Assembly: GCA_023251835.1 (NCBI GenBank)
Contig: JAHEXZ010000015.1
Location: 25,568-89,567 of the forward strand
DNA: 64,000 nt
Direction of reading: 5' to 3'
Source: Bacteroidota bacterium
GTDB lineage: Bacteria > Bacteroidota > Bacteroidia > 2-12-FULL-35-15
This document shows positions 1-64,000 of the stretch, one piece after another. Each line of letters opens with the position of its first letter. Position 1 is the stretch's first letter. The notes beneath the pieces were generated by a model. The model worked only from the letters and a program-made list of their open reading frames with translations, ran no database searches and had not been told where the DNA came from. The position numbers and the translations under genes are program-made.

Positions 1-715
1 AACAGGTGCTGTAAAAGGAATTGGTGAAGCAATTGCAAAAAAATTAACCAGGGAAGGTTGTTTTGTTGTGGCTATAGATATTGATGAGTTAAACGGAAAA
101 AAACTTATAGCAGAATTTGGAAAAGATAAATTATGCTTTATAAAGGCTGATATTGCCCACGAAAAAGAAGTTTGTCAGTTGTTTGAAAAAGTAATTGATA
201 AATATAAGCAGGTGGATATATTGGTGAATAATGCAGGCGTTATCCGCGATAACATGATTTGGAATATGTCTATTGATGATTTTGATACAGTGATGAATAT
301 AAATTTGAAAGGTACCTGGCTAATGTGCCGTGAGGCTGCAAAACTTATGAAAAAACAAAATTCGGGGCGAATCATTAACATAGCTTCACGTGCATGGCTT
401 GGAAACAGGGGACAATCTAACTATTCAGCATCAAAAGCCGGTGTGGTTGCAATGACAAGGGTGCTTGCTCTTGAGCTTGGAAAATACAATGTTTTGGTGA
501 ATGCTATTGCTCCCGGATTAATCGATACACCTCTCACTAAAAAATTAGAAACAGATGTTTTGCAAAAACTGATTGAAGCACAACCAACAAAATCAATGGG
601 GAAACCTGATGATATAGCAAATGTTGTAGCGTTTCTGGCTAACGAAAAAACACAGTTCATCACAGGACAAACACTATATGTGGATGGAGGGAAAAGTATA
701 GGGGCTGGAATTTGA
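1..715 (+). CDS. Short-chain dehydrogenase/reductase (FabG-like), 5' end cut by window edge
   Basis: The frame starting at nt 2 reads TGAVKGIGEAIAKKL (TGxxxGIG Rossmann motif) and is continuous with ORF 68..715. NNAG, S...YSASK (YxxxK) and PGLIDT motifs are present. Confidence 0.85.
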   Translation, partial: TGAVKGIGEAIAKKLTREGCFVVAIDIDELNGKKLIAEFGKDKLCFIKADIAHEKEVCQLFEKVIDKYKQVDILVNNAGVIRDNMIWNMSIDDFDTVMNINLKGTWLMCREAAKLMKKQNSGRIINIASRAWLGNRGQSNYSASKAGVVAMTRVLALELGKYNVLVNAIAPGLIDTPLTKKLETDVLQKLIEAQPTKSMGKPDDIANVVAFLANEKTQFITGQTLYVDGGKSIGAGI

Positions 716-727
716 TAATTAATAAAA

Positions 728-805
728 TTGGAGAGTTGGAGATTTGGAGAATCCTGACCTGTCGTCAGGACAGGTTGGTGAGTTAAAGATTCTACAATCT
801 CCAAA
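728..805 (+). repeat. Three phased TTGGAGA repeats plus one inverted copy enclosing two mutually exclusive hairpins
   Basis: TTGGAGA occurs at 728, 736 and 744, with an inverted copy TCTCCAA at 798-804. The inner hairpins are tcctgac/gtcagga (752-770) and cctgtc/gacagg (758-774). Confidence 0.5.
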
Positions 806-835
806 TTAATAAATCAATAAATCAACAATTTATGT

Positions 836-3652
836 ATGAAACCAATAACCATCAAAATAAATAAAAGGGAATATCATTTTTTAGCGGATGAACATGAGAT
901 GTTGTCGAATGTTATTCGTAAAAAAGCCGGATTGACTGGAACAAAAATTGGCTGTGAGCAGGGAAGCTGTGGAGCATGCACTGTTTTAATGGATGGAAAG
1001 CCTGTTTTAAGTTGTATTACACCTGCACATCGCTGTAACAATGTAGAAGTAACAACCATTGAGGCACTTTCTAAAAATGGAGAACTTCATAAGTTACAGC
1101 AAAAATTTGTTGAAAAAGGAGCTGTTCAATGTGGGTTTTGTACGCCAGGGATGGTAATGACGGCACTTGATTTTGTCGAAAACACTCCTTCTCCCTCAGT
1201 TGAAGAAATCAAAGGTGCATTGTCAGGAAATCTTTGCCGTTGTACAGGATATAAAAAAATTGTTGAAGCTGTTGCAGAGTATGTGACGGAAGTTAAAAGT
1301 TTAAAGCCCGAAGTTGAAAGTTCTGATAATTGCCGGGAAAAAAAGTTGAAAGCGGTTGGTTTGCCAAGACCTTATATTGAAGCTGAAAAGAAAGTAAAAG
1401 GTGCTGCTGAATATGCTGATGATATTGACTTAAAGAATGTGCTGCATTGCAAGTTCCTGAGAAGTATACACCCCCATGCAAAAATTGAAGATATTGATTA
1501 TTCAGAGGCATTAAAAATTCAGGGGGTGCATTATATTGTTACCGGAAGAGAGTTGCCTGTAAAATTTGGAGTGCTTCCCATTTCACAGGATGAAACAGCT
1601 ATTGCTGTGGAAAAAGTGAGATATGTTGGTGAAATTATTGCAGCTGTGGCAGCAGATACAGAAGAAATTGCTGTTGAAGCATGTAAACGTATCAGGGTGA
1701 AATATACTCCCATTAGGGAATTTCTGACAATAGACGAATCGTTAAATGACATTGGTGCCAACGAAAAGATTCATGAATATGGAAAATTTAATAACAATAT
1801 TCATAAGAAGGCGGAACTTCGTTTTGGTGATCAGCAGCAGGGTATAAAGGAGTCTGACGTTACAAGTAAAATGTTTTTTGAATTTGAAGGCATTAATCAT
1901 GGTTTTACAGAGCCTCATGCTGCAACTGCTTATTGGGATGAGAACGGGCTAACGATAATTACAGCTACTCAGGTGCCGCATTATCTGCACCGTGCATTGG
2001 CAAAAGTAATGGAAATACCACTAAGCCGTGTACGTGTTATAAAACCTTATGTTGGTGGCGGGTTTGGCGGAAAAGGAGATCCCTTTCCGCATGAAATAAT
2101 AATCTCTCATCTTTCCAGAAAAATGGGTTGTCCGGTACGTGTCCGTTTATCACGTGAAGAGGTATTTTTAACAAATCATGGAAGGCATCCTTCCCGAATG
2201 TCTGTTGAAATGGGCATCTCAAAAGATGGTACTTTAAAAGTGCTCGATGCTGATATTGCTATTGATGGTGGTGCTTATGGCAGTTTTGGTGTGGTAACTT
2301 CCTACTATAATGGAGTATTGTTACAGGCCCCTTATAAATTAAATAATTTTGGATTCAGAACTTTTAGGGTTTATACCAATAAACCTCAATGTGGTGCAAT
2401 GCGCGGGCATGGTGCTGTTAATTCGCGTTTTGCTGTAGAATCACTCATAGACGACCTGGCATATAAAATCAACATGGATCCTTGTGAATTGAGGATAAAA
2501 AATTTTCTGGATTCAAATACGCTCACCGTGGGCCAGTATCGGATCACTTCCAATGGAAGCAGGGAATCATTACAGAAAGTGATGGAGCAGTCGGATTGGG
2601 AAAAACGTTTTAAAAAATTGGAGCACGGGCACGGACTGGGTGTTGGCTGCGGCTTTTTCATTAGCGGAAGTGCTTTACCAATTATATGGAATGAATTGCC
2701 TCAATCAGTAGTTCATCTGAAGGTAGATTTTGATGGCCGGGTAGTGATTGCTTCAGGAGCCAGTGATATAGGGCAGGGGAGTGATACAATGCTTGCTATT
2801 ATTGTTTCTGAAGTATTAGGTTTGAGTCTTGACAGGATAGCTGTACTTGCTGCGGACACACTTCTTACTCCCGTTGATTTAGGCAGCTATTCAAGCAGGG
2901 TAACATTTATGGCCGGCAATGCAGCAAAAGATGCGGCCGAAAATCTTAAAAAAGAAATTTCATCTTCAATTGAAAAGAAAAAAGGTATAGCAACAGATGA
3001 ATTGAATTTTTCTGAAAACAGAGTTTTCAGTAATAATAAAGAAGTTGATTTGAGCTGGAATGAAGCTATTGACATTTTAACAGCTAATCGTGGCGCAGTG
3101 AGTGTGAGTGGAAAATATATTTCACCCAAGCTGGGTGGTGATTTTAAAGGTGCTGGTGCCGGATTAAGTCCTTCTTATTCTTTTGGTGCTTGTGTTGCAG
3201 AGGTAAAGGTAGATACTGAAACAGGAATTGTAAAACTGTTAAACGTATGGGGAGCACATGATTGCGGAAAAGCAATTAATCCGCTTGCTGTGGAAGGACA
3301 GTTGGAAGGCTCATGGCACATGGGAATTGGACAGGCAATGTCAGAACAGATGAAATATTACAAAGGTCTTTTGTTGAACAACAATTTTTTAGATTACAAA
3401 ATCCCTACTACTCTTGATACTCCTGAAATACACACTAATATTATTGAATCCAACGACCCGGAAGGCCCTTTTGGTGCTAAGGAATGTGGTGAAGGAGCTT
3501 TGCATCCTGTTATTCCTGCAATAGCAAATGCCATTTATAACGCGGTAGGAGTGAGAATTACAAGGCTGCCAATAAGTGCCGAAGATGTTTTAGGTCTTCT
3601 ACAAATTACGAATAGAGGCGAATTACGGATGCATACAAATGCAGATTCGTGA
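836..3652 (+). CDS. Xanthine-dehydrogenase-family molybdoenzyme with fused [2Fe-2S] (gamma) and molybdopterin-binding (alpha) subunits
   Basis: 938 aa. The N-terminus has CEQGSCGACTV, QCGFCTPGM and NLCRCTGY (two 2Fe-2S motifs). These are followed by the YVGGGFGGK and GAKECGEGA...PAIANAI Mo-subunit motifs. Confidence 0.85.
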   Translation: MKPITIKINKREYHFLADEHEMLSNVIRKKAGLTGTKIGCEQGSCGACTVLMDGKPVLSCITPAHRCNNVEVTTIEALSKNGELHKLQQKFVEKGAVQCGFCTPGMVMTALDFVENTPSPSVEEIKGALSGNLCRCTGYKKIVEAVAEYVTEVKSLKPEVESSDNCREKKLKAVGLPRPYIEAEKKVKGAAEYADDIDLKNVLHCKFLRSIHPHAKIEDIDYSEALKIQGVHYIVTGRELPVKFGVLPISQDETAIAVEKVRYVGEIIAAVAADTEEIAVEACKRIRVKYTPIREFLTIDESLNDIGANEKIHEYGKFNNNIHKKAELRFGDQQQGIKESDVTSKMFFEFEGINHGFTEPHAATAYWDENGLTIITATQVPHYLHRALAKVMEIPLSRVRVIKPYVGGGFGGKGDPFPHEIIISHLSRKMGCPVRVRLSREEVFLTNHGRHPSRMSVEMGISKDGTLKVLDADIAIDGGAYGSFGVVTSYYNGVLLQAPYKLNNFGFRTFRVYTNKPQCGAMRGHGAVNSRFAVESLIDDLAYKINMDPCELRIKNFLDSNTLTVGQYRITSNGSRESLQKVMEQSDWEKRFKKLEHGHGLGVGCGFFISGSALPIIWNELPQSVVHLKVDFDGRVVIASGASDIGQGSDTMLAIIVSEVLGLSLDRIAVLAADTLLTPVDLGSYSSRVTFMAGNAAKDAAENLKKEISSSIEKKKGIATDELNFSENRVFSNNKEVDLSWNEAIDILTANRGAVSVSGKYISPKLGGDFKGAGAGLSPSYSFGACVAEVKVDTETGIVKLLNVWGAHDCGKAINPLAVEGQLEGSWHMGIGQAMSEQMKYYKGLLLNNNFLDYKIPTTLDTPEIHTNIIESNDPEGPFGAKECGEGALHPVIPAIANAIYNAVGVRITRLPISAEDVLGLLQITNRGELRMHTNADS

Positions 3653-3729
3653 TTCGTCTGATATTAGAAAAAAGTAAATGGCAGACAAAGATTCGTAATT
3701 GGTTAAAATTCGTAATTCGTGGTATATAA

Positions 3730-4662
3730 ATGATAAAAGAAAGATTATATCTCCAACCTGAAACTGCTGAAGAAGCGGTTAGAATGGCACATCAATATGA
3801 AAGGGATTTTCGTTTTATTGCTGGTGGAACGGATGTTATTGTAAATAAATTCCAGGGGAATGATTCTACATCCTGCCTCATTGATATTACCGGAATAAAT
3901 GAGTTGAAACAGGTGATAAGAAATGGGAAGCATCTGAAAATAGGAGCTGTTGTTTCTTTGGAAGAACTATACAAACATATTGAAATTAAAAAAGAATTTC
4001 CAATACTGTCGGAGGCTGCCCGTGCGGTGGCTTCACCCGTAATACGCAAAACGGCTACTATAGGAGGTAATTTACTGTGTGAGAATCGTTGTGTGTTTTA
4101 TAATCAGAGTGAATGGTGGAGGGAGGCTGCGGGATATTGTCTGAAGTGCAGTGGTGATGTTTGTATTGCTACCGGAGGGAAGAAAAATTGTTTCTCAAAG
4201 TTTGTTTCGGATATGGCTGTGGCTCTTATTGCTCTGGATGCTTGTTTAGAGGTTGTAGAATATGGGGGAAGCTATATAATCCCCTTGGAAGATATTTATA
4301 CCGGTGATGGAGTAAAACCCCGGAGATTTAACAGAACATCTCTTATTAAAGCAATACATATACCGCTTCACAATGGCCAGCGTTCTGTATTTAAAAAGTT
4401 GCGTCAGCGCGAAAGCATAGAGTTCACTTCTCTTACAACTGTAGTATCGGTAAATAAATATGGAAAAATAAAAATTGTACTTGGCGGTGTTGATCCTAAG
4501 CCAATTATTGTTGAAGGAACGTCAGAGGCTAATGAGCAGGAACTTATCAGGCAGGCTGTGAAAAAGGCCAGGATAATCGATAATGATGTGTTCTCGCGGA
4601 AATACAGAAAGGAAATGGTAACTGTATTTTTAAACAACAGCTTTAAGGAACTAAAACAATAA
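3730..4662 (+). CDS. FAD-binding (CoxM/XdhB-type) subunit with a Cys-rich insertion, HcrB-like
   Basis: Contains FIAGGTDV and ATIGGNL FAD-subunit motifs. An insertion of about 38 aa with six Cys sits between GGNL and SDMAVAL. The gene is 78 nt downstream of the Mo subunit gene. Confidence 0.85.
   Translation: MIKERLYLQPETAEEAVRMAHQYERDFRFIAGGTDVIVNKFQGNDSTSCLIDITGINELKQVIRNGKHLKIGAVVSLEELYKHIEIKKEFPILSEAARAVASPVIRKTATIGGNLLCENRCVFYNQSEWWREAAGYCLKCSGDVCIATGGKKNCFSKFVSDMAVALIALDACLEVVEYGGSYIIPLEDIYTGDGVKPRRFNRTSLIKAIHIPLHNGQRSVFKKLRQRESIEFTSLTTVVSVNKYGKIKIVLGGVDPKPIIVEGTSEANEQELIRQAVKKARIIDNDVFSRKYRKEMVTVFLNNSFKELKQ
4078..4191 (+). other. Cys-rich insertion loop (C117,C121,C137,C140,C145,C154), putative extra [4Fe-4S] site
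   Basis: Sequence is LLCENRCVFYNQSEWWREAAGYCLKCSGDVCIATGGKKNC. The paralogous FAD subunit at 40394..41284 lacks it (GGNLCTASPSGDIACAL). Confidence 0.6.
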
Positions 4663-4685
4663 ATAAATACCAGGCTAATTTTTTT

Positions 4686-5870
4686 ATGCTAATGAAACAG
4701 AAAGGGAAAACAAATCTTATCATAACTATAGGGTTAGCACTTTCCCTTGTCATTTTTTTTATAGATATACATACTCCTCTTGGAATTGCCGATGGCATCT
4801 GTTATATAGCCGTTATGCTCCTTTCTATGTGGTCTGATGATAAAAGGCTGACTATAATGGCTGCTGCAACAGGTACTATTCTGATAATAGCCGGCTATTT
4901 TTTTTCTCCACCAGCACCTCTCATTGCAGAACCTTATATTGCCATTACTAATAGGTTACTTTCTATAGTTGTTGTTATTATATGTGCTTTGGTGATAATC
5001 AAATACAAAAAAGTTGAACAGTTAACTATGGAACAACAGTCGGAATTAGAGGAATTAAATAAAAACTTAAAGGCTACAAATTTGCAGTTAGAAGAACGTG
5101 TCAGAGAACGAACTTCAGTTCTTGAGGGGGCACTTGTAAAACTCAAAAAATCAGAAGAAGAATTACAGAAATTATTAGCGCACGAAAAAGAGTTAAATGA
5201 ACTAAAAACACGTTTTGTTTCAACGGCTTCACATGAGTTCAGAACTCCACTTACAACAATATTGTCTTCCCTTTCTCTTATTTCAAGGTATGGGGAACAA
5301 AACGATAAGGAAAAACAAAACAAACACATTGATCGGATTAAATCTGCTGTTTCCCAACTTACAGAGATTCTAAATGATATGCTTTCTATCAGCAAGCTCG
5401 AAGAAGGAAGAATAATAGTATCGTATGAAAAATTTCATGTAAACACTTTGGTATCCGGAGTTGTCAGGGAAATGCAACTTATAACAAAACCAAACCAAAA
5501 AATTGAATACGATCACTTTGGTGAGGAGGAGGTAGTGCTGGATAAAAAAATATTGCAACATATTTTGTTAAACCTTATCTCTAATTCTATTAAATTTTCC
5601 GATGAAGGCAGCGTTGTTCAGCTTGTTACTGAAGTGAACAATTTTTGTTTTAAACTTAAGGTAAAAGATTCAGGAGTTGGAATACCAGAGGAAGACCAAA
5701 AACATTTATTTAAACGATTTTTCAGGGGCAACAACGTTTCAGCTATACAGGGAACGGGGTTAGGACTTAACATAGTAGCAAAATATGTTGAAACAATGAA
5801 TGGGACGGTTGATTTTACCAGCAAATTGGGCGTGGGAACTACTTTTAATATTGAATTTCAGGTAGCTTAA
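4686..5870 (+). CDS. Membrane sensor histidine kinase with no adjacent response regulator
   Basis: The N-terminus is hydrophobic and is followed by a coiled coil. It has the H-box SHEFRTPL, the N-box LLNLISNSIKF, and G-boxes DSGVGI and GTGLGLNIV. Confidence 0.85.
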   Translation: MLMKQKGKTNLIITIGLALSLVIFFIDIHTPLGIADGICYIAVMLLSMWSDDKRLTIMAAATGTILIIAGYFFSPPAPLIAEPYIAITNRLLSIVVVIICALVIIKYKKVEQLTMEQQSELEELNKNLKATNLQLEERVRERTSVLEGALVKLKKSEEELQKLLAHEKELNELKTRFVSTASHEFRTPLTTILSSLSLISRYGEQNDKEKQNKHIDRIKSAVSQLTEILNDMLSISKLEEGRIIVSYEKFHVNTLVSGVVREMQLITKPNQKIEYDHFGEEEVVLDKKILQHILLNLISNSIKFSDEGSVVQLVTEVNNFCFKLKVKDSGVGIPEEDQKHLFKRFFRGNNVSAIQGTGLGLNIVAKYVETMNGTVDFTSKLGVGTTFNIEFQVA

Positions 5871-5906
5871 ATTTATTTAAGATTGGTTTATACAAAAAAA
5901 TAGAAG

Positions 5907-8900
5907 ATGGCAAACAAAGTAAAAATCATGGATGGCAATGAAGCTGCAGCTTATATTGCATATAAAACAAATGAAGTTTGTGCAATTTATCCGATTACAC
6001 CATCTTCGGCTATGGGTGAATTTTGCGATGAATGGTCGGCTGCCGGAATTAAAAATGTATTTGGCCAGGTTCCAAGAGTGATGGAGATGCAAAGTGAAGG
6101 TGGTGCTGCAGGAGCAGTACATGGTGCCTTACAAGGCGGTACTTTAGCTTCTACATTTACTTGTTCACAAGGATTATTGCTGATGATTCCCAATATGTAC
6201 AAAATTGCGGGTGAACTTACACCTGTCGTTTTCCATATTGCAGCACGTACTTTGGCAACACATGCACTATCCATTTTTGGAGATCATTCCGATGTTATGT
6301 CTGTTCGCCAAACCGGCTGGGCAATGTTATTTAGCCGTAATTCACAGGAAGCAATGGATATGGCTCTGATAGCGCAAGCCGCTACGTTGAAAACCCAGAT
6401 TCCGTTTTTGAATATTTTTGATGGTTTCAGAACTTCACATGAATTAACTAAAGTGGAAATAATACCAGATGAAGTTATTCTGGAAATGATAGACGAAGAT
6501 GAGCTACTTGCATTCAGAAAACGTGCTATGTCAACGGAGAATCCCTCTATCAGGGGGACTGCTCAAAATCCGGATGTGTTTTTTCAAAGTCGTGAAGCCG
6601 CTAATAAATATTATGCTGCTGCTCCCGGTATTGTTTCGGAAACAATGGAGAAGTTTGGGCAACTCACCGGCAGAAATTATAAACTTTACGAATATTATGG
6701 ACATGCAAACCCTGACAGAATAGTTATTATCATGGGATCAGGGGCAGGAGCTGTGAATGAAACTGCTAATTATTTGAATGAACAGGGAGAAGCTGTTGGA
6801 TACTTGTATATACGTTTGTTTCGGCCTGTAGATGTTAAAGAATTGATTCAAAATATTCCCGGATCAGTAAAAAATATTTGTGTGCTCGACCGTTGCAAAG
6901 AACCTGGAGCTATTGGAGATCCTTTGTATATGGATGTTATAAATAGTATAGCTGAAACATGGCAGGGTGAAAAACCTAAAGTTATTGCAGGACGCTATGG
7001 ACTTGCTTCTAAAGAGTTTACTCCTGCAATGGTAAAATCTATTTTTGATGAATTAAAAAAAGGTATCCCTAAAAATCATTTTACAATTGGGATCAATGAT
7101 GATGTAACACATACCAGTTTGGATTATGACAAAACATTCTCATTGGAGAAACAACATTTATTCAGGGGTTTGTTTTACGGATTGGGTGCAGATGGTACTG
7201 TAAGCGCAAATAAAAATTCTATAAAAATCATCGGGGAAACCACTACTAATTATGTGCAAGGCTATTTTGTGTATGACTCAAAAAAATCAGGTTCATTAAC
7301 TGTTTCACATTTACGCTTTGGAAAAAATCCTATTCAATCAACCTATTTAATTAACTCTGCCAATTTTATTGCCTGCCATCAGTTTAACTATATCAATAAA
7401 TATGACATTCTGAAAGATGCTGAAAAGGGTGCTACTTTTTTACTGAATACTCCATATACTATGGAGCAGGTATGGAATAAAATGCCTCAATATGTTCAGG
7501 AACAAATTATTTCCAAAGAACTAAAATTTTATGTTGTAAATGCCTCTAAAGTGGCACGTGAAACAGGTATGGGGTCGCGTATAAATACTATTTTACAGAC
7601 TTGTTTTTTTGCTGTTTCAGGAATACTTACAAGAGAAGATGCGATACAAAAAATAAAAGATGCTACCCAAAAAACATACGCTGCAAAAGGTGAAAAAGTA
7701 GTTCTTAAAAATTTTGAGGCAATTGATAAAACAATAGAAAATCTTCAGCAGATTGATTACTCAAAGTACACCGTAGGAACTGTCAAAACAGAAAAACTTG
7801 TTTCGGATAATGCCCCTGATTTTGTAAAAAATGTACTGGAAAAAATACTTTCTTTTGAAGGAGACAGTTTGCCTGTAAGTGCTTTTCCTGTGGATGGAAC
7901 ATACCCTGTTGGAACTACTCAGTATGAAAAAAGAAATATTGCTGATAAAGTACCTGTTTGGGATGAAGCGCTGTGTTCACAATGTGGTAAATGTTTTCTG
8001 ATTTGCCCGCATGCAGCCATACGCTGTAAAGTATATAACAAAGAGCATCTTGCCGGTACCCCGGAAACATTCAAACATGCGGCTCCTGTTGGTAAAGAAT
8101 TTGAAAAAGAAAAAGAAGCCTATACATTACAGGTTTCTGTAGAAGATTGTACTGGCTGTAATTTATGTGTTGAATATTGCCCAATGACAAGCAAAACGGA
8201 TGTTAAGCATAAGGCAATAAATATGCAGGAGCAACTGCCTTTGAAAAAAACTGAAATAAAAAATTGGGAATTCTTTTTGTCGATTCCCGAAATTGACCGT
8301 TCTCGCGTGAATAAGAATACAGTAAAGGGTACACAGTTGTTACAACCTTTATTTGAATTCTCAGGTGCATGTTCCGGTTGTGGCGAAACACCTTATGTAA
8401 AGCTCTTATCACAACTCTATGGCGACAGGATGGTGGTTGCAAATGCAACAGGATGCTCATCCATTTACGGTGGCAACCTGCCAACAACACCATGGACAGT
8501 CAATAAGGAAGGATACGGACCGGCATGGGCAAATTCATTGTTTGAAGACAATGCTGAATTTGGACTTGGAATAAAAATGGCGTATGATAAAAAAACAGAG
8601 ATTGCAAAAGCAATACTGGAAAACAATAAAGATAGTATTGGTGAAAGTTTTGTAAATGAACTATTAAATGCCGACCAAAGTTCAGAAGCAGGCATTCGTA
8701 AACAACACATGGCCATCAAAGAACTTCGTAATCGTATTACATCAATAAATAGTTTTGAGATGAAGCAATTGAACCTTGTTGCTGACCATCTTTTAAAAAA
8801 ATCACACTGGATTATTGGTGGCGATGGATGGGCTTATGACATTGGTTTTGGCGGTTTAGACCATGTGCTTTCGACAGGGGAGAATGTAAACATTATTGTA

Positions 8901-9434
8901 CTTGATACAGAAGTGTATTCCAATACGGGAGGACAAAAATCAAAGTCGACACCTATTGGTGCAAGTGCAAAATTTTCAGTAAACGGAAAAGAGAATTCGA
9001 AAAAGGATTTGGCATTACAGGCCATAGCACACGGTTCGGCATACGTTGCACAGATAGCAATGGGTGCAAATGATGCACATGCAATTAAAACTATACAGGA
9101 GGCAGAAGCCTTTCCGGGAACATCTATTGTAATAGCCTACAGCCATTGTATTGCTCATGGTTATGATATGGCAAATGGTGCGAATCAGCAGGAAAATGCT
9201 GTAAAATCAGGATATTGGCCGTTGTTCCGTTACAATCCGTTAAAGCCAAAAGGCGAACGTTTCTCATTGGATAGCAAAGAGTCGGCCTTGCCATTGAAAG
9301 ATTTTCTATACAATGAAACCCGCTTCAACACTTTGGTTCGTCAAAATGCGGAACACGCAGCTGATTTACTTTCAAGAGCGGAGAGCGGAGTAATCAGCCG
9401 TTGGGAACGTTTGCTGGCATTGAAGGCATTATAG
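5907..9434 (+). CDS. nifJ: Pyruvate:ferredoxin (flavodoxin) oxidoreductase, single-polypeptide type
   Basis: 1175 aa. It has two ferredoxin motifs (CSQCGKCFLICPHAAI and CTGCNLCVEYCP) and the TPP motif GGDGWAYDIGFGGLDH. The length and domain order are typical of NifJ/PFOR. Confidence 0.93.
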   Translation: MANKVKIMDGNEAAAYIAYKTNEVCAIYPITPSSAMGEFCDEWSAAGIKNVFGQVPRVMEMQSEGGAAGAVHGALQGGTLASTFTCSQGLLLMIPNMYKIAGELTPVVFHIAARTLATHALSIFGDHSDVMSVRQTGWAMLFSRNSQEAMDMALIAQAATLKTQIPFLNIFDGFRTSHELTKVEIIPDEVILEMIDEDELLAFRKRAMSTENPSIRGTAQNPDVFFQSREAANKYYAAAPGIVSETMEKFGQLTGRNYKLYEYYGHANPDRIVIIMGSGAGAVNETANYLNEQGEAVGYLYIRLFRPVDVKELIQNIPGSVKNICVLDRCKEPGAIGDPLYMDVINSIAETWQGEKPKVIAGRYGLASKEFTPAMVKSIFDELKKGIPKNHFTIGINDDVTHTSLDYDKTFSLEKQHLFRGLFYGLGADGTVSANKNSIKIIGETTTNYVQGYFVYDSKKSGSLTVSHLRFGKNPIQSTYLINSANFIACHQFNYINKYDILKDAEKGATFLLNTPYTMEQVWNKMPQYVQEQIISKELKFYVVNASKVARETGMGSRINTILQTCFFAVSGILTREDAIQKIKDATQKTYAAKGEKVVLKNFEAIDKTIENLQQIDYSKYTVGTVKTEKLVSDNAPDFVKNVLEKILSFEGDSLPVSAFPVDGTYPVGTTQYEKRNIADKVPVWDEALCSQCGKCFLICPHAAIRCKVYNKEHLAGTPETFKHAAPVGKEFEKEKEAYTLQVSVEDCTGCNLCVEYCPMTSKTDVKHKAINMQEQLPLKKTEIKNWEFFLSIPEIDRSRVNKNTVKGTQLLQPLFEFSGACSGCGETPYVKLLSQLYGDRMVVANATGCSSIYGGNLPTTPWTVNKEGYGPAWANSLFEDNAEFGLGIKMAYDKKTEIAKAILENNKDSIGESFVNELLNADQSSEAGIRKQHMAIKELRNRITSINSFEMKQLNLVADHLLKKSHWIIGGDGWAYDIGFGGLDHVLSTGENVNIIVLDTEVYSNTGGQKSKSTPIGASAKFSVNGKENSKKDLALQAIAHGSAYVAQIAMGANDAHAIKTIQEAEAFPGTSIVIAYSHCIAHGYDMANGANQQENAVKSGYWPLFRYNPLKPKGERFSLDSKESALPLKDFLYNETRFNTLVRQNAEHAADLLSRAESGVISRWERLLALKAL

Positions 9435-10383
9435 AAGTAGCAGGGGCGTAATGTTTCCCCTGCCACCAGTTTTTCTCAATGAGTTTTTTATCAATCCTGT
9501 CTACCACTTCAAAGTTTTTTATCCCTCCCCAGTAAGGTGCTATTAGCAAGTGTTTTGGCGATTCGCTGGTAAAACGTTCAATGATAATATCGGGACGTAA
9601 GAGGGTGATAAATTCAGCAATCAAATCAACATATTGTTCTAAGGTTGATAAATTAAACATTTCAGGAGTTTCCCTATATTGATGAGCCATTACAGTATGT
9701 TTTACAATCTGTAGCTGATGAAGTTTAAGTGTGTTAATAGGTAACCTGGATAGTTCTTTTGCATGATTCAACAGTTCTTCTTTGCTTTCTCCCGGTAAAT
9801 TTAAAATCATGTGTGCTCCAAGATGCAGCCCTTTGTTGTCTGCCATTTTATAGGCGGCAATTGTTTCTTCAAAAGTATGACACCTGTTAATGAGTTTTAA
9901 GGTTCTGTTTAAGGTGCTTTCCACACCAAATTCAAGCGACACAAAATGGGTTTTGGCAATTTCTGATAGCATATCAATTATTTCCGGATTGATACAGTCC
10001 GGCCTGGTGCCAATTACAAGACCTGTTATATCCGGGTAACGGAGCGCCTCCATGTACATATTCCTTAATAGGTCTACTGAAGCATAGGTGTTGGTATATG
10101 ATTGGAAATAAGCAAAATATTTTTGTGCGGTATATTTTTTTGAAAAAAATAAAATACCCTCTTCTAATTGCTGAGAAATAGTTTTTATTGGTTTACAGTA
10201 ACCGGGGCTGAATGTATTATTGTTACAATAGGTGCATCCACCAATACCTTTTGTTCCGTCTCTGTTAGGGCAGGTAAAACCTGTATTTAAAGAAATCTTC
10301 TGCACACGCTGATTGAAAGTTTTTTTTATAAAAGAACTGTAATCATTGTAGCGTTTGTTGTTTTGAAAAAGCATTGTTTTCAT
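9394..10383 (-). CDS. Radical SAM protein, YhcC/TIGR01212-like
   Basis: Contains FTCPNRDGTKGIGGCTYCN (an atypical radical-SAM Cys cluster characteristic of the YhcC family). 329 aa. Confidence 0.75.
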   Translation of the reverse strand: MKTMLFQNNKRYNDYSSFIKKTFNQRVQKISLNTGFTCPNRDGTKGIGGCTYCNNNTFSPGYCKPIKTISQQLEEGILFFSKKYTAQKYFAYFQSYTNTYASVDLLRNMYMEALRYPDITGLVIGTRPDCINPEIIDMLSEIAKTHFVSLEFGVESTLNRTLKLINRCHTFEETIAAYKMADNKGLHLGAHMILNLPGESKEELLNHAKELSRLPINTLKLHQLQIVKHTVMAHQYRETPEMFNLSTLEQYVDLIAEFITLLRPDIIIERFTSESPKHLLIAPYWGGIKNFEVVDRIDKKLIEKNWWQGKHYAPATSIMPSMPANVPNG

Positions 10384-10526
10384 TTAGCGTAATTAGTCAT
10401 ATTATGCAAATTGATTTTGTGATTAATCTTGTTTCCTGTCTTCTTTTGGCGGAAGACTACTCTTTGGATGCTAAAGATTTATAAATGTGGATCATTGTAA
10501 TTTATGAATGTTTTGGGGGGTATTAA

Positions 10527-12203
10527 TTATTGCTCCACAATTATTTTCTGTATTTGAACGGATTGTTCTGTTTGTATTGTAACAAAATATATCCCCGAAG
10601 GTAAATTGTGCACATCTATTTTTATTTGTTCTCCTTTTTTAAAAATACCTGATGCGATAGTTTCTCCAAAAATATTTATTACAGAAAATCTTGCTGTTTT
10701 ATTTTGAACATCAGTTGCAAGAAAAATAAAATCAGTGGCTGGGTTGGGATAAATCTGCACGTTTGATTCTAAGTCCGTGTTATTGACCGAGTTGGTGTTG
10801 TATTCTATTTCCAAAAATTTAGGCGAATGCTTTGCTTGCAGCGGAATGATCTGGCTTGGAGTTAAATTAGTTACATTTTCGTTGATGTCCGTTAGTGTAA
10901 CGGATATTGGCATAGTGCTTAACGTGATCGTATAATTTAATGTCTGTGCGTCAAAGATGGAGGGTGTTAAGGGTTCGCTTAATGGGTTGAAAAAAATGTA
11001 CAATTCTTTATTATTGCTGCCCGAAATGAATTTTTCAACCCAGATAGTATTAAAAGAATTAAGTGTACCGCTTACGTGTGATGAGTAATTGTACATGTTT
11101 AATTTTGAGAGAAGCAAAGCAGTTGCTTTCATCGATCTGCTTGCCGAACCGTCCGGTTTTAAAGAACCCCATTCCCTTTCTCCTACGGGGCCTCTGGGAA
11201 TAACTTTCAACGGTGAAATACCTGATAGAACAGGAGTCCCATTATATGTCAATGTTTTTTTTATTGTTAATTCCTGAATCATATAAGCAGCGTCTATTTT
11301 ATCAATGGTATCAGAAATTGCTGGCAGGTTATTGCTCGGGGGAGTATGTTCCGTATCAAACATTGGTTTTGACTGCCAGCCAACAGAATCAAGTTTCTGA
11401 CGTATTGATAAAATACCCGGAATGCCAGCATATCTATTGAATATGGGTGCTGTTATCGGGGAATAGCGTGTACTATATTCGTGAAATGCCCAGTAATCAA
11501 ACTTGGCGTGATTGGTTGTGTCTAAAAAATATTCCACCATCTGCATCATCACTTGCATTTGTGGATATCCTTGGCTATTTGGTGGCACATCAAAAAAATA
11601 TTCAAAACCGTGAGTGCCAACCATAATATCAGGATATTTAATTTTTACACTGTCGTAAATATTATTTTGGGTTGTAAGCAACTGGCTTAATGTCAAAGTG
11701 CCAAGAAGCAACTCTGTGGATGGCTCGTTGAACAATTCTATGTATTTTATATTGGCAGCAATTTTATAACGATCTAGAAACCAACCAACAAAACTCACAA
11801 AATCAGTAATATCCTGATTGGTATAAGTATTATTTGCCCCTGTGGGTATTGCCGAAAACATTGGTCTCATGCTCCATCCATTCAGAGTAAATTTATTGAC
11901 AAATGTATCCAAATCATAACTGTCAGAGTTAAGGAAAACGGTAGAGGAAAAATTTCCATTTATGTCTTTATTAGTTCTTATCCGGAATTTTACATTTTTT
12001 TCAAGTTTTAAAGTATCATTAATAGCAGATATTTGTTTTGACCCATCCGTATCAAGAATAGTCATGTATGCTTCTGTACCCCATCGGATGCTGTCGGCAT
12101 CAAAAGAATAGCTAGTTGATTGGGCGAAGCAACCAGCTATGCTCGGAAAGAAATAGGTCCCGATAAAAATCGAGATGAGCAAAAGTTTGTCGTTGCGGTT
12201 CAT
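10527..12203 (-). CDS. Secreted clan GH-A-like glycoside hydrolase with T9SS C-terminal sorting domain
   Basis: Has a signal peptide, an IELFNEPS acid/base-like motif and a DTEH nucleophile-like motif. The C-terminus reads YPNPATDFIFL...GIYFVTIQ...IIVEQ, a T9SS CTD pattern. Confidence 0.55.
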   Translation of the reverse strand: MNRNDKLLLISIFIGTYFFPSIAGCFAQSTSYSFDADSIRWGTEAYMTILDTDGSKQISAINDTLKLEKNVKFRIRTNKDINGNFSSTVFLNSDSYDLDTFVNKFTLNGWSMRPMFSAIPTGANNTYTNQDITDFVSFVGWFLDRYKIAANIKYIELFNEPSTELLLGTLTLSQLLTTQNNIYDSVKIKYPDIMVGTHGFEYFFDVPPNSQGYPQMQVMMQMVEYFLDTTNHAKFDYWAFHEYSTRYSPITAPIFNRYAGIPGILSIRQKLDSVGWQSKPMFDTEHTPPSNNLPAISDTIDKIDAAYMIQELTIKKTLTYNGTPVLSGISPLKVIPRGPVGEREWGSLKPDGSASRSMKATALLLSKLNMYNYSSHVSGTLNSFNTIWVEKFISGSNNKELYIFFNPLSEPLTPSIFDAQTLNYTITLSTMPISVTLTDINENVTNLTPSQIIPLQAKHSPKFLEIEYNTNSVNNTDLESNVQIYPNPATDFIFLATDVQNKTARFSVINIFGETIASGIFKKGEQIKIDVHNLPSGIYFVTIQTEQSVQIQKIIVEQ

Positions 12204-12449
12204 CGATTCTGTTTTACGGTAAAAAACTCACTCGCAAATGTAAATAAAAATCGGTTACTGGATTACAAAACACCAGCTTCACAATACAGGCTTGCCGCTT
12301 GAGTTATGAATATATTAACATATTTCAACAAAAAGAAAAAAAGAAGCAAAAAAAGAAAAATGTACAACAACAAAAACAAACTTAACTTTAACTCTTTTCT
12401 GTCCTAAGGATTGGGTACATTATAGTCTAAAAAATTGATATTTCTCTAT

Positions 12450-14861
12450 TTAGTTACACTTTGTTTTGTTATACTCTTCCTTAACAAAAGGGTTATCAAA
12501 TACCTGGAAGGTTAAATAAGGTGAACCAAATAATTTACAATACCTTTCATGGTTTAATTTTTCTGCTTTTTGCAACGCTGTTACAAAGGTACGTGATTTG
12601 TAAAGTTCAGGCAGTTGGGCACAGTAGGATATATAGGCAAACAAGAGTTGCTCATTTGCTTCGTCTTTTCTGACAAAATCGTTTAACAGGCTGGCTGCAA
12701 ATTTATAATCTTTGAATCGTGCGAATACATAAGATAATTTGAGGTTATTCTGCCAGCTTGATTCTTTTAAATTGTAGAATGATTTCACCCTTTCAGTACA
12801 AGCCTGTATAATTGGTTCTGTACCTTCTTCTGTATTTTTTTCATCAATAACCTTAAACTGCCATTCAATATTTAAAGCATCTACCAGCTTTTTGGGGATA
12901 TCGCTTTTATAAAGTGCATCAATATGACTTTGCATTGCCGATATATCCTTAGAATCGCCAACGCTGGTATCTAATTTTACAGCACAATAAATGGTGTTAT
13001 AGGATGCATAACTATTTGCAGGATCAAGGGTAACAAGCTTTTTTAGCTGTTCGTAATCATTTTCATTGACAGTATTGTTTTTAGCCATAGACTTTAATAC
13101 TATCTGGTTATTCAGTAAACCTGAATATTTAGCTTCGCTTGGAATTTCAAGTTTGTCAAATGCTTCGGGAGTATATTTCTTTTCGCGTACCTGTTTGCCT
13201 ATATAATACTGTATTTTATAGGCCAGTTTAATATCTTTCTTTTTGGCAGCCTGGTTGAATTTACTTACAGAAAATTTTTCCTCTTTTGGTCCGCTGATGT
13301 CGTAAACAACATCCATAACAATTTCACCAAAACGTTGTTTGGATAAAAATGGCTCAAGCTCTTCAGAAAGCCCCGGTTTGGTATTTATTTCATGAATAGC
13401 CTGCTCCTTGCTCATTTTGGTTAGTGTATCATACTGAGTGCCTTCCATGGTCATTTTAAAAAGTTCCCACGAATCATTAGTTTTGATGGTTGTAACAACA
13501 TCCTGCTTTTGCAGCTTTCCGAGAGCCTTAATAATACTTTCTGAGCGTTTTTTTTGAAGTTTTACATTGGATTCAGCGTCACCTTCAATAGAAGAATATG
13601 CGGTGATGTATAATCCATTAATAATAAAATCAGGCTCCTGCAAAGCATTTAAAAAAGGCTCAATATCGGTTTCTTTGTAGTCATATTTGTTTTTTTCAAA
13701 CGGAAGGGTAAAATTCAATAAAGCATCCTCAGCTTTAGGTGAAAATAATGGTTTAAGATAGGCATTCGTATCCGGCATCAACAGCATTTTAAGTGTTGTA
13801 GTGGCATCCTGGTCGCCCTGCTCAATGTATGATTTTACAAGTGTTTTGCATAATTTGCCATTTTGTATAACAAGCAAATTCATTTCGTAAGTTGTATCTG
13901 TTTTAAGTCCTTTGGGGACAATTCCCAGCTGTATATCCAATTTATCAATTTTTGCTTTTTTGTCTGTCTTCTCCGGTTTAACACGATTTTTACTTAACAA
14001 CTTATCTTTTTTAACCGTTTTTGATAATACCCCTTTACTTAATAAGTTGTTGTCCATAATATTATAGTCAGGCTTTTCATATTGGGCACGCTGAATAATA
14101 TCTACAGCAAGGCCATCTGTTGGCTTTGCAATTAGTTTCATGAGTGTTTTCAGATTATCATACTTCAGGAATATTTTTCCATCTTCTACATATAATCCTC
14201 TTACAAGTCCATCGTAATCTTTGAATTTTTCACAATTTTTACAGGCTTTGTCGTCCGGAGCCTTTATCTTTTTGTTTTTCTTGGTATAGCGTACTTTCAG
14301 CTCTTTTCTCTTTTTCACTCCCGGGTTGAATGTATTGAAACTGCCGAACACCACAGAAATAAATGCTTTTTTGCCTGTTTCATCTAATTTTACACTTGGA
14401 CTTGCATATACATAGTTTCCATTTTTTATAATGTTTGGTTCTTTTTTACCCGTTTGCCATTTTGCAACAGCAGTAGCTGCAACTTCCTGGGGAGTCATAT
14501 TCTTTTTATCTTTAGTAATTGGCACAGTTAATACTATTTCTTCGGCATTTCTGGTTCCTCCAATAGAAATTACACGCTTTGCAGTAGTTTTGTATTTGCC
14601 TTTGCTGTTTTCTAAATTAGCTTTTCCCTGTTTTGCAATATATTCAGCCTGAATGGTACTTGCTTTTGCCAGCATGTCATTATATGCAAGTGAATCAATA
14701 CCATTTTCGATACGTACTCTGTTTAATTCATCCAATACAAGTTTGGCTGTGGTTTCAATGTCAAAATCGTTTTTTACTTCTTTATCTAAAGGAGAATTTT
14801 GTGCAGTAACATGAACAGCTATGAGGGTAATAAACAGAATAGAAATGATTCTTTTATACAT
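12450..14861 (-). CDS. Secreted 803-aa protein of unknown function, N-terminal CAP/SCP-like segment
   Basis: Signal peptide MYKRIISILFITLIAVHVTAQ. It is a long uninterrupted ORF. No catalytic motif was recognised. Confidence 0.7.
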   Translation of the reverse strand: MYKRIISILFITLIAVHVTAQNSPLDKEVKNDFDIETTAKLVLDELNRVRIENGIDSLAYNDMLAKASTIQAEYIAKQGKANLENSKGKYKTTAKRVISIGGTRNAEEIVLTVPITKDKKNMTPQEVAATAVAKWQTGKKEPNIIKNGNYVYASPSVKLDETGKKAFISVVFGSFNTFNPGVKKRKELKVRYTKKNKKIKAPDDKACKNCEKFKDYDGLVRGLYVEDGKIFLKYDNLKTLMKLIAKPTDGLAVDIIQRAQYEKPDYNIMDNNLLSKGVLSKTVKKDKLLSKNRVKPEKTDKKAKIDKLDIQLGIVPKGLKTDTTYEMNLLVIQNGKLCKTLVKSYIEQGDQDATTTLKMLLMPDTNAYLKPLFSPKAEDALLNFTLPFEKNKYDYKETDIEPFLNALQEPDFIINGLYITAYSSIEGDAESNVKLQKKRSESIIKALGKLQKQDVVTTIKTNDSWELFKMTMEGTQYDTLTKMSKEQAIHEINTKPGLSEELEPFLSKQRFGEIVMDVVYDISGPKEEKFSVSKFNQAAKKKDIKLAYKIQYYIGKQVREKKYTPEAFDKLEIPSEAKYSGLLNNQIVLKSMAKNNTVNENDYEQLKKLVTLDPANSYASYNTIYCAVKLDTSVGDSKDISAMQSHIDALYKSDIPKKLVDALNIEWQFKVIDEKNTEEGTEPIIQACTERVKSFYNLKESSWQNNLKLSYVFARFKDYKFAASLLNDFVRKDEANEQLLFAYISYCAQLPELYKSRTFVTALQKAEKLNHERYCKLFGSPYLTFQVFDNPFVKEEYNKTKCN

Positions 14862-15069
14862 TGTGTATTTTTGCTATGTAAGTGTGTATGGCAGCAAAAA
14901 TATTTTTTAGGTTCCAAACAGGAAAATATATTGTTAATCTTTTATGAACAAAAAGAATTTTTATTCACGAAATTTATATTGCTTGGGTGTAAGTTTTTGA
15001 AAATCAAGTAATTGATTTTTTTTGTTTTTCGAAAAAAACAATTGCTGCAGGAGGGATTTTTTAATTATT
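14837..15069. repeat. Direct repeat copy A (233 bp)
   Basis: 226/233 identical to 24131-24363 with no gaps by manual alignment. It covers the first 8 codons and the upstream region of the 803-aa gene. Confidence 0.9.
14895..14902 (-). promoter_or_regulatory. Bacteroidota-type -7 box TATTTTTG (TAnnTTTG) upstream of the 803-aa gene
   Basis: The minus strand reads TATTTTTG and ends 33 nt before the ATG at 14861. The upstream TTTG is closer than the usual spacing. Confidence 0.4.
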
Positions 15070-15286
15070 CCCCAAAACTCGCAAACCTTATCAGGGGATT
15101 ATTACCGGCAATGAGGATATGAACGAAAAAGAAGCGATTGAATTTTACAATCAGCGGGGAGATGCGGAGAACTCCAATCGTTATATGCTCAACGATTTTA
15201 ACTTACATCATCTGCCTTTTATGGATATGGATACCAATACCGTTTATATGTACTTTACGGCCATGTGCGCAACTTTGTTTGAGTAG
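15065..15286 (+). pseudogene. 3' fragment of a DDE transposase gene (IS1380/IS4-like C-terminus)
   Basis: Translates to ...GIITGNEDMNEKEAIEFYNQRGDAENSNRYMLNDFNLHHLPFMDMDTNTVYMYFTAMCATLFE*. This fits the YNQRG..E..f..lKndF....LPf......NtV pattern of transposase C-termini, recalled from memory. There is no N-terminal part, and it abuts repeat A. Confidence 0.55.
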
Positions 15287-15309
15287 ATGAAAAAGGTGTT
15301 GGTAAAATT

Positions 15310-16008
15310 TTATCTTGCATCAGCATACCATTTTGCCAACAAGTGAGGCGAAACACCTGTCAGGTATAATTTTTTTATCAGAATCCATTGCATCCTCGTT
15401 TTGAAGAATCCTGTCTCGATGTGCCTTCGAGCTGAAACAATTAGTTTTGGAAATTTTATCTGCTTTACTTTGAACTGTTTTTTCATTCTGATAGAAAAAT
15501 CATAATCCTCCATGATTGGAATTTCTTTGAAGCCGTCTAATATTTCAAAAACATCTTTCTTTACAAATATTCCATTGTCGCCATAAAAAATACATCTGTC
15601 GGATTGTTCACGATTCCTGAAAAACCTAAAATTCAAAATTATTCCAAGCTGTTTTATTTTTTTGTTGTGCGAGTCAAACTCATTGGCGAACCCGCCACCG
15701 TCAAACCCATCTTTCAATTGATTGCATATAGCGGTAAGCGCTCCATCGGGTACAAACATATCTGCATGAACAAAAAAAAGAATGCTGCCTTTTGCGTGCT
15801 TGGCTCCCTCGTTCAACTGTTTCGCTTTTCCTTTTTCGCAATGAATCACTTTAGCGTATTTGCCTGCTATTTCAATTGTGGTATCTGTACTTCCCCCGTC
15901 AGCAACAATGATTTCTTTTTGTGATTTACAGGAAAGTTTATTCAGTTGAAGAAGTGTATTCTCAATAGAAGACGATTCATTGTATGTGGGGATGATTATG
16001 GAAATCAT
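15310..16008 (-). CDS. Family 2 glycosyltransferase, paralogue of the rSAM/selenodomain-associated transferase 2
   Basis: Contains ISIIIPTYNE, VADGGSTDTT, FVHADM, YGDNGIFV, IMEDYDF and SARR. The motif order matches ORF 21686..22375. Confidence 0.75.
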   Translation of the reverse strand: MISIIIPTYNESSSIENTLLQLNKLSCKSQKEIIVADGGSTDTTIEIAGKYAKVIHCEKGKAKQLNEGAKHAKGSILFFVHADMFVPDGALTAICNQLKDGFDGGGFANEFDSHNKKIKQLGIILNFRFFRNREQSDRCIFYGDNGIFVKKDVFEILDGFKEIPIMEDYDFSIRMKKQFKVKQIKFPKLIVSARRHIETGFFKTRMQWILIKKLYLTGVSPHLLAKWYADAR

Positions 16009-17390
16009 TCTTTAGTGCGTAAAAATCGTGTGAATGCCTTTTTTACAATTTCGGAATAAGTGGGGTAAGCAAAAATTGTATCGGCAAAATTTTCAGCGGG
16101 AATTTTATTGTTAATCGCTACAGTTAAGATTTGTATCCATTCTCCCGCATGCGCTCCAATTGCATCAGCGCCAATGACAAGATTTTTAGAATTAAAAATT
16201 ACTTTTAAAAACCCGATTGTATTTCTATCGGTAATAAAACGATCAATGTTTGCGTCCACTTTGAAAACTGAAATTTCATTTCCAAATTTTTCTCGCGCTT
16301 CTTTTTCGGATAAACCTACATGTGCTATTTCAGGTTCAGTAAAAATTGCCCAAGGCAGTGCGCTTAAATCATTTTCTTTTTTATTCCCATTCAGGATATT
16401 TTCAATTACACTATTTGCCTGATAGGACGCGGTGTGAGTGAATTTAGGATAAGTTGCAACATCTCCACAGGCATAAATATGGGGAGTGGATGTCTGCAAA
16501 TAGGAATTTGTTTTGATTCCATTTTCTGAAAATTCCACACCCGATTTTTCCAAATCAAGATCGAAAACATTTGGATGCCTACCAGCAGCAAGAAAAATAC
16601 TTTTGGCAGAAATTTCTTTTTCTTTTCCGTCTTGAAAATATGAAACAAAAGTTGTTGCTATTTCTTTTCTAACACCTTTCAACTCGGCTGAACAAATAAT
16701 TTTAATTTCTTCTTTTTTAAAAATGTCAATGATGATTTTGGCTGCATCATCGTCAACTGGTTTTAAAATTCTCGGATTACGGTCAAGGATGGTAACCTTG
16801 CTTCCGAAACGAGCAAGCGCCTGTCCGAGTTCAGCAGAGATTACTCCCCCGCCAATGAAAATAATTGATTCAGGAAGTTCTCGTATTGACCAGAAATTTT
16901 CATTGTGAAGAAACTCAACTTCTTTTCCCACCGAGACATTTACTTTTTGCGGTGATGAACCAGTGCAAATTACAGCGTATTTAAAATTCAAAACTTCATC
17001 ACCGATGGCAATATTATTTTTATCTAAAAATTTTGCTCCGCTGCTGTTCACATACACATCTATTCCCTGTTTCTCAAAAATGATAGGCGTTTCGTGTTTG
17101 TAAACTTCCTGAACAATGCTGTCAACCTGCTCCATAACAGTTGCAAAATTCAGTTTGCCAGAAACCTGTATTCCACCTAATCCGTAATTTTCTTTCAGAT
17201 GTTTTGTCACCTTATATATTTTTGCACTATGCAGAAACGCTTTGCTCGGAATACAACCGTAATGTGTACACTCTCCGCCAATTTTATTTTTTTCAAGCAA
17301 GGCAACTTTCAATCCTTTTCGGTTGGCAGTAGTAGCCGCAACCAATCCACCCGAACCTGCGCCAATCACAACTAAATCATACTTTTTCAT
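16005..17390 (-). CDS. Class I pyridine nucleotide-disulfide oxidoreductase (MerA/Lpd family) with Tyr replacing the dyad His
   Basis: Contains VVIGAGSGG and the redox-active GGECTHYGCIPSK. A second Rossmann motif is IFIGGGVISAE. The C-terminus reads FAYPTYSE where Lpd/GR have HPTxSE. Confidence 0.8.
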   Translation of the reverse strand: MKKYDLVVIGAGSGGLVAATTANRKGLKVALLEKNKIGGECTHYGCIPSKAFLHSAKIYKVTKHLKENYGLGGIQVSGKLNFATVMEQVDSIVQEVYKHETPIIFEKQGIDVYVNSSGAKFLDKNNIAIGDEVLNFKYAVICTGSSPQKVNVSVGKEVEFLHNENFWSIRELPESIIFIGGGVISAELGQALARFGSKVTILDRNPRILKPVDDDAAKIIIDIFKKEEIKIICSAELKGVRKEIATTFVSYFQDGKEKEISAKSIFLAAGRHPNVFDLDLEKSGVEFSENGIKTNSYLQTSTPHIYACGDVATYPKFTHTASYQANSVIENILNGNKKENDLSALPWAIFTEPEIAHVGLSEKEAREKFGNEISVFKVDANIDRFITDRNTIGFLKVIFNSKNLVIGADAIGAHAGEWIQILTVAINNKIPAENFADTIFAYPTYSEIVKKAFTRFLRTKE

Positions 17391-17473
17391 TTTGGGAATA
17401 ATTAAATATTTTCAGCAGAATTGCTTAAACCATTACAGCGCTTCTTTTTCATTCTTATATCAAAATAACTATG

Positions 17474-17495
17474 TTTTTGTGGAATTAGCAAAAAT
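17474..17495. promoter_or_regulatory. Palindromic motif TTTTTGTGGAATTAGCAAAAAT, copy 1
   Basis: Lies 84-105 nt upstream of the reductase start at 17390. It matches 20500-20521 at 21 of 22 positions. Confidence 0.45.
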
Positions 17496-17515
17496 TTAGT
17501 TGCTTTGGCATACCA

Positions 17516-17899
17516 TCAATGTATGCCATATAATAAAAGTTTTTGTTTTACAAGATTTATGAGCTCAGTAGTGGAAGAACTGTAATTGATTTCATCTGCT
17601 GTAATGATTTGCAAAGTTTTTAAACCATTTTTCCAAAACACCGCAGGAAATTTTTTCCTCTTGATGTTATAAGCATTTTCAAATTCATCTCTGTGAAAGA
17701 ACAGCGATTGTATTTTGAATGAAGAAATGAACTCTTTCCATTCTTTCTTCTCAGTAAAATTTCCGTATGACAGTTTGCATAAATTACAGTCATAAGTTTT
17801 CGGAGAAAGTATTTTGTGGGTGAAGTCAACGAGCGAATTATAGAATCCTTCATCAGCATTATAGACGAATATTAAAGCGTGTTCGGTATCATTTTTCAT
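17516..17899 (-). CDS. Small CxxC protein, possible thioredoxin/glutaredoxin-like fold
   Basis: 127 aa with a CNLC motif and FPAVFW (a cis-Pro-like element). Its start overlaps the stop of the upstream small ORF by 4 nt. Confidence 0.45.
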   Translation of the reverse strand: MKNDTEHALIFVYNADEGFYNSLVDFTHKILSPKTYDCNLCKLSYGNFTEKKEWKEFISSFKIQSLFFHRDEFENAYNIKRKKFPAVFWKNGLKTLQIITADEINYSSSTTELINLVKQKLLLYGIH

Positions 17900-18105
17900 T
17901 TTAACCCTAATTGTTTTCGCAAAAGAGAATCGGCAACAGAATCTTTCTTCCTGTAATCAGCGATAACAGTTTCTGATTTCGTTCCTTTGCTTGTAAGTAC
18001 GTTGCTTTTTGGCCGAAACCATCCCCCCCGTGCCCATGATCCGCCAGCATTTGAATAAATTGTGACCAAACAAAACATTAGTGCATAAAATAATTTTTCT
18101 TTCAT
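17896..18105 (-). CDS. Small secreted or membrane-anchored hypothetical protein (69 aa)
   Basis: The N-terminus is hydrophobic (FYALMFCLVTIYSNA). It is tightly packed between the methyltransferase and CxxC genes. Confidence 0.4.
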   Translation of the reverse strand: MKEKLFYALMFCLVTIYSNAGGSWARGGWFRPKSNVLTSKGTKSETVIADYRKKDSVADSLLRKQLGLK

Positions 18106-18114
18106 TAAAAAAAG

Positions 18115-19086
18115 TTAACAACAACCACCGCCATCATAAAACCAAGTTGATTCAGAAATAAAAATATCCTTTCTTCCGAGTGATTTCAAGGCATTGGCTG
18201 TTTTATCGCAGACAGAAAGTGGCTGATTGAAATTCAGAATATGACGTTTATTATCATCATAAAATCCTTTCGTTCCGAAATAAATCGCTGTTTTTCCAGT
18301 GAACACACAGGGTCCGTCATCAGGCATCGGGTCTTTAACAGCGCACACTTCCACACTTTCAATAAAAATATTTTTTAGAGTATCATAATTTTCTGGGTCA
18401 AGAATTCTGTAAGGGCGTTTCGCTCTTACTTCAACAGTTCCGAAACCTACATCGGTAATCATTTTTATGTATTCCTTCAACGGCATCGCTCCGCTTAAAC
18501 ACATTGCTCTCAATACCTCGTCATTCTTGAGAGAATCAGAAATATTATCTTCACAAACAGGGTCGGATAAAACTAATCTGCCATTCGGTTTAAGCACACG
18601 ATACATTTCCTTCAATGCTTTTTTCAAATCTTCTTGTTTGAAAATATTGAATAAACAATTTTGAGCGGCAACATCTATACTTTCATTTTCAATGGGCAGA
18701 TTCAATGCATCCCCCTTTCTTACATCAATAAATTCCGATTTAAACCAATTGTTTTGCTTCATTGCATCAAGGAAGTTACTTTTACAAGCATGAAGCATTT
18801 CATCTACTACATCTATTCCAATCACTCCATTTTTCTTCCTGCTGAAATAGGAGAATTGCAAAAGTTCCATTCCTCCTCCAACTCCAACATAGAGTATGGT
18901 TGGTTCATTCACTAAATCTCGCGGATGGACCGTGCTTCCACAGCCGTAATTCATTTCCAACATTTTTTTTGGAATTTTCAATCCCGGTAATTGCCATACT
19001 GGTGTCGTGGTGCAGCACAATCCTACATTGGGCGTTTCAGCCGCTTCTTTATAAACATTTTTTGCTGTTTCAAGATAGGTTTCCAT
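18115..19086 (-). CDS. arsM: ArsM-like SAM-dependent (metalloid) methyltransferase
   Basis: The N-terminus has an LCC pair and YGCGST. The SAM motif is VGVGGGMEL. QNCLFNIF, VLKPNGRLVLSD and RAMCLSGAM parallel the conserved ArsM Cys-containing blocks. The protein ends in GGGCC. Confidence 0.65.
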   Translation of the reverse strand: METYLETAKNVYKEAAETPNVGLCCTTTPVWQLPGLKIPKKMLEMNYGCGSTVHPRDLVNEPTILYVGVGGGMELLQFSYFSRKKNGVIGIDVVDEMLHACKSNFLDAMKQNNWFKSEFIDVRKGDALNLPIENESIDVAAQNCLFNIFKQEDLKKALKEMYRVLKPNGRLVLSDPVCEDNISDSLKNDEVLRAMCLSGAMPLKEYIKMITDVGFGTVEVRAKRPYRILDPENYDTLKNIFIESVEVCAVKDPMPDDGPCVFTGKTAIYFGTKGFYDDNKRHILNFNQPLSVCDKTANALKSLGRKDIFISESTWFYDGGGCC

Positions 19087-19088
19087 AT

Positions 19089-20198
19089 TTAAAAATTAAT
19101 TTTAGTTAGAAGTAAATAAATTAATGCACTTATAATTGCTGCAACAGGAAGTGTGAGTAGCCACGAAAGAAAAATTTCTGAAATAACTTTTGTGTTTGCC
19201 TTTTTTGTTATTGTCCCGATTCCAAATAACGAACCCACCGAAACGTGTGTGGTAGAAACCGGAAGCCCATTTACACTTGCTGTTGAAACAAGAAGCGCAG
19301 TTACAAGATTTGCTGTGAATCCTTGTCCGTGATTCATGGTAGTAATTTTTTTACTCATTGTTTCTCCCACTTTTTTTGCATTGAGTAAACCGCCAATGAC
19401 AATAGCAACAGCAACGGCTCCTGCTCCGATATGCACGTCAAGTGCAGTGATTAGAAGCAAAAGTCCAACCATCTTCGGTGTATCATTCACCCCCCTTGCA
19501 AAACTTACTGCGCCTGCGCTGATGAAATGAAAAGCATCTAAAATTTTCTGCGCTGAAATTCCAACGATAGTTCCATTGTATTGCTCTACACATTGATTAA
19601 CAGTCCCTATTTTTATTGCTATTGAATTTTCTGCAATCGCAGTTTTATCTCCAAAAGCGTAAACTTTTTGTTCCTGCACCACACAAGCACAGGATTCTTT
19701 TGTGATGCCTGATTTTTTTCTTGCTGAAGCGAAAACAAAATACAAGAACATACTTGCGACAGCAGCAATGAGTGGACTTAAAATGAGAGGGAGAAAAAAT
19801 GTTCCTCCGAGTTTTCCGAAATTAAATTGTGAACCAACTGCAATCAATCCGGCTCCTGTAAGCGCGCCTACCAATCCATGTGTAGTGGAAATAGGCATTC
19901 CTATTCTTGTAGCGAGAAAGACGGTGACCGCTGCACCGAGAGCAACTGCAATGGCAAACGAGGGAGAAGCAATCAGTGAATCGGGAACTAACCCTTTTCC
20001 TGAAAAATTTTTTACGAGAGATGAAGCAAGAAAAATAGAAGCCACCGAGCCGAGCAAAGTGGTAATAGTTGCCCAATTGATCGCCTTTTTGTAATCTGTT
20101 GTCCCGCTGCCGAATAAAGTGGCAACTCCTTTGAAGTTATCGTTTGCACCGTTGGAATAAGCGAGAAAGATAACAGCTGTGAAAATTAAAAATGGCAT
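19089..20198 (-). CDS. Inorganic phosphate transporter, PiT/PHO4 family
   Basis: Contains NGANDNFKGVATLFG and a second repeat, RGVNDTPKMVG. The protein is polytopic. I prefer the internal ATG at 20198, because the 23 extra N-terminal codons of the track ORF read through the trx remnant. Confidence 0.85.
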   Translation of the reverse strand: MPFLIFTAVIFLAYSNGANDNFKGVATLFGSGTTDYKKAINWATITTLLGSVASIFLASSLVKNFSGKGLVPDSLIASPSFAIAVALGAAVTVFLATRIGMPISTTHGLVGALTGAGLIAVGSQFNFGKLGGTFFLPLILSPLIAAVASMFLYFVFASARKKSGITKESCACVVQEQKVYAFGDKTAIAENSIAIKIGTVNQCVEQYNGTIVGISAQKILDAFHFISAGAVSFARGVNDTPKMVGLLLLITALDVHIGAGAVAVAIVIGGLLNAKKVGETMSKKITTMNHGQGFTANLVTALLVSTASVNGLPVSTTHVSVGSLFGIGTITKKANTKVISEIFLSWLLTLPVAAIISALIYLLLTKINF

Positions 20199-20229
20199 CG
20201 CATTATTTTTTAAGCATAAATTTGTGTAT

Positions 20230-20435
20230 TCAATACTGGCTGGAAATTTCCGGGTTGCCATCCACATTCAATTTCCCGATAACCACTTTCCCTTCGCATT
20301 CCTTTGAAAGTTCATCTACAATGGGACCAACCATTTGGCAAGAACCACACCATTCTGCCTAGAAATCTACCTATACCGGTTTTCTGATTTCATTACCACT
20401 TCATTGAAGTTGGTATCTGTTAATTCTGTTGACAT
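20230..20435 (-). pseudogene. trxA: Thioredoxin pseudogene (frameshift, two in-frame TAG codons, 3' truncation)
   Basis: Reads MSTELTDTNFNEVVMKSE, then a 1-nt shift, then [48 protein letters not shown]. The WCGxC active site is recognisable, and the last ~35 aa of a normal Trx are missing. Confidence 0.8.
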
Positions 20436-20499
20436 AGTTTTAATTTTTTTGATCACTAATTTTTCTTTTACAATGCTAAATTATACGAAAGGAACTAAT

Positions 20500-20521
20500 T
20501 TTTTGTGGAATTAACAAAAAT
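20500..20521. promoter_or_regulatory. Palindromic motif TTTTTGTGGAATTAACAAAAAT, copy 2
   Basis: Has perfect TTTTTGT-N7-ACAAAAA symmetry. It lies 65-86 nt upstream of the trx remnant start. Confidence 0.45.
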
Positions 20522-20584
20522 ATTTTGATAACTAATGGCGAGTTCTTATTTTTGAGATAAAAAAATGGGATAATTGTATTATCA

Positions 20585-20830
20585 AACAGCCGGAGAAATA
20601 TTTTCTAACCAGGCAAGAGACACTTGCAATCATCCTTGCTCATCGTCAGCAGAAGGATAAGAGTATAGCAGATAGACTAAAACAATCTTATTTTTAATAA
20701 GGGATTTAGTTATGTAGAAGTATCGGAGTTATTATTATTGGACGAGAATACCATACGTAACACATACGAAATTTTTGTTCGTGAAGGAAAAATTTTTCAA
20801 AACCTAAGTTGGTTTGGTATAGTTTACTGC
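20585..20830 (+). pseudogene. Degenerate helix-turn-helix remnant (IS630-like transposase N-terminus?)
   Basis: Two broken frames read ETLAIILAHRQQKDKSIADRLKQS and KGFSYVEVSELLLLDENTIRNTYEIFVREG. No intact ORF remains. Confidence 0.3.
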
Positions 20831-20872
20831 ACAATGAAAGAGTGTCAGATGAATGACATAGAGTTACATTTC

Positions 20873-21676
20873 CTAAATCGCATCCGCAAAAATCTTTGAT
20901 AATTTTTTATCAGCTTTTCCTGCAACTTCGATTATTTCCTCAATGCTTATGGGTTTTAGATTATCGGGGTCGCACTCATCTGTTATAACTGACACTGCCG
21001 CACATTGCAGTCCCAAATGGTTTGCAGCAATCACTTCGGGCACAGTGCTCATTCCTACCATATCTACCCCTATATTTTTCAGCATCCGATATTCAGCAGG
21101 GGTTTCCAACATGGGGCCCGCCACAGCTGCATAGACACCTTTTTTCAAAATCACTTTTTCAGATAAACCACATTTTTTCAATTGCTGTTGAAGTTCCAAT
21201 GAATAGGGCTGACTCATGTCGGGGAATCCCGGACCGAATGAATCTTCGTTTTTTCCGATAAGAGGATTCCCTGGAAGAAGATTGATATGGTCGTCAATCA
21301 AAACCAAATCTCCCTTTTTAAAATCTAAATTGATTCCACCTGCCGCGTTGGAAAGAAAAAGATTTTTCACGCCAAGCATTTTCATAACACGAATGGGAAA
21401 AACGATTTGCTGAAAAGAATATCCTTCGTAGAAATGAAATCTTCCCTGCATCGATATCACTTTCTTTTTTCCTATCTCACCATAAATTAAATTCCCCTTA
21501 TGAAATTCCACAGTTGAAACTGGGAAGTGGGGGATTTCAGAATAAGGAATAGTTGAAATAATTTTTAAATGAGTGATGAATTGGTTAAGCCCTGTGCCGA
21601 GAACAATTCCATAATCAGCATTCCCCATCCCCTTGCCTCTGAGAAAATTTTCTGTTTCTTTGATTTTTTCGTACAT
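20873..21676 (-). CDS. Purine nucleoside phosphorylase, PunA/MTAP (trimeric PNP) fold
   Basis: Contains GIVLGTGL, GRFHFYEGY, SNAAGGIN, VAGPMLETPAEYRML and GMSTVPEV. 267 aa. Confidence 0.85.
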   Translation of the reverse strand: MYEKIKETENFLRGKGMGNADYGIVLGTGLNQFITHLKIISTIPYSEIPHFPVSTVEFHKGNLIYGEIGKKKVISMQGRFHFYEGYSFQQIVFPIRVMKMLGVKNLFLSNAAGGINLDFKKGDLVLIDDHINLLPGNPLIGKNEDSFGPGFPDMSQPYSLELQQQLKKCGLSEKVILKKGVYAAVAGPMLETPAEYRMLKNIGVDMVGMSTVPEVIAANHLGLQCAAVSVITDECDPDNLKPISIEEIIEVAGKADKKLSKIFADAI

Positions 21677-21685
21677 ACAATTCTC

Positions 21686-22375
21686 TTATTGAATGTGATT
21701 CTGATAATACCTTACAATTTCCTCCTGTGAAAAACCGAGATAGTAAAGAATATTTATCACTGTATAATTCCATTGCAGGCGGAGCATCCCGTTCTTACGG
21801 TATCTTCTTGCTGATGTAACAACATAATCCGGTATAACGGAAAATTTTCCCTGTTTTGTAATTCTTCTCACAATATCATTATCTTCCATTATTTCCAGAT
21901 TAATGTCGAAGCCGTTTATTTTTCCAAACAAATCACGCTTCGCAAATAATGACTGGTCTCCGAAGCGACATAGATTATTATTGAACCTTGTGAACCAACT
22001 GAAAAATCTGAAGAAAGGATGTTTGCTGTCAAATTTCATTCTGAAACAACCGGCATCATTACCGTCTTTTATGGATTGAAGAATCCGCTCATCAAATTTT
22101 TTGGGTGGAATAGTATCCGCATGAAGAAAATAAAAAATGTCTCCCGTAGCAAGATTTGCTCCTGTATTCATTTGAAGTGCCCTGCCTCTTCGCTCTGTTA
22201 GAAAAACTTTTGCACCAGCCCGTTTCGCAATTTCAGCGGTGTTATCTCCGCTACAAGCATCCACAACAATAATTTCCTGAATATTTCTCTCGGAAGAATT
22301 ATTTTTCAAGGTATGAACAAGTTTTTCAATTCTCTCAGATTCGTGGCAAGTCGGTATGATAATGCTGATTTTCAT
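21686..22375 (-). CDS. Family 2 glycosyltransferase, TIGR04283-like (transferase 2, rSAM/selenodomain-associated)
   Basis: Contains ISIIIPTCHE, GRALQMNTGA, FLHADT, FGDQSLF, IMEDNDI and SARRYRKNG. Confidence 0.75.
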   Translation of the reverse strand: MKISIIIPTCHESERIEKLVHTLKNNSSERNIQEIIVVDACSGDNTAEIAKRAGAKVFLTERRGRALQMNTGANLATGDIFYFLHADTIPPKKFDERILQSIKDGNDAGCFRMKFDSKHPFFRFFSWFTRFNNNLCRFGDQSLFAKRDLFGKINGFDINLEIMEDNDIVRRITKQGKFSVIPDYVVTSARRYRKNGMLRLQWNYTVINILYYLGFSQEEIVRYYQNHIQ

Positions 22376-22989
22376 TTTTTTATTTGAATTTTTCCTAATT
22401 CACCGATGTTATCTTCTGTATCAATATCAGATAATGCAGGGAGCAAGTGATATTTCAGTTGTAATTTTTTAAGAATGTTAATACTGTCAAGCAAAACATT
22501 TTCCGTGCTCCAGGGAATATTTTCAAATAATTCTTTGTGGAGCGATTTCATTCCAAGAAGATAATATCCTCCGTCTATCGCTGGACCAATTACCACATCA
22601 TTATTATCGAGTGTTTCAAATGCTTTTTGAAGCATTTCTGTTTTCAATTCATGGCAATCTGTACCTATTATGAGAACCTTTTCATATTTATTTTGAAATT
22701 CAAAAGCAAAAGCATTTTTCATTCGCTCTCCTAAATCGCTTCCGTCTTGTACATATTTTTGATAAAAATCCTTGTCCCACATATCATTTTTGTCAATAAA
22801 ATCAGAATAGAAAATTGCTTTGTCGCAATTTTTTAATTGTGCGACAATATTTCCGGTATAGTGAAGAAGCATCTTATAAATTTGAAGTGCCTTCTCGTTT
22901 CCAATGCTTTTTGCAAGACGGGTTTTAACTTTCCCTTTGACAGGGTTTTTCATAAAAACCATAAGCAAGTATTTGTTTTTTTCTTTCAT
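22372..22989 (-). CDS. DUF2064 / TIGR04282-like (transferase 1, rSAM/selenodomain-associated; CofC/MobA-like nucleotidyltransferase fold)
   Basis: Contains VFMKNPVKGKVKTRLA, QDGSDLGERM, IIGTDCHEL, GPAIDGGYYLLGM, IPWSTENV and LSDIDTEDN. Confidence 0.75.
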   Translation of the reverse strand: MKEKNKYLLMVFMKNPVKGKVKTRLAKSIGNEKALQIYKMLLHYTGNIVAQLKNCDKAIFYSDFIDKNDMWDKDFYQKYVQDGSDLGERMKNAFAFEFQNKYEKVLIIGTDCHELKTEMLQKAFETLDNNDVVIGPAIDGGYYLLGMKSLHKELFENIPWSTENVLLDSINILKKLQLKYHLLPALSDIDTEDNIGELGKIQIKK

Positions 22990-22992
22990 CTT

Positions 22993-24039
22993 TTATTTTG
23001 TAATTGCTCCCTGACAACTTGAACCTGCCCCGGCAGTACATCCGAAACAATGCTGATTAACGATAATATTTCTTTCAGAAAGATTTTTGGTATTGAATTC
23101 GCTGATATGCTGAGGCGCATTTTTCTGAACTTTTAGTTCAAGCATCTGGTTAAAATCACAGTCGTATAAATATCCATCCCAACTGACTGAAATCGTATTT
23201 CTGCACATCACGCCTTGTGCGGCTGTTGCATTAAAAGCATTCACAAGCGTCTCCATATATTTTTCGTATTTCCCGAGCATGAGCAAGTAATCTAAAAACC
23301 TGCTGATAGGAAGATTGTTTATTGTATAAAGGTTATTAAAAGCGATTCCAAATTTTTCTCCAAGTTCATGTTTATAATCTGAGTGAAGTTTTTCCTGCGA
23401 ACCGGCTAACGAAGCTCCGATAGGATTAAAAACAAGATGTAACTCCAATCCTGTTTCTTCTTTTCCATAGCCAATTTTATTCAACATTTTTAACGATTCA
23501 ATCGAATGATTAAAAACTCCTTCTCCTCTTTGCTTATCTGTATTTTCTTTTGTGTAACATGGAAGAGAAGAAATCACAATTACTTTATGCTTTTTAAAAA
23601 ATTCAGGATACATTTTGAATTTTTTATTTGAAACAAGAATTGTGAGATTGCTTCGCACTATAATTTTTTTCCCGAGTTTGAAAATTTCCTCAACAAACCA
23701 TTGAAATCTTGGATTCATTTCAGGTGCGCCACCAGTTAAATCAATAGTATTCACCGAAGATTTCTTAATCGCTTCTAAACACAACTGCATTGTTTCGCGT
23801 GTCATAATTTCTTTTCGGTCAGGTCCTGCATCCACATGGCAATGCGCGCAGGTTTGATTGCACATTTTTCCAAGATTGATTTGCAGAATATCAAGAGAAA
23901 TTGGTTTTAAAGGATAAAGACCGATGTCTTTCAATTTTTCCGAAAAGGCAGGGACTAAAGCTTTGCTATCCTCAAGAATTGAAATTTGGTTCTCTGCAAC
24001 TGAGATTTTGTTGCCGCTTGATTTTAATGACTTTAACAT
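22993..24039 (-). CDS. arsS: Radical SAM/Cys-rich-domain protein, ArsS-like (TIGR04167 family)
   Basis: Contains CNQTCAHCHVDAGP (CxxxCxxC) and a C-terminal HCFGCTAGAGSSCQG Cys cluster. The track ORF starts at a TTG (24066), but the first ATG is at 24039. Confidence 0.75.
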   Translation of the reverse strand: MLKSLKSSGNKISVAENQISILEDSKALVPAFSEKLKDIGLYPLKPISLDILQINLGKMCNQTCAHCHVDAGPDRKEIMTRETMQLCLEAIKKSSVNTIDLTGGAPEMNPRFQWFVEEIFKLGKKIIVRSNLTILVSNKKFKMYPEFFKKHKVIVISSLPCYTKENTDKQRGEGVFNHSIESLKMLNKIGYGKEETGLELHLVFNPIGASLAGSQEKLHSDYKHELGEKFGIAFNNLYTINNLPISRFLDYLLMLGKYEKYMETLVNAFNATAAQGVMCRNTISVSWDGYLYDCDFNQMLELKVQKNAPQHISEFNTKNLSERNIIVNQHCFGCTAGAGSSCQGAITK

Positions 24040-24130
24040 AGTGTTGTTTTTATTTTCATAGTACAAAGTAATCTATTAGCAATGTATAGAAATGTCATTT
24101 TACGCGACAAACAAACTTTCGGATAGTTGT

Positions 24131-24363
24131 GAATAGAAATAATTCTTTTATACATTGTGTATTTTTGCTATGTAAGTGTGTGTGGCAGCAAAAATATTTT
24201 TTAGGTTCCAAACAGGAAAATATATTGTTGATCTTTTATGAACAAAAAGAATTTTTATTCACGAAATTTATATTATTTGGGTGTAAGTTTTTGAAAATCA
24301 ATTAATTGATTTTTTTTGTTTTTCGAAGAAAACAATTGCTGCAGGAGGGATTTTTTAATTATT
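24131..24363. repeat. Direct repeat copy B (233 bp)
   Basis: 226/233 identical to 14837-15069. It carries a duplicate ATG plus 8 codons and a duplicate -7 box, now lying upstream of arsS. Confidence 0.9.
24189..24196 (-). promoter_or_regulatory. Duplicated -7 box TATTTTTG, positioned to drive the arsS-side operon
   Basis: Same motif as 14895-14902, within repeat B. Confidence 0.35.
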
Positions 24364-24371
24364 ACAGTTTA

Positions 24372-25016
24372 TTAGTTCATAATACAACGTACAGAGAGGC
24401 CACTTCCCATGCTGCCATCGTCTCTTCCTATATCACTAAAACTGGAATGTAAAGTTCTTCCCCAGGCTTTATTTTTATTTTTTGATTCCGTAGCAGTCCA
24501 AAAGCATGCATTATTTCCTGCATACAGAAAAGAACCTACACTGTAACGGTAACCGCCCGGTAAGCCGGAAAAGCCGGTTTCATTGGTTGCATTTCCATTG
24601 TGTTTCCAGCCTCTTTTGGCTTTAATTTTCGCCCCGGCTTCTTCTCCACCAAGGTTATTAATCAGTTGATCCCATTCTTCGTCTGTAGCGATGTGAAATC
24701 CCTTGGGTGCTAACCCACGAGGGTCATTGACAGCATACCAGTTGTATAGCTTTCCATATTTGGCACCGTTTTCTTCGTCATTATCATAGTAACACCAGGC
24801 TCCTGTTTTCATTTTTGACCATAATGTAGGATTTTTTACCTGGGGAATGGTATCTCCGTTGCGGTAAGTACAAACGTCTAAATTTTCAGCCATCCATACT
24901 TGTTCTTTAATTTTTATTATTTTAAAAATATGTTTATCCTGGTCAGTGCCTTTTTCATTTGAAGTAAATAGTACTAGTGCGAGTAACGCAGTGATACTAA
25001 TAATACCTTTTCTCAT
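24372..25016 (-). CDS. FISUMP-domain (Fibrobacter succinogenes major paralogous domain, TIGR02145-like) lipoprotein
   Basis: Contains WMAENLDV, YGKLYNWYAV, LAPKGFHIATDEEW, TGFSGLPGGYR and FWTATE. Confidence 0.75.
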   Translation of the reverse strand: MRKGIISITALLALVLFTSNEKGTDQDKHIFKIIKIKEQVWMAENLDVCTYRNGDTIPQVKNPTLWSKMKTGAWCYYDNDEENGAKYGKLYNWYAVNDPRGLAPKGFHIATDEEWDQLINNLGGEEAGAKIKAKRGWKHNGNATNETGFSGLPGGYRYSVGSFLYAGNNACFWTATESKNKNKAWGRTLHSSFSDIGRDDGSMGSGLSVRCIMN

Positions 25017-25464
25017 TGGGATTACAAATTATTTAATTTTTTATTTCAGTAATAAAAAGTGATACCCCTGAAATAACCCACTATTCCAGTATAGATAAGT
25101 GCAAAAATGAGCTATTTTTTATAGTTAGCGTACTATTTTTTAGAGATGTTATAAACAACCGAAAGTTAATAGTGGAGGTTATTAGAGGTGGTATATATAA
25201 TTTTATTATATATCTCCGTAGGCTGTTGAGCGAATTTCAGATTCCGTCCGCTCTTTGGCAATTACCTTATTGAATGCATCTGTGTCCGGTTCGAATAAAA
25301 CTCACGATAGTATTATAAATTATGCCTGTTAGCTCGTAGAGATAACAACTCAAACGAGGAATATAATACTCAGCTTTTATAGTAAAGTCAACGGGTATGA
25401 AGTTTGAAAAACCGGTGAAATAATATATACCTATTTTCTAAAACATTTAAAATTCAACTCAATT

Positions 25465-26022
25465 ATGAAAACAGCAAGTAAAACAACAGGAAAAGTAAAA
25501 AGCACATCAGAAGAACCCGGTATGGAAGAATCAAAATTGATGAAGCTATTCGAAGATGAACTAAAAGATATTTATTGGGCTGAGAAAGCGTTGGCAAAGG
25601 CATTTCCAAAATTTGTCAAAAATGCAACTTCGGATGAATTAGCAGATACCATTGAAAATCACCTCAATGAAACAGAAACGCATGTGCAAAAAGTGGAGCA
25701 GGTATTTGAGACGTTAGATAAGAAGGCGGTAGCTAAAAAATGTGAAGCTATGGTAGGATTGCTAAAAGAGGCTGAAGATATTATTAAAAGCTGTGATAAA
25801 GGAGCAATGTGTGATGCGGGAATTATCTCTGCAGTACAAAAGATAGAACATTATGAAATTGCTACTTATGGTACTCTTAGAACGTTTGCCCAGGAATTAA
25901 ATTTAACGGAAGCTGCTACTTTACTGGAAGAAATTCTAAATGAAGAAAAAAATGTTGATGAAAAACTAACTCAAATAGCTAAATCAACCATTAATGTTCA
26001 GGCGTTGGAAGAAGTAGAATAA
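25465..26022 (+). CDS. Ferritin-like DUF892 (YciE/YciF family) protein
   Basis: Contains LKDIYWAEKALAKAFPKFV...HLNETETHVQKVEQVFE and EHYEIATYGTL. Confidence 0.7.
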   Translation: MKTASKTTGKVKSTSEEPGMEESKLMKLFEDELKDIYWAEKALAKAFPKFVKNATSDELADTIENHLNETETHVQKVEQVFETLDKKAVAKKCEAMVGLLKEAEDIIKSCDKGAMCDAGIISAVQKIEHYEIATYGTLRTFAQELNLTEAATLLEEILNEEKNVDEKLTQIAKSTINVQALEEVE

Positions 26023-26029
26023 TTTATAA

Positions 26030-26055
26030 CTCGTCCCGATAGCTATCGGGACGAG
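26030..26055. terminator. Bidirectional hairpin (26-nt perfect palindrome) between convergent genes
   Basis: The sequence ctcgtcccgatagctatcgggacgag lies between the stops at 26022 (+) and 26060 (-). Confidence 0.6.
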
Positions 26056-26059
26056 TTGA

Positions 26060-26701
26060 TTATTTCTTTCTTACGATCACTAAACCATCCCTCACAGGTA
26101 ACAACATATGTTCTATACGATGATCAGAATGGATCTTTTTGTTAAAGGCATCTATTGCTTTGGCATCAGCATCCATTTTTTCAGGAACATTTAACACTTT
26201 ACCACTCCATAGCACATTATCTGCGATGATGTAACCGCCTTTACGTACTTTATCAAATACCAGGTCATAATATGCAGAATAGTTTTTTTTATCGGCATCA
26301 ATAAAAACCAGATCAAATGTTATTTCTATAGTTGGAATAATGGTAAGAGCATTACCTATATAATAATTGATATTATTAGTTAATCCGGCCTCGTTAAAAA
26401 AGGTACGTACCTTATCTTCCAACTCCTCATTTATATCGATGGTGTAAAGTTTACCATTTTCTTTTAATCCATGAGCAAGGCAAATAGCGGAATACCCTGT
26501 GAATGTTCCTATTTCCAGTATTTGTTCCGGTTGAATCATAGTGCTTAGCATGCTCAATAAATTACCCTGCATGTGTCCGGAAAGCATACGAGGCATCAAT
26601 ACATTGGCATATGTATCCCTGTTAATTTTTTTTAAAATAGCTGATTCCGGTTGTGAATGTGCCAATGCATACGTTTCGATTTGTTCATCTATAAATTCCA
26701 T
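26060..26701 (-). CDS. Class I SAM-dependent O-methyltransferase (family 3, caffeoyl-CoA OMT-like)
   Basis: Contains ILEIGTFTGYSA, IDADKKNY and ADNVLWSG. Confidence 0.75.
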   Translation of the reverse strand: MEFIDEQIETYALAHSQPESAILKKINRDTYANVLMPRMLSGHMQGNLLSMLSTMIQPEQILEIGTFTGYSAICLAHGLKENGKLYTIDINEELEDKVRTFFNEAGLTNNINYYIGNALTIIPTIEITFDLVFIDADKKNYSAYYDLVFDKVRKGGYIIADNVLWSGKVLNVPEKMDADAKAIDAFNKKIHSDHRIEHMLLPVRDGLVIVRKK

Positions 26702-26861
26702 TTTATTGTTTTTTATTGATACGAAAGTACATATTTATATAATTGTTAATAAAATCATAATGAACGAATCTATCTGTAATATATCCAATAATTTCACGAT
26801 ATTTACATTCCCAAATTCAAAAAAGAGCAATTTCTCTAAACTTAATATTGATACATAAATA

Positions 26862-28538
26862 ATGTCAGAAGGAAGACAAATTATTTTTTCTATGGTAAAC
26901 GTAAGCCGTACGTTGCCAACAGGTAAAACCATTTTAAAAGATATTTATTTATCATTTTACTACGGTGCTAAAATTGGAATTTTAGGTTTAAATGGTTCTG
27001 GTAAATCTACATTGCTAAAAATTATAGCCGGAGTTGAAAAAAATTATCAGGGAGAAATACACTTTTCTCCCGGATATAAAATTGGTATGCTTGAACAGGA
27101 GCCGCATTTAGACAACTCAAAAACGGTTATTGAAGTAGTTCGCGAAGGTGCTCAGGAACATATCAACATTTTGAAAGAATATGAAGATGTGAATAATAAA
27201 TTTGCTGAGGAAATGACGCCTGAAGAAATGGATAAACTTATCAACCGGCAGGCAAAATTACAAGATCAAATTGATCAGCTTGATTTGTGGAACTTAGATA
27301 ATCGTTTGGAGCAGGCAATGGAAGCATTGAGATGTCCTGAAAGTAATACTCCCGTGGAACAGCTGTCAGGTGGTGAACGCAGAAGGGTTGCTTTGTGTCG
27401 TTTACTGATACAGGAGCCTGAAATTTTATTATTGGATGAGCCTACCAACCATTTGGATGCGGAGTCGGTTGATTGGTTGGAACAGCATTTACAAAATTAT
27501 AAAGGAACTGTTATTGCAGTTACACACGACCGTTATTTTCTTGATAATGTTGCCGGATGGATACTTGAACTCGACCGTGGGGAAGGCATTCCATGGAAAG
27601 GCAACTACTCTGAATGGCTGGAACAAAAACAAAAGCGTTTGGCCCAGGAAGAGAAAACAGAGAGCAAACGCCAGAAAACATTATTACGGGAATTAGAGTG
27701 GGTACGTCAGGGAGCTAAAGGTCGTCAGGCGAAGTCAAAAGCCCGTTTGGCAAATTATGAAAAAATGTTGGGTACTGATGTAAAAGCAGTAGAAGAAAAA
27801 CTGGAATTATTTATCCCTAACGGCCCGCGTTTGGGTAATGAAGTGATTGAAGCTATTGATGTTTCAAAAGCATTTGGCGATAAGCTTTTATATGAACATC
27901 TTAATTTTAAATTGCCACCTGCAGGAATAGTTGGCATTATTGGACCAAATGGTGCTGGTAAAACTACTTTGTTCCGAATGATTATGGGACAGGAGAAACC
28001 GGATACAGGGGAATTTAAAGTAGGTTCTACTGTTAAAATTGCTTATGTAGATCAGTCGCACACGGAGATTGATCCTAACAAAACGGTATATGATGTATTG
28101 ACCGGTGGGCATGACAATATTGTTATTGGCGGGCAAACATTTAACTCCCGTGCGTATGTTTCCAAATTTAATTTCAACGGTTCCGATCAGGGAAAAAAAT
28201 GCGGAGTGTTATCAGGCGGTGAACGCAATCGTTTGCACTTAGCCATGACATTAAAGAAAGAAGCCAACGTTTTGTTATTAGACGAGCCAACCAATGATTT
28301 GGATGTAAATACACTTCGGGCATTGGAAGAAGGTTTGGAGAATTATGCCGGCTGTGCAGTTATTATTTCCCATGACCGTTGGTTCTTAGACAGGGTATGT
28401 ACTCATATACTTGCTTTTGAAGGCAATTCGCAGGTATACTATTTTGAAGGCGGCTATTCCGATTATGAAGAAAATAAGAAAAAACGCCTTGGAAATGTAG
28501 AACCTAAGCGTGTTCGATATAAGAAACTAGTGATATAG
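26862..28538 (+). CDS. ettA: ABC-F translational throttle protein EttA
   Basis: 558 aa with two ABC cassettes: GLNGSGKST/LSGGERRR/LLLDEPTNHLD and GPNGAGKTT/LSGGERNR/LLLDEPTNDLD. The N-terminus is EttA-like. Confidence 0.9.
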   Translation: MSEGRQIIFSMVNVSRTLPTGKTILKDIYLSFYYGAKIGILGLNGSGKSTLLKIIAGVEKNYQGEIHFSPGYKIGMLEQEPHLDNSKTVIEVVREGAQEHINILKEYEDVNNKFAEEMTPEEMDKLINRQAKLQDQIDQLDLWNLDNRLEQAMEALRCPESNTPVEQLSGGERRRVALCRLLIQEPEILLLDEPTNHLDAESVDWLEQHLQNYKGTVIAVTHDRYFLDNVAGWILELDRGEGIPWKGNYSEWLEQKQKRLAQEEKTESKRQKTLLRELEWVRQGAKGRQAKSKARLANYEKMLGTDVKAVEEKLELFIPNGPRLGNEVIEAIDVSKAFGDKLLYEHLNFKLPPAGIVGIIGPNGAGKTTLFRMIMGQEKPDTGEFKVGSTVKIAYVDQSHTEIDPNKTVYDVLTGGHDNIVIGGQTFNSRAYVSKFNFNGSDQGKKCGVLSGGERNRLHLAMTLKKEANVLLLDEPTNDLDVNTLRALEEGLENYAGCAVIISHDRWFLDRVCTHILAFEGNSQVYYFEGGYSDYEENKKKRLGNVEPKRVRYKKLVI

Positions 28539-28559
28539 AAGAAAGCTATAATGAAAAGG

Positions 28560-28598
28560 AAACCCGGATGGTTTGTTAGCCATCCGGGTTTCTTTTTT
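28560..28598 (+). terminator. Rho-independent terminator of ettA
   Basis: A 12-bp stem aaacccggatgg/ccatccgggttt with an 8-nt loop, followed by cttttttat. Confidence 0.8.
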
Positions 28599-28626
28599 AT
28601 CTTGTTTTAATCAATCTGACAATTAT

Positions 28627-29118
28627 TCAAGGTTTACTCTTTTTCCTCGTAGCTATAAAAATAATCAAGGCAATAACCAGCACTATTGGTGTGATTATAT
28701 ACCATAATGATATGGGGGTAATAGGATGTATGTAGCTAAATTCTTCGGTGTATATTGTTATTGCCTTCTCGGCAGTAGAAAATCGTTTCTTTATATTACA
28801 CTCGCCATTGACAAAGGATAGCATAGTGTCTTCGCCATTAATAATAAAATTGATTTTATTGTTATTAAATAAAAGCCGTGTATGCTCCGGATTTTTGAAT
28901 TTTAATTTAATATCCGTATCTGTGAAGGTAAAAATAACGGAGGGAACGGTAACTTCAATATCTTTGCTGTTTATCCGGGCAATGATAACCGAATTATCGG
29001 TATTGTCATTATTTTCAATTGTACTATGCTCTAATCCAGCGTATGCATTTATATATAGTAGATTTAATACTGAATATAAAATTAAAAGGTGTGCTTTTCT
29101 CATTAGTAAATATTTCAT
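28627..29118 (-). CDS. Hypothetical protein with signal sequence and C-terminal TM anchor
   Basis: 163 aa. The N-terminal leader is hydrophobic, and the C-terminal helix reads LWYIITPIVLVIALIIFIA. No motif was recognised. Confidence 0.45.
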   Translation of the reverse strand: MKYLLMRKAHLLILYSVLNLLYINAYAGLEHSTIENNDNTDNSVIIARINSKDIEVTVPSVIFTFTDTDIKLKFKNPEHTRLLFNNNKINFIINGEDTMLSFVNGECNIKKRFSTAEKAITIYTEEFSYIHPITPISLWYIITPIVLVIALIIFIATRKKSKP

Positions 29119-29405
29119 AAAACAAATATAACTGTTTTTGAGATGTCTGGGGGCTTTCTTACAAAGAAAGAAAATTAATTGAACAGCCTCTATAAGTGTT
29201 CATATTATTTACAGTTTAAATTTCTGTAAATAGAAACGCCTGTTTTCCAAACATGAATTGAAAACAGGCATTTTATTATTAATTATTAGAGAATACGTTT
29301 TAGCTATAGATAAGCTTATAGTCGAGCCATATTAAGGGGTATGGTTTATATTTTTTAAGATAAATATTACGGTGCGATGCACCTTAAAAAAAACTTACTC
29401 ACTAA

Positions 29406-29493
29406 TACTACTACAAATATTTCGCGGCTCTGCCGCTCTTTAAAGCTGCAAAAATAGTTGTGGCGGCAGAGCCGCGAAATATTTGTAGTAGTA
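29406..29493. repeat. 31-bp perfect inverted repeat with 26-nt spacer
   Basis: The arms are tactactacaaatatttcgcggctctgccgc (29406-29436) and gcggcagagccgcgaaatatttgtagtagta (29463-29493). Each arm contains its own small gcggc/gccgc palindrome. Confidence 0.85.
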
Positions 29494-29632
29494 GATAAAA
29501 AATAAAAAAATATTCAGGTGCGGAACACTGGCATATCCGTTGTGTTAATGCAGTCTCTTACAGAATAATAGAATGAAAATTATGTTTTTTTACAAATTTT
29601 ATTCGATATAAACTCTATTATTTAACTGTTTT

Positions 29633-32269
29633 TTATTTTGCACGTTCCATTTTAGGAGATTTTTTATCGCTTTCAATCGGATTCCGGAAAACAAATTCTT
29701 TATTGAATAGGTCCAATACAATCTGTGTTTCCTTTTGTACTTTACCGGCTAACATTTGTTTTGAAAGCTCATTCAATACACGTTTTTGCATAACCCTTTT
29801 TACCGGACGGGCACCAAACTGAGGGTCAAAACCGAGTTGTGACAACCAGTCAATAGCTTCAGATGTTGCTGTAAGATAAACAGCATTTTCTTCCAGCATT
29901 TTGGCAATGTTATTAAACTGCATTTCAACAATGCGATGAACATCTTCTCTGTTAAGAGGTGTAAACATAATAGTTTCGTCTATCCGGTTTAAAAACTCCG
30001 GACGTATATTCTTTTTCAATAATTCAAACACTTCTATTTTTGTTTTAGCTATTATCTCATCCTTATTTTTCTCAGTCATACCTTCAAAATTTTCTTGAAT
30101 CAGATGAGAACCCATGTTGGATGTCATAATGATAATTGTATTCTTGAAGTTCACTACGCGTCCTTTATTGTCAGTTAAACGTCCGTCATCCAAAACTTGC
30201 AGAAGTATGTTGAAAACATCCGGATGTGCTTTTTCAATTTCATCCAATAATATAACGCTATACGGCTTTCTGCGAACGGCTTCGGTTAATTGACCGCCTT
30301 CATCATATCCAACATAGCCGGGAGGTGCGCCTACCAAACGACTCACAGAATGTCTTTCCTGGTATTCGCTCATATCAATACGCGTCATACTGTTTTCATT
30401 ATTGAATAAAAATTCGGCTAAAGCCTTTGCCAGCTCTGTTTTTCCAACACCGGTTGTTCCCAGAAATATAAATGAACCTATTGGGCGCTTTGTATCCTGT
30501 AAACCGGCTCTGCTTCTGCGTATGGCATCACTGATAGCTTCAATAGCTTCATCCTGTCCAACAACCCGCTTATGCAATTCATCTTCGAGATGTAATAATT
30601 TTTCCCGTTCACTTTGTAACATACGGGCAACAGGAATTCCTGTCCAACTGGAAATAACACTTGCAATATCTTCATTGTCTACTTCTTCTTTGATAAGCTG
30701 AGAGCCGTTTTGCTGCATCTCGGCCAGTTTGCTCTCGTATGACTTTAATTGCATTTCTGCTTCTTTAACCCGTCCATAACGAATTTCTGCTACTTTTCCA
30801 TAATCACCGCTGCGTTCAGCCTGTTCTGCTTCAAATTTCAGGTTTTCAATTTGTTCTTTTACTTTTTGAATTCCTTCCACTACTTCTTTCTCACTTTGCC
30901 ATTTTGCTCTTAAATCACTACGCTGGTCAGCTAATTCAGCAATTTCTTTATTCAGGTCTTCTAATTTTTTCTGGTCGTTTTCACGTTTTATGGCTTCACG
31001 TTCAATTTCTAACTGACGGATTTTTCTTTCCAGTACATCCAGCTCAATAGGCATTGAATTGATTTGCATACGTAGTTTTGAAGCCGCTTCATCCATCAGG
31101 TCAATTGCCTTATCCGGTAAAAAGCGGTCATTGATATAACGTTGTGATAGCTCTACCGCTGAAATGATAGCTTCATCTTTAATACGTACTTTATGGTGAG
31201 TTTCGTATTTCTCTTTTATACCACGCAAAATAGAAATAGCATCTTCTGAACTTGGCTCATCTACCATTACTTTCTGAAAGCGTCTTTCCAATGCTTTGTC
31301 TTTCTCAAAATATTTCTGGAACTCGTTAAGTGTGGTAGCACCTATTGCACGTAACTCACCACGAGCCAATGCTGGTTTAAGTATATTGGCAGCGTCCATG
31401 GCTCCCTCGCCACCACCAGCTCCCACAAGCGTATGAATTTCATCAATAAACAAAATGATTTCACCTTCTGCAGCAATTACTTCTTTTACAACAGATTTTA
31501 AACGTTCTTCAAATTCTCCTTTGTATTTAGCGCCTGCAATTAAAGCACCCATATCTAAAGAATAAATTTGTTTTGTTTTAAGGTTCTCCGGTACATCCCC
31601 GTTGAGAATACGGTGTGCTAAGCCCTCTGCAATAGCTGTTTTACCAACACCTGGTTCGCCCACTAAAATGGGATTGTTTTTGGTTCTGCGGGATAATATT
31701 TGTAACACCCTGCGTATCTCTTCGTCACGGCCAATAACAGGGTCCAACTTTCCTTTTTTGGCCTGTTCATTCAGGTTAATCGCATATTTATTAAGCGAAT
31801 TATAAGTGTCTTCTGCCGTTTGGCTGGTTACTTTTGCTCCTTTGCGGAGTTCATTAATGGCTGCTTTTAAATCTTTTTCTGTAACACCATTATCTTTCAA
31901 CAATTGTGAAATGGTATCTTTTGCCGAATGTATACCTAACAACAAATGTTCGATAGAAACAAACTCATCACCAAATTCTTTGAGATATGTAGAAGCCTTT
32001 GCTATTGCTTGATTTGCACTATTTGACAAATAGGGCTGGCCACCCGAAACTTTAGGATAACTTTCTGTAATTTTATTCAATGCTGCTGTAAACATCTGGG
32101 TATTTACATTCAGCTTTTTCAGGATAAAAGGCGTTACATTTTCATCTATTTCAAGTATACCTTTTAGAATATGACCGTTTTCGATAGCCTGCTGACCATT
32201 GACTGTTGCAATTTGAACAGCTTGCTGAACGGCTTCCTGTGATTTAATTGTAAAATTATTCAGATTCAT
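29633..32269 (-). CDS. clpB: ATP-dependent chaperone ClpB
   Basis: 878 aa with two AAA+ modules (GEPGVGKTA and GTTGVGKTE), a long middle coiled coil and a Clp N-domain. Confidence 0.95.
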   Translation of the reverse strand: MNLNNFTIKSQEAVQQAVQIATVNGQQAIENGHILKGILEIDENVTPFILKKLNVNTQMFTAALNKITESYPKVSGGQPYLSNSANQAIAKASTYLKEFGDEFVSIEHLLLGIHSAKDTISQLLKDNGVTEKDLKAAINELRKGAKVTSQTAEDTYNSLNKYAINLNEQAKKGKLDPVIGRDEEIRRVLQILSRRTKNNPILVGEPGVGKTAIAEGLAHRILNGDVPENLKTKQIYSLDMGALIAGAKYKGEFEERLKSVVKEVIAAEGEIILFIDEIHTLVGAGGGEGAMDAANILKPALARGELRAIGATTLNEFQKYFEKDKALERRFQKVMVDEPSSEDAISILRGIKEKYETHHKVRIKDEAIISAVELSQRYINDRFLPDKAIDLMDEAASKLRMQINSMPIELDVLERKIRQLEIEREAIKRENDQKKLEDLNKEIAELADQRSDLRAKWQSEKEVVEGIQKVKEQIENLKFEAEQAERSGDYGKVAEIRYGRVKEAEMQLKSYESKLAEMQQNGSQLIKEEVDNEDIASVISSWTGIPVARMLQSEREKLLHLEDELHKRVVGQDEAIEAISDAIRRSRAGLQDTKRPIGSFIFLGTTGVGKTELAKALAEFLFNNENSMTRIDMSEYQERHSVSRLVGAPPGYVGYDEGGQLTEAVRRKPYSVILLDEIEKAHPDVFNILLQVLDDGRLTDNKGRVVNFKNTIIIMTSNMGSHLIQENFEGMTEKNKDEIIAKTKIEVFELLKKNIRPEFLNRIDETIMFTPLNREDVHRIVEMQFNNIAKMLEENAVYLTATSEAIDWLSQLGFDPQFGARPVKRVMQKRVLNELSKQMLAGKVQKETQIVLDLFNKEFVFRNPIESDKKSPKMERAK

Positions 32270-32491
32270 GATTTATAATTTTTACGGGATTTGGGGTATA
32301 TACAAATCGCCAATTTCACTACGAATTACAAAATATATTCCAGTGGAAAAAATGATCTCAAATAGGGCTGTAAATGATTTTAATCAGGACGAAATGACGG
32401 TAATAATTGATTTTGAATGACTTTTTGACTTTAGTTAGTGATATAATTATGGCTAACTGGCAGCGATAATCCTTTAAGAATTTAATAAATT

Positions 32492-32528
32492 AAAAAGGGT
32501 TCAATTCCTTAAAAATTGAACCCTTTTT
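32492..32528 (-). terminator. 15-bp perfect hairpin terminator after the 1140-aa gene
   Basis: The arms are aaaaagggttcaatt / aattgaacccttttt with a 7-nt loop. A/T runs flank both sides. Confidence 0.75.
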
Positions 32529-32544
32529 TAATAACAGAGGTATG

Positions 32545-35500
32545 TTATTCGATTACTAATTTAGTAGTAATCACTTCAGTTCCCAAATTTACTTTCACAT
32601 AATAAATACCTTTTGCCAAATACTCAAGGTTGATTTGTTTATTGTATTCGGTTGTAATGTTGTCTGATATCTTAAGAATTTCTTTCCCTAATATATTTAC
32701 TACATAAATACTCATCTTATTGGTAGTTGCGTTTTTGATAGCTATTGTAAATCCTGAATTGTTGGTTGGGTTAGGATAAACCAATACTTCAGGCATATTA
32801 ATTTTTTCGATACCGGTACAGGTTTCAACAGTTACTACTTGTGATAAGGTATCACTGCAGCCAGTTGCAGTAATAGTTCCTGTTACAAGATAGCTTGCCG
32901 TGGTTGAGGGAGTTATAGTGTATGTTGCTGTTGATGGACCGTTTGTCCAGACAAAGGTATCGGCACCGCTTGCAGTAAGAGTTGTGGAACCTCCGCTGCA
33001 AATAGTTGTAAGGCCATTGATTGTGAGAGCAGGCAATGGATTTACAGTTACAACAGCCGGTGCAGAAGTGCCTATTAAACCTGCTGAATCTACGGTAACG
33101 GTATAAGCTCCGGAGGAGTCAATAGTAACGGATTGTGTTGTAGCCCCGTTTGACCATAAATAGGTATCACCTAAACTTGAAGTGAGTGTTACTGTATCGC
33201 CTTCACAGAAAGTTAAAGCGTTATTATTTGTTATAGTGGGTGTTAAACCATTTTGTGCCTGTATACATGCAGAAAACTCCGAAGTATTGCCCGATGCATC
33301 GGTAGCAAGAGCTGTGATGTAGTTGCCTGCCGGAACTGCACTACTAAATTGTGTATTAATGGAAGCGTTGCCGGAATTATCCGTTGTAAGGGTTGTTGTT
33401 CCTAAAAGTTGTTTACCTTCTCCGTTTCCCGAGCCATCGCAGGCTATATTAGAAAAATATTGAATGGTGTAAGTGGAATTAGAAGCCGAGTTAAAAGTTC
33501 CTGTAAGAGAAATGGATGAGCTGTTTGAGTATGCTCCCGTTAATACAGGATAATTCTGGTTTCCATTAGGGCCGGTATCTCCGTCTCCGCTGTCATTTAT
33601 GTCTGGTGAATAATCTGCTGACAAATCAATTGCCATTTCTGTATTGTTATAGAATAAGTTAGAAAGCATTGAATTACCATTTCCTGCATTGGAATATAGT
33701 GCAATGCCAAAAACATTATTTGCAATAATATTACCATCTGCTGGGTTTATACCTCCTATTGTGTTGTTAGTACTTCCATTTAACAGCATAATTCCTGCAC
33801 TGAATGTTGAAGGATCGCCATTTCCCATACTTGCAGTTTGAGTTGAATCAGTACCAATGTAATTGGATTGAATGCTTGTACTATAAGCATGGTCTATCCA
33901 TATTCCTGCTTCATCATAAGAATTGTTTGCAATAACATTATTTATTATTGCATTGTCATAGGTGCTGTCACTTAGTAATATTCCGGCATTGGAATTACCT
34001 AATTGGGAAATGCCATCATTGGCAACACCAATATAGTTACCTGTAACAGCATTATCATGGCTATGGGCTCCTGAAATCATAACTCCTCTGTTGCCACCAG
34101 AGATGAGGTTTCTTTCAGTTACAAGGGTGCCTCCTATTGTATTATAAGCAGACGAGTCTGCAATCTGAATTCCATGGGCAGTGGTTCCGCTGCTAATACT
34201 GCCGGAAGCCGCTGTACCAATATAATTACCAATTATTTGATTGCTGTTGGATTTTGTTAAGATAATTCCTCCACCAATTAGATTCCTGGCAGCATTGGTG
34301 CTGCCTCCGATTATATTATTGTTTTGGTTATTAATATTAAGCGCAGAGCCTCCTGGTGTGGTACCATCTGCTTCCATTCCAATAAAACAACCTGTTACAG
34401 TATTATTATCACTGCTTTTTGAATATCCTTCTTCATATAAGAAATCAATAGCACCATTGATAAAGGAAAGCCCTCTTATCATATTATTACCGCAGTGAAA
34501 AGAAATTGCTGCTCCTCCATGAGTTGCATCAACTGCTATTGTGATGGAGGTGTTTAATCCCTGGTCAAAATTATTGGTGTTTGCGCTGGCACCCGTTTGT
34601 GTATACCCATTAATATCTACCGGAAAAAAAACATCGGGATAAATAGCGGAAGGACTTATTGTTTTAACACCTGTTCCGGAAATATTAAATGTGATTGGCA
34701 AAGCAAGTGTATCATAACCATCATAAGGCGGACGCGCATTTGCTTCCTGCAGTGCAGCTCTTAAAGTACATACATTTCCTGTTGTTAGACATATTCCGTC
34801 ACCAGGGGTTTTATCATCGGTATCTAAAGTTGAATTTACTACCAATGATGTAACAATTTCTTTGTTAAATGTTACAGGTACCCTGATTAAATCGCGGTCA
34901 TACGTTCCTGAATTCCATTTGGTATAATACAAATAACAGTTTTGTCCTGCCTGTTCGAAATTTCGTGAAGTATCAGCATGGTCAATAATAGAAGGATAGT
35001 TGGAGCCTCCTGCTGCCCAGGTAGAAGCCGTTTGAAGGATTAATCTTTTGGATGACCAGTTAATCAGGTCATCCGAAAGTGCGTAGTAAAAACCATATTT
35101 TAATGTTCCGTCTACTTCACCAATAGTGTAATCAACCACCATATATTTACCAAAATAAGTATTATAGGTAAGGCTGGCGCACATTTTCCCGATATTGTCA
35201 CGTGAAACAGGTGCAAGTATAATATCAGCAGGGTTATATCCTGATTGTGTATATGGATTAACAAATTGAACATTAAAGCCACTGCCATCCCAGCCTCCCC
35301 AGCTGGTTGGATCGCTCAGATCATTGGTACGTATAATGCCTGCTCCCCAGTCTTGTAACAGATGACTTTCTAATTGCACCATTTTATAATAATAACCATC
35401 TTTAAAAATAATGTTGGAGCCGCCAAAAATCCCAAAAGGAGTATGTGTAGTTGGGTAGGGTGATTGATAAGGCGAAGCTGCTACCAGGTGGCTTGGTGCT

Positions 35501-35967
35501 GTGGTATGGGTGTATGTTTTTCCACTATCAGATGAAGATACGTAGGTGATAGCATTATACCAGCAGTTGTTAGGATTGCCACAGGGCACATATTCATTAT
35601 GAACAAGGGCGTGAATGTTTATACCATCAGTAGTATAAGGAGCCACAATCCACTCATTGTCATTAAAATTGGCCGGATCAGTATCCTGGTGAGAGGTCAT
35701 TACCGGAGTACAATCTTTTGACAGTGAAGTAAAATTTGTGCCGGTCATCCTCCAGGTAGTATAGTGTGATGCAATAAGATTAATAGTGCCTCCGGCATCA
35801 CGGAAGGCGCGTGCCGGAGCATCCGGAATATCTATGGTGTTGCATTTGTCTGATGAATAATCAAAAACTATTTCCTGGGTTCCTGTAGTTGGAGTTCCAG
35901 GATAAGTAATTTGAGAAAAAACTGAAACGGAAGTAAAAGTGCAAATAAGCAGGGTAATTTTTTTCAT
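32545..35967 (-). CDS. Large T9SS-secreted surface protein with a CSLREA motif, parallel beta-helix repeats and Ig-like repeats
   Basis: Has a signal peptide and the CTLRAALQEAN (CSLREA-type) motif, followed by many NN..GG/I.G beta-helix-like repeats. Two Cys-containing Ig-like repeats (TFCEGDTVTLTSS, TICSGGSTTLTASG) follow. The C-terminus reads YPNPTNN...GIYYVKV...LVIE. Confidence 0.75.
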   Translation of the reverse strand: MKKITLLICTFTSVSVFSQITYPGTPTTGTQEIVFDYSSDKCNTIDIPDAPARAFRDAGGTINLIASHYTTWRMTGTNFTSLSKDCTPVMTSHQDTDPANFNDNEWIVAPYTTDGINIHALVHNEYVPCGNPNNCWYNAITYVSSSDSGKTYTHTTAPSHLVAASPYQSPYPTTHTPFGIFGGSNIIFKDGYYYKMVQLESHLLQDWGAGIIRTNDLSDPTSWGGWDGSGFNVQFVNPYTQSGYNPADIILAPVSRDNIGKMCASLTYNTYFGKYMVVDYTIGEVDGTLKYGFYYALSDDLINWSSKRLILQTASTWAAGGSNYPSIIDHADTSRNFEQAGQNCYLYYTKWNSGTYDRDLIRVPVTFNKEIVTSLVVNSTLDTDDKTPGDGICLTTGNVCTLRAALQEANARPPYDGYDTLALPITFNISGTGVKTISPSAIYPDVFFPVDINGYTQTGASANTNNFDQGLNTSITIAVDATHGGAAISFHCGNNMIRGLSFINGAIDFLYEEGYSKSSDNNTVTGCFIGMEADGTTPGGSALNINNQNNNIIGGSTNAARNLIGGGIILTKSNSNQIIGNYIGTAASGSISSGTTAHGIQIADSSAYNTIGGTLVTERNLISGGNRGVMISGAHSHDNAVTGNYIGVANDGISQLGNSNAGILLSDSTYDNAIINNVIANNSYDEAGIWIDHAYSTSIQSNYIGTDSTQTASMGNGDPSTFSAGIMLLNGSTNNTIGGINPADGNIIANNVFGIALYSNAGNGNSMLSNLFYNNTEMAIDLSADYSPDINDSGDGDTGPNGNQNYPVLTGAYSNSSSISLTGTFNSASNSTYTIQYFSNIACDGSGNGEGKQLLGTTTLTTDNSGNASINTQFSSAVPAGNYITALATDASGNTSEFSACIQAQNGLTPTITNNNALTFCEGDTVTLTSSLGDTYLWSNGATTQSVTIDSSGAYTVTVDSAGLIGTSAPAVVTVNPLPALTINGLTTICSGGSTTLTASGADTFVWTNGPSTATYTITPSTTASYLVTGTITATGCSDTLSQVVTVETCTGIEKINMPEVLVYPNPTNNSGFTIAIKNATTNKMSIYVVNILGKEILKISDNITTEYNKQINLEYLAKGIYYVKVNLGTEVITTKLVIE

Positions 35968-36109
35968 ACAATTACATTTAACAATTTATTTTTCTCAAAA
36001 CTACTGTTTTTTGTTCTGTACTGAAGCATTCCCATAAGGGAAATATATTTTTTAAAAATTATTTAAATGCTTAGTTTTGCATATACAAATATGAAACGTT
36101 TGTATTAAA

Positions 36110-36997
36110 ATGAAGACCATCCATCAATATTTACTGTACTCTTTTTTTCTTTGTATTTGCTGTTCAATTAAAGCACAAAATGTTAGGGATGATACACATT
36201 TAAATGTTTTGACATGGAACCTGTATATGCGTCCACGAGCAGTTATGCATGATGGTCAGGTAAGAAGGGCCTATGCTATTGTTGAACAACTGAAAGACAA
36301 GGATTATGATATTATTGTATTTCAGGAAGCGTTTGATAACAAAGCAAGAAATATAGTCTGGAATGGATTAAAAGAAAAATTTCCATACCAGTCAGGTGCT
36401 CCAAAACATAAATATTTTTATAAAGTTAGTACAGGTGTTTTTATTATCAGCAAGCATCCTTTGAAAGTAATTGACGATATTTATTTCTCAGAATGTGGGG
36501 GATCAGATTGTTTTGCCATAAAAGGAGCGGTGTTGGTGAGTTTGATGAAAAACGGCCATAAAGCCCAGATTATAGGAACGCACTTGCAGGCTGCGGACGG
36601 TAAAAAGAAAACGGGAGCAGAAATTCGCAAGACGCAATATGACGAAATCAAAAATAAATTAATGATTCCGTATGCCGAAGCAGGTGTTCCGCAATTTCTG
36701 GTTGGCGATTTAAATACTGAAAAAGACAATAAAGGGGTTTATGAGCAACTGCTTACGGATATGGGGGTAGAAGATGGAGAAATAACCGGAGAATGTCAAT
36801 TTTCTTCCGGAGGGGAGAATGATTTTCGTGAGGCTGGGGATCAGCCTCATTTGATCGATTATATTTTATGCAGGAAAAATGGGGCTAAGTTAAATTTTGT
36901 TCAGCGCTGTGTGAAAATATTTAAGAGCAATTGGTGCGAAAAACACAAAGACCTTTCCGATCATTATGCTGTGTCGGCAACTATTCTTCTTCAGTAA
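36110..36997 (+). CDS. Secreted endonuclease/exonuclease/phosphatase-fold enzyme, sphingomyelinase C-like
   Basis: Has a signal peptide plus LTWNLYMRP, IVFQEAFD, VGDLN and SDHYAV. The pattern resembles Bacillus SMase C. Confidence 0.6.
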   Translation: MKTIHQYLLYSFFLCICCSIKAQNVRDDTHLNVLTWNLYMRPRAVMHDGQVRRAYAIVEQLKDKDYDIIVFQEAFDNKARNIVWNGLKEKFPYQSGAPKHKYFYKVSTGVFIISKHPLKVIDDIYFSECGGSDCFAIKGAVLVSLMKNGHKAQIIGTHLQAADGKKKTGAEIRKTQYDEIKNKLMIPYAEAGVPQFLVGDLNTEKDNKGVYEQLLTDMGVEDGEITGECQFSSGGENDFREAGDQPHLIDYILCRKNGAKLNFVQRCVKIFKSNWCEKHKDLSDHYAVSATILLQ

Positions 36998-37018
36998 TCT
37001 GGTTTTGACGGAGTGTAA

Positions 37019-38284
37019 TTATAACTCTTCAATAGCGAACCCAACGCTTTTTAAATCTTCCCAAAAATCAGGGTAGGATTTTTTTACAACTTCAGGCTGG
37101 TCAATAACAATGCTGTCAAATTGCATTGCAAGAGCTGAAAAGGCCATTGCCATACGATGATCATTGTACGTGTTGATAATTAGATTTGGGGTATTGAGAT
37201 CGGTTGATGCCGGCTTGGGAAATAGTTCTATGGAATTATCATTGATTATTTTTATTTCCGCACCAAGTTTATTTAATTCATTTTTTAACGCTGTAATACG
37301 GTCTGTTTCTTTGATTCGTAAAGTATGTACACCATTAAAAAGAGCAGATGTGCCAAGGGCATTAGCTACTACTGCTATTGTTTGCACTAAGTCGGGGCAG
37401 TCAGAAAAATCGTAGCCAAAGTGTTCTGTTTTGCTTTTTATTTTGGTTAAATGAATACCTCCTGTGACGTACTCTGTTTTTATACCGAAAAAAGTAAAAA
37501 TATCTGCTACAATAGCGTCTCCCTGTAAACTGGGATGTTTTAATCCTTTAATTGTAAAATCAGCATCTTTTGATAGTGCTGCTATTGCATACCAATAGGA
37601 TGCGGAACTCCAATCAGATTCTACTTCGAACGAATAATAAGGGTCATTTTTTTTATGATATTTCTGTTGACTAACTGAGATATATTGGTCGTGCCATTGT
37701 CCGTAAACTCTGAATTCTTCCATCATTTTCAATGTCATATTCACGTACGGTTGTGATGTTACATCTCCTCTGAATTTAATTACGAGGCCATTGGGTAGTT
37801 CTGATGAAATTAGCAGTACAGCAGAAATAAACTGGCTGCTTACATTACCATCCATTTCCACTCCTGTTCCGGTTAATATTTTTCCGATAATTTTTACAGG
37901 CGGGAATCCTTCTTTTTCTATGTATTCTATCTGTGCTCCTAAGTCACGAAGTGCTTTGACCAGAATTCCAACAGGCCGTTCTTTCATTCGTTCTGAGCCT
38001 ATTAGAATATGAGTTCCTGGCTTTGTTGCAAAAAATGCTGTCAGAAAGCGCATAGCAGTTCCCGAATCTTCAACATTATAAACACCTTCTGTTTTCGAAA
38101 CTCTTGCTCTGTTTAATATTTGCTGTAATATTTTAGTGTCATTCGCTGTTGCTAAATTATTTATTGTGAATCCTTCATTGCATAATGCCTGAATAATAAG
38201 TGCACGATTGCTTTCACTTTTGGAAGCTGTAAGTGTTATAGTACCATGTAGTTTTTTCGTAGGGTGTGAAATGCGGTACTTCAT
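37019..38284 (-). CDS. aroA: 3-phosphoshikimate 1-carboxyvinyltransferase (EPSP synthase)
   Basis: Contains LTASKSESNRALI, DSGTAMRFL, NDHRMAMA and KSYPDFW. Confidence 0.9.
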   Translation of the reverse strand: MKYRISHPTKKLHGTITLTASKSESNRALIIQALCNEGFTINNLATANDTKILQQILNRARVSKTEGVYNVEDSGTAMRFLTAFFATKPGTHILIGSERMKERPVGILVKALRDLGAQIEYIEKEGFPPVKIIGKILTGTGVEMDGNVSSQFISAVLLISSELPNGLVIKFRGDVTSQPYVNMTLKMMEEFRVYGQWHDQYISVSQQKYHKKNDPYYSFEVESDWSSASYWYAIAALSKDADFTIKGLKHPSLQGDAIVADIFTFFGIKTEYVTGGIHLTKIKSKTEHFGYDFSDCPDLVQTIAVVANALGTSALFNGVHTLRIKETDRITALKNELNKLGAEIKIINDNSIELFPKPASTDLNTPNLIINTYNDHRMAMAFSALAMQFDSIVIDQPEVVKKSYPDFWEDLKSVGFAIEEL

Positions 38285-38425
38285 AAATTGGAATTTTTTT
38301 CAATGCTACATTGAATTATAAAATCAAAATTACAAAGTATAAGCAGTAAAGACAAAAATCATTTTGATTTATGGTGTTGCATTAAAGCCGGGAAAATTAA
38401 TACCTTCGCAATTGTTATATAAAAA

Positions 38426-39382
38426 ATGAAAATGGAAAATAATAGAATCACACAACTGTTTAACATACAGACCCCAATTATACAAGCCGGAATGATTTGG
38501 TGCAGTGGTTGGGAACTGGCTTCAGCCGTTAGTAATGCTGGTGGACTTGGATTGATAGGCGCAGGAAGTATGTACCCGCATATATTACAGGAGCACATCA
38601 GAAAATGCAAAAAAGTAACTGATAAACCTTTTGGTATAAATGTTCCTATGCTTTATCCGGATATAGATAAACATATGGAAATCATTATTTCAGAGGGAGT
38701 AAAAGTAGTAGTTACATCGGCAGGAAATCCTAAGGTATGGACTCAAAAGCTTAAGGACAATGGAATAAAAGTAATACATGTAATCTCTAATGCTAAATTC
38801 GCAAAGAAGGCTGAAGATGCTGGTGTTGATGCAATTGTTGCAGAAGGCTTTGAAGCAGGCGGACATAACGGACGGGAAGAAACAACTACATTTTGCCTTG
38901 TTCCATTGGTGAAAAAAGCTGTTACTATTCCTGTTATTGCTGCCGGTGGAATTGGAACAGGACGTACTATGCTTGCTGCAATGGCCTTAGGTGCTGATGG
39001 AGTTCAGATAGGAAGCCGTTTTGTTGCATCTGATGAATCTTCTGCAGATATCAATTTTAAAAATAAAGTAATTACATCTAACGAGGGAGATACAAAGCTG
39101 ATGCTAAAACAGTTGACCCCTGTACGTTTGTTAAAGAATAAATTTTCTGAAACTGTTCAAAATGCCGAAAATAACTGTGCCTCAGTGGAAGAATTAACTG
39201 CTTTGCTTGGCCGTGCACGTGCTAAAAAAGGAATGTTTGAAGGCGATATGGATGAAGGAGAATTAGAAATAGGACAAATAGCTGCTTTAATCCGTGAAAT
39301 AAAACCTGCCAAAGCAATTCTTGATGAAATTATCGCGGAATATGAACAGGCAAAGCAAGAGTTAGCCTGTAAGCGGTGGTAA
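38426..39382 (+). CDS. NAD(P)H-dependent flavin oxidoreductase (nitronate monooxygenase / FabK-like)
   Basis: Contains PIIQAGMIW...LASAVSNAGGLGLIGAG, EGFEAGGH, AAGGIGTG and GADGVQIGSRF. Confidence 0.75.
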   Translation: MKMENNRITQLFNIQTPIIQAGMIWCSGWELASAVSNAGGLGLIGAGSMYPHILQEHIRKCKKVTDKPFGINVPMLYPDIDKHMEIIISEGVKVVVTSAGNPKVWTQKLKDNGIKVIHVISNAKFAKKAEDAGVDAIVAEGFEAGGHNGREETTTFCLVPLVKKAVTIPVIAAGGIGTGRTMLAAMALGADGVQIGSRFVASDESSADINFKNKVITSNEGDTKLMLKQLTPVRLLKNKFSETVQNAENNCASVEELTALLGRARAKKGMFEGDMDEGELEIGQIAALIREIKPAKAILDEIIAEYEQAKQELACKRW

Positions 39383-39399
39383 ATTTATAACTGGTATAG

Positions 39400-40404
39400 C
39401 TATTCCAGGCATAAACATATTTTTTCTACTGCTGCTGCATCTCCCACACTAATCCGCAATGACTTATCCTGACCAAAAACTTTCAGGTTACAAACTATCA
39501 ATCCGTTAGTTGTAAATTTACTAAATAGTTCTTCTTTTTTATTTTCCGAATCAAAAAATACATACAAAAAATTTCCCTGTGGTGAAATTACATTTAACCC
39601 TGCCTGTTTTAATTTCTCATATAAAATATTTCGGTATTTAGTATTTTTCTTTATACATGATGAAATAAATCTTTTGTCTTTCAGTGATGCAAGTGCTGCA
39701 TCTTCTGAAAGCGAATTGAAGAAAAACGGAATACGGTTTTGTTTTAAGACGTTTGCCATATCTCCTCTCATTATTCCATAACCGATTCTTAAGCCGGCTA
39801 ATCCATATATTTTGGAAAATGTGCGAAGGATAATCAGGTTGGGATATTTTTTCTGAAGAGAAAATGAATCAGGAAAGGATTTATCAGTTACGTATTCACA
39901 ATAGGCTTCATCAATAACAACAATTATTTTCTCAGATATATTTTTCAATAATTGTTCAAGCTGTGAATGGGTAATGATTGTTCCTGTGGGATTATTGGGA
40001 TTGGCAATGAAAATAACTTTGGTTTTTTTAGTGATGAGTTGGAAAATATTTTCTACATCACAAATAAAATCTGTTTGTTTGGCAAAACTATATTTTCTCC
40101 GGTGAGCAGCAGCGAGTTGTTCGTAAGCAACAAAACTCCGCTCAAAAAGTATAATTTCTTCATCAGGCTCAACAAATGTCTGGATAATTCCATCAATTAA
40201 CCTCACTGAGCCTGCACCTACAACAATATCTGTTGCATCAACGTTAAATTTTTCTGCAAGCTTTTCTTCCAGGCGGACAGGCAGTGAAGGATACAGATGT
40301 ACATTTATTAAGCCTTTTTTAATTGTTTTCTGAACTTCTGGAGAACAGCCATGGCTATTTTCATTTGCGTTCAGACGTATTATTGGTTGTTTTTTATTCT
40401 TCAT
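39400..40404 (-). CDS. Class II PLP aminotransferase (HisC/aromatic aminotransferase-like)
   Basis: Contains LNANENSHG, ANPNNPTG, DEAYCEY and TFSKIYGLAGLRIGY (PLP Lys). I prefer the ATG at 40404 (MKNKKQPIIRLNANEN). The longer track ORF overlaps the upstream gene. Confidence 0.8.
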   Translation of the reverse strand: MKNKKQPIIRLNANENSHGCSPEVQKTIKKGLINVHLYPSLPVRLEEKLAEKFNVDATDIVVGAGSVRLIDGIIQTFVEPDEEIILFERSFVAYEQLAAAHRRKYSFAKQTDFICDVENIFQLITKKTKVIFIANPNNPTGTIITHSQLEQLLKNISEKIIVVIDEAYCEYVTDKSFPDSFSLQKKYPNLIILRTFSKIYGLAGLRIGYGIMRGDMANVLKQNRIPFFFNSLSEDAALASLKDKRFISSCIKKNTKYRNILYEKLKQAGLNVISPQGNFLYVFFDSENKKEELFSKFTTNGLIVCNLKVFGQDKSLRISVGDAAAVEKICLCLE

Positions 40405-41284
40405 TTGATAAAATATCTTCAAAAATTCCTTTGCTGATGTTATATAAAACTTCTTTCCTATACCAGGCAGTAGCACGTATATCTGAAATGGGAGAGGCAT
40501 AACCCACTACTTTCTCTGCAAACTCTTTCTTTTCATTTTCAGAAATTTCAAAAATGTTTTTTCCTGCGAGAAATTTGCAGGCGGAATCGGTGGAACGAAT
40601 AGTAGGTGCTGATGAGCCAATTGCTATTCCTGCATGAATAATTTTTCCTTTAATATCAGTTTGAATATGGTATGCCAGCGACACAACAGAACACTCCATT
40701 GATTTACGTGTGCCTATTTTAATGAATCTGGAAAAAATTCTTTTTTTATTTTTTTCATTTCCGCGAATAGAGATGCTGTAAAGCAATTCGCCTCGTTTAA
40801 GAGCTGTAGCTCTTACTCCTGTGTGGAAATCATGAATCGGAATTCTTCTTCTCCTTCCATTTTCATTAATAATCTCACAGTTCGCACCCAATGTCATTAA
40901 CGCACAGGCAATATCTCCGGAAGGTGAAGCTGTACAAAGATTTCCTCCCACAGTAGCTACCTGCCTTATCTGGGTTGATGCAAGATTTAGTGCTGCCTCA
41001 TGTAAAACAGGAAAATTTCTTTTTATTTCTTCGTTCATAACAATATTGTGTGCAGTAACTCTTGAGCCTATTGTTAAACCCTTGGATGTTTTCTTTATCC
41101 CTGTAAATACAGCATCTTTTACCTGTGTAATATTTATCACAGTCAAATTTTCCTCTGGCTTTTTTCTTAGCTCTAATAATAGGTCGGTGCAGCCGGCTCC
41201 AAAACGAAATTTTTTTCTTTTCAAATTTTTTACGACCGAAAGAAGTTCTTTAGTCGTTGTCGGGTTTATGATTTCAAAACTCAT
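40394..41284 (-). CDS. FAD-binding (CoxM/XdhB-type) subunit of the second XDH-family enzyme
   Basis: Contains FGAGCTDL and ATVGGNLCTASPSGD. It has no Cys-rich insertion. Confidence 0.85.
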   Translation of the reverse strand: MSFEIINPTTTKELLSVVKNLKRKKFRFGAGCTDLLLELRKKPEENLTVINITQVKDAVFTGIKKTSKGLTIGSRVTAHNIVMNEEIKRNFPVLHEAALNLASTQIRQVATVGGNLCTASPSGDIACALMTLGANCEIINENGRRRRIPIHDFHTGVRATALKRGELLYSISIRGNEKNKKRIFSRFIKIGTRKSMECSVVSLAYHIQTDIKGKIIHAGIAIGSSAPTIRSTDSACKFLAGKNIFEISENEKKEFAEKVVGYASPISDIRATAWYRKEVLYNISKGIFEDILSNEE

Positions 41285-41294
41285 TTTATTTCAA

Positions 41295-43604
41295 TTAAAT
41301 ATTTTTATGAATTGCTTTCAATACTTTTTCAGGAGTAATTGGCAGCTCAATAATGTCAATATCAAGTGCATTACACACTGCATTTGCAATTGCAGCGGCA
41401 GTGGGAATCAATGGTGCTTCACCAACACCTTTAGCTCCGTAAGGGCCTTGCTTGTCGTTTGTTTCTATCGGAAAAAAATCTATTTCCGGAATATCCGAAG
41501 CAGTAAGCATTTTGTAGTTATGAAAATTCGGATTCAGAATTTTTCCATCTTTCATCAGTAGCTCTTCTGAAAGCGCATAACCCATTCCCTGCAAAATTCC
41601 TCCGTGAATTTGACCATCGAGTAAAAGCGGATTCAGCACTTTTCCCACATCCTGTGCCACCCACACATTTTTTACACTCACATTGCCAGTATAAGTGTCT
41701 ACTTCCACTTCTATTGCCTGCGAAGCAAAAGCATAGGTTCCCGAAACATTCCCTTTGTATTCCTTATTCTGGACCTGGCTGGATGGCTCATAAAAATAAG
41801 AAGCTATTGCCAGTTCGTTCGGATGGGAGAAATGCATTTCACGAACTACTTTGTCGAGGGCAATGCTGTTACCGGATATGCTGGATTTGATGAATCCATT
41901 TTCGTATTCAAATTCTTCATCACTGGTTTTGAGAAGTTCGTTTGCTTTTTTATTTAATTTCTCTTTCAGAATTTTTATTGCACCAAGCAATGAATTTCCG
42001 GCCACAAAGCTGGTACGTGAGGCATGCACTCCCACATCCCAGGGCTTTATATCGGTGTCGGTATTAATAACTTTAATTTTTTTCAAATCAATTCCAAGTT
42101 CTTCCGAAGCAATCATAGCAAGCACAGTTTCTGAACCCTGGCCAATTTCATTGGAACCGGTAATAATCGTACAATATCCGTACGGGTCAATTTTTAGTGT
42201 GGTTCCACAACCGTCAGAACGGTATATTTTTGCACCACCACCTACATGCAACATTGAAGCATAACCGATTCCGCTTACAAACCTCTTTTGAGTGCTTTTT
42301 TTTGATGAGTGTTTGCTCACTTCACTTTTTTGAGTTTTTAATTTTGATTTAGTTATTACTGTTTCCAAACACTCTTTGTGTCCGCAGGTTTCGTAGTGTA
42401 AACCTTGTCCGGTAGTTTCTCCTTTTTCATTTGCGTTCAGCAGACGGATTTCAGCTTTGTCCATACCAATTTCTTCGGCAAGTAAATCAATCATACGCTC
42501 CAAAGCAAAAGTAGCCTGTGGATTTCCGTATCCTCTGAATGAACCCGCAAAAACATTGTTGGTATAAACGGCCGTTGCGTCAAACATGCAGGCACCAACT
42601 TTATATAGCGATGAAAATGCCTGCATAATTACAAACGGAGTAGTTGCACCCCATGAAGTATAAGCTCCATTGTCTTTCACAATATTTATTTCCCGGAAAG
42701 TAAAATTTCCTTTTTTGTCAACTCCCGCAGTTAAATCAATTATCATTGGTTGGCGTGTGGGGGATGCAATAAATTCTTCCTCGCGTGAATAAATTATCTG
42801 AACCGGTCTGCCGGTTTTCATTGAGAGCAACGCACAAATTGGTTCAAATGGATACATATCTAATTTGCTTCCAAACCCCCCTCCAATCACAGGTTGAATG
42901 ATTCTGATGTCGGAAGGATTCATTTTGAGCGCGTGTGCCATGTCGCGCTGATACAAAAACGGAACCTGTGTTGAACTGTAGAGTAAAAGTTTACCATCTG
43001 TTTTATTATAGGATGCGGTGATATTGCTTGTACCCATACAAGCATGTGTCATTCGCGGAAGCGTGAATCTTCTTTTTACAATAGCTGCACTTTTCTTTTT
43101 TTCTTCTTCAAGATTACCGTGTTCATAATGAAATGTTTCCGCAATGTTTTTATTTTGAAATTTTCCTGAAATAAATTTATTAATCTGCGGAGCATCTTCT
43201 TTCAATGCTTCAAACGGCCCATATATTCCTTTTCGGATTTTATATTTTACCTTGATTAGCTTTAGCGCCTGCTGTGCTATTTCTTTTGTTTCGGCTGCTA
43301 TAGCGGCAATTTCATCACGTATACAGTTCACCTCACCTTTTTTCAAAATGGGATGATCGCGCTTATAGCTGATATTATTGGTATCTATATCATCTGCGGT
43401 GATTATGCAAACAACCCCTGGGATTTTTTTGGCTGCGGAAATATCAATAGTAAATTCTGCCGAAGGATGTTCTGTTCGAAGAATTGCACCGTACAACATA
43501 CCCGGCAAAACAATATCGTGACCGTACACGGCCTTTCCTGTAACACGGATGTGTGCATCGTGTTTTGGAGTGGGTTTGCCAATTATTTTCAATTCTTTAA
43601 ACAT
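41295..43604 (-). CDS. Molybdopterin-binding large subunit of the second XDH-family enzyme
   Basis: 769 aa. Contains VIGGGFGSK and GAKGVGEAPLIPTAAAIANAV. Confidence 0.88.
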   Translation of the reverse strand: MFKELKIIGKPTPKHDAHIRVTGKAVYGHDIVLPGMLYGAILRTEHPSAEFTIDISAAKKIPGVVCIITADDIDTNNISYKRDHPILKKGEVNCIRDEIAAIAAETKEIAQQALKLIKVKYKIRKGIYGPFEALKEDAPQINKFISGKFQNKNIAETFHYEHGNLEEEKKKSAAIVKRRFTLPRMTHACMGTSNITASYNKTDGKLLLYSSTQVPFLYQRDMAHALKMNPSDIRIIQPVIGGGFGSKLDMYPFEPICALLSMKTGRPVQIIYSREEEFIASPTRQPMIIDLTAGVDKKGNFTFREINIVKDNGAYTSWGATTPFVIMQAFSSLYKVGACMFDATAVYTNNVFAGSFRGYGNPQATFALERMIDLLAEEIGMDKAEIRLLNANEKGETTGQGLHYETCGHKECLETVITKSKLKTQKSEVSKHSSKKSTQKRFVSGIGYASMLHVGGGAKIYRSDGCGTTLKIDPYGYCTIITGSNEIGQGSETVLAMIASEELGIDLKKIKVINTDTDIKPWDVGVHASRTSFVAGNSLLGAIKILKEKLNKKANELLKTSDEEFEYENGFIKSSISGNSIALDKVVREMHFSHPNELAIASYFYEPSSQVQNKEYKGNVSGTYAFASQAIEVEVDTYTGNVSVKNVWVAQDVGKVLNPLLLDGQIHGGILQGMGYALSEELLMKDGKILNPNFHNYKMLTASDIPEIDFFPIETNDKQGPYGAKGVGEAPLIPTAAAIANAVCNALDIDIIELPITPEKVLKAIHKNI

Positions 43605-43616
43605 AAATTACAGTTA

Positions 43617-44306
43617 TTAATTTAACATCATATAATATTTCGCCTTTCCAAACTCCTTTCGTTCTCTATCATAAAGAGTAATATCAATTGCGCTATACTT
43701 ATCTTTGGGTTGTTTAAACTCTGTTTGAATAAAATATCCTGTCATACTTTGTTTTCCCGCGTATTCATTTACCTTTTGTATTGAATAAATTTTTAATCGT
43801 TGACCATCTATAGAAACATTTATCTCAACACTATCAATATTTGGAGCTATAGAACGAGTAGTCTCATTTTGTTTCCTGTTATCAAGAAATCTTGTTATAC
43901 TCATGGGCCTCATATAGATTGTATATGCAGGAAAAGCTCCTTGAATCTTAAACACATTAACACCATATATTTCTATCTTTTCAATTTGTATATCTATTGT
44001 CAAGTCTTTATGAGCTGGCACATTCCATGTCCAAAATTCAAGATTACTTTTTGCATAATCACTTTTCTTAACAGCACATAAGGCAAAATAATTATTCTTT
44101 TTTGTCTTAAAAGAGTACAATCCACCCTTAGCAGACATTGCTGAATCAACCGTAATAAAATTGGAATCTTTTAACTCAATGGAAACACTATCCATAGGTA
44201 AATTTTCAAAATCAGTGATTTTACCTGAAATCGTTACATAATCCTGATTTTTACATGGTGAAATCAATAAGACGACTCCTGGAATTATAAAGAGTAAGGG
44301 TCTCAT
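43617..44306 (-). CDS. Lipoprotein with CarboxypepD_reg-like beta-sandwich N-domain
   Basis: Has the lipobox LLISPC. ISGKITDFENLPMDSVSIEL...GGLYSF follows. Confidence 0.5.
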   Translation of the reverse strand: MRPLLFIIPGVVLLISPCKNQDYVTISGKITDFENLPMDSVSIELKDSNFITVDSAMSAKGGLYSFKTKKNNYFALCAVKKSDYAKSNLEFWTWNVPAHKDLTIDIQIEKIEIYGVNVFKIQGAFPAYTIYMRPMSITRFLDNRKQNETTRSIAPNIDSVEINVSIDGQRLKIYSIQKVNEYAGKQSMTGYFIQTEFKQPKDKYSAIDITLYDRERKEFGKAKYYMMLN

Positions 44307-44317
44307 AATTTTTTGTA

Positions 44318-44512
44318 TTAGCAGTTATTAATTTTTTGGTTTATACAAATATCTCTATTATTGTATCTGCAAAAACGTGATGTACAGGGCTTCTGTTCCA
44401 CGGTTTCATCGGAAGTAAATTTTTCAGCATGAAGTTTTTGAAACGAAAAAAATACTGTTCCGACAATTGCTGCTGAACATATTTTCAGAAATTCTCTTCG
44501 TGTTCTGTCCAT
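44318..44512 (-). CDS. 64-aa Tat-signal mini-protein with C-terminal 4-Cys segment
   Basis: MDRTRREFLKICSAAIVG gives a perfect T-R-R-x-F-L-K Tat motif. Its ATG directly abuts the stop of the upstream FAD oxidoreductase gene. Confidence 0.6.
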   Translation of the reverse strand: MDRTRREFLKICSAAIVGTVFFSFQKLHAEKFTSDETVEQKPCTSRFCRYNNRDICINQKINNC

Positions 44513-45940
44513 CTATCTTGACTTTGAAAAATATTTTTTTGTTTCATTAGCGGCATTTATTCCTGTAACAATTGCTCCTTCCATACAAGGCATCTCTATC
44601 TCACTACGTATCCAGTCGCCAGCGAGAAAAAGGTTTCTGAAATGTGTTCTCGTTCTTGGTCTGAATTTTACTGTGCCTGGTTCGGTGAGCAGGTAACGTT
44701 CGTGATTTGCTTTGTTCCTGTTGAAGGATTCATGGATGATTCCAGCTTTTCTCGGGTCTTTTGCACCTGGAACTTTGAGAAACGCATTGAAAATTATTTC
44801 TTTTAGTTCATCATCCGTTTTATTTTCGAAAGATGTTTCCTGTCCTACCCATTCAAGAGCAGAACCAATTCCTGGATTATTTTTATACTCGTCCTTAATA
44901 GTTTTATAATCCGCAACACTTCCCATTGGTTCATCAAGTCCATTAATAGTGACAGTTCCGGTTGGCATCACGGATTCTTTTGTCCATACCTGGTAAGAAA
45001 GTGAAACTACGGTTCGCAGATTTTCTATGCTCTTAAACCCATTCCAGAAAAAAGAATCACCCCAGTTCAGTTCCCTAAAGCAATCAGGAGGAATTGCCAG
45101 GATAAGTGCATCTATATTATTTATCTCCTGAATAGAATCCTGTATAACAGGTACAACATCTTTCCACGGTATTGTTCCATATCCATGAATTTTAGCATCC
45201 GGATCACCGATTTTTATACCTGTTATCTTTTGTCCGTCATGGATAAGTTCTGTAAGTTTTTTTTTAATAAAAATTTTTCCTCCAAGTTTTTCAAAATAAT
45301 CTGTAAGCGGTTTAATAATGTTTTCACCATATGTTCCGTTTATGTAAAAATATTTACCCGTTCCAACCGCTTTTCTCACACCCATCAGGGTTAAATAGGT
45401 AGATATTTCATATGGCCAATTGAATGCGGCATCCTGTGAAAAACGAAACCATCTCATCTTTGTTATTTCTTTGTCCATGCCATGTTCAAGTGCCCAGGCA
45501 GTATAACATATATCATCATATTTTTCAATATCCATATCAAGATAAATTGTTTTCGCATTCTTTATCCCGAAATTAGTTATTTTCCTATAGGTGTTAAATG
45601 GGTAAGGTGGATTGGGAATTCGTAAATCAGGAGCAATGGAATGAACTTTTCCCGTGCTTTCTTCATAACATAAATTTATTCTTTTATTTGAAACCAGAGT
45701 CTTTTTTTCTTTCACTCCAGCTCGTTTCAACATTCTTCTCATATTGGTATACGGAGCAAACAGGCCATGCAAGCCATGGTCAATATTAAAACCTTCCGCA
45801 TCGCGCCATGAAGTCGCGCGACCACCCAGGTGATGCCCCATATTGTATAGCCTTACATCAGCATCTTTCATCTCTTCCAGAATTTTGATTCCGGCAGCAA
45901 TTCCGGCAAGCCCTCCTCCTATGATAACCACTTTTTTCAT
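44513..45940 (-). CDS. FAD-dependent oxidoreductase (amine oxidase / phytoene desaturase superfamily), no own signal peptide
   Basis: Contains KKVVIIGGGLAGIAAG and GGRATSWRD..GFNIDHGLH. The C-terminus has LAGDW. Confidence 0.7.
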   Translation of the reverse strand: MKKVVIIGGGLAGIAAGIKILEEMKDADVRLYNMGHHLGGRATSWRDAEGFNIDHGLHGLFAPYTNMRRMLKRAGVKEKKTLVSNKRINLCYEESTGKVHSIAPDLRIPNPPYPFNTYRKITNFGIKNAKTIYLDMDIEKYDDICYTAWALEHGMDKEITKMRWFRFSQDAAFNWPYEISTYLTLMGVRKAVGTGKYFYINGTYGENIIKPLTDYFEKLGGKIFIKKKLTELIHDGQKITGIKIGDPDAKIHGYGTIPWKDVVPVIQDSIQEINNIDALILAIPPDCFRELNWGDSFFWNGFKSIENLRTVVSLSYQVWTKESVMPTGTVTINGLDEPMGSVADYKTIKDEYKNNPGIGSALEWVGQETSFENKTDDELKEIIFNAFLKVPGAKDPRKAGIIHESFNRNKANHERYLLTEPGTVKFRPRTRTHFRNLFLAGDWIRSEIEMPCMEGAIVTGINAANETKKYFSKSR

Positions 45941-47079
45941 TCGGATTTCAATTTGAATTTATCGAAATAAAAACCTACCAATTCCTGATAACCCTTTCCA
46001 TTTGTACTGTTTTTCCCGGAAGATTTTTCATTTACTACCACTTTGCATGGACCTTCCCAGAAATAATTGTAAAAGAGAATAGGCATCTCGTGGTCGTCCC
46101 ATTGGGGAGAAATATGAAGCTCGTATCCCCATTCCGGAATATCCAGCGTCCATTCGACCGGATATTTAATATTTGTTCTCGGACTTTCCCATATTCGGTG
46201 AGATGATGCGTTAATGGTTTTATACACACTGGTTTTTCCATTCTTGTCAAGTTGTGTTACCGACTGAACAAGAATTTTTCCAGTTAAAATATTTTTAACA
46301 ATATACAGATTCAGCGCGTCACCATTGTCAAGTGTAATTCCCCACCAACACCAGCGTAGGTTTTTGTTGGGCCAGGGCTTTCCCCATTGATGGTCATACC
46401 ATACCACGCCTTTCAAATCATGAAAAGAATCATCCGCTTTGAGTTTTCCGATTGAACCTAATTGCGGGTAAGAATAATAGTAAACATCCTGCGAACGCTT
46501 TATTCCGATGAGTCCGGTACCATCAAGAAGCAGAGGTTTTGAAGAATCGGGAAGCGACATAAGAAGTGAAAGCACAAGTGAATCATTATTGATTACAAAT
46601 GAATAACTTCCTTTTTGTTTTTTCAAAATGCTGTTGTCGTAATTCAAATCAAGCGGTGCTCCCGGTTTTTCATTTGGGCCTTTTGGATACGTAAAAATAT
46701 TTTTCTTTCCTGCTATCGGAAGCGATAGAGGCGACAGTGATTTATCAAAAATATAATTGTAATAATTTTTTCCGGTATTCAGGTTGGTAATCTTGTATGT
46801 GAGGTATCTTTCTCCAAGACCACGGATAAAACTGGCATAAAACGACCAGGCGTATTTTGAAGAATCGGTTTCGTAAAGATACCCGTAGTAATACCACCAT
46901 TCCATAGATTTATAGGTATGAATTTCCTCTTCATCAACGGGAGAAAGAATTCGTTTTCCCTCACTGTTGTAAACTGGTTCTTTTTTATTCAGGAAGTAAG
47001 GATAACATGAAGTCAATAAAATCATAAGCAGGCTTATAGCCAGCAAAAATTGTAAATATATTTTTGAAAATGATTTCAT
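45937..47079 (-). CDS. AttH/CrtC-like (hydratase-fold, lipocalin-like) lipoprotein
   Basis: Has the lipobox LLTSC. MEWWYYYGYL and VVWYDHQWG are motifs typical of the CrtC/AttH family. It overlaps the downstream gene by 4 nt. Confidence 0.6.
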   Translation of the reverse strand: MKSFSKIYLQFLLAISLLMILLTSCYPYFLNKKEPVYNSEGKRILSPVDEEEIHTYKSMEWWYYYGYLYETDSSKYAWSFYASFIRGLGERYLTYKITNLNTGKNYYNYIFDKSLSPLSLPIAGKKNIFTYPKGPNEKPGAPLDLNYDNSILKKQKGSYSFVINNDSLVLSLLMSLPDSSKPLLLDGTGLIGIKRSQDVYYYSYPQLGSIGKLKADDSFHDLKGVVWYDHQWGKPWPNKNLRWCWWGITLDNGDALNLYIVKNILTGKILVQSVTQLDKNGKTSVYKTINASSHRIWESPRTNIKYPVEWTLDIPEWGYELHISPQWDDHEMPILFYNYFWEGPCKVVVNEKSSGKNSTNGKGYQELVGFYFDKFKLKSE

Positions 47080-47088
47080 GAAATTATC

Positions 47089-47619
47089 TTACTCTCTCGA
47101 AATTTTTTCAACTGCGTCAATAATTTTTACGTAACCCGTGCATCTGCACAAATTTCCTTCCAGCCATTTTTTAATTTCATCTCTTGTGGGGATTTCGGAT
47201 TTCGCCTTTCCGGTAGTCTTATGAGAATTCTCGTACCGATTCATCAATCCCTTAATCGACATTGCCATTCCTGATGTACAGAATCCACATTGTACCGCCC
47301 CATTTTGAACAAGTGCATGCTGCACTTCATCTAATGAACCATCGCTTTTTGTCAATCCTTCAATGGTTGTGATTTCTTTTCCGTTTGCATTCACGGCTAA
47401 AAATAAACAGGAGTTTATTGGAGCGCCATTCATAAGCACTGTACAGGCACCACATTCACCTTCATTGCAGCCCGGTTTTGTTCCTTTGAGTTCAAAAACA
47501 TCGCGAATCACATCCAGCAATACGGCTGAAGGTTTTACTTCACAGGAAACTTTTTTTCCGTTGAGCACGAATGAGATTTTATGCAGCGACCCATTTTCCT
47601 TTTTTATTTTCTGTACCAT
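47089..47619 (-). CDS. [2Fe-2S] small subunit (CoxS/XdhC-iron-sulfur type) of an XDH-family enzyme
   Basis: Contains CNEGECGACTV, QCGFCTSGM and NLCRCTGY. Confidence 0.88.
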   Translation of the reverse strand: MVQKIKKENGSLHKISFVLNGKKVSCEVKPSAVLLDVIRDVFELKGTKPGCNEGECGACTVLMNGAPINSCLFLAVNANGKEITTIEGLTKSDGSLDEVQHALVQNGAVQCGFCTSGMAMSIKGLMNRYENSHKTTGKAKSEIPTRDEIKKWLEGNLCRCTGYVKIIDAVEKISRE

Positions 47620-47637
47620 CGTAAATTATACTTTTTA

Positions 47638-48225
47638 TCATTTTGAATAATATTCCCTGCCCATCCTGAATGCTGACATAGTTTTTTCCCTGTGATAATC
47701 CATCACTGTATTCTGAATTGCTTTTTCAATTGTTTCCGCAGTGAACGGAAAATTCATCATCTTTGTGGCTCTTCCAAGAAGGAGAACGTTGTATAAAACG
47801 GAATCAACATTCTCAGGAATAGTTTTAACAAATACAACCTCTTTGCATTGTTCTTTCAGGTAATCTGCAAAAGAATTTACGTCAGGGTATTTAGCAGTTT
47901 CGGAATTTACCGAATAAGGTGCAATTTGATAGTTACAGAAAATTATACTGCTATTTTTATGCAGGTATGGGATACAACGTTGTGTTTCGAGTGGTTCCAG
48001 CCCAATAAGAAAATCAACATTGGCTTTTCCGATAAATCCAGTATTGTATTTCCCTAACCCAATGCCGGCAGTTACAATTCCTCCGCGCTGTGAAAGTCCA
48101 TGAATTTCGCTCACACTAACAGGAATATCTGAAATAACTGCCGCCTCTGCCAGAATGTTTGTTAGATATACTATTCCCTGCCCACCTACACCAGCCACAA
48201 GAATCTTATTTATTTTGTTTTTCAT
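47638..48225 (-). CDS. iorB: Indolepyruvate:ferredoxin oxidoreductase beta subunit
   Basis: 195 aa. Contains ILVAGVGGQGIV and GLSQRGG. Confidence 0.8.
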   Translation of the reverse strand: MKNKINKILVAGVGGQGIVYLTNILAEAAVISDIPVSVSEIHGLSQRGGIVTAGIGLGKYNTGFIGKANVDFLIGLEPLETQRCIPYLHKNSSIIFCNYQIAPYSVNSETAKYPDVNSFADYLKEQCKEVVFVKTIPENVDSVLYNVLLLGRATKMMNFPFTAETIEKAIQNTVMDYHREKTMSAFRMGREYYSK

Positions 48226-48296
48226 GTAAACTTTTTAAGCCAGGTTAATGCATTGCGTTCATTACTAAAAATCATTGAAGGATAATATTTTTTTTC

Positions 48297-51200
48297 TTAT
48301 CGTTCCACTATTTCCCATCGTATCGCATTATTCGGACAAACATCTATACATAAACCGCACAATGTACAGCGGCTATAATCTATTTTTATTTTTCCGTTCA
48401 CTTTTACCATTGCAGGACAACCGAAATTATCTATGCAGTGATTACATTTCATACAGGATTGGTATAGATTAAAACGTTCAAGAGCTCTTCCTAAATTCTG
48501 CCCTTCTGAGAGAACATTAACACGTGTCTCTCCCCACTTTGTCCGAAAGGACTCGTTCGGAGGGGAGAGCTGGAGAGGGGTGTTATTCAATTTCTCTAAT
48601 GCTTTTTCTCCTTCATAATCATGCTGATAATTCTCCAAAAGTTTTCGTACTCCAACTGCGGCTTTTTTCCCGGATGCAATTGCACCAATTACGCTCATAT
48701 TGTTTCCGGAAGAAATATCTCCGGCAACAAAAATGTTTTTGTATCCTGAAAATCCTTTATCATTTTTAATTCTTCCCTGCATATCTATTTTTTCTTTTCC
48801 TATCTTTTCAAAAACAGGTTGCTCGCTTTGTTGTCCAATAGCAGTGATTATATAATTACATTCTAATTTTTTCAGAAATTCCTTTTTGACGAATGAGTGA
48901 AGGTTGATTTCTATTTTTTTCGAGGAAGAAACAGAACACTCAGTTACAAAACTATCATGAATAAATTCAATATCTTCTGCAATAGCATGATTGACTTCTT
49001 CTGCAAAAGCGGGCATTGTTTCTGCACTTTCAACGCAGGATACTATTACTTTATTATGAGGGTTTAATTTTTTTGCAGAACGTGCGGCATCAATAGCACT
49101 ATTACCTCCACCAATTATAAGAATAACAACACTTTCTATATCATCCCTGAAAGGGAGGGCCTTGGTGTTAAATGCTTTTAAAAATGAGAGTGCATCAAGT
49201 CTTTTTTCAAAGGGAATATTTTTTTCAATAACATCCAAAGTCTTTGACTTGCCCATGCCGATAGCAAGAATAACAGAATCAAACTCATCCGAAAGTTTTT
49301 CCAATGTAAAATCTTTACCGAGTGATTTATTAAAATGAAATTTCACACCTATTTCTTTCAGCTGCATCGCTTCAAAATCAAAGCCCGTTTTGTCCATCCT
49401 GAAATCCGGAATGGCAAATGTTACCATACCTCCTGCTTTGTTTTCTTTTTCAAAAATTTCTATACTGTATCCTGCCTGTGCTAAGTCATAAGCTGCGCTT
49501 AACCCGGCAGGGCCTGCACCAATAATGGCAACTGATTTATTCAGACTTGCCGAATTTTTTGCTCTTGATTTAGGTAAAGTGAAATCGTGAAAATTTTCAT
49601 CAATGGACGAAACAAATTTTTTCAATGCTTTAATAGGCACTGCTTCTTTCTGTAATGAAAATAATTCACATGGACGATGACATATATCTCCACAGGTTCT
49701 CGCGAAAAGCATTTTATCTCTCACAATTTCCACTGCCGATTTGTAATCTCCTTCAAGAATTGAATTGAAAAATCCATGGTTACAAATATTCGCAGGGCAT
49801 AATTGTTCTTCCCCTGCAATGGAAACTTCAGCAAACAATTTTGCGCGGGCGCGTGATAAATTATTTTTTGGAGCATAACCGCGGGAGCAGGCAAGCGAAA
49901 CATCTTCATGATTAGCGCAGGTATTGCAGAGATTTTCATCCACCACAATTTTCATTTTTTTATTTGTTTTTTCCTTGAAATCAGGAAGAAAAATGCAGGG
50001 TGCTTTTGAAATAATTACTGAAACACCCTTGTGCGACATAGCTTTATTTAATTTTACAAATCCATCACGAATATCAAATGGATTGAAGGTCTCTACCACT
50101 TCTATTCCCATACCTTTCAGCAATGGTGCTATTTCTATTTCGTGGTATTTTGGTAAATGTTGTGAAGCTCCGGGATGTGACTGATGTCCTGTCATACCTA
50201 TCGTACGGTTGTCAAAAATCACCACAAGAATATTGGCGCGCGTATAAACGGCATTCACCAGCGAGGTAAGTCCCGAGTGAAAAAATGTTCCGTCACCAAG
50301 CAATGCCACAACTTTTTTCCCATTCTGTGAATGATGAAATGCTTCATATAACCCTTGCGCCATGGAAATGCTCATGCCCATGTGATTGATGGTATCAATC
50401 ATTTTCAGGGGAGGCAGCGCTCCAAGACCGAAACAGCCTATGTCTCCGCACATCAGCAGTTCGCCCTGCTCTCTCGGTATTGCAAGTTTCAGTAAATAAA
50501 AAGTTGCACGGTGCGGACAACCGGAGCATAGAACAGGCGGGCGGGGAGGAAGATTTTGTATATAATTTTCAGAGTTATCTAGAATACGATTTTCTTCCTT
50601 GTTGATAGAAATATTCAGGAAATCTTCTAACACTTTTGTGATAATGTCAATAGAAAATTCTCCTGTTGGAATAAGCACTGAAAATCCTTTACCTAAGATT
50701 TCAGATTTATTTTTATTTTTTTGTGCAAGCGTACGAACAGCATTTTCAATAAAGGGGTCTAATTCTTCCAGCACCAAAATTTTTTTTAAATTTTTTTCCA
50801 GAAAATTCAACACTTCTTGTTCAGGAAAAGGATGAATCATTCCGAGTGAAAGAATATTCACTTTATCTTCAATAGTATGGTGATGTAAAATTTCATTCAG
50901 GTATGCTGTAGAAACTCCGCTTGTAATTATTCCGAATTGGGTTAAATTTCCCCTCTCCAAAGGAGAGTTTTTAAGGGTGAGATGTTTACTGTTCTCAGAA
51001 AGTAAATTTAGAACAGCTTTACTTTTCAGTTTATCAAGCAAACGCGTATGTGCTGTTGCTGTTCTTGCCGGAATATTTATATGTTCGGGAATACGGTCAA
51101 ACTTTGCTGAGTGATTTTCATAATTTATTTTTCCGTAGTTGATAACACTCCTCGAATGAGAAACGCGTGTTGTAGTGCGAACAATAACTGGTAATTTTAG

Positions 51201-51746
51201 TTCTGCTGAAAGTAGAAATGCCTGTTTTGTCATTTCTTTTGCTTCATCAGGTGTAGCCGGATTAAAAACCGGTACCGAAGCCATAGGCCCCCAGTATCGG
51301 GAATCCTGCTCATTTGAGCTGGAGTGACAGCCGGGGTCATCACAAATCACTATTACCAAAGAACCCATAATTGTTTGGTAAGTAATACTCATCAGAGCAT
51401 CACTGGCAACATTCATTCCTACATTTTTCATTACGCACATAGTGCTTTTATGTCCGATGGAAAATGCAATAGCTTTTTCAAGAGCTATTTTTTCATTAAT
51501 ACTGTATTCAAAATAAATTTTGCGAGCAGTTTGTTCTGCGTATTTTTCTTCGTGTTCTGATTTATTCTGAAAATCGTTGACATATTTGAATACTTCCGAA
51601 ATTTCTGTAGATGGAGTTCCTGGATAAGCAAACACACCATTCACCCCTGCTTCAATTGCCCCGCGAGCAATTGCTACGTTTCCCATCACACAACGTTTTT
51701 GAGGGTGACTATGCGATGTAAGTATTTCAATGGTTTGACGAAGCAT
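48297..51746 (-). CDS. iorA: Indolepyruvate oxidoreductase alpha subunit carrying an internal GltD-like NAD(P)H flavoprotein module
   Basis: 1149 aa. Residues 1-600 are the IorA TPP core (GDIGC, GDGTFFHSG). Residues 640-1040 are GltD-like (CPANICNHGFF...CGDICHRPCE, VAIIGAGPAGLSAA, IIGGGNSAIDAA, FVAGDI). Residues 1098-1140 are a 2x[4Fe-4S] ferredoxin (CMKCNHCIDNFGCP, CTLCGLCIDVCP). Confidence 0.85.
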   Translation of the reverse strand: MLRQTIEILTSHSHPQKRCVMGNVAIARGAIEAGVNGVFAYPGTPSTEISEVFKYVNDFQNKSEHEEKYAEQTARKIYFEYSINEKIALEKAIAFSIGHKSTMCVMKNVGMNVASDALMSITYQTIMGSLVIVICDDPGCHSSSNEQDSRYWGPMASVPVFNPATPDEAKEMTKQAFLLSAELKLPVIVRTTTRVSHSRSVINYGKINYENHSAKFDRIPEHINIPARTATAHTRLLDKLKSKAVLNLLSENSKHLTLKNSPLERGNLTQFGIITSGVSTAYLNEILHHHTIEDKVNILSLGMIHPFPEQEVLNFLEKNLKKILVLEELDPFIENAVRTLAQKNKNKSEILGKGFSVLIPTGEFSIDIITKVLEDFLNISINKEENRILDNSENYIQNLPPRPPVLCSGCPHRATFYLLKLAIPREQGELLMCGDIGCFGLGALPPLKMIDTINHMGMSISMAQGLYEAFHHSQNGKKVVALLGDGTFFHSGLTSLVNAVYTRANILVVIFDNRTIGMTGHQSHPGASQHLPKYHEIEIAPLLKGMGIEVVETFNPFDIRDGFVKLNKAMSHKGVSVIISKAPCIFLPDFKEKTNKKMKIVVDENLCNTCANHEDVSLACSRGYAPKNNLSRARAKLFAEVSIAGEEQLCPANICNHGFFNSILEGDYKSAVEIVRDKMLFARTCGDICHRPCELFSLQKEAVPIKALKKFVSSIDENFHDFTLPKSRAKNSASLNKSVAIIGAGPAGLSAAYDLAQAGYSIEIFEKENKAGGMVTFAIPDFRMDKTGFDFEAMQLKEIGVKFHFNKSLGKDFTLEKLSDEFDSVILAIGMGKSKTLDVIEKNIPFEKRLDALSFLKAFNTKALPFRDDIESVVILIIGGGNSAIDAARSAKKLNPHNKVIVSCVESAETMPAFAEEVNHAIAEDIEFIHDSFVTECSVSSSKKIEINLHSFVKKEFLKKLECNYIITAIGQQSEQPVFEKIGKEKIDMQGRIKNDKGFSGYKNIFVAGDISSGNNMSVIGAIASGKKAAVGVRKLLENYQHDYEGEKALEKLNNTPLQLSPPNESFRTKWGETRVNVLSEGQNLGRALERFNLYQSCMKCNHCIDNFGCPAMVKVNGKIKIDYSRCTLCGLCIDVCPNNAIRWEIVER
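48464..49946 (-). other. Inserted GltD-like module within iorA (about residues 601-1095)
   Basis: Lies between the end of the TPP domain and the C-terminal ferredoxin domain that normally follows it directly. Confidence 0.65.
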
Positions 51747-51828
51747 TGTTCTTTTTGTGCAAGATTTAATTTGTGCTATACTTCGACTGAATGACCCCGA
51801 TAGCTATCAGGGCAGCAAACGCATTCGC

Positions 51829-52800
51829 TCAGTATAAATTAGTAAAATTTGGTACTTTGTTACCCAAAAAAACAGTTTCCTGTTGTATAATTTTCAATAT
51901 TGTTGACAGAATTTTATCCCCACCAGAATTTCCATCCACCCAGTGAATTTTAAATCCGTTTTTTTCCATCCTACGAAACCATGTCATTTGTCTCTTGGCG
52001 AATTGATGAATGGCTGTATTTAATAAGGAAAACATTTCATTGTATTTTAATTCTCCCTGTAGAAACATAGTCAGAAATTTATATTCTAAACCGTAATTTT
52101 TGAGTTGATTTGATGAAATACCTTTACCAAGTAATTCTTTCACTTCATCAATCATTCCTTGTTCAAATCTTCTCTTTAATCGCTGCGTAATCTTTTGCCT
52201 GAGAAGATTTCTTTCCATATGAATACCGATAACTCTACTGTTTATCTTAGGAAAATCATTTTTTAAATTGGGGTTGTTGATATTATAATGTTCAATCTCA
52301 ATTGCCCTGAGAACTCTGTTGATATCATTTGAATCAGTTGCATTATGTAGTTTGCGCATTCCTGATAGTATTATTACAAGTTCTTCCAGACTTTTCCCTT
52401 GCAGATGCTCCCTTAATTGAGAATTTACAGGAACATCAACTAACTTGTATCCTTTTAAAACTGCTTCAAGATACAGTCCTGTCCCTCCACACAGAATCGG
52501 TACATTACCACTTAAAGTGATTTTCTGATAAGCCGACAAAAATTCATTTTGATATTGATAAACACTAAATTCTGTTCCTGGGTCAGCGATGTCAATCAAG
52601 TGAACAGGAATTTTTTTGTTGTGAACTATATAATCATCAAAATCTTTTCCGGTACCAATATTCATTTCTCTGTAAACCTGGCGGGAATCTGCGCTAATGA
52701 TTTCACCATTTATCCGGTATGCCAGACCGGTCGCAATTTTTGTTTTCCCGGAAGCCGTGGGGCCAAGAATGGTTATCATATTGGTAGTTGGTGAAATCAT
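51829..52800 (-). CDS. miaA: tRNA dimethylallyltransferase
   Basis: Contains ILGPTASGKT, ISADSRQVYREMNIGTGK, HLIDI and CGGTGLYLEA. Confidence 0.85.
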   Translation of the reverse strand: MISPTTNMITILGPTASGKTKIATGLAYRINGEIISADSRQVYREMNIGTGKDFDDYIVHNKKIPVHLIDIADPGTEFSVYQYQNEFLSAYQKITLSGNVPILCGGTGLYLEAVLKGYKLVDVPVNSQLREHLQGKSLEELVIILSGMRKLHNATDSNDINRVLRAIEIEHYNINNPNLKNDFPKINSRVIGIHMERNLLRQKITQRLKRRFEQGMIDEVKELLGKGISSNQLKNYGLEYKFLTMFLQGELKYNEMFSLLNTAIHQFAKRQMTWFRRMEKNGFKIHWVDGNSGGDKILSTILKIIQQETVFLGNKVPNFTNLY

Positions 52801-52804
52801 GTAT

Positions 52805-54100
52805 TTAAATTATTTTTTTTTCTTTCAGAATTACCATTTCTTCTTCGGTAACACCACATGATTTATATACTGCATCGTTATGTTCACCTAAACGAGGAGC
52901 TCCTTCTACCTGAAAATTATTTTTTATCAGAAAATCGGTATGGTGTGAAGGCGGAGAAAGTTTTGCTTCTTTTCCATCAGGAAGTTTTGTTTTTACCATT
53001 GCATTGCATACATATTCAAGAGCGGCAACTTCTTTGATGGAATTTACCGGGGCAACGGAGAGATTCAGCGAGATGCATAAATCATAAAATTCTTTGGTAG
53101 TATAATTTTTTGTGAGCGTACCGATTTCTTTATAGATATTTTCTTTGTCTTTCATTCGGCCTTCGTTTGTTTTACGCATTGGTTTTGCCAATGACTCAAA
53201 TCTTTCCAACGAAGTGAATTTTGCCCACTGGGAATCATTTCCTATTGCGAGATAAATAAAACCGTCTTTTGTAGGATAGGCATTGCACGGAATAAAACTG
53301 CGATGTTCGTTTCCACTTCGTTGAAAAAGTTCGTCATCGCTTTTTACAAAATTCAATTGTGGAAGAGCGGTAATCAGCCAGCTTGCTGCACATTGCGCCA
53401 TTGATATGTGAATTTCTTTGCCAGGCTCTTCTAAATCTTCTACATAGGGAAAGACTTTGTTGTCCGGTACTTTTTTGAGTTCTGAAATTTCCTCTCTATC
53501 CTTTGGAGGCGGGGTGGGGGAGAGGTATTTTTGTTCCAGCATTGCAAGTAACACCTGTGTAAAAGCTTCTTCACCCGCTTTCAAATCAATGATGGGTATT
53601 CCACATGGAACAGGTTTTCCGCTGGGTTCGCCCGTGAGAAAGGTGTAGCCAAGTAATGCCTGCAATGCGGGGTCGTAGCCAGCGCGTTCAGGATGTGCAG
53701 GACCCATCGCTGAAATACCGCACCATATTAAGTTGGGATTTGCTTCGCGCAATGTTTCAAAATCAATTCCCAGTTGTTTGTATCTTTTCGGAAGCGTATT
53801 GCACATAAATACATCAACTCTTAGTTCCCGGATAATTTTTTTCAGCAGTTCCTGCCCTTCTTTTTTCTTAAGATTAATTGTGATAGCTTCCTTCCCAACA
53901 TTTGGGGCGATGTAGTAAGAATGTAAATCATGAAATCCTAAGTTTGCACCGATATAGCGGTTTGGGTCTCCCGCATTTTCATCTCCTTCGGCAGGCGATT
54001 CAATACGAATCACTCTCCATCCCAACTGCACAAAGCGTTGAGTGGCATAAGGCAAAGCCAGAGCCTGTTCAAGTGATAATATTGTTTTCTTTTCCAGCAT
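52805..54100 (-). CDS. Family III (CaiB/BaiF) CoA-transferase with an acidic insertion
   Basis: Contains LPYATQRFVQLGWRVIRIESP..GDPNRY. 431 aa. The start lies 2 nt after the mutase stop. Confidence 0.75.
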   Translation of the reverse strand: MLEKKTILSLEQALALPYATQRFVQLGWRVIRIESPAEGDENAGDPNRYIGANLGFHDLHSYYIAPNVGKEAITINLKKKEGQELLKKIIRELRVDVFMCNTLPKRYKQLGIDFETLREANPNLIWCGISAMGPAHPERAGYDPALQALLGYTFLTGEPSGKPVPCGIPIIDLKAGEEAFTQVLLAMLEQKYLSPTPPPKDREEISELKKVPDNKVFPYVEDLEEPGKEIHISMAQCAASWLITALPQLNFVKSDDELFQRSGNEHRSFIPCNAYPTKDGFIYLAIGNDSQWAKFTSLERFESLAKPMRKTNEGRMKDKENIYKEIGTLTKNYTTKEFYDLCISLNLSVAPVNSIKEVAALEYVCNAMVKTKLPDGKEAKLSPPSHHTDFLIKNNFQVEGAPRLGEHNDAVYKSCGVTEEEMVILKEKKII

Positions 54101-54102
54101 TC

Positions 54103-55749
54103 TTAAAAGAAAATCGGTTCGTTATATTCTCCATAAACTTCTTTCAGCACACCTATGATTTCTCCAACAGTTGCATATTCCTTTACTGCGGAAATAATGG
54201 ATGGCATGAGGTTATTGTTTTTCTTTGCATCCTCTCTGACAGCATCAAGTAGTTTTTTCATTTCGTCATTATTTCTTTCTGCGCGTTTCTTTTTCAGTTT
54301 TTCCACTTGCTTCTTTGCCGCTTCTACATTATATGGATGAAATTCTACAGAGTGCTTCTCTTCTTCTTTGCGATAACAATTCACGCCTACTTTTAAAATT
54401 TTTCCTTCCTGGGTTGCTTTTTCACGCTCATATGCCTGGTATGAAACGGCTTCCTGAATTTTTCCGGTTGCAACTGCATTGATGATTCCTCCCCACTTAT
54501 CCACTTCCTTCATGGATTCACAGATTGCGTTTTCAAACTGATTTGTGAGCGTTTCAATATAGTACGAACCACCAAGTGGGTCAACCGTATCGCAAACTCC
54601 CACTTCGTGCATCATTATTTGCATAGTGCGTAGTGCAATTTCCGCAGCTTTTTCGGTGGGAATGGTGAATGCTTCATCATAAGTGCAGAGTGCCATGGTT
54701 TGAGTTCCTGAAAGCGCACTTACGAGCGCATAGTAAGCTGTTCTCACAATATTGTTTTCTGGCTGCTCCTTGGTCAGGCCCGCCCCACCGCCTCCTGCAA
54801 TCATTCTTAACCAGCATGATTCATCTTTCTTAGCATGATATTCTTCACGCATAATTTTTGCCCACAACCTTCTTCCGGCACGGAACTTTGCAATCTGCTC
54901 AAATAAATTTCCGTAGATATCAAAATTGTAAGAGAGGCGGGATGCAAATTCGTCAATATCAATTCCGCGTTTCATTGTTTCATCAGAATATGCTTTCGCG
55001 ATGCAAAATGCATATGCCATTTCCTGAACAGGGTTTGCTCCTGATTCACGGATATGATAACCGCACACGCTTACAGGCGAGTATTTTGGGACATGTTTTG
55101 CACAGTATTCAATTGTATCTACAACTAATTTTACCGATTTATCAACGGGGAAAATCCAGGTTCCGCGGCCGATAAATTCTTTAAGAATATCATTCTGTGC
55201 CGTACCCCGGAGATTTTTTAAATCATATCCGCGCTTTTCAGCAAGAGCAAAATACATTGCCATCAGTACAATTGCAGAACCGTTGATAGTCATTGACACG
55301 GTAATTTTATCCAAATCAATTCCTTTAAATGCAATTTCAAAATCTTCTAGTGTATCAATCGCCATTCCCACCCGACCTACTTCGCCAAGTGCACGTGAGT
55401 CGTCTGAATCCAACCCACATTGCGTAGATAAATCAAATGCTACATTCAAACCGGTTTGCCCGTTTTTAATCAGAAACTGAAAACGTTCATTGGTCTCTTC
55501 AGGCGAAGCAAAACCTGCATATTGCCTGATAGTAAATGGACGCTTACGGTACATCAGTGGGTGGATGCCTCGTGTAAATGGGTATTGACCAGGAAGTTCT
55601 TCCTCCGTATTGAGATTTTTTCCGTAAGCATCTTTGAAAGTATAGACAGGCTTAACCTCAAAACCCGATTCGAGAAATACTTTTTTTATTTCTTCACTTC
55701 GGCTCTGCTCAGTGCAGGCTTTCTTTTTATCTGTGGTCTTTTTTTCCAT
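54103..55749 (-). CDS. Methylmalonyl-CoA mutase-family catalytic (large) subunit
   Basis: Contains FTIRQYAGFASPEETN, GLNVAFDLSTQCGLDSD and NDILKEFIGRGTWIFP. Confidence 0.85.
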   Translation of the reverse strand: MEKKTTDKKKACTEQSRSEEIKKVFLESGFEVKPVYTFKDAYGKNLNTEEELPGQYPFTRGIHPLMYRKRPFTIRQYAGFASPEETNERFQFLIKNGQTGLNVAFDLSTQCGLDSDDSRALGEVGRVGMAIDTLEDFEIAFKGIDLDKITVSMTINGSAIVLMAMYFALAEKRGYDLKNLRGTAQNDILKEFIGRGTWIFPVDKSVKLVVDTIEYCAKHVPKYSPVSVCGYHIRESGANPVQEMAYAFCIAKAYSDETMKRGIDIDEFASRLSYNFDIYGNLFEQIAKFRAGRRLWAKIMREEYHAKKDESCWLRMIAGGGGAGLTKEQPENNIVRTAYYALVSALSGTQTMALCTYDEAFTIPTEKAAEIALRTMQIMMHEVGVCDTVDPLGGSYYIETLTNQFENAICESMKEVDKWGGIINAVATGKIQEAVSYQAYEREKATQEGKILKVGVNCYRKEEEKHSVEFHPYNVEAAKKQVEKLKKKRAERNNDEMKKLLDAVREDAKKNNNLMPSIISAVKEYATVGEIIGVLKEVYGEYNEPIFF

Positions 55750-55768
55750 CGGAATTATTTAGTCGATC

Positions 55769-56152
55769 TTAAATTCTCCCTTTTAAATCCTTAATATAAC
55801 CTACCACTGTTTCAATGGTTGTTCCTGTGGCAAATGCTTTTTTTGCTCCTGATTTTTCAAGAGAAGAAACATCTTCGGCTGGAATATTTCCTCCCACTAT
55901 CCAGGGAATTTGCAAACTACTTTTTTTCATTTCCTCATTCATCTTTTCGCAAAGAATCTGGTGAGTTCCTGAAAGAATAGATAACCCAATCACAGCCGGA
56001 TTTTCTTTTTTCGCGCGTGCTACAATATCTTCAATAGATTTTCTTAAACCTGTATAAACCACTTCATGTCCTGCTTCTTTCAATGCGTGCGCCAGCACTT
56101 TTACACCTACATCGTGGCCATCCAGTCCGGGTTTTGCTAAAAGTATTTTCAT
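55769..56152 (-). CDS. Cobalamin-binding small subunit of the mutase
   Basis: MKILLAKPGLDGHDVG carries the DxHxxG B12 motif. I prefer the ATG at 56152 over the track start at 56218. Confidence 0.8.
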   Translation of the reverse strand: MKILLAKPGLDGHDVGVKVLAHALKEAGHEVVYTGLRKSIEDIVARAKKENPAVIGLSILSGTHQILCEKMNEEMKKSSLQIPWIVGGNIPAEDVSSLEKSGAKKAFATGTTIETVVGYIKDLKGRI

Positions 56153-56243
56153 TCTTGTTGTGATTACGAATGTTATAATATACTGAACGAATGGGTTTAC
56201 TGGTTTTTGCAAACTCATTCAGTTGAAGTATAAATTACAGAGA

Positions 56244-58325
56244 TTAATTACTCATTACTTTATCATATTCACTTCCCACTCTTCCTTTCCTGCATAGTTT
56301 GGTGACCATAAAATCAGCAGAGTGTTTTGCCTGAATGCTTACGGCTTTATCCAGAGTGGTATTGCACGCTGCTTCCACACAATCGGTTATGGCTTTCATG
56401 GCTTCCCTCATTCCATTTGCATTAGCAAGTAATTTTTCATCAAAAGGAAGTTTTCCTAATGGTTTTTCATCTACTTTTCTCAGAGGCAGAACCGAAGTTC
56501 CTTTCTGTATAATTTGCCATGCTTTCTTCAAACAGTTTTCAAGTGAATCAGAATAATCAGCCAGCCAGCCAACAGTTTCTTTTGCTTTGATTTGTTTTCC
56601 CTGCAACAACATATTCAGCAAATACTTTCTGTCTTCTTTTTTTGCTTTCCGGATTGCCCAATGGCAGCCCTCCATTCCTGGAACTACAGGAAGTGTTACT
56701 TCAGGCATGGAGAAAACTGTATTTTCATCTGCGATAAGATAATGACAATGCATCATTAACTCCAGCATTCCACCCATGCACCGTTTACCGTTTACAAAGC
56801 CAATTGAAATTTCAAATTCGTTATATAATCTCCGTGCAGTTGCCGACCATGTGGAGGCAATGCGTTCGCCTTCTTTCACTTCAGTAATGGCAGGGAAAAA
56901 TTCATTCGTATCAGCACCTACCATTTGGGTGGAAAGATGAAAATCGCTTGTAACAATCACGCGCCTTATTTTATTTTTCTTCAGCCAGTCAATGGCACGG
57001 TTTATTTCGTCATTCACATCGCTGTTATAGCTCTCGCGGGAGATAGTAATCACTCCTGCTTTTCCATCATGTTCAGCATTTACATAAAGCTGCTGCCATT
57101 CGGGCGAATTTATCTTTTTAAATTCTTCAGGATACCATTTTGTTTTTGCTGATTCGGGATGAAGTTTGTGATATTTTTTTACGGTATTAATTACCTCATC
57201 GGTACCGAGGTTTCTTGCCATAGCAAGAAGTCCTTTTGTAAACTGCGCGCAGAGCTCTGCAATGGCATTCATCGAAGAAAGATTGGAGCGCTTTTCTTTC
57301 AGCATAATGGAAGTCATCTGGAAAAGCGGACCAAGAATCATAGTTCGTAAAATTTCATCATCATCTTTATCCTTGCTCCAGTTCACCATTGGTCGGAAAT
57401 GGTCAAGAGGATACCAGTTTTGTCCACTGTCTTTGTGTTCATCTAAATCTTTCGTAGGTGTGAAAAGAGCTCCATAATTTTTGCTTAAGTGGTACAGGCA
57501 GGACCAAGTCAGAAAATTTGCGCCTTTAGCTCCGATAGCATCATGTGCACGGAAAGGATTAGGGCCAACGAGCTGACGGATGTATTTATCTGCTTTCCAG
57601 AAAGGTGTATTAGTTTGTTCGTGATAACGTAAGCCTGCGAGCATGAGCCCACAGAAGAATACATCGAGCACAAACGACCAGTCATCGCTCACTTCAACAG
57701 GAATCAACCCAAGCGACCAAAGTAATTGAGTAGCTGCTGATGGTTTGTCTTCAACGATTTCAAAAATTTTATTGATTTCGTGTGGGAAAGCAGGATGAGC
57801 GATGTTCACTCCCAGTTGTGATGAAGGAAAACCGGAAGTAACAGAATAAATGGTGATACCGGGAAATTTTTTCCTAAAAAGTTCATAGTGTCCTTTTTTC
57901 AATTCAAGAATTTCAGGAATTGCTTCTAAAAGGAATTTTGGTTTATAAGCTGCCAGAGAATCAGGAAGTGTTTTTCCATCATAGGTGAGACGGATAATAT
58001 TTTTCATGATATTATCCGCATCTTCTTTTCCGAATGCTTTTTGCAAACCACTATATTGCTTTCCTATTCCATCGGGAGCACCAGGCAAATCGAGTGCGAT
58101 GATTGGGATATTGTAAGGCAAAAGTCGTGAAGCAAATTGCATCACTTTTCCTGCACCTACAATTCCGTTGGCTCCGGAAATTACTATGGCTCCTCTGTTG
58201 TTTGGTTTCCCGAAAACTTTGTCAACTAACTCTGAAGTATTCACTGGAAGTTTTCCGTTCTGAAATATTTCTAACACTGTTCCTAATCCTAGGGTTTCAA
58301 GTGTTGATTGTCGCATTGAATTCAT
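56244..58325 (-). CDS. Bifunctional 3-hydroxyacyl-CoA dehydrogenase (N-terminal) / enoyl-CoA hydratase-fold (C-terminal) protein
   Basis: The N-terminus has GANGIVGAGKV and EAIPEILELKK..TSG...HPAFP. The C-terminal half is crotonase-like (GVITISRESYN...). Confidence 0.65.
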   Translation of the reverse strand: MNSMRQSTLETLGLGTVLEIFQNGKLPVNTSELVDKVFGKPNNRGAIVISGANGIVGAGKVMQFASRLLPYNIPIIALDLPGAPDGIGKQYSGLQKAFGKEDADNIMKNIIRLTYDGKTLPDSLAAYKPKFLLEAIPEILELKKGHYELFRKKFPGITIYSVTSGFPSSQLGVNIAHPAFPHEINKIFEIVEDKPSAATQLLWSLGLIPVEVSDDWSFVLDVFFCGLMLAGLRYHEQTNTPFWKADKYIRQLVGPNPFRAHDAIGAKGANFLTWSCLYHLSKNYGALFTPTKDLDEHKDSGQNWYPLDHFRPMVNWSKDKDDDEILRTMILGPLFQMTSIMLKEKRSNLSSMNAIAELCAQFTKGLLAMARNLGTDEVINTVKKYHKLHPESAKTKWYPEEFKKINSPEWQQLYVNAEHDGKAGVITISRESYNSDVNDEINRAIDWLKKNKIRRVIVTSDFHLSTQMVGADTNEFFPAITEVKEGERIASTWSATARRLYNEFEISIGFVNGKRCMGGMLELMMHCHYLIADENTVFSMPEVTLPVVPGMEGCHWAIRKAKKEDRKYLLNMLLQGKQIKAKETVGWLADYSDSLENCLKKAWQIIQKGTSVLPLRKVDEKPLGKLPFDEKLLANANGMREAMKAITDCVEAACNTTLDKAVSIQAKHSADFMVTKLCRKGRVGSEYDKVMSN

Positions 58326-58346
58326 AGCTGAACTATTTTTTTGTTA

Positions 58347-59546
58347 TTAACTTACATGAAAAATTGATGCAATACCCACATCGCCTGCTGCGCAACCGAA
58401 AACCAGCACATAACCACCTCCTAAATCAACCGCTTCTTCCAATGCTTCCATCAAAATTCTGGTCAGAGTTGGTCCCTGTGGGTGCCCAAATACGAGTGGG
58501 CTTCCTGTGTTGTTCATTTTATGCCAGTCATAATTCATCACTTTGGCAAAGATGGCATCATTCACTGCAAACGGATTATGATCCTTTACCACTTTTATTT
58601 CTTTCATGGTTAACCCTGTTTGCTTTAGAAGTTTTTGTACTGCAAGTGCTGGTGCTTCAGGCATTAGTGAAGGGTTAGTACGTACTTCTGTTTTTGCTAT
58701 GAATGAAATTTCTATTTCAGGTTTTTTGCTTAATTGCTTAGCTTTTTCTTTTGTTGTCACAAGCAATGTTGCCATTCCATCTGCTGCGTGAGTTTGAGTT
58801 CCGCCAGTTACGCAGGAATCTAGTTCCCTCATGGCACGTAAAGCGTCAATGGAAATTTTCTTTACACCTGCATCTTCGGTAACCCATCCTGCAGATTTAC
58901 CCTGCACATTTAAGATTTCGAAAGGGAAAGCAACCCTGTTAAGGAAACCTGATTCTTTTGCGTTGAAATATTGTTCATAACGATAACAAGTAAGTTCATC
59001 CACTTCTTTTTTAGCAATCTTGTATTTTCTTGCAGCGAACCCTGCGGCATTCAGCATGGCTTTTCCGGTGGAGGGGTCGAACCCGAAGTTGTCCCATACA
59101 TCAGCGAGAACTTCAGTGCGTTTGTAACTTCTCCTTTCAGGAAAAACTCCCACGGGAGAATCGCTTGTGCGGTCAAAAGTGAGAACGCCAACGGCCTCGC
59201 TCGCTCCGCTCTGTACTTGCGCCCCGGCAAGAATCACTGCCTGTAATCCGGTTGCACATGCTTGTTCCATCTGAAAGCCGGGCAAACGTTTTCCCATACA
59301 GTTCGCAACTACAGTTGCGTTCCAGAATTTAAAATGCCACGGAACAGTTGAGCCTATAATCAGATAATCCAGATTGCTCACCGGAACTTTTCTTTTGTTC
59401 ATAATGCGTGCCATAGCCTCACCTGCAAACTGGCCTATATTTACCTCCGCCAGTGGAGACGTTTGCCATGCAGGAAAATAACTGCATCCCCATGTGCCGT
59501 AAGGAATATAGGCATTGGGAAACATTTTTTGAATTTTGTTTTTCAT
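58347..59546 (-). CDS. Thiolase-family acyltransferase
   Basis: Contains EQACATGLQAV (nucleophile Cys), GHPQGPT and FGCAAGD. Confidence 0.75.
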   Translation of the reverse strand: MKNKIQKMFPNAYIPYGTWGCSYFPAWQTSPLAEVNIGQFAGEAMARIMNKRKVPVSNLDYLIIGSTVPWHFKFWNATVVANCMGKRLPGFQMEQACATGLQAVILAGAQVQSGASEAVGVLTFDRTSDSPVGVFPERRSYKRTEVLADVWDNFGFDPSTGKAMLNAAGFAARKYKIAKKEVDELTCYRYEQYFNAKESGFLNRVAFPFEILNVQGKSAGWVTEDAGVKKISIDALRAMRELDSCVTGGTQTHAADGMATLLVTTKEKAKQLSKKPEIEISFIAKTEVRTNPSLMPEAPALAVQKLLKQTGLTMKEIKVVKDHNPFAVNDAIFAKVMNYDWHKMNNTGSPLVFGHPQGPTLTRILMEALEEAVDLGGGYVLVFGCAAGDVGIASIFHVS

Positions 59547-59558
59547 ACTCTGTTTGTT

Positions 59559-60689
59559 TTATAATCCGAGTTCCTTTGCAATATTTATTTTAAGAATTTC
59601 TGAAGTGCCTCCTCCAATAAGTGTAAAGCGTGAATCGCGGAGGTATCTTTCAATGTTGTATTCTGCTGCATAGCCGTAAGAAGCAAGTATACGACTGGCT
59701 TCATCGCAAATATGCACTGCACATTCTGAAGCATAAAGTTTTGCAATCATTGCTTCTTTTTGCCGGGGAAGATTTTTGTCGCTCAATGTTGCGGCATATA
59801 AAACATAATGCTTTGCGGTTTCTAATTGAACAGCCATGTCAGCAAACTTCATTTGTATTGCCTGAAATTTTCCAATCGGTTTTCCGAACTGTACTCTGGT
59901 TTTGGCATATTCAATCGTATCTTCGTAAGCTGCAGTAGCAACACCAATGGCAAGCGCGGCAGTCATAACCCTTATTTCTGCAAGAATTTCACGCAAACAT
60001 TTTGTTCCTTCACCAATCCCTCCGAGCAAATAATTTTTCGGAAGTTCCACATCTATAAAACCAACTTCACTGGTAACCGAAGCGCGAACACCCATTTTAT
60101 CAATACTTTTTCCAACCATTACACCTTTAATATTGGATGGAACAAAAAAGATAGAGAGTTGCTCGTGGTTATCTGTTCGAGCAAGTACGGTGAAGAAATC
60201 TGCAACAGGAGCTGATGTAACCCAGGTTTTTTGTCCATTAAGAATAAATCCGCTATCGGTAACTTTTGCTGTGGTTTTGATGGACATCAGGTCACTTCCT
60301 GCATTTGGCTCGGTCATACATATACCGCCAATCTTGTTTCCTTTTAATGCTTCTGAAAAGTATTTCTCTTTGATTTCATTATCTCCGAAACGATACAGAA
60401 AATAAGTTCCCATTAGCGATTGCATGGTACAGGCGGCAGCAAGTGAAAGCGAACCTTTTGCTAATTCAATAACGGCAAGCGAATATGAAACAATATCCAA
60501 CCCACTTCCTCCGGCACTTTCAGGGTAACGCATTCCGAAAAATCCAAGTTCGCCAACTTGTTTGAAAAGTTCTTTTGGGAATTTTTTTTCTTCATCCAAT
60601 GTTGCGGCAACAGGTTTCACTTTCTTCACGGAAAATTCACGGAAGGTTTGTTGAATTTGTTTTTGTACGTCTGTTAACTCAAAATCCAT
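59559..60689 (-). CDS. Acyl-CoA dehydrogenase
   Basis: Contains MTEPNAGSD and GQKTWVTS. The C-terminus has GGGTSEI. 376 aa. Confidence 0.88.
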   Translation of the reverse strand: MDFELTDVQKQIQQTFREFSVKKVKPVAATLDEEKKFPKELFKQVGELGFFGMRYPESAGGSGLDIVSYSLAVIELAKGSLSLAAACTMQSLMGTYFLYRFGDNEIKEKYFSEALKGNKIGGICMTEPNAGSDLMSIKTTAKVTDSGFILNGQKTWVTSAPVADFFTVLARTDNHEQLSIFFVPSNIKGVMVGKSIDKMGVRASVTSEVGFIDVELPKNYLLGGIGEGTKCLREILAEIRVMTAALAIGVATAAYEDTIEYAKTRVQFGKPIGKFQAIQMKFADMAVQLETAKHYVLYAATLSDKNLPRQKEAMIAKLYASECAVHICDEASRILASYGYAAEYNIERYLRDSRFTLIGGGTSEILKINIAKELGL

Positions 60690-60760
60690 TTTTCTTTTTT
60701 ACAGCTGCGATACTAAAGCACTACGTTATCTTTATGGTTTTATGGTTTCGCGATAAACAA

Positions 60761-61162
60761 TTATTCCGGTATTACAGCTATCGCTTCAATTTCAATTACC
60801 GCAGGGTGGTCCAATAAATCAACCACGAAAATCATACTCATACAGGGATAATGGCTACCTATAATTTCTTTCCACACTTTTCCAAGTTCTTTGCGCGAAG
60901 CAAGATATTGTTCACGGTCTTTGCAGAAGCAGGTCATCTTGCAGATATGCTCTGTTTTTCCACCTGCTTTTTTTACAATTGCCACAATATTTTTCAGAGC
61001 TTGTTCAAACTGCGGAACAAGTTTGTCGCTGGCGAATTTTTCTTCCGGAGTCCAGCCCACCTGTCCGGCCATATATAGCGTTTTCCCTTTTGCGGCAAGA
61101 ATACCGTTAGAATATCCTTTCGGAACAGGCCAGCCATCGGGTAATATAATCTCGTGAACCAT
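60761..61162 (-). CDS. RidA/YjgF-family protein
   Basis: 133 aa. The pattern is YMAGQVG...C.....VEIEAIAV. Confidence 0.75.
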   Translation of the reverse strand: MVHEIILPDGWPVPKGYSNGILAAKGKTLYMAGQVGWTPEEKFASDKLVPQFEQALKNIVAIVKKAGGKTEHICKMTCFCKDREQYLASRKELGKVWKEIIGSHYPCMSMIFVVDLLDHPAVIEIEAIAVIPE

Positions 61163-61187
61163 TTGCTTTGCTTTTACCGCAAGGTTG

Positions 61188-62915
61188 CTAAGACGCTAAG
61201 CTCTCTTTGCGTCTTGGCGACTTTGTGGTGAATTTTGTTTTAACACCATAAAATTTTGCTGCCATTTTTGCTGAAACCACTTCATTCTTCACATCCCACA
61301 GAACTTTTTCTTTGTTGCGTTTTTTCGGGTTTCCATAACCGCCTCCACCGCCTGCAATCTGACGATATAATGTTCCATCAGGGATTCCGTAAATCATATC
61401 CTTGCTCATCGGAACAATTTTTTTTCCGTTCTTGTATTTTAATCCAATTGTATTTAGCACACTTCCTTTGCCTCCGAAAAGTCCGTAATTTTTTTCCACA
61501 TCTCCATCACCGAAAACAACCATTGTAGTATCACCGCCACGCAGTAAAATTTTTGTTTCTGTTCCCAAACCACCCCGCCATTGTCCGGCACCTCCTGAAT
61601 CACACAAAAATTCATGCTGCAAAATAAGGTGAGGAGTTTGCTGTTCATACATTTCGTAATCCTGGTCGAGCACACCTCCTGAAGCGTCAATCATGCCGAT
61701 ATGGTCATAACCGTCATCGTCTTTGAGAGCTCCGCTTCCGCCTTTTAGGCCCATAAAGCAGATGTCGACATATTTTTTTTCTGTGCGTGGATGAATACCC
61801 GTAAAGAGTGAACACAAAAGATGATTCCACCCGGCAGTGATTCGGTCAGGAATAGCAGGCCCTAATGCTTTGAAAATAGAATCAGCTACCTGTGGGCATA
61901 AATGATTTCCGAAAGTGGTGGCAGCAGGATATGATGCATTGAGAATTGTTCCTTCGGGTACAATGTATTTCAGTGGCTTAATCATTCCTTCATTGTGTGG
62001 GATGTTCGGATTCACCATTTGCAGAAAGGTGAGCGTAATGGCAGAGCAGGTAGATGTATATGTTCCGTTTACAAATCCCTTTGTTTGAGGAGATGATTTT
62101 GAGAAATCAAAAGTGATTTCTTCATCTTTTACCGTGATTTTTGCGCGAATAGGAAATTTACTGCCCTTGTGTTTTCCATCATAATACACCATGCTTTTTC
62201 CTTCGTATATGCCGTTGGGGATATTTTTTATTTCGGCACGCATCATTTTTTCGGTAGAGTTGAACAATGCCTGCTTGTGTGTTTCAAATTTTTCCAGTCC
62301 GTATTTTTCAACGAATGCACTCAATCTTCTTTCACCCAGCGTACATGCGCCAATTTGCGCCTTTATGTCTTCCTGCACCATCTGCAAACGAATATTGGCA
62401 AAAATCAGATTCCAGACATCTTTTCTCAGTTTTCCTTTTTCATACAATTTCACTGCGGGAATGCGAATTGCTTCCTGCCATACTTCAGTAGCATTCGGAT
62501 TGTAACCACCTTGTACTGCACCACCAATATCGGCCTGGTGACCTTTGGCTGCCGACCATCCAACTAATGTGTTTTTTAAAAAAATGGGTTTGAAAATCGC
62601 TACATCATTGTTCTGATTTCCCATAGAGAAAACATCGTTGTGAATGATTACATCGCCTTCGTGAATATCATCACCGTATTGTTTCAGAATTTCTTTACAG
62701 ACGGGCCCGAGTGAAAAAGAAAGAATAGGAAGGTTTTCGGTTTGTTCCAGCATTTGTCCTCTTGCATCATACAAGCCCGTTACAAAATCCTTCGCTTCAC
62801 ACAAAATGGGCGAACGTGTTGTTTTGGTGAGTGAAATGCTCATCTCATCCGTGATAGACTTGAATGCGCGTTGGAAAATTGAAACCAATATTTTGTCAAT
62901 CTGCATTTGCTTCAA
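61188..62915 (-). CDS. Hydantoinase B/oxoprolinase-family (HyuB-type) subunit
   Basis: 575 aa. The N-terminal FQRAFKSITDEMSISLTKTTRSPILCEAKDF pattern is typical of HyuB. Confidence 0.8.
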   Translation of the reverse strand: MKQMQIDKILVSIFQRAFKSITDEMSISLTKTTRSPILCEAKDFVTGLYDARGQMLEQTENLPILSFSLGPVCKEILKQYGDDIHEGDVIIHNDVFSMGNQNNDVAIFKPIFLKNTLVGWSAAKGHQADIGGAVQGGYNPNATEVWQEAIRIPAVKLYEKGKLRKDVWNLIFANIRLQMVQEDIKAQIGACTLGERRLSAFVEKYGLEKFETHKQALFNSTEKMMRAEIKNIPNGIYEGKSMVYYDGKHKGSKFPIRAKITVKDEEITFDFSKSSPQTKGFVNGTYTSTCSAITLTFLQMVNPNIPHNEGMIKPLKYIVPEGTILNASYPAATTFGNHLCPQVADSIFKALGPAIPDRITAGWNHLLCSLFTGIHPRTEKKYVDICFMGLKGGSGALKDDDGYDHIGMIDASGGVLDQDYEMYEQQTPHLILQHEFLCDSGGAGQWRGGLGTETKILLRGGDTTMVVFGDGDVEKNYGLFGGKGSVLNTIGLKYKNGKKIVPMSKDMIYGIPDGTLYRQIAGGGGGYGNPKKRNKEKVLWDVKNEVVSAKMAAKFYGVKTKFTTKSPRRKESLAS

Positions 62916-64000
62916 TTAAATTTTTATTTAATGAAAATCCGTTTGGAAACTTTACTTTATCATACACGATGAACGACCCGAAATCATCTACCACACAATC
63001 ATAACTTTCACTTACAAAAACTGAAGTAGTAATTTTTTCAATTATACAAGGGCCTTTGAGATGCGTTCCGAAAATCGGTTTGTCGCCATCGTATACAGCA
63101 ACTTTTTTCATTTGATTTTTTTCAGGGATATAAACTTCGCGATGCTCTTTTATAGCTGATTCTGCTGAAACCGATTTTGTGGAGGATGATAAAAATTTGG
63201 GTCGCTCTGTTTTTCCTGTCACTCGTAGACGTACATTAATCAATTCCAATTCTGTTCCTTCTTCCTTCAGCGAATAACCAAACTGGCGGTTGTGTTCTTT
63301 GTGGAATTCTTCAAAAATAGCTGAGAGATTGAAATTCATCACATCATCCCATTCACACTCCAACTGTACTTCGTGATATTGCCCTAAATAGCGTAAATCC
63401 AGAATGGGATAAAAAGAAATGTGTTCACGCGAAACACCTTCTTCTACAAGCAGTGCATGAATTCCTTCCTCTTTCATTCCATTGAAAAGCGAAAGAAATT
63501 TTTTTCGGTCGAGATTTTTGAAAGAAGTAAAATACGAACGGATATAATCGTGTTTCAAATCACCAAGAAGCATTCCTGCAGCACAGAAAATGGAAGAAAC
63601 ATTCGGAACAAGGAACATTGGTATTTCCAGCTCCTTACAGATTTCGGAAGAATGAATAGAACCGGCACCTCCTGCTACAATGAATAAAAATTCTCTTGGG
63701 TCGTAACCGCGCTCTACAGAAATTTCTCTGACACCCTGAGCCATATTGCTGTTAATGACGCGGTACATCCCCGCTGCGGTTTCCAGAACAGATAGTCCGA
63801 GCCTGGAAGCGAGTTCATTTTTGATTGCTTTCTCAGCTTTCGATTTATTAAGTTTTAATTTTCCTCCGGCAAAAAAATCAGGATTGAGGTAACCAAGCAT
63901 CAAGTCGGCATCGGTACATGCGGGAATTTTCCCTCCGCGTTCGTAGCACACTGGTCCGGGCAATGCGCCTGCGCTTTGTGGCCCCATCTGCAGCAACCCT
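62896..64000 (-). CDS. Hydantoinase A/oxoprolinase-family (HyuA-type) subunit, 5' end beyond window
   Basis: Contains GPQSAGALPGPVCYERGG..PACTDADLMLG. The reading frame is open to the window edge. It overlaps hyuB by 20 nt. Confidence 0.8.
   Translation of the reverse strand, partial: GLLQMGPQSAGALPGPVCYERGGKIPACTDADLMLGYLNPDFFAGGKLKLNKSKAEKAIKNELASRLGLSVLETAAGMYRVINSNMAQGVREISVERGYDPREFLFIVAGGAGSIHSSEICKELEIPMFLVPNVSSIFCAAGMLLGDLKHDYIRSYFTSFKNLDRKKFLSLFNGMKEEGIHALLVEEGVSREHISFYPILDLRYLGQYHEVQLECEWDDVMNFNLSAIFEEFHKEHNRQFGYSLKEEGTELELINVRLRVTGKTERPKFLSSSTKSVSAESAIKEHREVYIPEKNQMKKVAVYDGDKPIFGTHLKGPCIIEKITTSVFVSESYDCVVDDFGSFIVYDKVKFPNGFSLNKNLIEANAD

Follow-up and report, generated by a model that had tools for sequence, protein, structure and literature searches.

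The gene at 48297..51746 (minus strand) of the window, the 64,000-nucleotide stretch of DNA that was analysed, encodes a real, widely conserved and apparently unstudied form of indolepyruvate-oxidising enzyme with a built-in flavoprotein. The architecture, the conservation of the cofactor ligands and the conservation of the gene context are the established part of the case, and we infer the path of the electrons and its order, the specificity for NAD+, the substrate and the pathway. The best explanation, which we consider on balance probable, is that the protein is the alpha subunit of an indolepyruvate (arylpyruvate):NAD+ oxidoreductase that carries its own ferredoxin:NAD+ reductase and feeds indoleacetyl-CoA into an iaa-like pathway.

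Architecture and distribution of the fused IorA

The gene has 1149 codons in one frame with zero internal stops, and the canonical IorA proteins retrieved for comparison have 579-608 aa, which agrees with the size contrast pointed out in the first-pass annotation. The order along the protein is IorA TPP core, NfnB/GltD-like module, linker and IorA-type 2x[4Fe-4S] ferredoxin domain. Pfam scans recovered TPP_enzyme_C (435-578), Fer4_20 (647-715), Pyr_redox_2 (738-1026) and Fer4 (1096-1143), and the match to POR_N was weak. With NCBIfam, IOR_alpha (TIGR03336) matched residues 17-612 (model positions 2-557 of 595) with 592 bits, under its equivalog cutoff of 650.9, and GltD/NfnB-type models spanned residues ~624-1040. 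The Fe-S, FAD and NAD(P) motifs quoted previously (CPANICNHGFF, CGDICHRPCE, VAIIGAGPAGLSAA and IIGGGNSAIDAA) and the C-terminal dicluster were all located in the sequence. The domain scans thus recover both the TPP core that had been placed at residues 1-600 and the glutamate-synthase-small-subunit architecture in the middle, with which the predicted fold agrees; the proposed end of the module at ~1040 stands, and its start moves from 640 to ~600, where C607 lies. IorB, the beta subunit with a POR domain, is indeed a gene of its own (47638..48225, minus strand), as it matches PF01558 and IOR_beta models, and it lies directly downstream of the fusion gene in every related locus long enough to include that position.

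The TPP core (residues 1-597; 49956..51746, minus strand) contains the TPP motif G484-D485-G486...N513 and the cluster A ligands C407, C410, C438 and C584. The cluster A cysteines and GD[GS]...N are also present in four canonical IorAs, and the core ligands and the TPP motif are invariant across the fusion family. The helical Fe-S domain (residues 600-720; 49587..49949, minus strand) was delimited by Fer4_20, by alignments to StnC and NfnB and by conservation: C607, C610, C620, C650, C655, C685, C689, C693 and E694 are invariant in 117 of 117 family members, so that the NfnB-type ligand set, including the Glu beside C693, is kept. The FAD and NAD(P) Rossmann domains (residues 736-1040; 48627..49541, minus strand) were assigned from Pyr_redox_2, PDB alignments, motif statistics, pLDDT and Foldseek, with GAGPAG at residues 743-748 and GGGNSAID at 879-886. 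GGGNSAID, which is the second Rossmann motif, and the MPA motif are both virtually invariant. From its sequence, the module is predicted to carry two [4Fe-4S] sites, an FAD site and an NAD(P) site. Over the whole fusion family, the 20 cysteines for five [4Fe-4S] clusters are invariant, together with the TPP motif and both dinucleotide motifs.

Sequence matches of the module to the structures of NfnB, NfnI-L, StnC, GltD and DPD had E-values of 1e-24 to 1e-47. In the predicted structure the Rossmann domains had pLDDT of 85-94 and the fold of the module gave TM of 0.72-0.76, normalised to NfnI-L, Xfn, T. maritima NfnB and GltD in Foldseek; the pTM of the whole model was only 0.62. The module shares the Fer4_20 domain, the two [4Fe-4S] sites and the FAD/NAD(P) Rossmann domains with NfnB (4ylf_B), NfnI-L (5jca_L), StnC (8oh5_C), GltD (2vdc_G) and DPD (1h7x). 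It differs from them in an insertion of 29 aa that separates the third Cys from the fourth, in the additional invariant C655, in the change of the NADPH motif YRR to C-[IVL]-E and in the lack of an NfnA or GltB partner.

The survey of taxonomic distribution indicated that the architecture is far from unique to the window. At least 117 independent clusters (90% identity) drawn from NCBI, ENA, JGI and Logan assemblies carry it in full, in proteins of 1090-1220 aa with 54-81% identity; the carriers are MAGs of Bacteroidota and a single genome of Ignavibacteria. Among the more remote IorA fusions, whose modules have 31-38% identity, are proteins from Deltaproteobacteria MAGs, and 50 genome loci with a related gene were recovered. 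That two genes were joined through a sequencing or assembly error, the weak point named in the first-pass annotation, can practically be discarded: the frame is split in two in a few related MAG loci (L002, L044 and L058), but these cases resemble frameshifts (joining the two frames of L058 brings back the usual spacing), the window frame has no stop, and the breadth of independent full-length occurrences already refutes it.

Origin of the C-terminal ferredoxin domain

The module is followed by a linker (residues 1041-1092; 48471..48626, minus strand) that is the least conserved block of the protein (23%) and has low pLDDT, below 50 at residues 1059-1080. The ferredoxin domain (residues 1093-1149; 48300..48470, minus strand) contains C1098, C1101, C1104 and C1110-P-A, and C1127, C1130, C1133 and C1137-P, and all eight cysteines are invariant. 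It had been described as the ferredoxin that normally follows the TPP domain directly. The dicluster is there, and when the last 90 aa were tested alone the best match was to IOR_alpha positions 547-595 with 47.3 bits, the next families reaching 39.6 and 35.6 bits. The domain also has the IorA-type signature C-x2-C-x2-C-x5-C-P-A. Among 150 representatives, C-x2-C-x2-C-x4-6-C-P-A was confined to IorA-linked proteins or their fragments, and PRK12771-type tails have two classical CxxCxxCxxxCP motifs instead. The origin of the domain as IorA's own, displaced by the module, is therefore favoured, not proven.

It is possible, though rather unlikely, that a ferredoxin-less IorA core was joined end to end with a PRK12771-type protein, that is, a GltD-like module with its own C-terminal dicluster. 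The cofactors would be the same and their origin and wiring would differ: the C-terminal ferredoxin would be that of the flavoprotein, cluster A could feed the N-terminal clusters of the module directly, and the C-terminal dicluster would be left as a side branch towards an external partner. NCBIfam PRK12771 spans residues 647-1143 unbroken (model positions 51-561 of 566), GltD-like proteins that end in a dicluster also occur on their own (P0185 and P0254 are examples), and Parabacteroides has a 533-aa IorA without the ferredoxin domain. Moreover, the pairwise scores of the C-terminal domain for two of three canonical IorAs overlap those of unlinked proteins. Against such an end-to-end joining, PRK12771 was outside the top 25 families for the isolated last 90 aa, and the distribution of the signature described above is that of IorA. 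The fused core is no nearer to the IorA of Bacteroidales that lacks the ferredoxin (30-34% identity) than to that of Firmicutes (35-37%), and L058, in which the gene seems to be split, probably has a frameshift.

The conserved gene cluster

Around 45 of the 50 related loci, and also L055-L057, have a conserved cluster around the fusion, in which an aminotransferase and a Mo-hydroxylase of three subunits occur with a family III CoA-transferase, a B12 mutase and enzymes of beta-oxidation. In the window all these genes are on the minus strand. The Mo-hydroxylase (XDH family) comprises a 2x[2Fe-2S] small subunit (47089..47619; Fer2_2/Fer2 and XdhC-type models), whose position after IorB is conserved, a large MoCo subunit (41295..43604; MoCoBD_1/2), whose best NCBIfam matches, both under cutoff, are 4-hydroxybenzoyl-CoA reductase alpha and XdhA, and an FAD (medium) subunit (40394..41284; FAD_binding_5 and CO_deh_flav_C). 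A HisC-family aminotransferase (39400..40500; TIGR01141, 297.6 bits), kept at the cluster end in ~35 loci, probably starts at the Met near 40404. The family III CoA-transferase (52805..54100; CoA_transf_3-type models), with a possible IaaL-like role, directly precedes the fusion gene in nearly all loci. Upstream of it lies a B12-dependent acyl-CoA mutase (54103..56218; TIGR00641 and TIGR00640) with a putative IaaGH-like role, formed by a large subunit (54103-55749) that retains the MCM-type Tyr and Arg and a B12 subunit (55769-56218).

Farther upstream are a 693-aa protein (56244-58325) whose C-terminal part is enoyl-CoA hydratase/FadJ-like, the match being limited to residues ~414-677, and a thiolase (58347-59546) identified by blastp conservation and from the Pfam Thiolase_N/C matches of its ortholog in L057. 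The acyl-CoA dehydrogenase at 59559..60689 ends in '...LIGGGTSEI' instead of the YEG motif, and the GGG motif, which PMC8360864 describes as diagnostic of IaaF, is also found in L057 and L042. A Rid-family protein (60761-61162) and the hydantoinase/oxoprolinase-type B (61188-62915) and A (62896-63996, clipped by the window end) subunits are also present in L057; the B and A subunits match NCBIfam caprolactamase beta and alpha below cutoff. The IaaF-type dehydrogenase and the hydantoinase-type lactamase are additional members in the window and in one longer relative.

The cluster looks like O2-independent tryptophan breakdown by an iaa-like route with the fusion at its head. As in the Aromatoleum iaa operon (Ebenau-Jehle 2012; PMC8360864; PMC9613470), of which the Iaa proteins were compared through the GGG motif and terminal peptides deduced from published primers only, a GGG-motif IaaF-type dehydrogenase, a B12 mutase, a family III CoA-transferase, an XDH-family Mo enzyme and a hydantoinase-type lactamase are clustered. 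Unlike that operon as described, the window lacks the IaaB CoA ligase, the proposed entry being from tryptophan through the aminotransferase and the fused IOR/IorB, and its host belongs to Bacteroidota and not to Betaproteobacteria, sulfate reducers or archaea. The Deltaproteobacteria contig L059 has the fusion architecture with IorB as sole neighbour and without iaa-like genes; therefore, the fusion family is not tied to indolepyruvate. An ordinary PFOR is also encoded in the window, and ferredoxin-dependent metabolism therefore exists in the organism.

Electron transfer, acceptor and precedents

Considering the gene context, on which the substrate assignment rests, tryptophan would be converted to indolepyruvate by the neighbouring aminotransferase, and the TPP core with IorB would decarboxylate it to indoleacetyl-CoA. 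The two electrons would leave the TPP singly through cluster A (C407/C410/C438/C584) and pass to both clusters of the tethered IorA-type ferredoxin domain, then to the pair of clusters in the NfnB/GltD-like Fe-S domain and to the FAD, which would transfer a hydride to NAD+. Free ferredoxin would be dispensable in this route. Indoleacetyl-CoA would then enter an iaa-like, O2-independent route towards 2-aminobenzoyl-CoA: the Mo-hydroxylase would form 2-oxoindoleacetyl-CoA, the hydantoinase-type subunits are the proposed ATP-dependent lactamase of this compound, and the CoA-transferase, the B12 mutase, the decarboxylating IaaF-type dehydrogenase and beta-oxidation would follow. The potentials are about -500 mV for 2-oxoacid/acyl-CoA + CO2 couples and -320 mV for NAD+/NADH, and the oxidation of 2-oxoacids by NAD+ is therefore exergonic. 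Arylpyruvate oxidation wired to NAD(P)+ would be the most economical reading.

The closest solved relatives of the module are subunits of bifurcating enzymes (NfnB, NfnI-L, StnC and NfnABC). Taking this into account, the FAD might confurcate low-potential electrons of indolepyruvate with those of a higher-potential donor, such as the adjacent Mo-hydroxylase or IaaF-type dehydrogenase, towards NAD+, or in reverse divide NADH oxidation between two acceptors. The invariant NfnB-type ligands with the Glu next to C693 and the two separate dicluster units flanking the flavoprotein are consistent with this, and the re-oxidation mechanism of IaaF is unknown according to PMC8360864. Nevertheless, Nfn-type bifurcation is improbable because no NfnA-like (FAD + [2Fe-2S]) partner, bifurcating ETF or similar protein was found in the conserved cluster of the related loci and L055-L057. 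GltD and DPD have this module and do not bifurcate, the already exergonic reaction needs no coupling, and the fusion also occurs with only IorB beside it.

As regards the acceptor, C904-V905-E906 occupies the position of the NfnB Y-R-R, and C-[IVL]-E replaces the NADPH-binding Arg pair in 115 of 117 family members. Binding of NAD is classically achieved with an acidic residue that follows strand beta-2. By this one sequence rule NAD+, and not NADP+, is predicted as the acceptor, with E906 in place of the Arg pair. The missing Arg pair could also mean that the module reduces no pyridine nucleotide and that the electrons go to a disulfide, polysulfide, quinone or O2, or that its role is protective or regulatory; members of the flavoprotein family, for instance SudA and DsrL-type proteins, do reduce diverse acceptors, and the diversity of the family is listed in PMC10134865. 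We judge this quite improbable, since GGGNSAID and the MPA motif are kept, the acidic residue speaks for an NAD site and not for site loss, and YRR, retained in two members and several distant fusions, indicates that the nucleotide site is under selection.

The flow could finally be reversed in an arylpyruvate synthase: the module would deliver NAD(P)H electrons for the carboxylation of arylacetyl-CoA, which would serve to make aromatic amino acids. In principle OFORs can run in both directions, GltD usually moves NADPH electrons into its own Fe-S clusters and an aminotransferase is adjacent. However, NADH (-320 mV) cannot drive a couple of ~-500 mV without bifurcation or other energy input, and the neighbours belong to catabolism (acyl-CoA dehydrogenase, thiolase, hydratase, lactamase and Mo-hydroxylase), which makes it very improbable.

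The preferred indolepyruvate:NAD+ oxidoreductase would not stand isolated. In PNO, the pyruvate:NADP+ oxidoreductase of Euglena and Cryptosporidium, an OFOR and an NAD(P)-reducing flavoprotein are reportedly also on a single polypeptide; PNO is said to be a eukaryotic PFOR with a cytochrome-P450-reductase-type FMN/FAD module joined end to end at its C-terminus, whereas the fusion is bacterial and has an NfnB/GltD-type module upstream of the OFOR ferredoxin domain. With IorAB (TIGR03336/TIGR03334), represented by the Pyrococcus furiosus indolepyruvate:ferredoxin oxidoreductase (Mai and Adams 1994, via PMC5109826), the fusion shares the TPP core, the cluster A cysteines, the TPP motif, the IorA-type C-terminal dicluster and the separate adjoining IorB. 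It differs in ~490 extra residues (module and linker) between core and ferredoxin domain, in its score under the IOR_alpha equivalog cutoff and in its predicted acceptor, NAD+ instead of free ferredoxin.

The five-subunit phenylglyoxylate:NAD+ oxidoreductase (CoA-benzoylating), PadEFGHI (Hirsch et al. 1998, via PMC5109826), had been put forward as a loose precedent. It remains valid for NAD+-coupled OFOR-type oxidation of an aromatic 2-oxoacid through an FAD component in anaerobic aromatic amino acid catabolism, but its five subunits are reportedly separate and unfused and its substrate is another. The nearest precedent is the 2-oxoglutarate:NADP+ oxidoreductase (KGOR; Ebenau-Jehle, Boll and Fuchs 2003) of Azoarcus evansii, whose KGOR-alpha subunit PMC10134865 assigns to the GltD family. 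There too a 2-oxoacid oxidoreductase with a GltD/NfnB-family flavoprotein has a pyridine nucleotide as acceptor, although KGOR is, as described, a KOR-class enzyme of several subunits that oxidises 2-oxoglutarate with NADP+, whereas the fusion embeds the flavoprotein covalently in IorA with NAD+ as predicted acceptor. Considering KGOR, the phenylglyoxylate enzyme and PNO as precedents for an OFOR combined with an NAD(P)-reducing flavoprotein, the fusion is a variant within a known type.

The fused gene and its conservation

The gene at 48297..51746 (-) comprises 1149 codons in one frame with no internal stops. The first-pass annotation had described its product as an IorA core, a GltD/NfnB-like module and a dicluster ferredoxin within one ORF, and the three parts were recovered by Pfam and NCBIfam. 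The Pfam matches were TPP_enzyme_C (PF02775) at residues 435-578, Fer4_20 at 647-715, Pyr_redox_2 at 738-1026 and Fer4 at 1096-1143, together with a weak match to POR_N. In NCBIfam, IOR_alpha (TIGR03336) covered residues 17-612, which correspond to positions 2-557 of the 595 of the model, and several GltD/NfnB-type models covered residues ~624-1040; the GltD-like module was thus detected by both collections, in Pfam through Fer4_20 and Pyr_redox_2. The separate IorB that had been placed after the fusion is the next gene (47638-48225), with matches to IOR_beta/POR in Pfam and NCBIfam, and it adjoins the fusion in all the related loci that reach far enough. Considering that the canonical IorAs fetched for comparison have 579-608 aa, the size contrast with the 1149 aa of the fusion, also remarked in the first pass, is real. 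Judged by the core features that it shares with IorA (TPP motif, four core Cys and adjacent IorB) the fusion is an IorA; its score against TIGR03336, 592.1 bits, is under the curated equivalog cutoff of 650.9, and no NCBIfam model passes its own cutoff with this protein. A scan for promoters and terminators around the gene gave nothing over background.

A merger of two genes by sequencing or assembly error was ruled out by the intact ORF and by independent full-length homologs. In a search of 5.8 billion proteins, 117 of the 120 best matches were 1090-1220 aa long and covered the whole query with 54-81% identity; these homologs were drawn from NCBI, ENA, JGI and Logan assemblies. Conservation was counted after the 117 full-length members had been aligned with MAFFT. 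The TPP motif G484-D485...N513 was invariant or nearly so and lines up with GD[GS]...N of four canonical IorAs, and C407, C410, C438 and C584 were present in 117/117 members and are common to the same four proteins (CxxC ... GDIGC ... PC). From what is known of PFOR, we take these four Cys to bind the core [4Fe-4S] cluster of 2-oxoacid:ferredoxin oxidoreductases (cluster A). Also invariant or nearly so were C607, C610, C620, C650, C655, C685, C689, C693 and E694, the FAD motif G743-x-G745-x-x-G748, the second dinucleotide motif G879-G880-G881-N-S-A-x-D886, and C1098, C1101, C1104, C1110, C1127, C1130, C1133 and C1137. Because this set of motifs and Cys is conserved, the protein is predicted to hold ligands for five [4Fe-4S] clusters, TPP and FAD, and a nucleotide site. 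A Cys at position 623 occurs in only 63 of the 117 members and is Gly in the window protein. The lowest conservation was found in residues 1051-1100 (23% identity), which coincide with the low-confidence linker of the AlphaFold2 model (mean pLDDT 79.3 and pTM 0.62; 85-94 in the flavoprotein and below 50 in residues 1059-1080).

The genome scan gave 50 loci, nearly all of them in Bacteroidota MAGs (with Flavobacteriales, Crocinitomicaceae, Vicingaceae, Saprospiraceae, Chitinophagales and Cytophagales among them) and one in an Ignavibacteria genome. Residues 600-1149 were also searched exhaustively by HMMER against 1.84 billion representatives, with 1268 matches below 1e-30. Among the best 150 of these there were, besides the family of the query, about 18 separate 50%-identity clusters of 1050-1180 aa with IorA N-termini and a module identity of 31-38% (P0130, P0137, P0138, P0140, P0143, P0148, P0153, P0158, P0161, P0174, P0183, P0209, P0244, P0248 and P0261 included). 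The survey of taxonomic distribution that the first-pass annotation proposed therefore found the architecture widespread, in 50 mostly Bacteroidota loci and in distant fusions that include Deltaproteobacteria. One of the latter, P0138, has the database title [quoted passage not shown], and its contig has IorB directly after the fusion and no iaa-like neighbours. P0157 (1384 aa, ENA contig of 26.7 kb) has an IorA N-terminus, the flavoprotein module and an IorB-like C-terminus, an apparent triple fusion. In public databases the homologs go by "FAD-dependent oxidoreductase", "TPP-dependent enzyme" or "IOR alpha"; the fused architecture is thus an old and recurrent IOR class that is already deposited there under generic labels. 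Two contigs of one MAG (L004 and L005, CAYHCF01) show the same gene lengths, spacing and percent identities to the window, and are probably a duplicated or strain-variant assembly.

Three MAG contigs carry the fusion interrupted, as two ORFs (L058 8382-11821, L002 5998-9360 and L044 5935-9416), and these breaks look like frameshifts, not true split genes. When the frames of L058 were joined in a GC-rich run the usual junction spacing was restored, which fits a 1-nt frameshift; a single-base frameshift explains this locus better than a three-gene split form, and true split forms are consequently not established. Other candidates considered were P0135, P0167 and P0197, and also P0134, P0146, P0187 and P0196, which begin within the TPP domain and hence are fragments.

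The flavoprotein module and the C-terminal ferredoxin

Using the AlphaFold2 model, the top ranks of Foldseek against the PDB were NfnABC, NfnI-L, Xfn, StnC, GltD, DPD and T. maritima NfnB, with E values from 1e-24 to 1e-27. The TM score normalised to the target was 0.72-0.76 for the stand-alone subunits 5jca_L, 5vj7_A, 4ylf_B and 2vdc_G. In residue alignments with StnC (8oh5_C), 9bov_A and T. maritima NfnB (4ylf_B), the eight Cys between 607 and 693 together with E694 fit the NfnB ligand pattern, including its Cys-Glu pair; the full C1-C7 ligand mapping we take partly from the N-terminal sequence of NfnB, outside the 4ylf_B alignment. The spacing of the ligands is non-canonical, with a 29-residue insert ahead of the C650-P motif and C655 as an extra invariant Cys.

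The classical rule for Rossmann folds pairs NAD with an acidic residue, and NADP, through its 2'-phosphate, with an Arg pair. NfnB, StnC and 9bov align with Y-R-R-T..M-P-A after the second Rossmann strand, and at that place the window protein has C904-V905-E906, with C-[IVL]-E in 115 of the 117 family members. YRR is kept only in P0117 and P0119, the two most divergent of the 117. Taking into account that the acidic residue replaces the Arg pair, the clade of the window protein is predicted to use NAD+ as acceptor. The distant fusions are mixed, with YRR in P0138, P0161 and P0261 and an acidic residue in P0124, P0183, P0244 and P0248. The YRR minority (P0117, P0119, P0138, P0161 and P0261), set against the C-[IVL]-E of the window clade, suggests a switch of nucleotide specificity inside the family.

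The first-pass annotation had the module inserted between the TPP core and IorA's own ferredoxin. The ferredoxin domain has an IorA-type signature and is located ~490 residues downstream of the TPP domain, while in canonical IorA it follows directly. It could instead be the flavoprotein's own, joined end to end to an IorA core, since NCBIfam PRK12771 spans residues 647-1143 as a single unit and there are stand-alone GltD-like proteins that end in C-terminal diclusters (P0185 and P0254). This origin seems rather unlikely to us: when the last 90 residues were scanned alone, the top score was for IOR_alpha positions 547-595 (47.3 bits, against 39.6 and 35.6 for the next families), and PRK12771 was not in the top 25 families. 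Moreover, the window protein matches exactly the canonical IorA ferredoxin pattern C-x2-C-x2-C-x4/5-C-P-A ... C-x2-C-x2-C-x3-C-P, which is confined, among the best 150 module representatives, to proteins with an IorA N-terminus or their fragments; the unlinked proteins of that set have two classical CxxCxxCxxxCP motifs or none. Nor does the fused core resemble the ferredoxin-less Bacteroidales IorA (30-34% identity) more than it does Firmicutes IorA (35-37%). Pairwise scores of the short ferredoxin domain overlap between groups and discriminate weakly. Insertion into IorA is thus the probable origin, favoured by scan, signature and core identities. The junction itself is ambiguous: the stretch KIVVDENLC607NTC610...C620 can be aligned with the first Cys motif in the ferredoxin domain of canonical IorA, and it also provides the first three NfnB-type ligands. 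The cofactor set is identical whether the protein arose by insertion or by end-to-end fusion.

An IorA homolog of Parabacteroides distasonis (L053 1222-2823, 533 aa) stops at the end of the TPP domain, lacks a ferredoxin domain and is annotated only as "thiamine pyrophosphate-dependent enzyme".

The surrounding gene cluster

Across the 50 loci the gene order is strongly conserved: it runs, after an acyl-CoA dehydrogenase (ACAD) that not all of them have, from a thiolase through a large protein whose C-terminal part is hydratase-like, a B12 subunit, a mutase, a family III CoA-transferase, the fusion, IorB and the small, large and FAD subunits of a Mo-hydroxylase, to a HisC-family aminotransferase at the far end. 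Upstream extras in a 1.9-Mb Crocinitomicaceae contig (L057) are hydantoinase B, a Rid protein and an ACAD, and the same genes lie at 59559-63996 (-) in the window, where the whole cluster, similar to that for indoleacetate degradation in Aromatoleum (iaa), extends over 39400-63996 (-), from the aminotransferase through hydantoinase B and A.

In the window, L057 and L042 the ACAD has the C-terminus ...RFTLIGGGTSEILK, where LIGGGTSEI has GGG in place of YEG. This replacement is specific to the subclass of IaaF (benzylmalonyl-CoA dehydrogenase), all members of which are located in indoleacetate-catabolic clusters (Schuhle et al., PMC8360864). The termini of the window ACAD, MDFELTD and IAKELGL, resemble those of Aromatoleum IaaF, MDFDLTD and IAKEVSS, deduced from the published primers. 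The steps before IaaF are those of the family III CoA-transferase (IaaL) and the B12 mutase (IaaGH) (PMC8360864). By family-level assignments and synteny, the cluster brings together a B12 mutase, a family III CoA-transferase, an XDH-family Mo enzyme and a hydantoinase-type lactamase, as an iaa-type set. The window mutase retains the Tyr and Arg of MCM-type enzymes; given the role that we assume for these residues, a dicarboxyl-CoA substrate fits and an isobutyryl-CoA mutase is disfavoured. A valine route (valine to isobutyryl-CoA, isobutyryl-CoA mutase and β-oxidation) was rejected on these two residues and further on the IaaF GGG motif of the ACAD, and it would leave the lactamase and the Mo-hydroxylase with no role.

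In the route that we propose, the aminotransferase would convert tryptophan to indolepyruvate, from which the fused IOR, together with IorB, would directly form indoleacetyl-CoA, and this would feed the iaa route. Among the window ORFs that were scanned, none encodes an AMP-forming CoA ligase of the IaaB type. The most straightforward interpretation is that tryptophan is the point from which these Bacteroidota reach the iaa route, and the cluster suggests an O2-independent tryptophan route in this phylum; the iaa-like roles of its genes are proposed at the level of protein families. We found no report of an iaa pathway in Bacteroidota in the literature available.

Some genes of the window interrupt the conserved order. 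Three are located between the Mo-hydroxylase small and large subunit genes (43617-47079 (-)), encoding a CrtC-like lipocalin, an amine-oxidase/HpnE-like flavoprotein and a 229-aa protein; they are missing from nearly all related loci, and the CrtC-like gene was seen elsewhere only in L007. A tRNA isopentenyltransferase (MiaA-like by blastp among loci) lies at 51829-52800 (-), between the CoA-transferase and the fusion, an insertion present only in the window, L039, L047 and L049; the CoA-transferase is the direct neighbour of the fusion in most loci. Outside the cluster, two large proteins with T9SS C-terminal sorting domains (Por_Secre_tail; 10527-12203 (-) and 32545-35967 (-)) are consistent with the Bacteroidota origin of the window.

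Proposed electron path, related enzymes and implications

The flavin of GltD and NfnB exchanges electrons with an Fe-S partner by way of the two N-terminal clusters, and in the fusion this partner would be IorA's own ferredoxin domain. Electrons would pass from the hydroxyethyl-TPP-type intermediate to cluster A, from there to the two clusters of the tethered ferredoxin domain and then to the pair in the NfnB-like Fe-S domain, and FAD would gather two electrons and reduce NAD+. The flexible linker of ~50 residues may let the ferredoxin domain dock back on the core. Both this cluster order and the docking are what we infer; the predicted wiring of arylpyruvate oxidation to NAD+ reduction is the most economical reading.

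Considering that the 2-oxoacid couple lies at about -500 mV and NAD+ at -320 mV, the oxidation of indolepyruvate by NAD+ is exergonic and bifurcation is not needed. No NfnA-type partner (FAD + [2Fe-2S]) was found in the conserved cluster across the 50 loci, nor in contigs L055-L059, and since both NfnA and the YRR motif are absent the fusion is not an Nfn. The same two points, energetics and the lack of a conserved NfnA-type partner nearby, make it very improbable that the NfnB-like flavin, with a dicluster chain on either side, serves as a centre of confurcation or bifurcation. Such a centre would make NADH by merging low-potential electrons of indolepyruvate with higher-potential ones from a pathway partner, such as the Mo-hydroxylase encoded beside IorB or the IaaF-type dehydrogenase, the physiological acceptor of IaaF being unknown according to PMC8360864. 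Were this so, the protein would represent a new class of flavin-based electron-confurcating 2-oxoacid oxidoreductase.

The direct transfer to NAD+ that we favour has known parallels, one of them the eukaryotic enzyme pyruvate:NADP+ oxidoreductase (PNO). In the 2-oxoglutarate:NADP+ oxidoreductase (KGOR) of Azoarcus evansii the alpha subunit is classed in the GltD family, according to PMC10134865, and phenylglyoxylate:NAD+ oxidoreductase (PadEFGHI) has five subunits (Hirsch 1998, as cited in PMC5109826). The likeness is that a 2-oxoacid oxidoreductase (OFOR) unit is physically joined to an NAD(P)-binding flavoprotein, and the fusion has both in one polypeptide. It differs from the three in that its OFOR is of the IOR class, its flavoprotein is of the NfnB/GltD type and lies within the alpha subunit, upstream of the ferredoxin domain, and its predicted acceptor is NAD+. 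The literature search, whose coverage leaves out most subscription journals, found no description of an IorA/NfnB-like fusion, which apparently is uncharacterised so far. The fusion is real, conserved and unannotated, but conceptually anticipated by the NAD(P)+-dependent OFORs. A Deltaproteobacteria contig that also has a fused IorA (L059) encodes, at 15278-18664 (-), a 1128-aa protein with NIR_SIR (sulfite/nitrite reductase), Fer4_20, Pyr_redox_2 and Fer4, in which the same kind of module is joined to a different redox enzyme.

The window also encodes an ordinary PFOR of 1175 aa (POR_N, POR, EKR, Fer4 and TPP_C; 5907-9434 (+)) and a second Mo-hydroxylase, with a fused Fer2+MoCoBD protein of 938 aa and an FAD subunit (836-4662 (+)), so the organism also has conventional ferredoxin-linked 2-oxoacid metabolism.

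If the prediction holds, the fusion would correspond, as a single bacterial polypeptide, to the multi-subunit NAD(P)+-dependent OFORs and to eukaryotic PNO, and would offer a compact engineering part that links 2-oxoacid/acyl-CoA chemistry to NADH. The function is now invisible in metagenome surveys, because pipelines label the protein "FAD-dependent oxidoreductase" or "TPP-dependent enzyme". Many Bacteroidota and relatives (one Ignavibacteria genome and Deltaproteobacteria MAGs) would oxidise arylpyruvates directly with NAD+, and low-potential electrons would go to respiration as NADH and not into the ferredoxin pool, which would change models of redox balance and energy yield for these organisms. 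The cluster seems to encode in full an O2-independent route by which tryptophan reaches the iaa pathway via indolepyruvate and indoleacetyl-CoA; such a route would matter for the turnover of auxin and indole in sediments, groundwater and wastewater.
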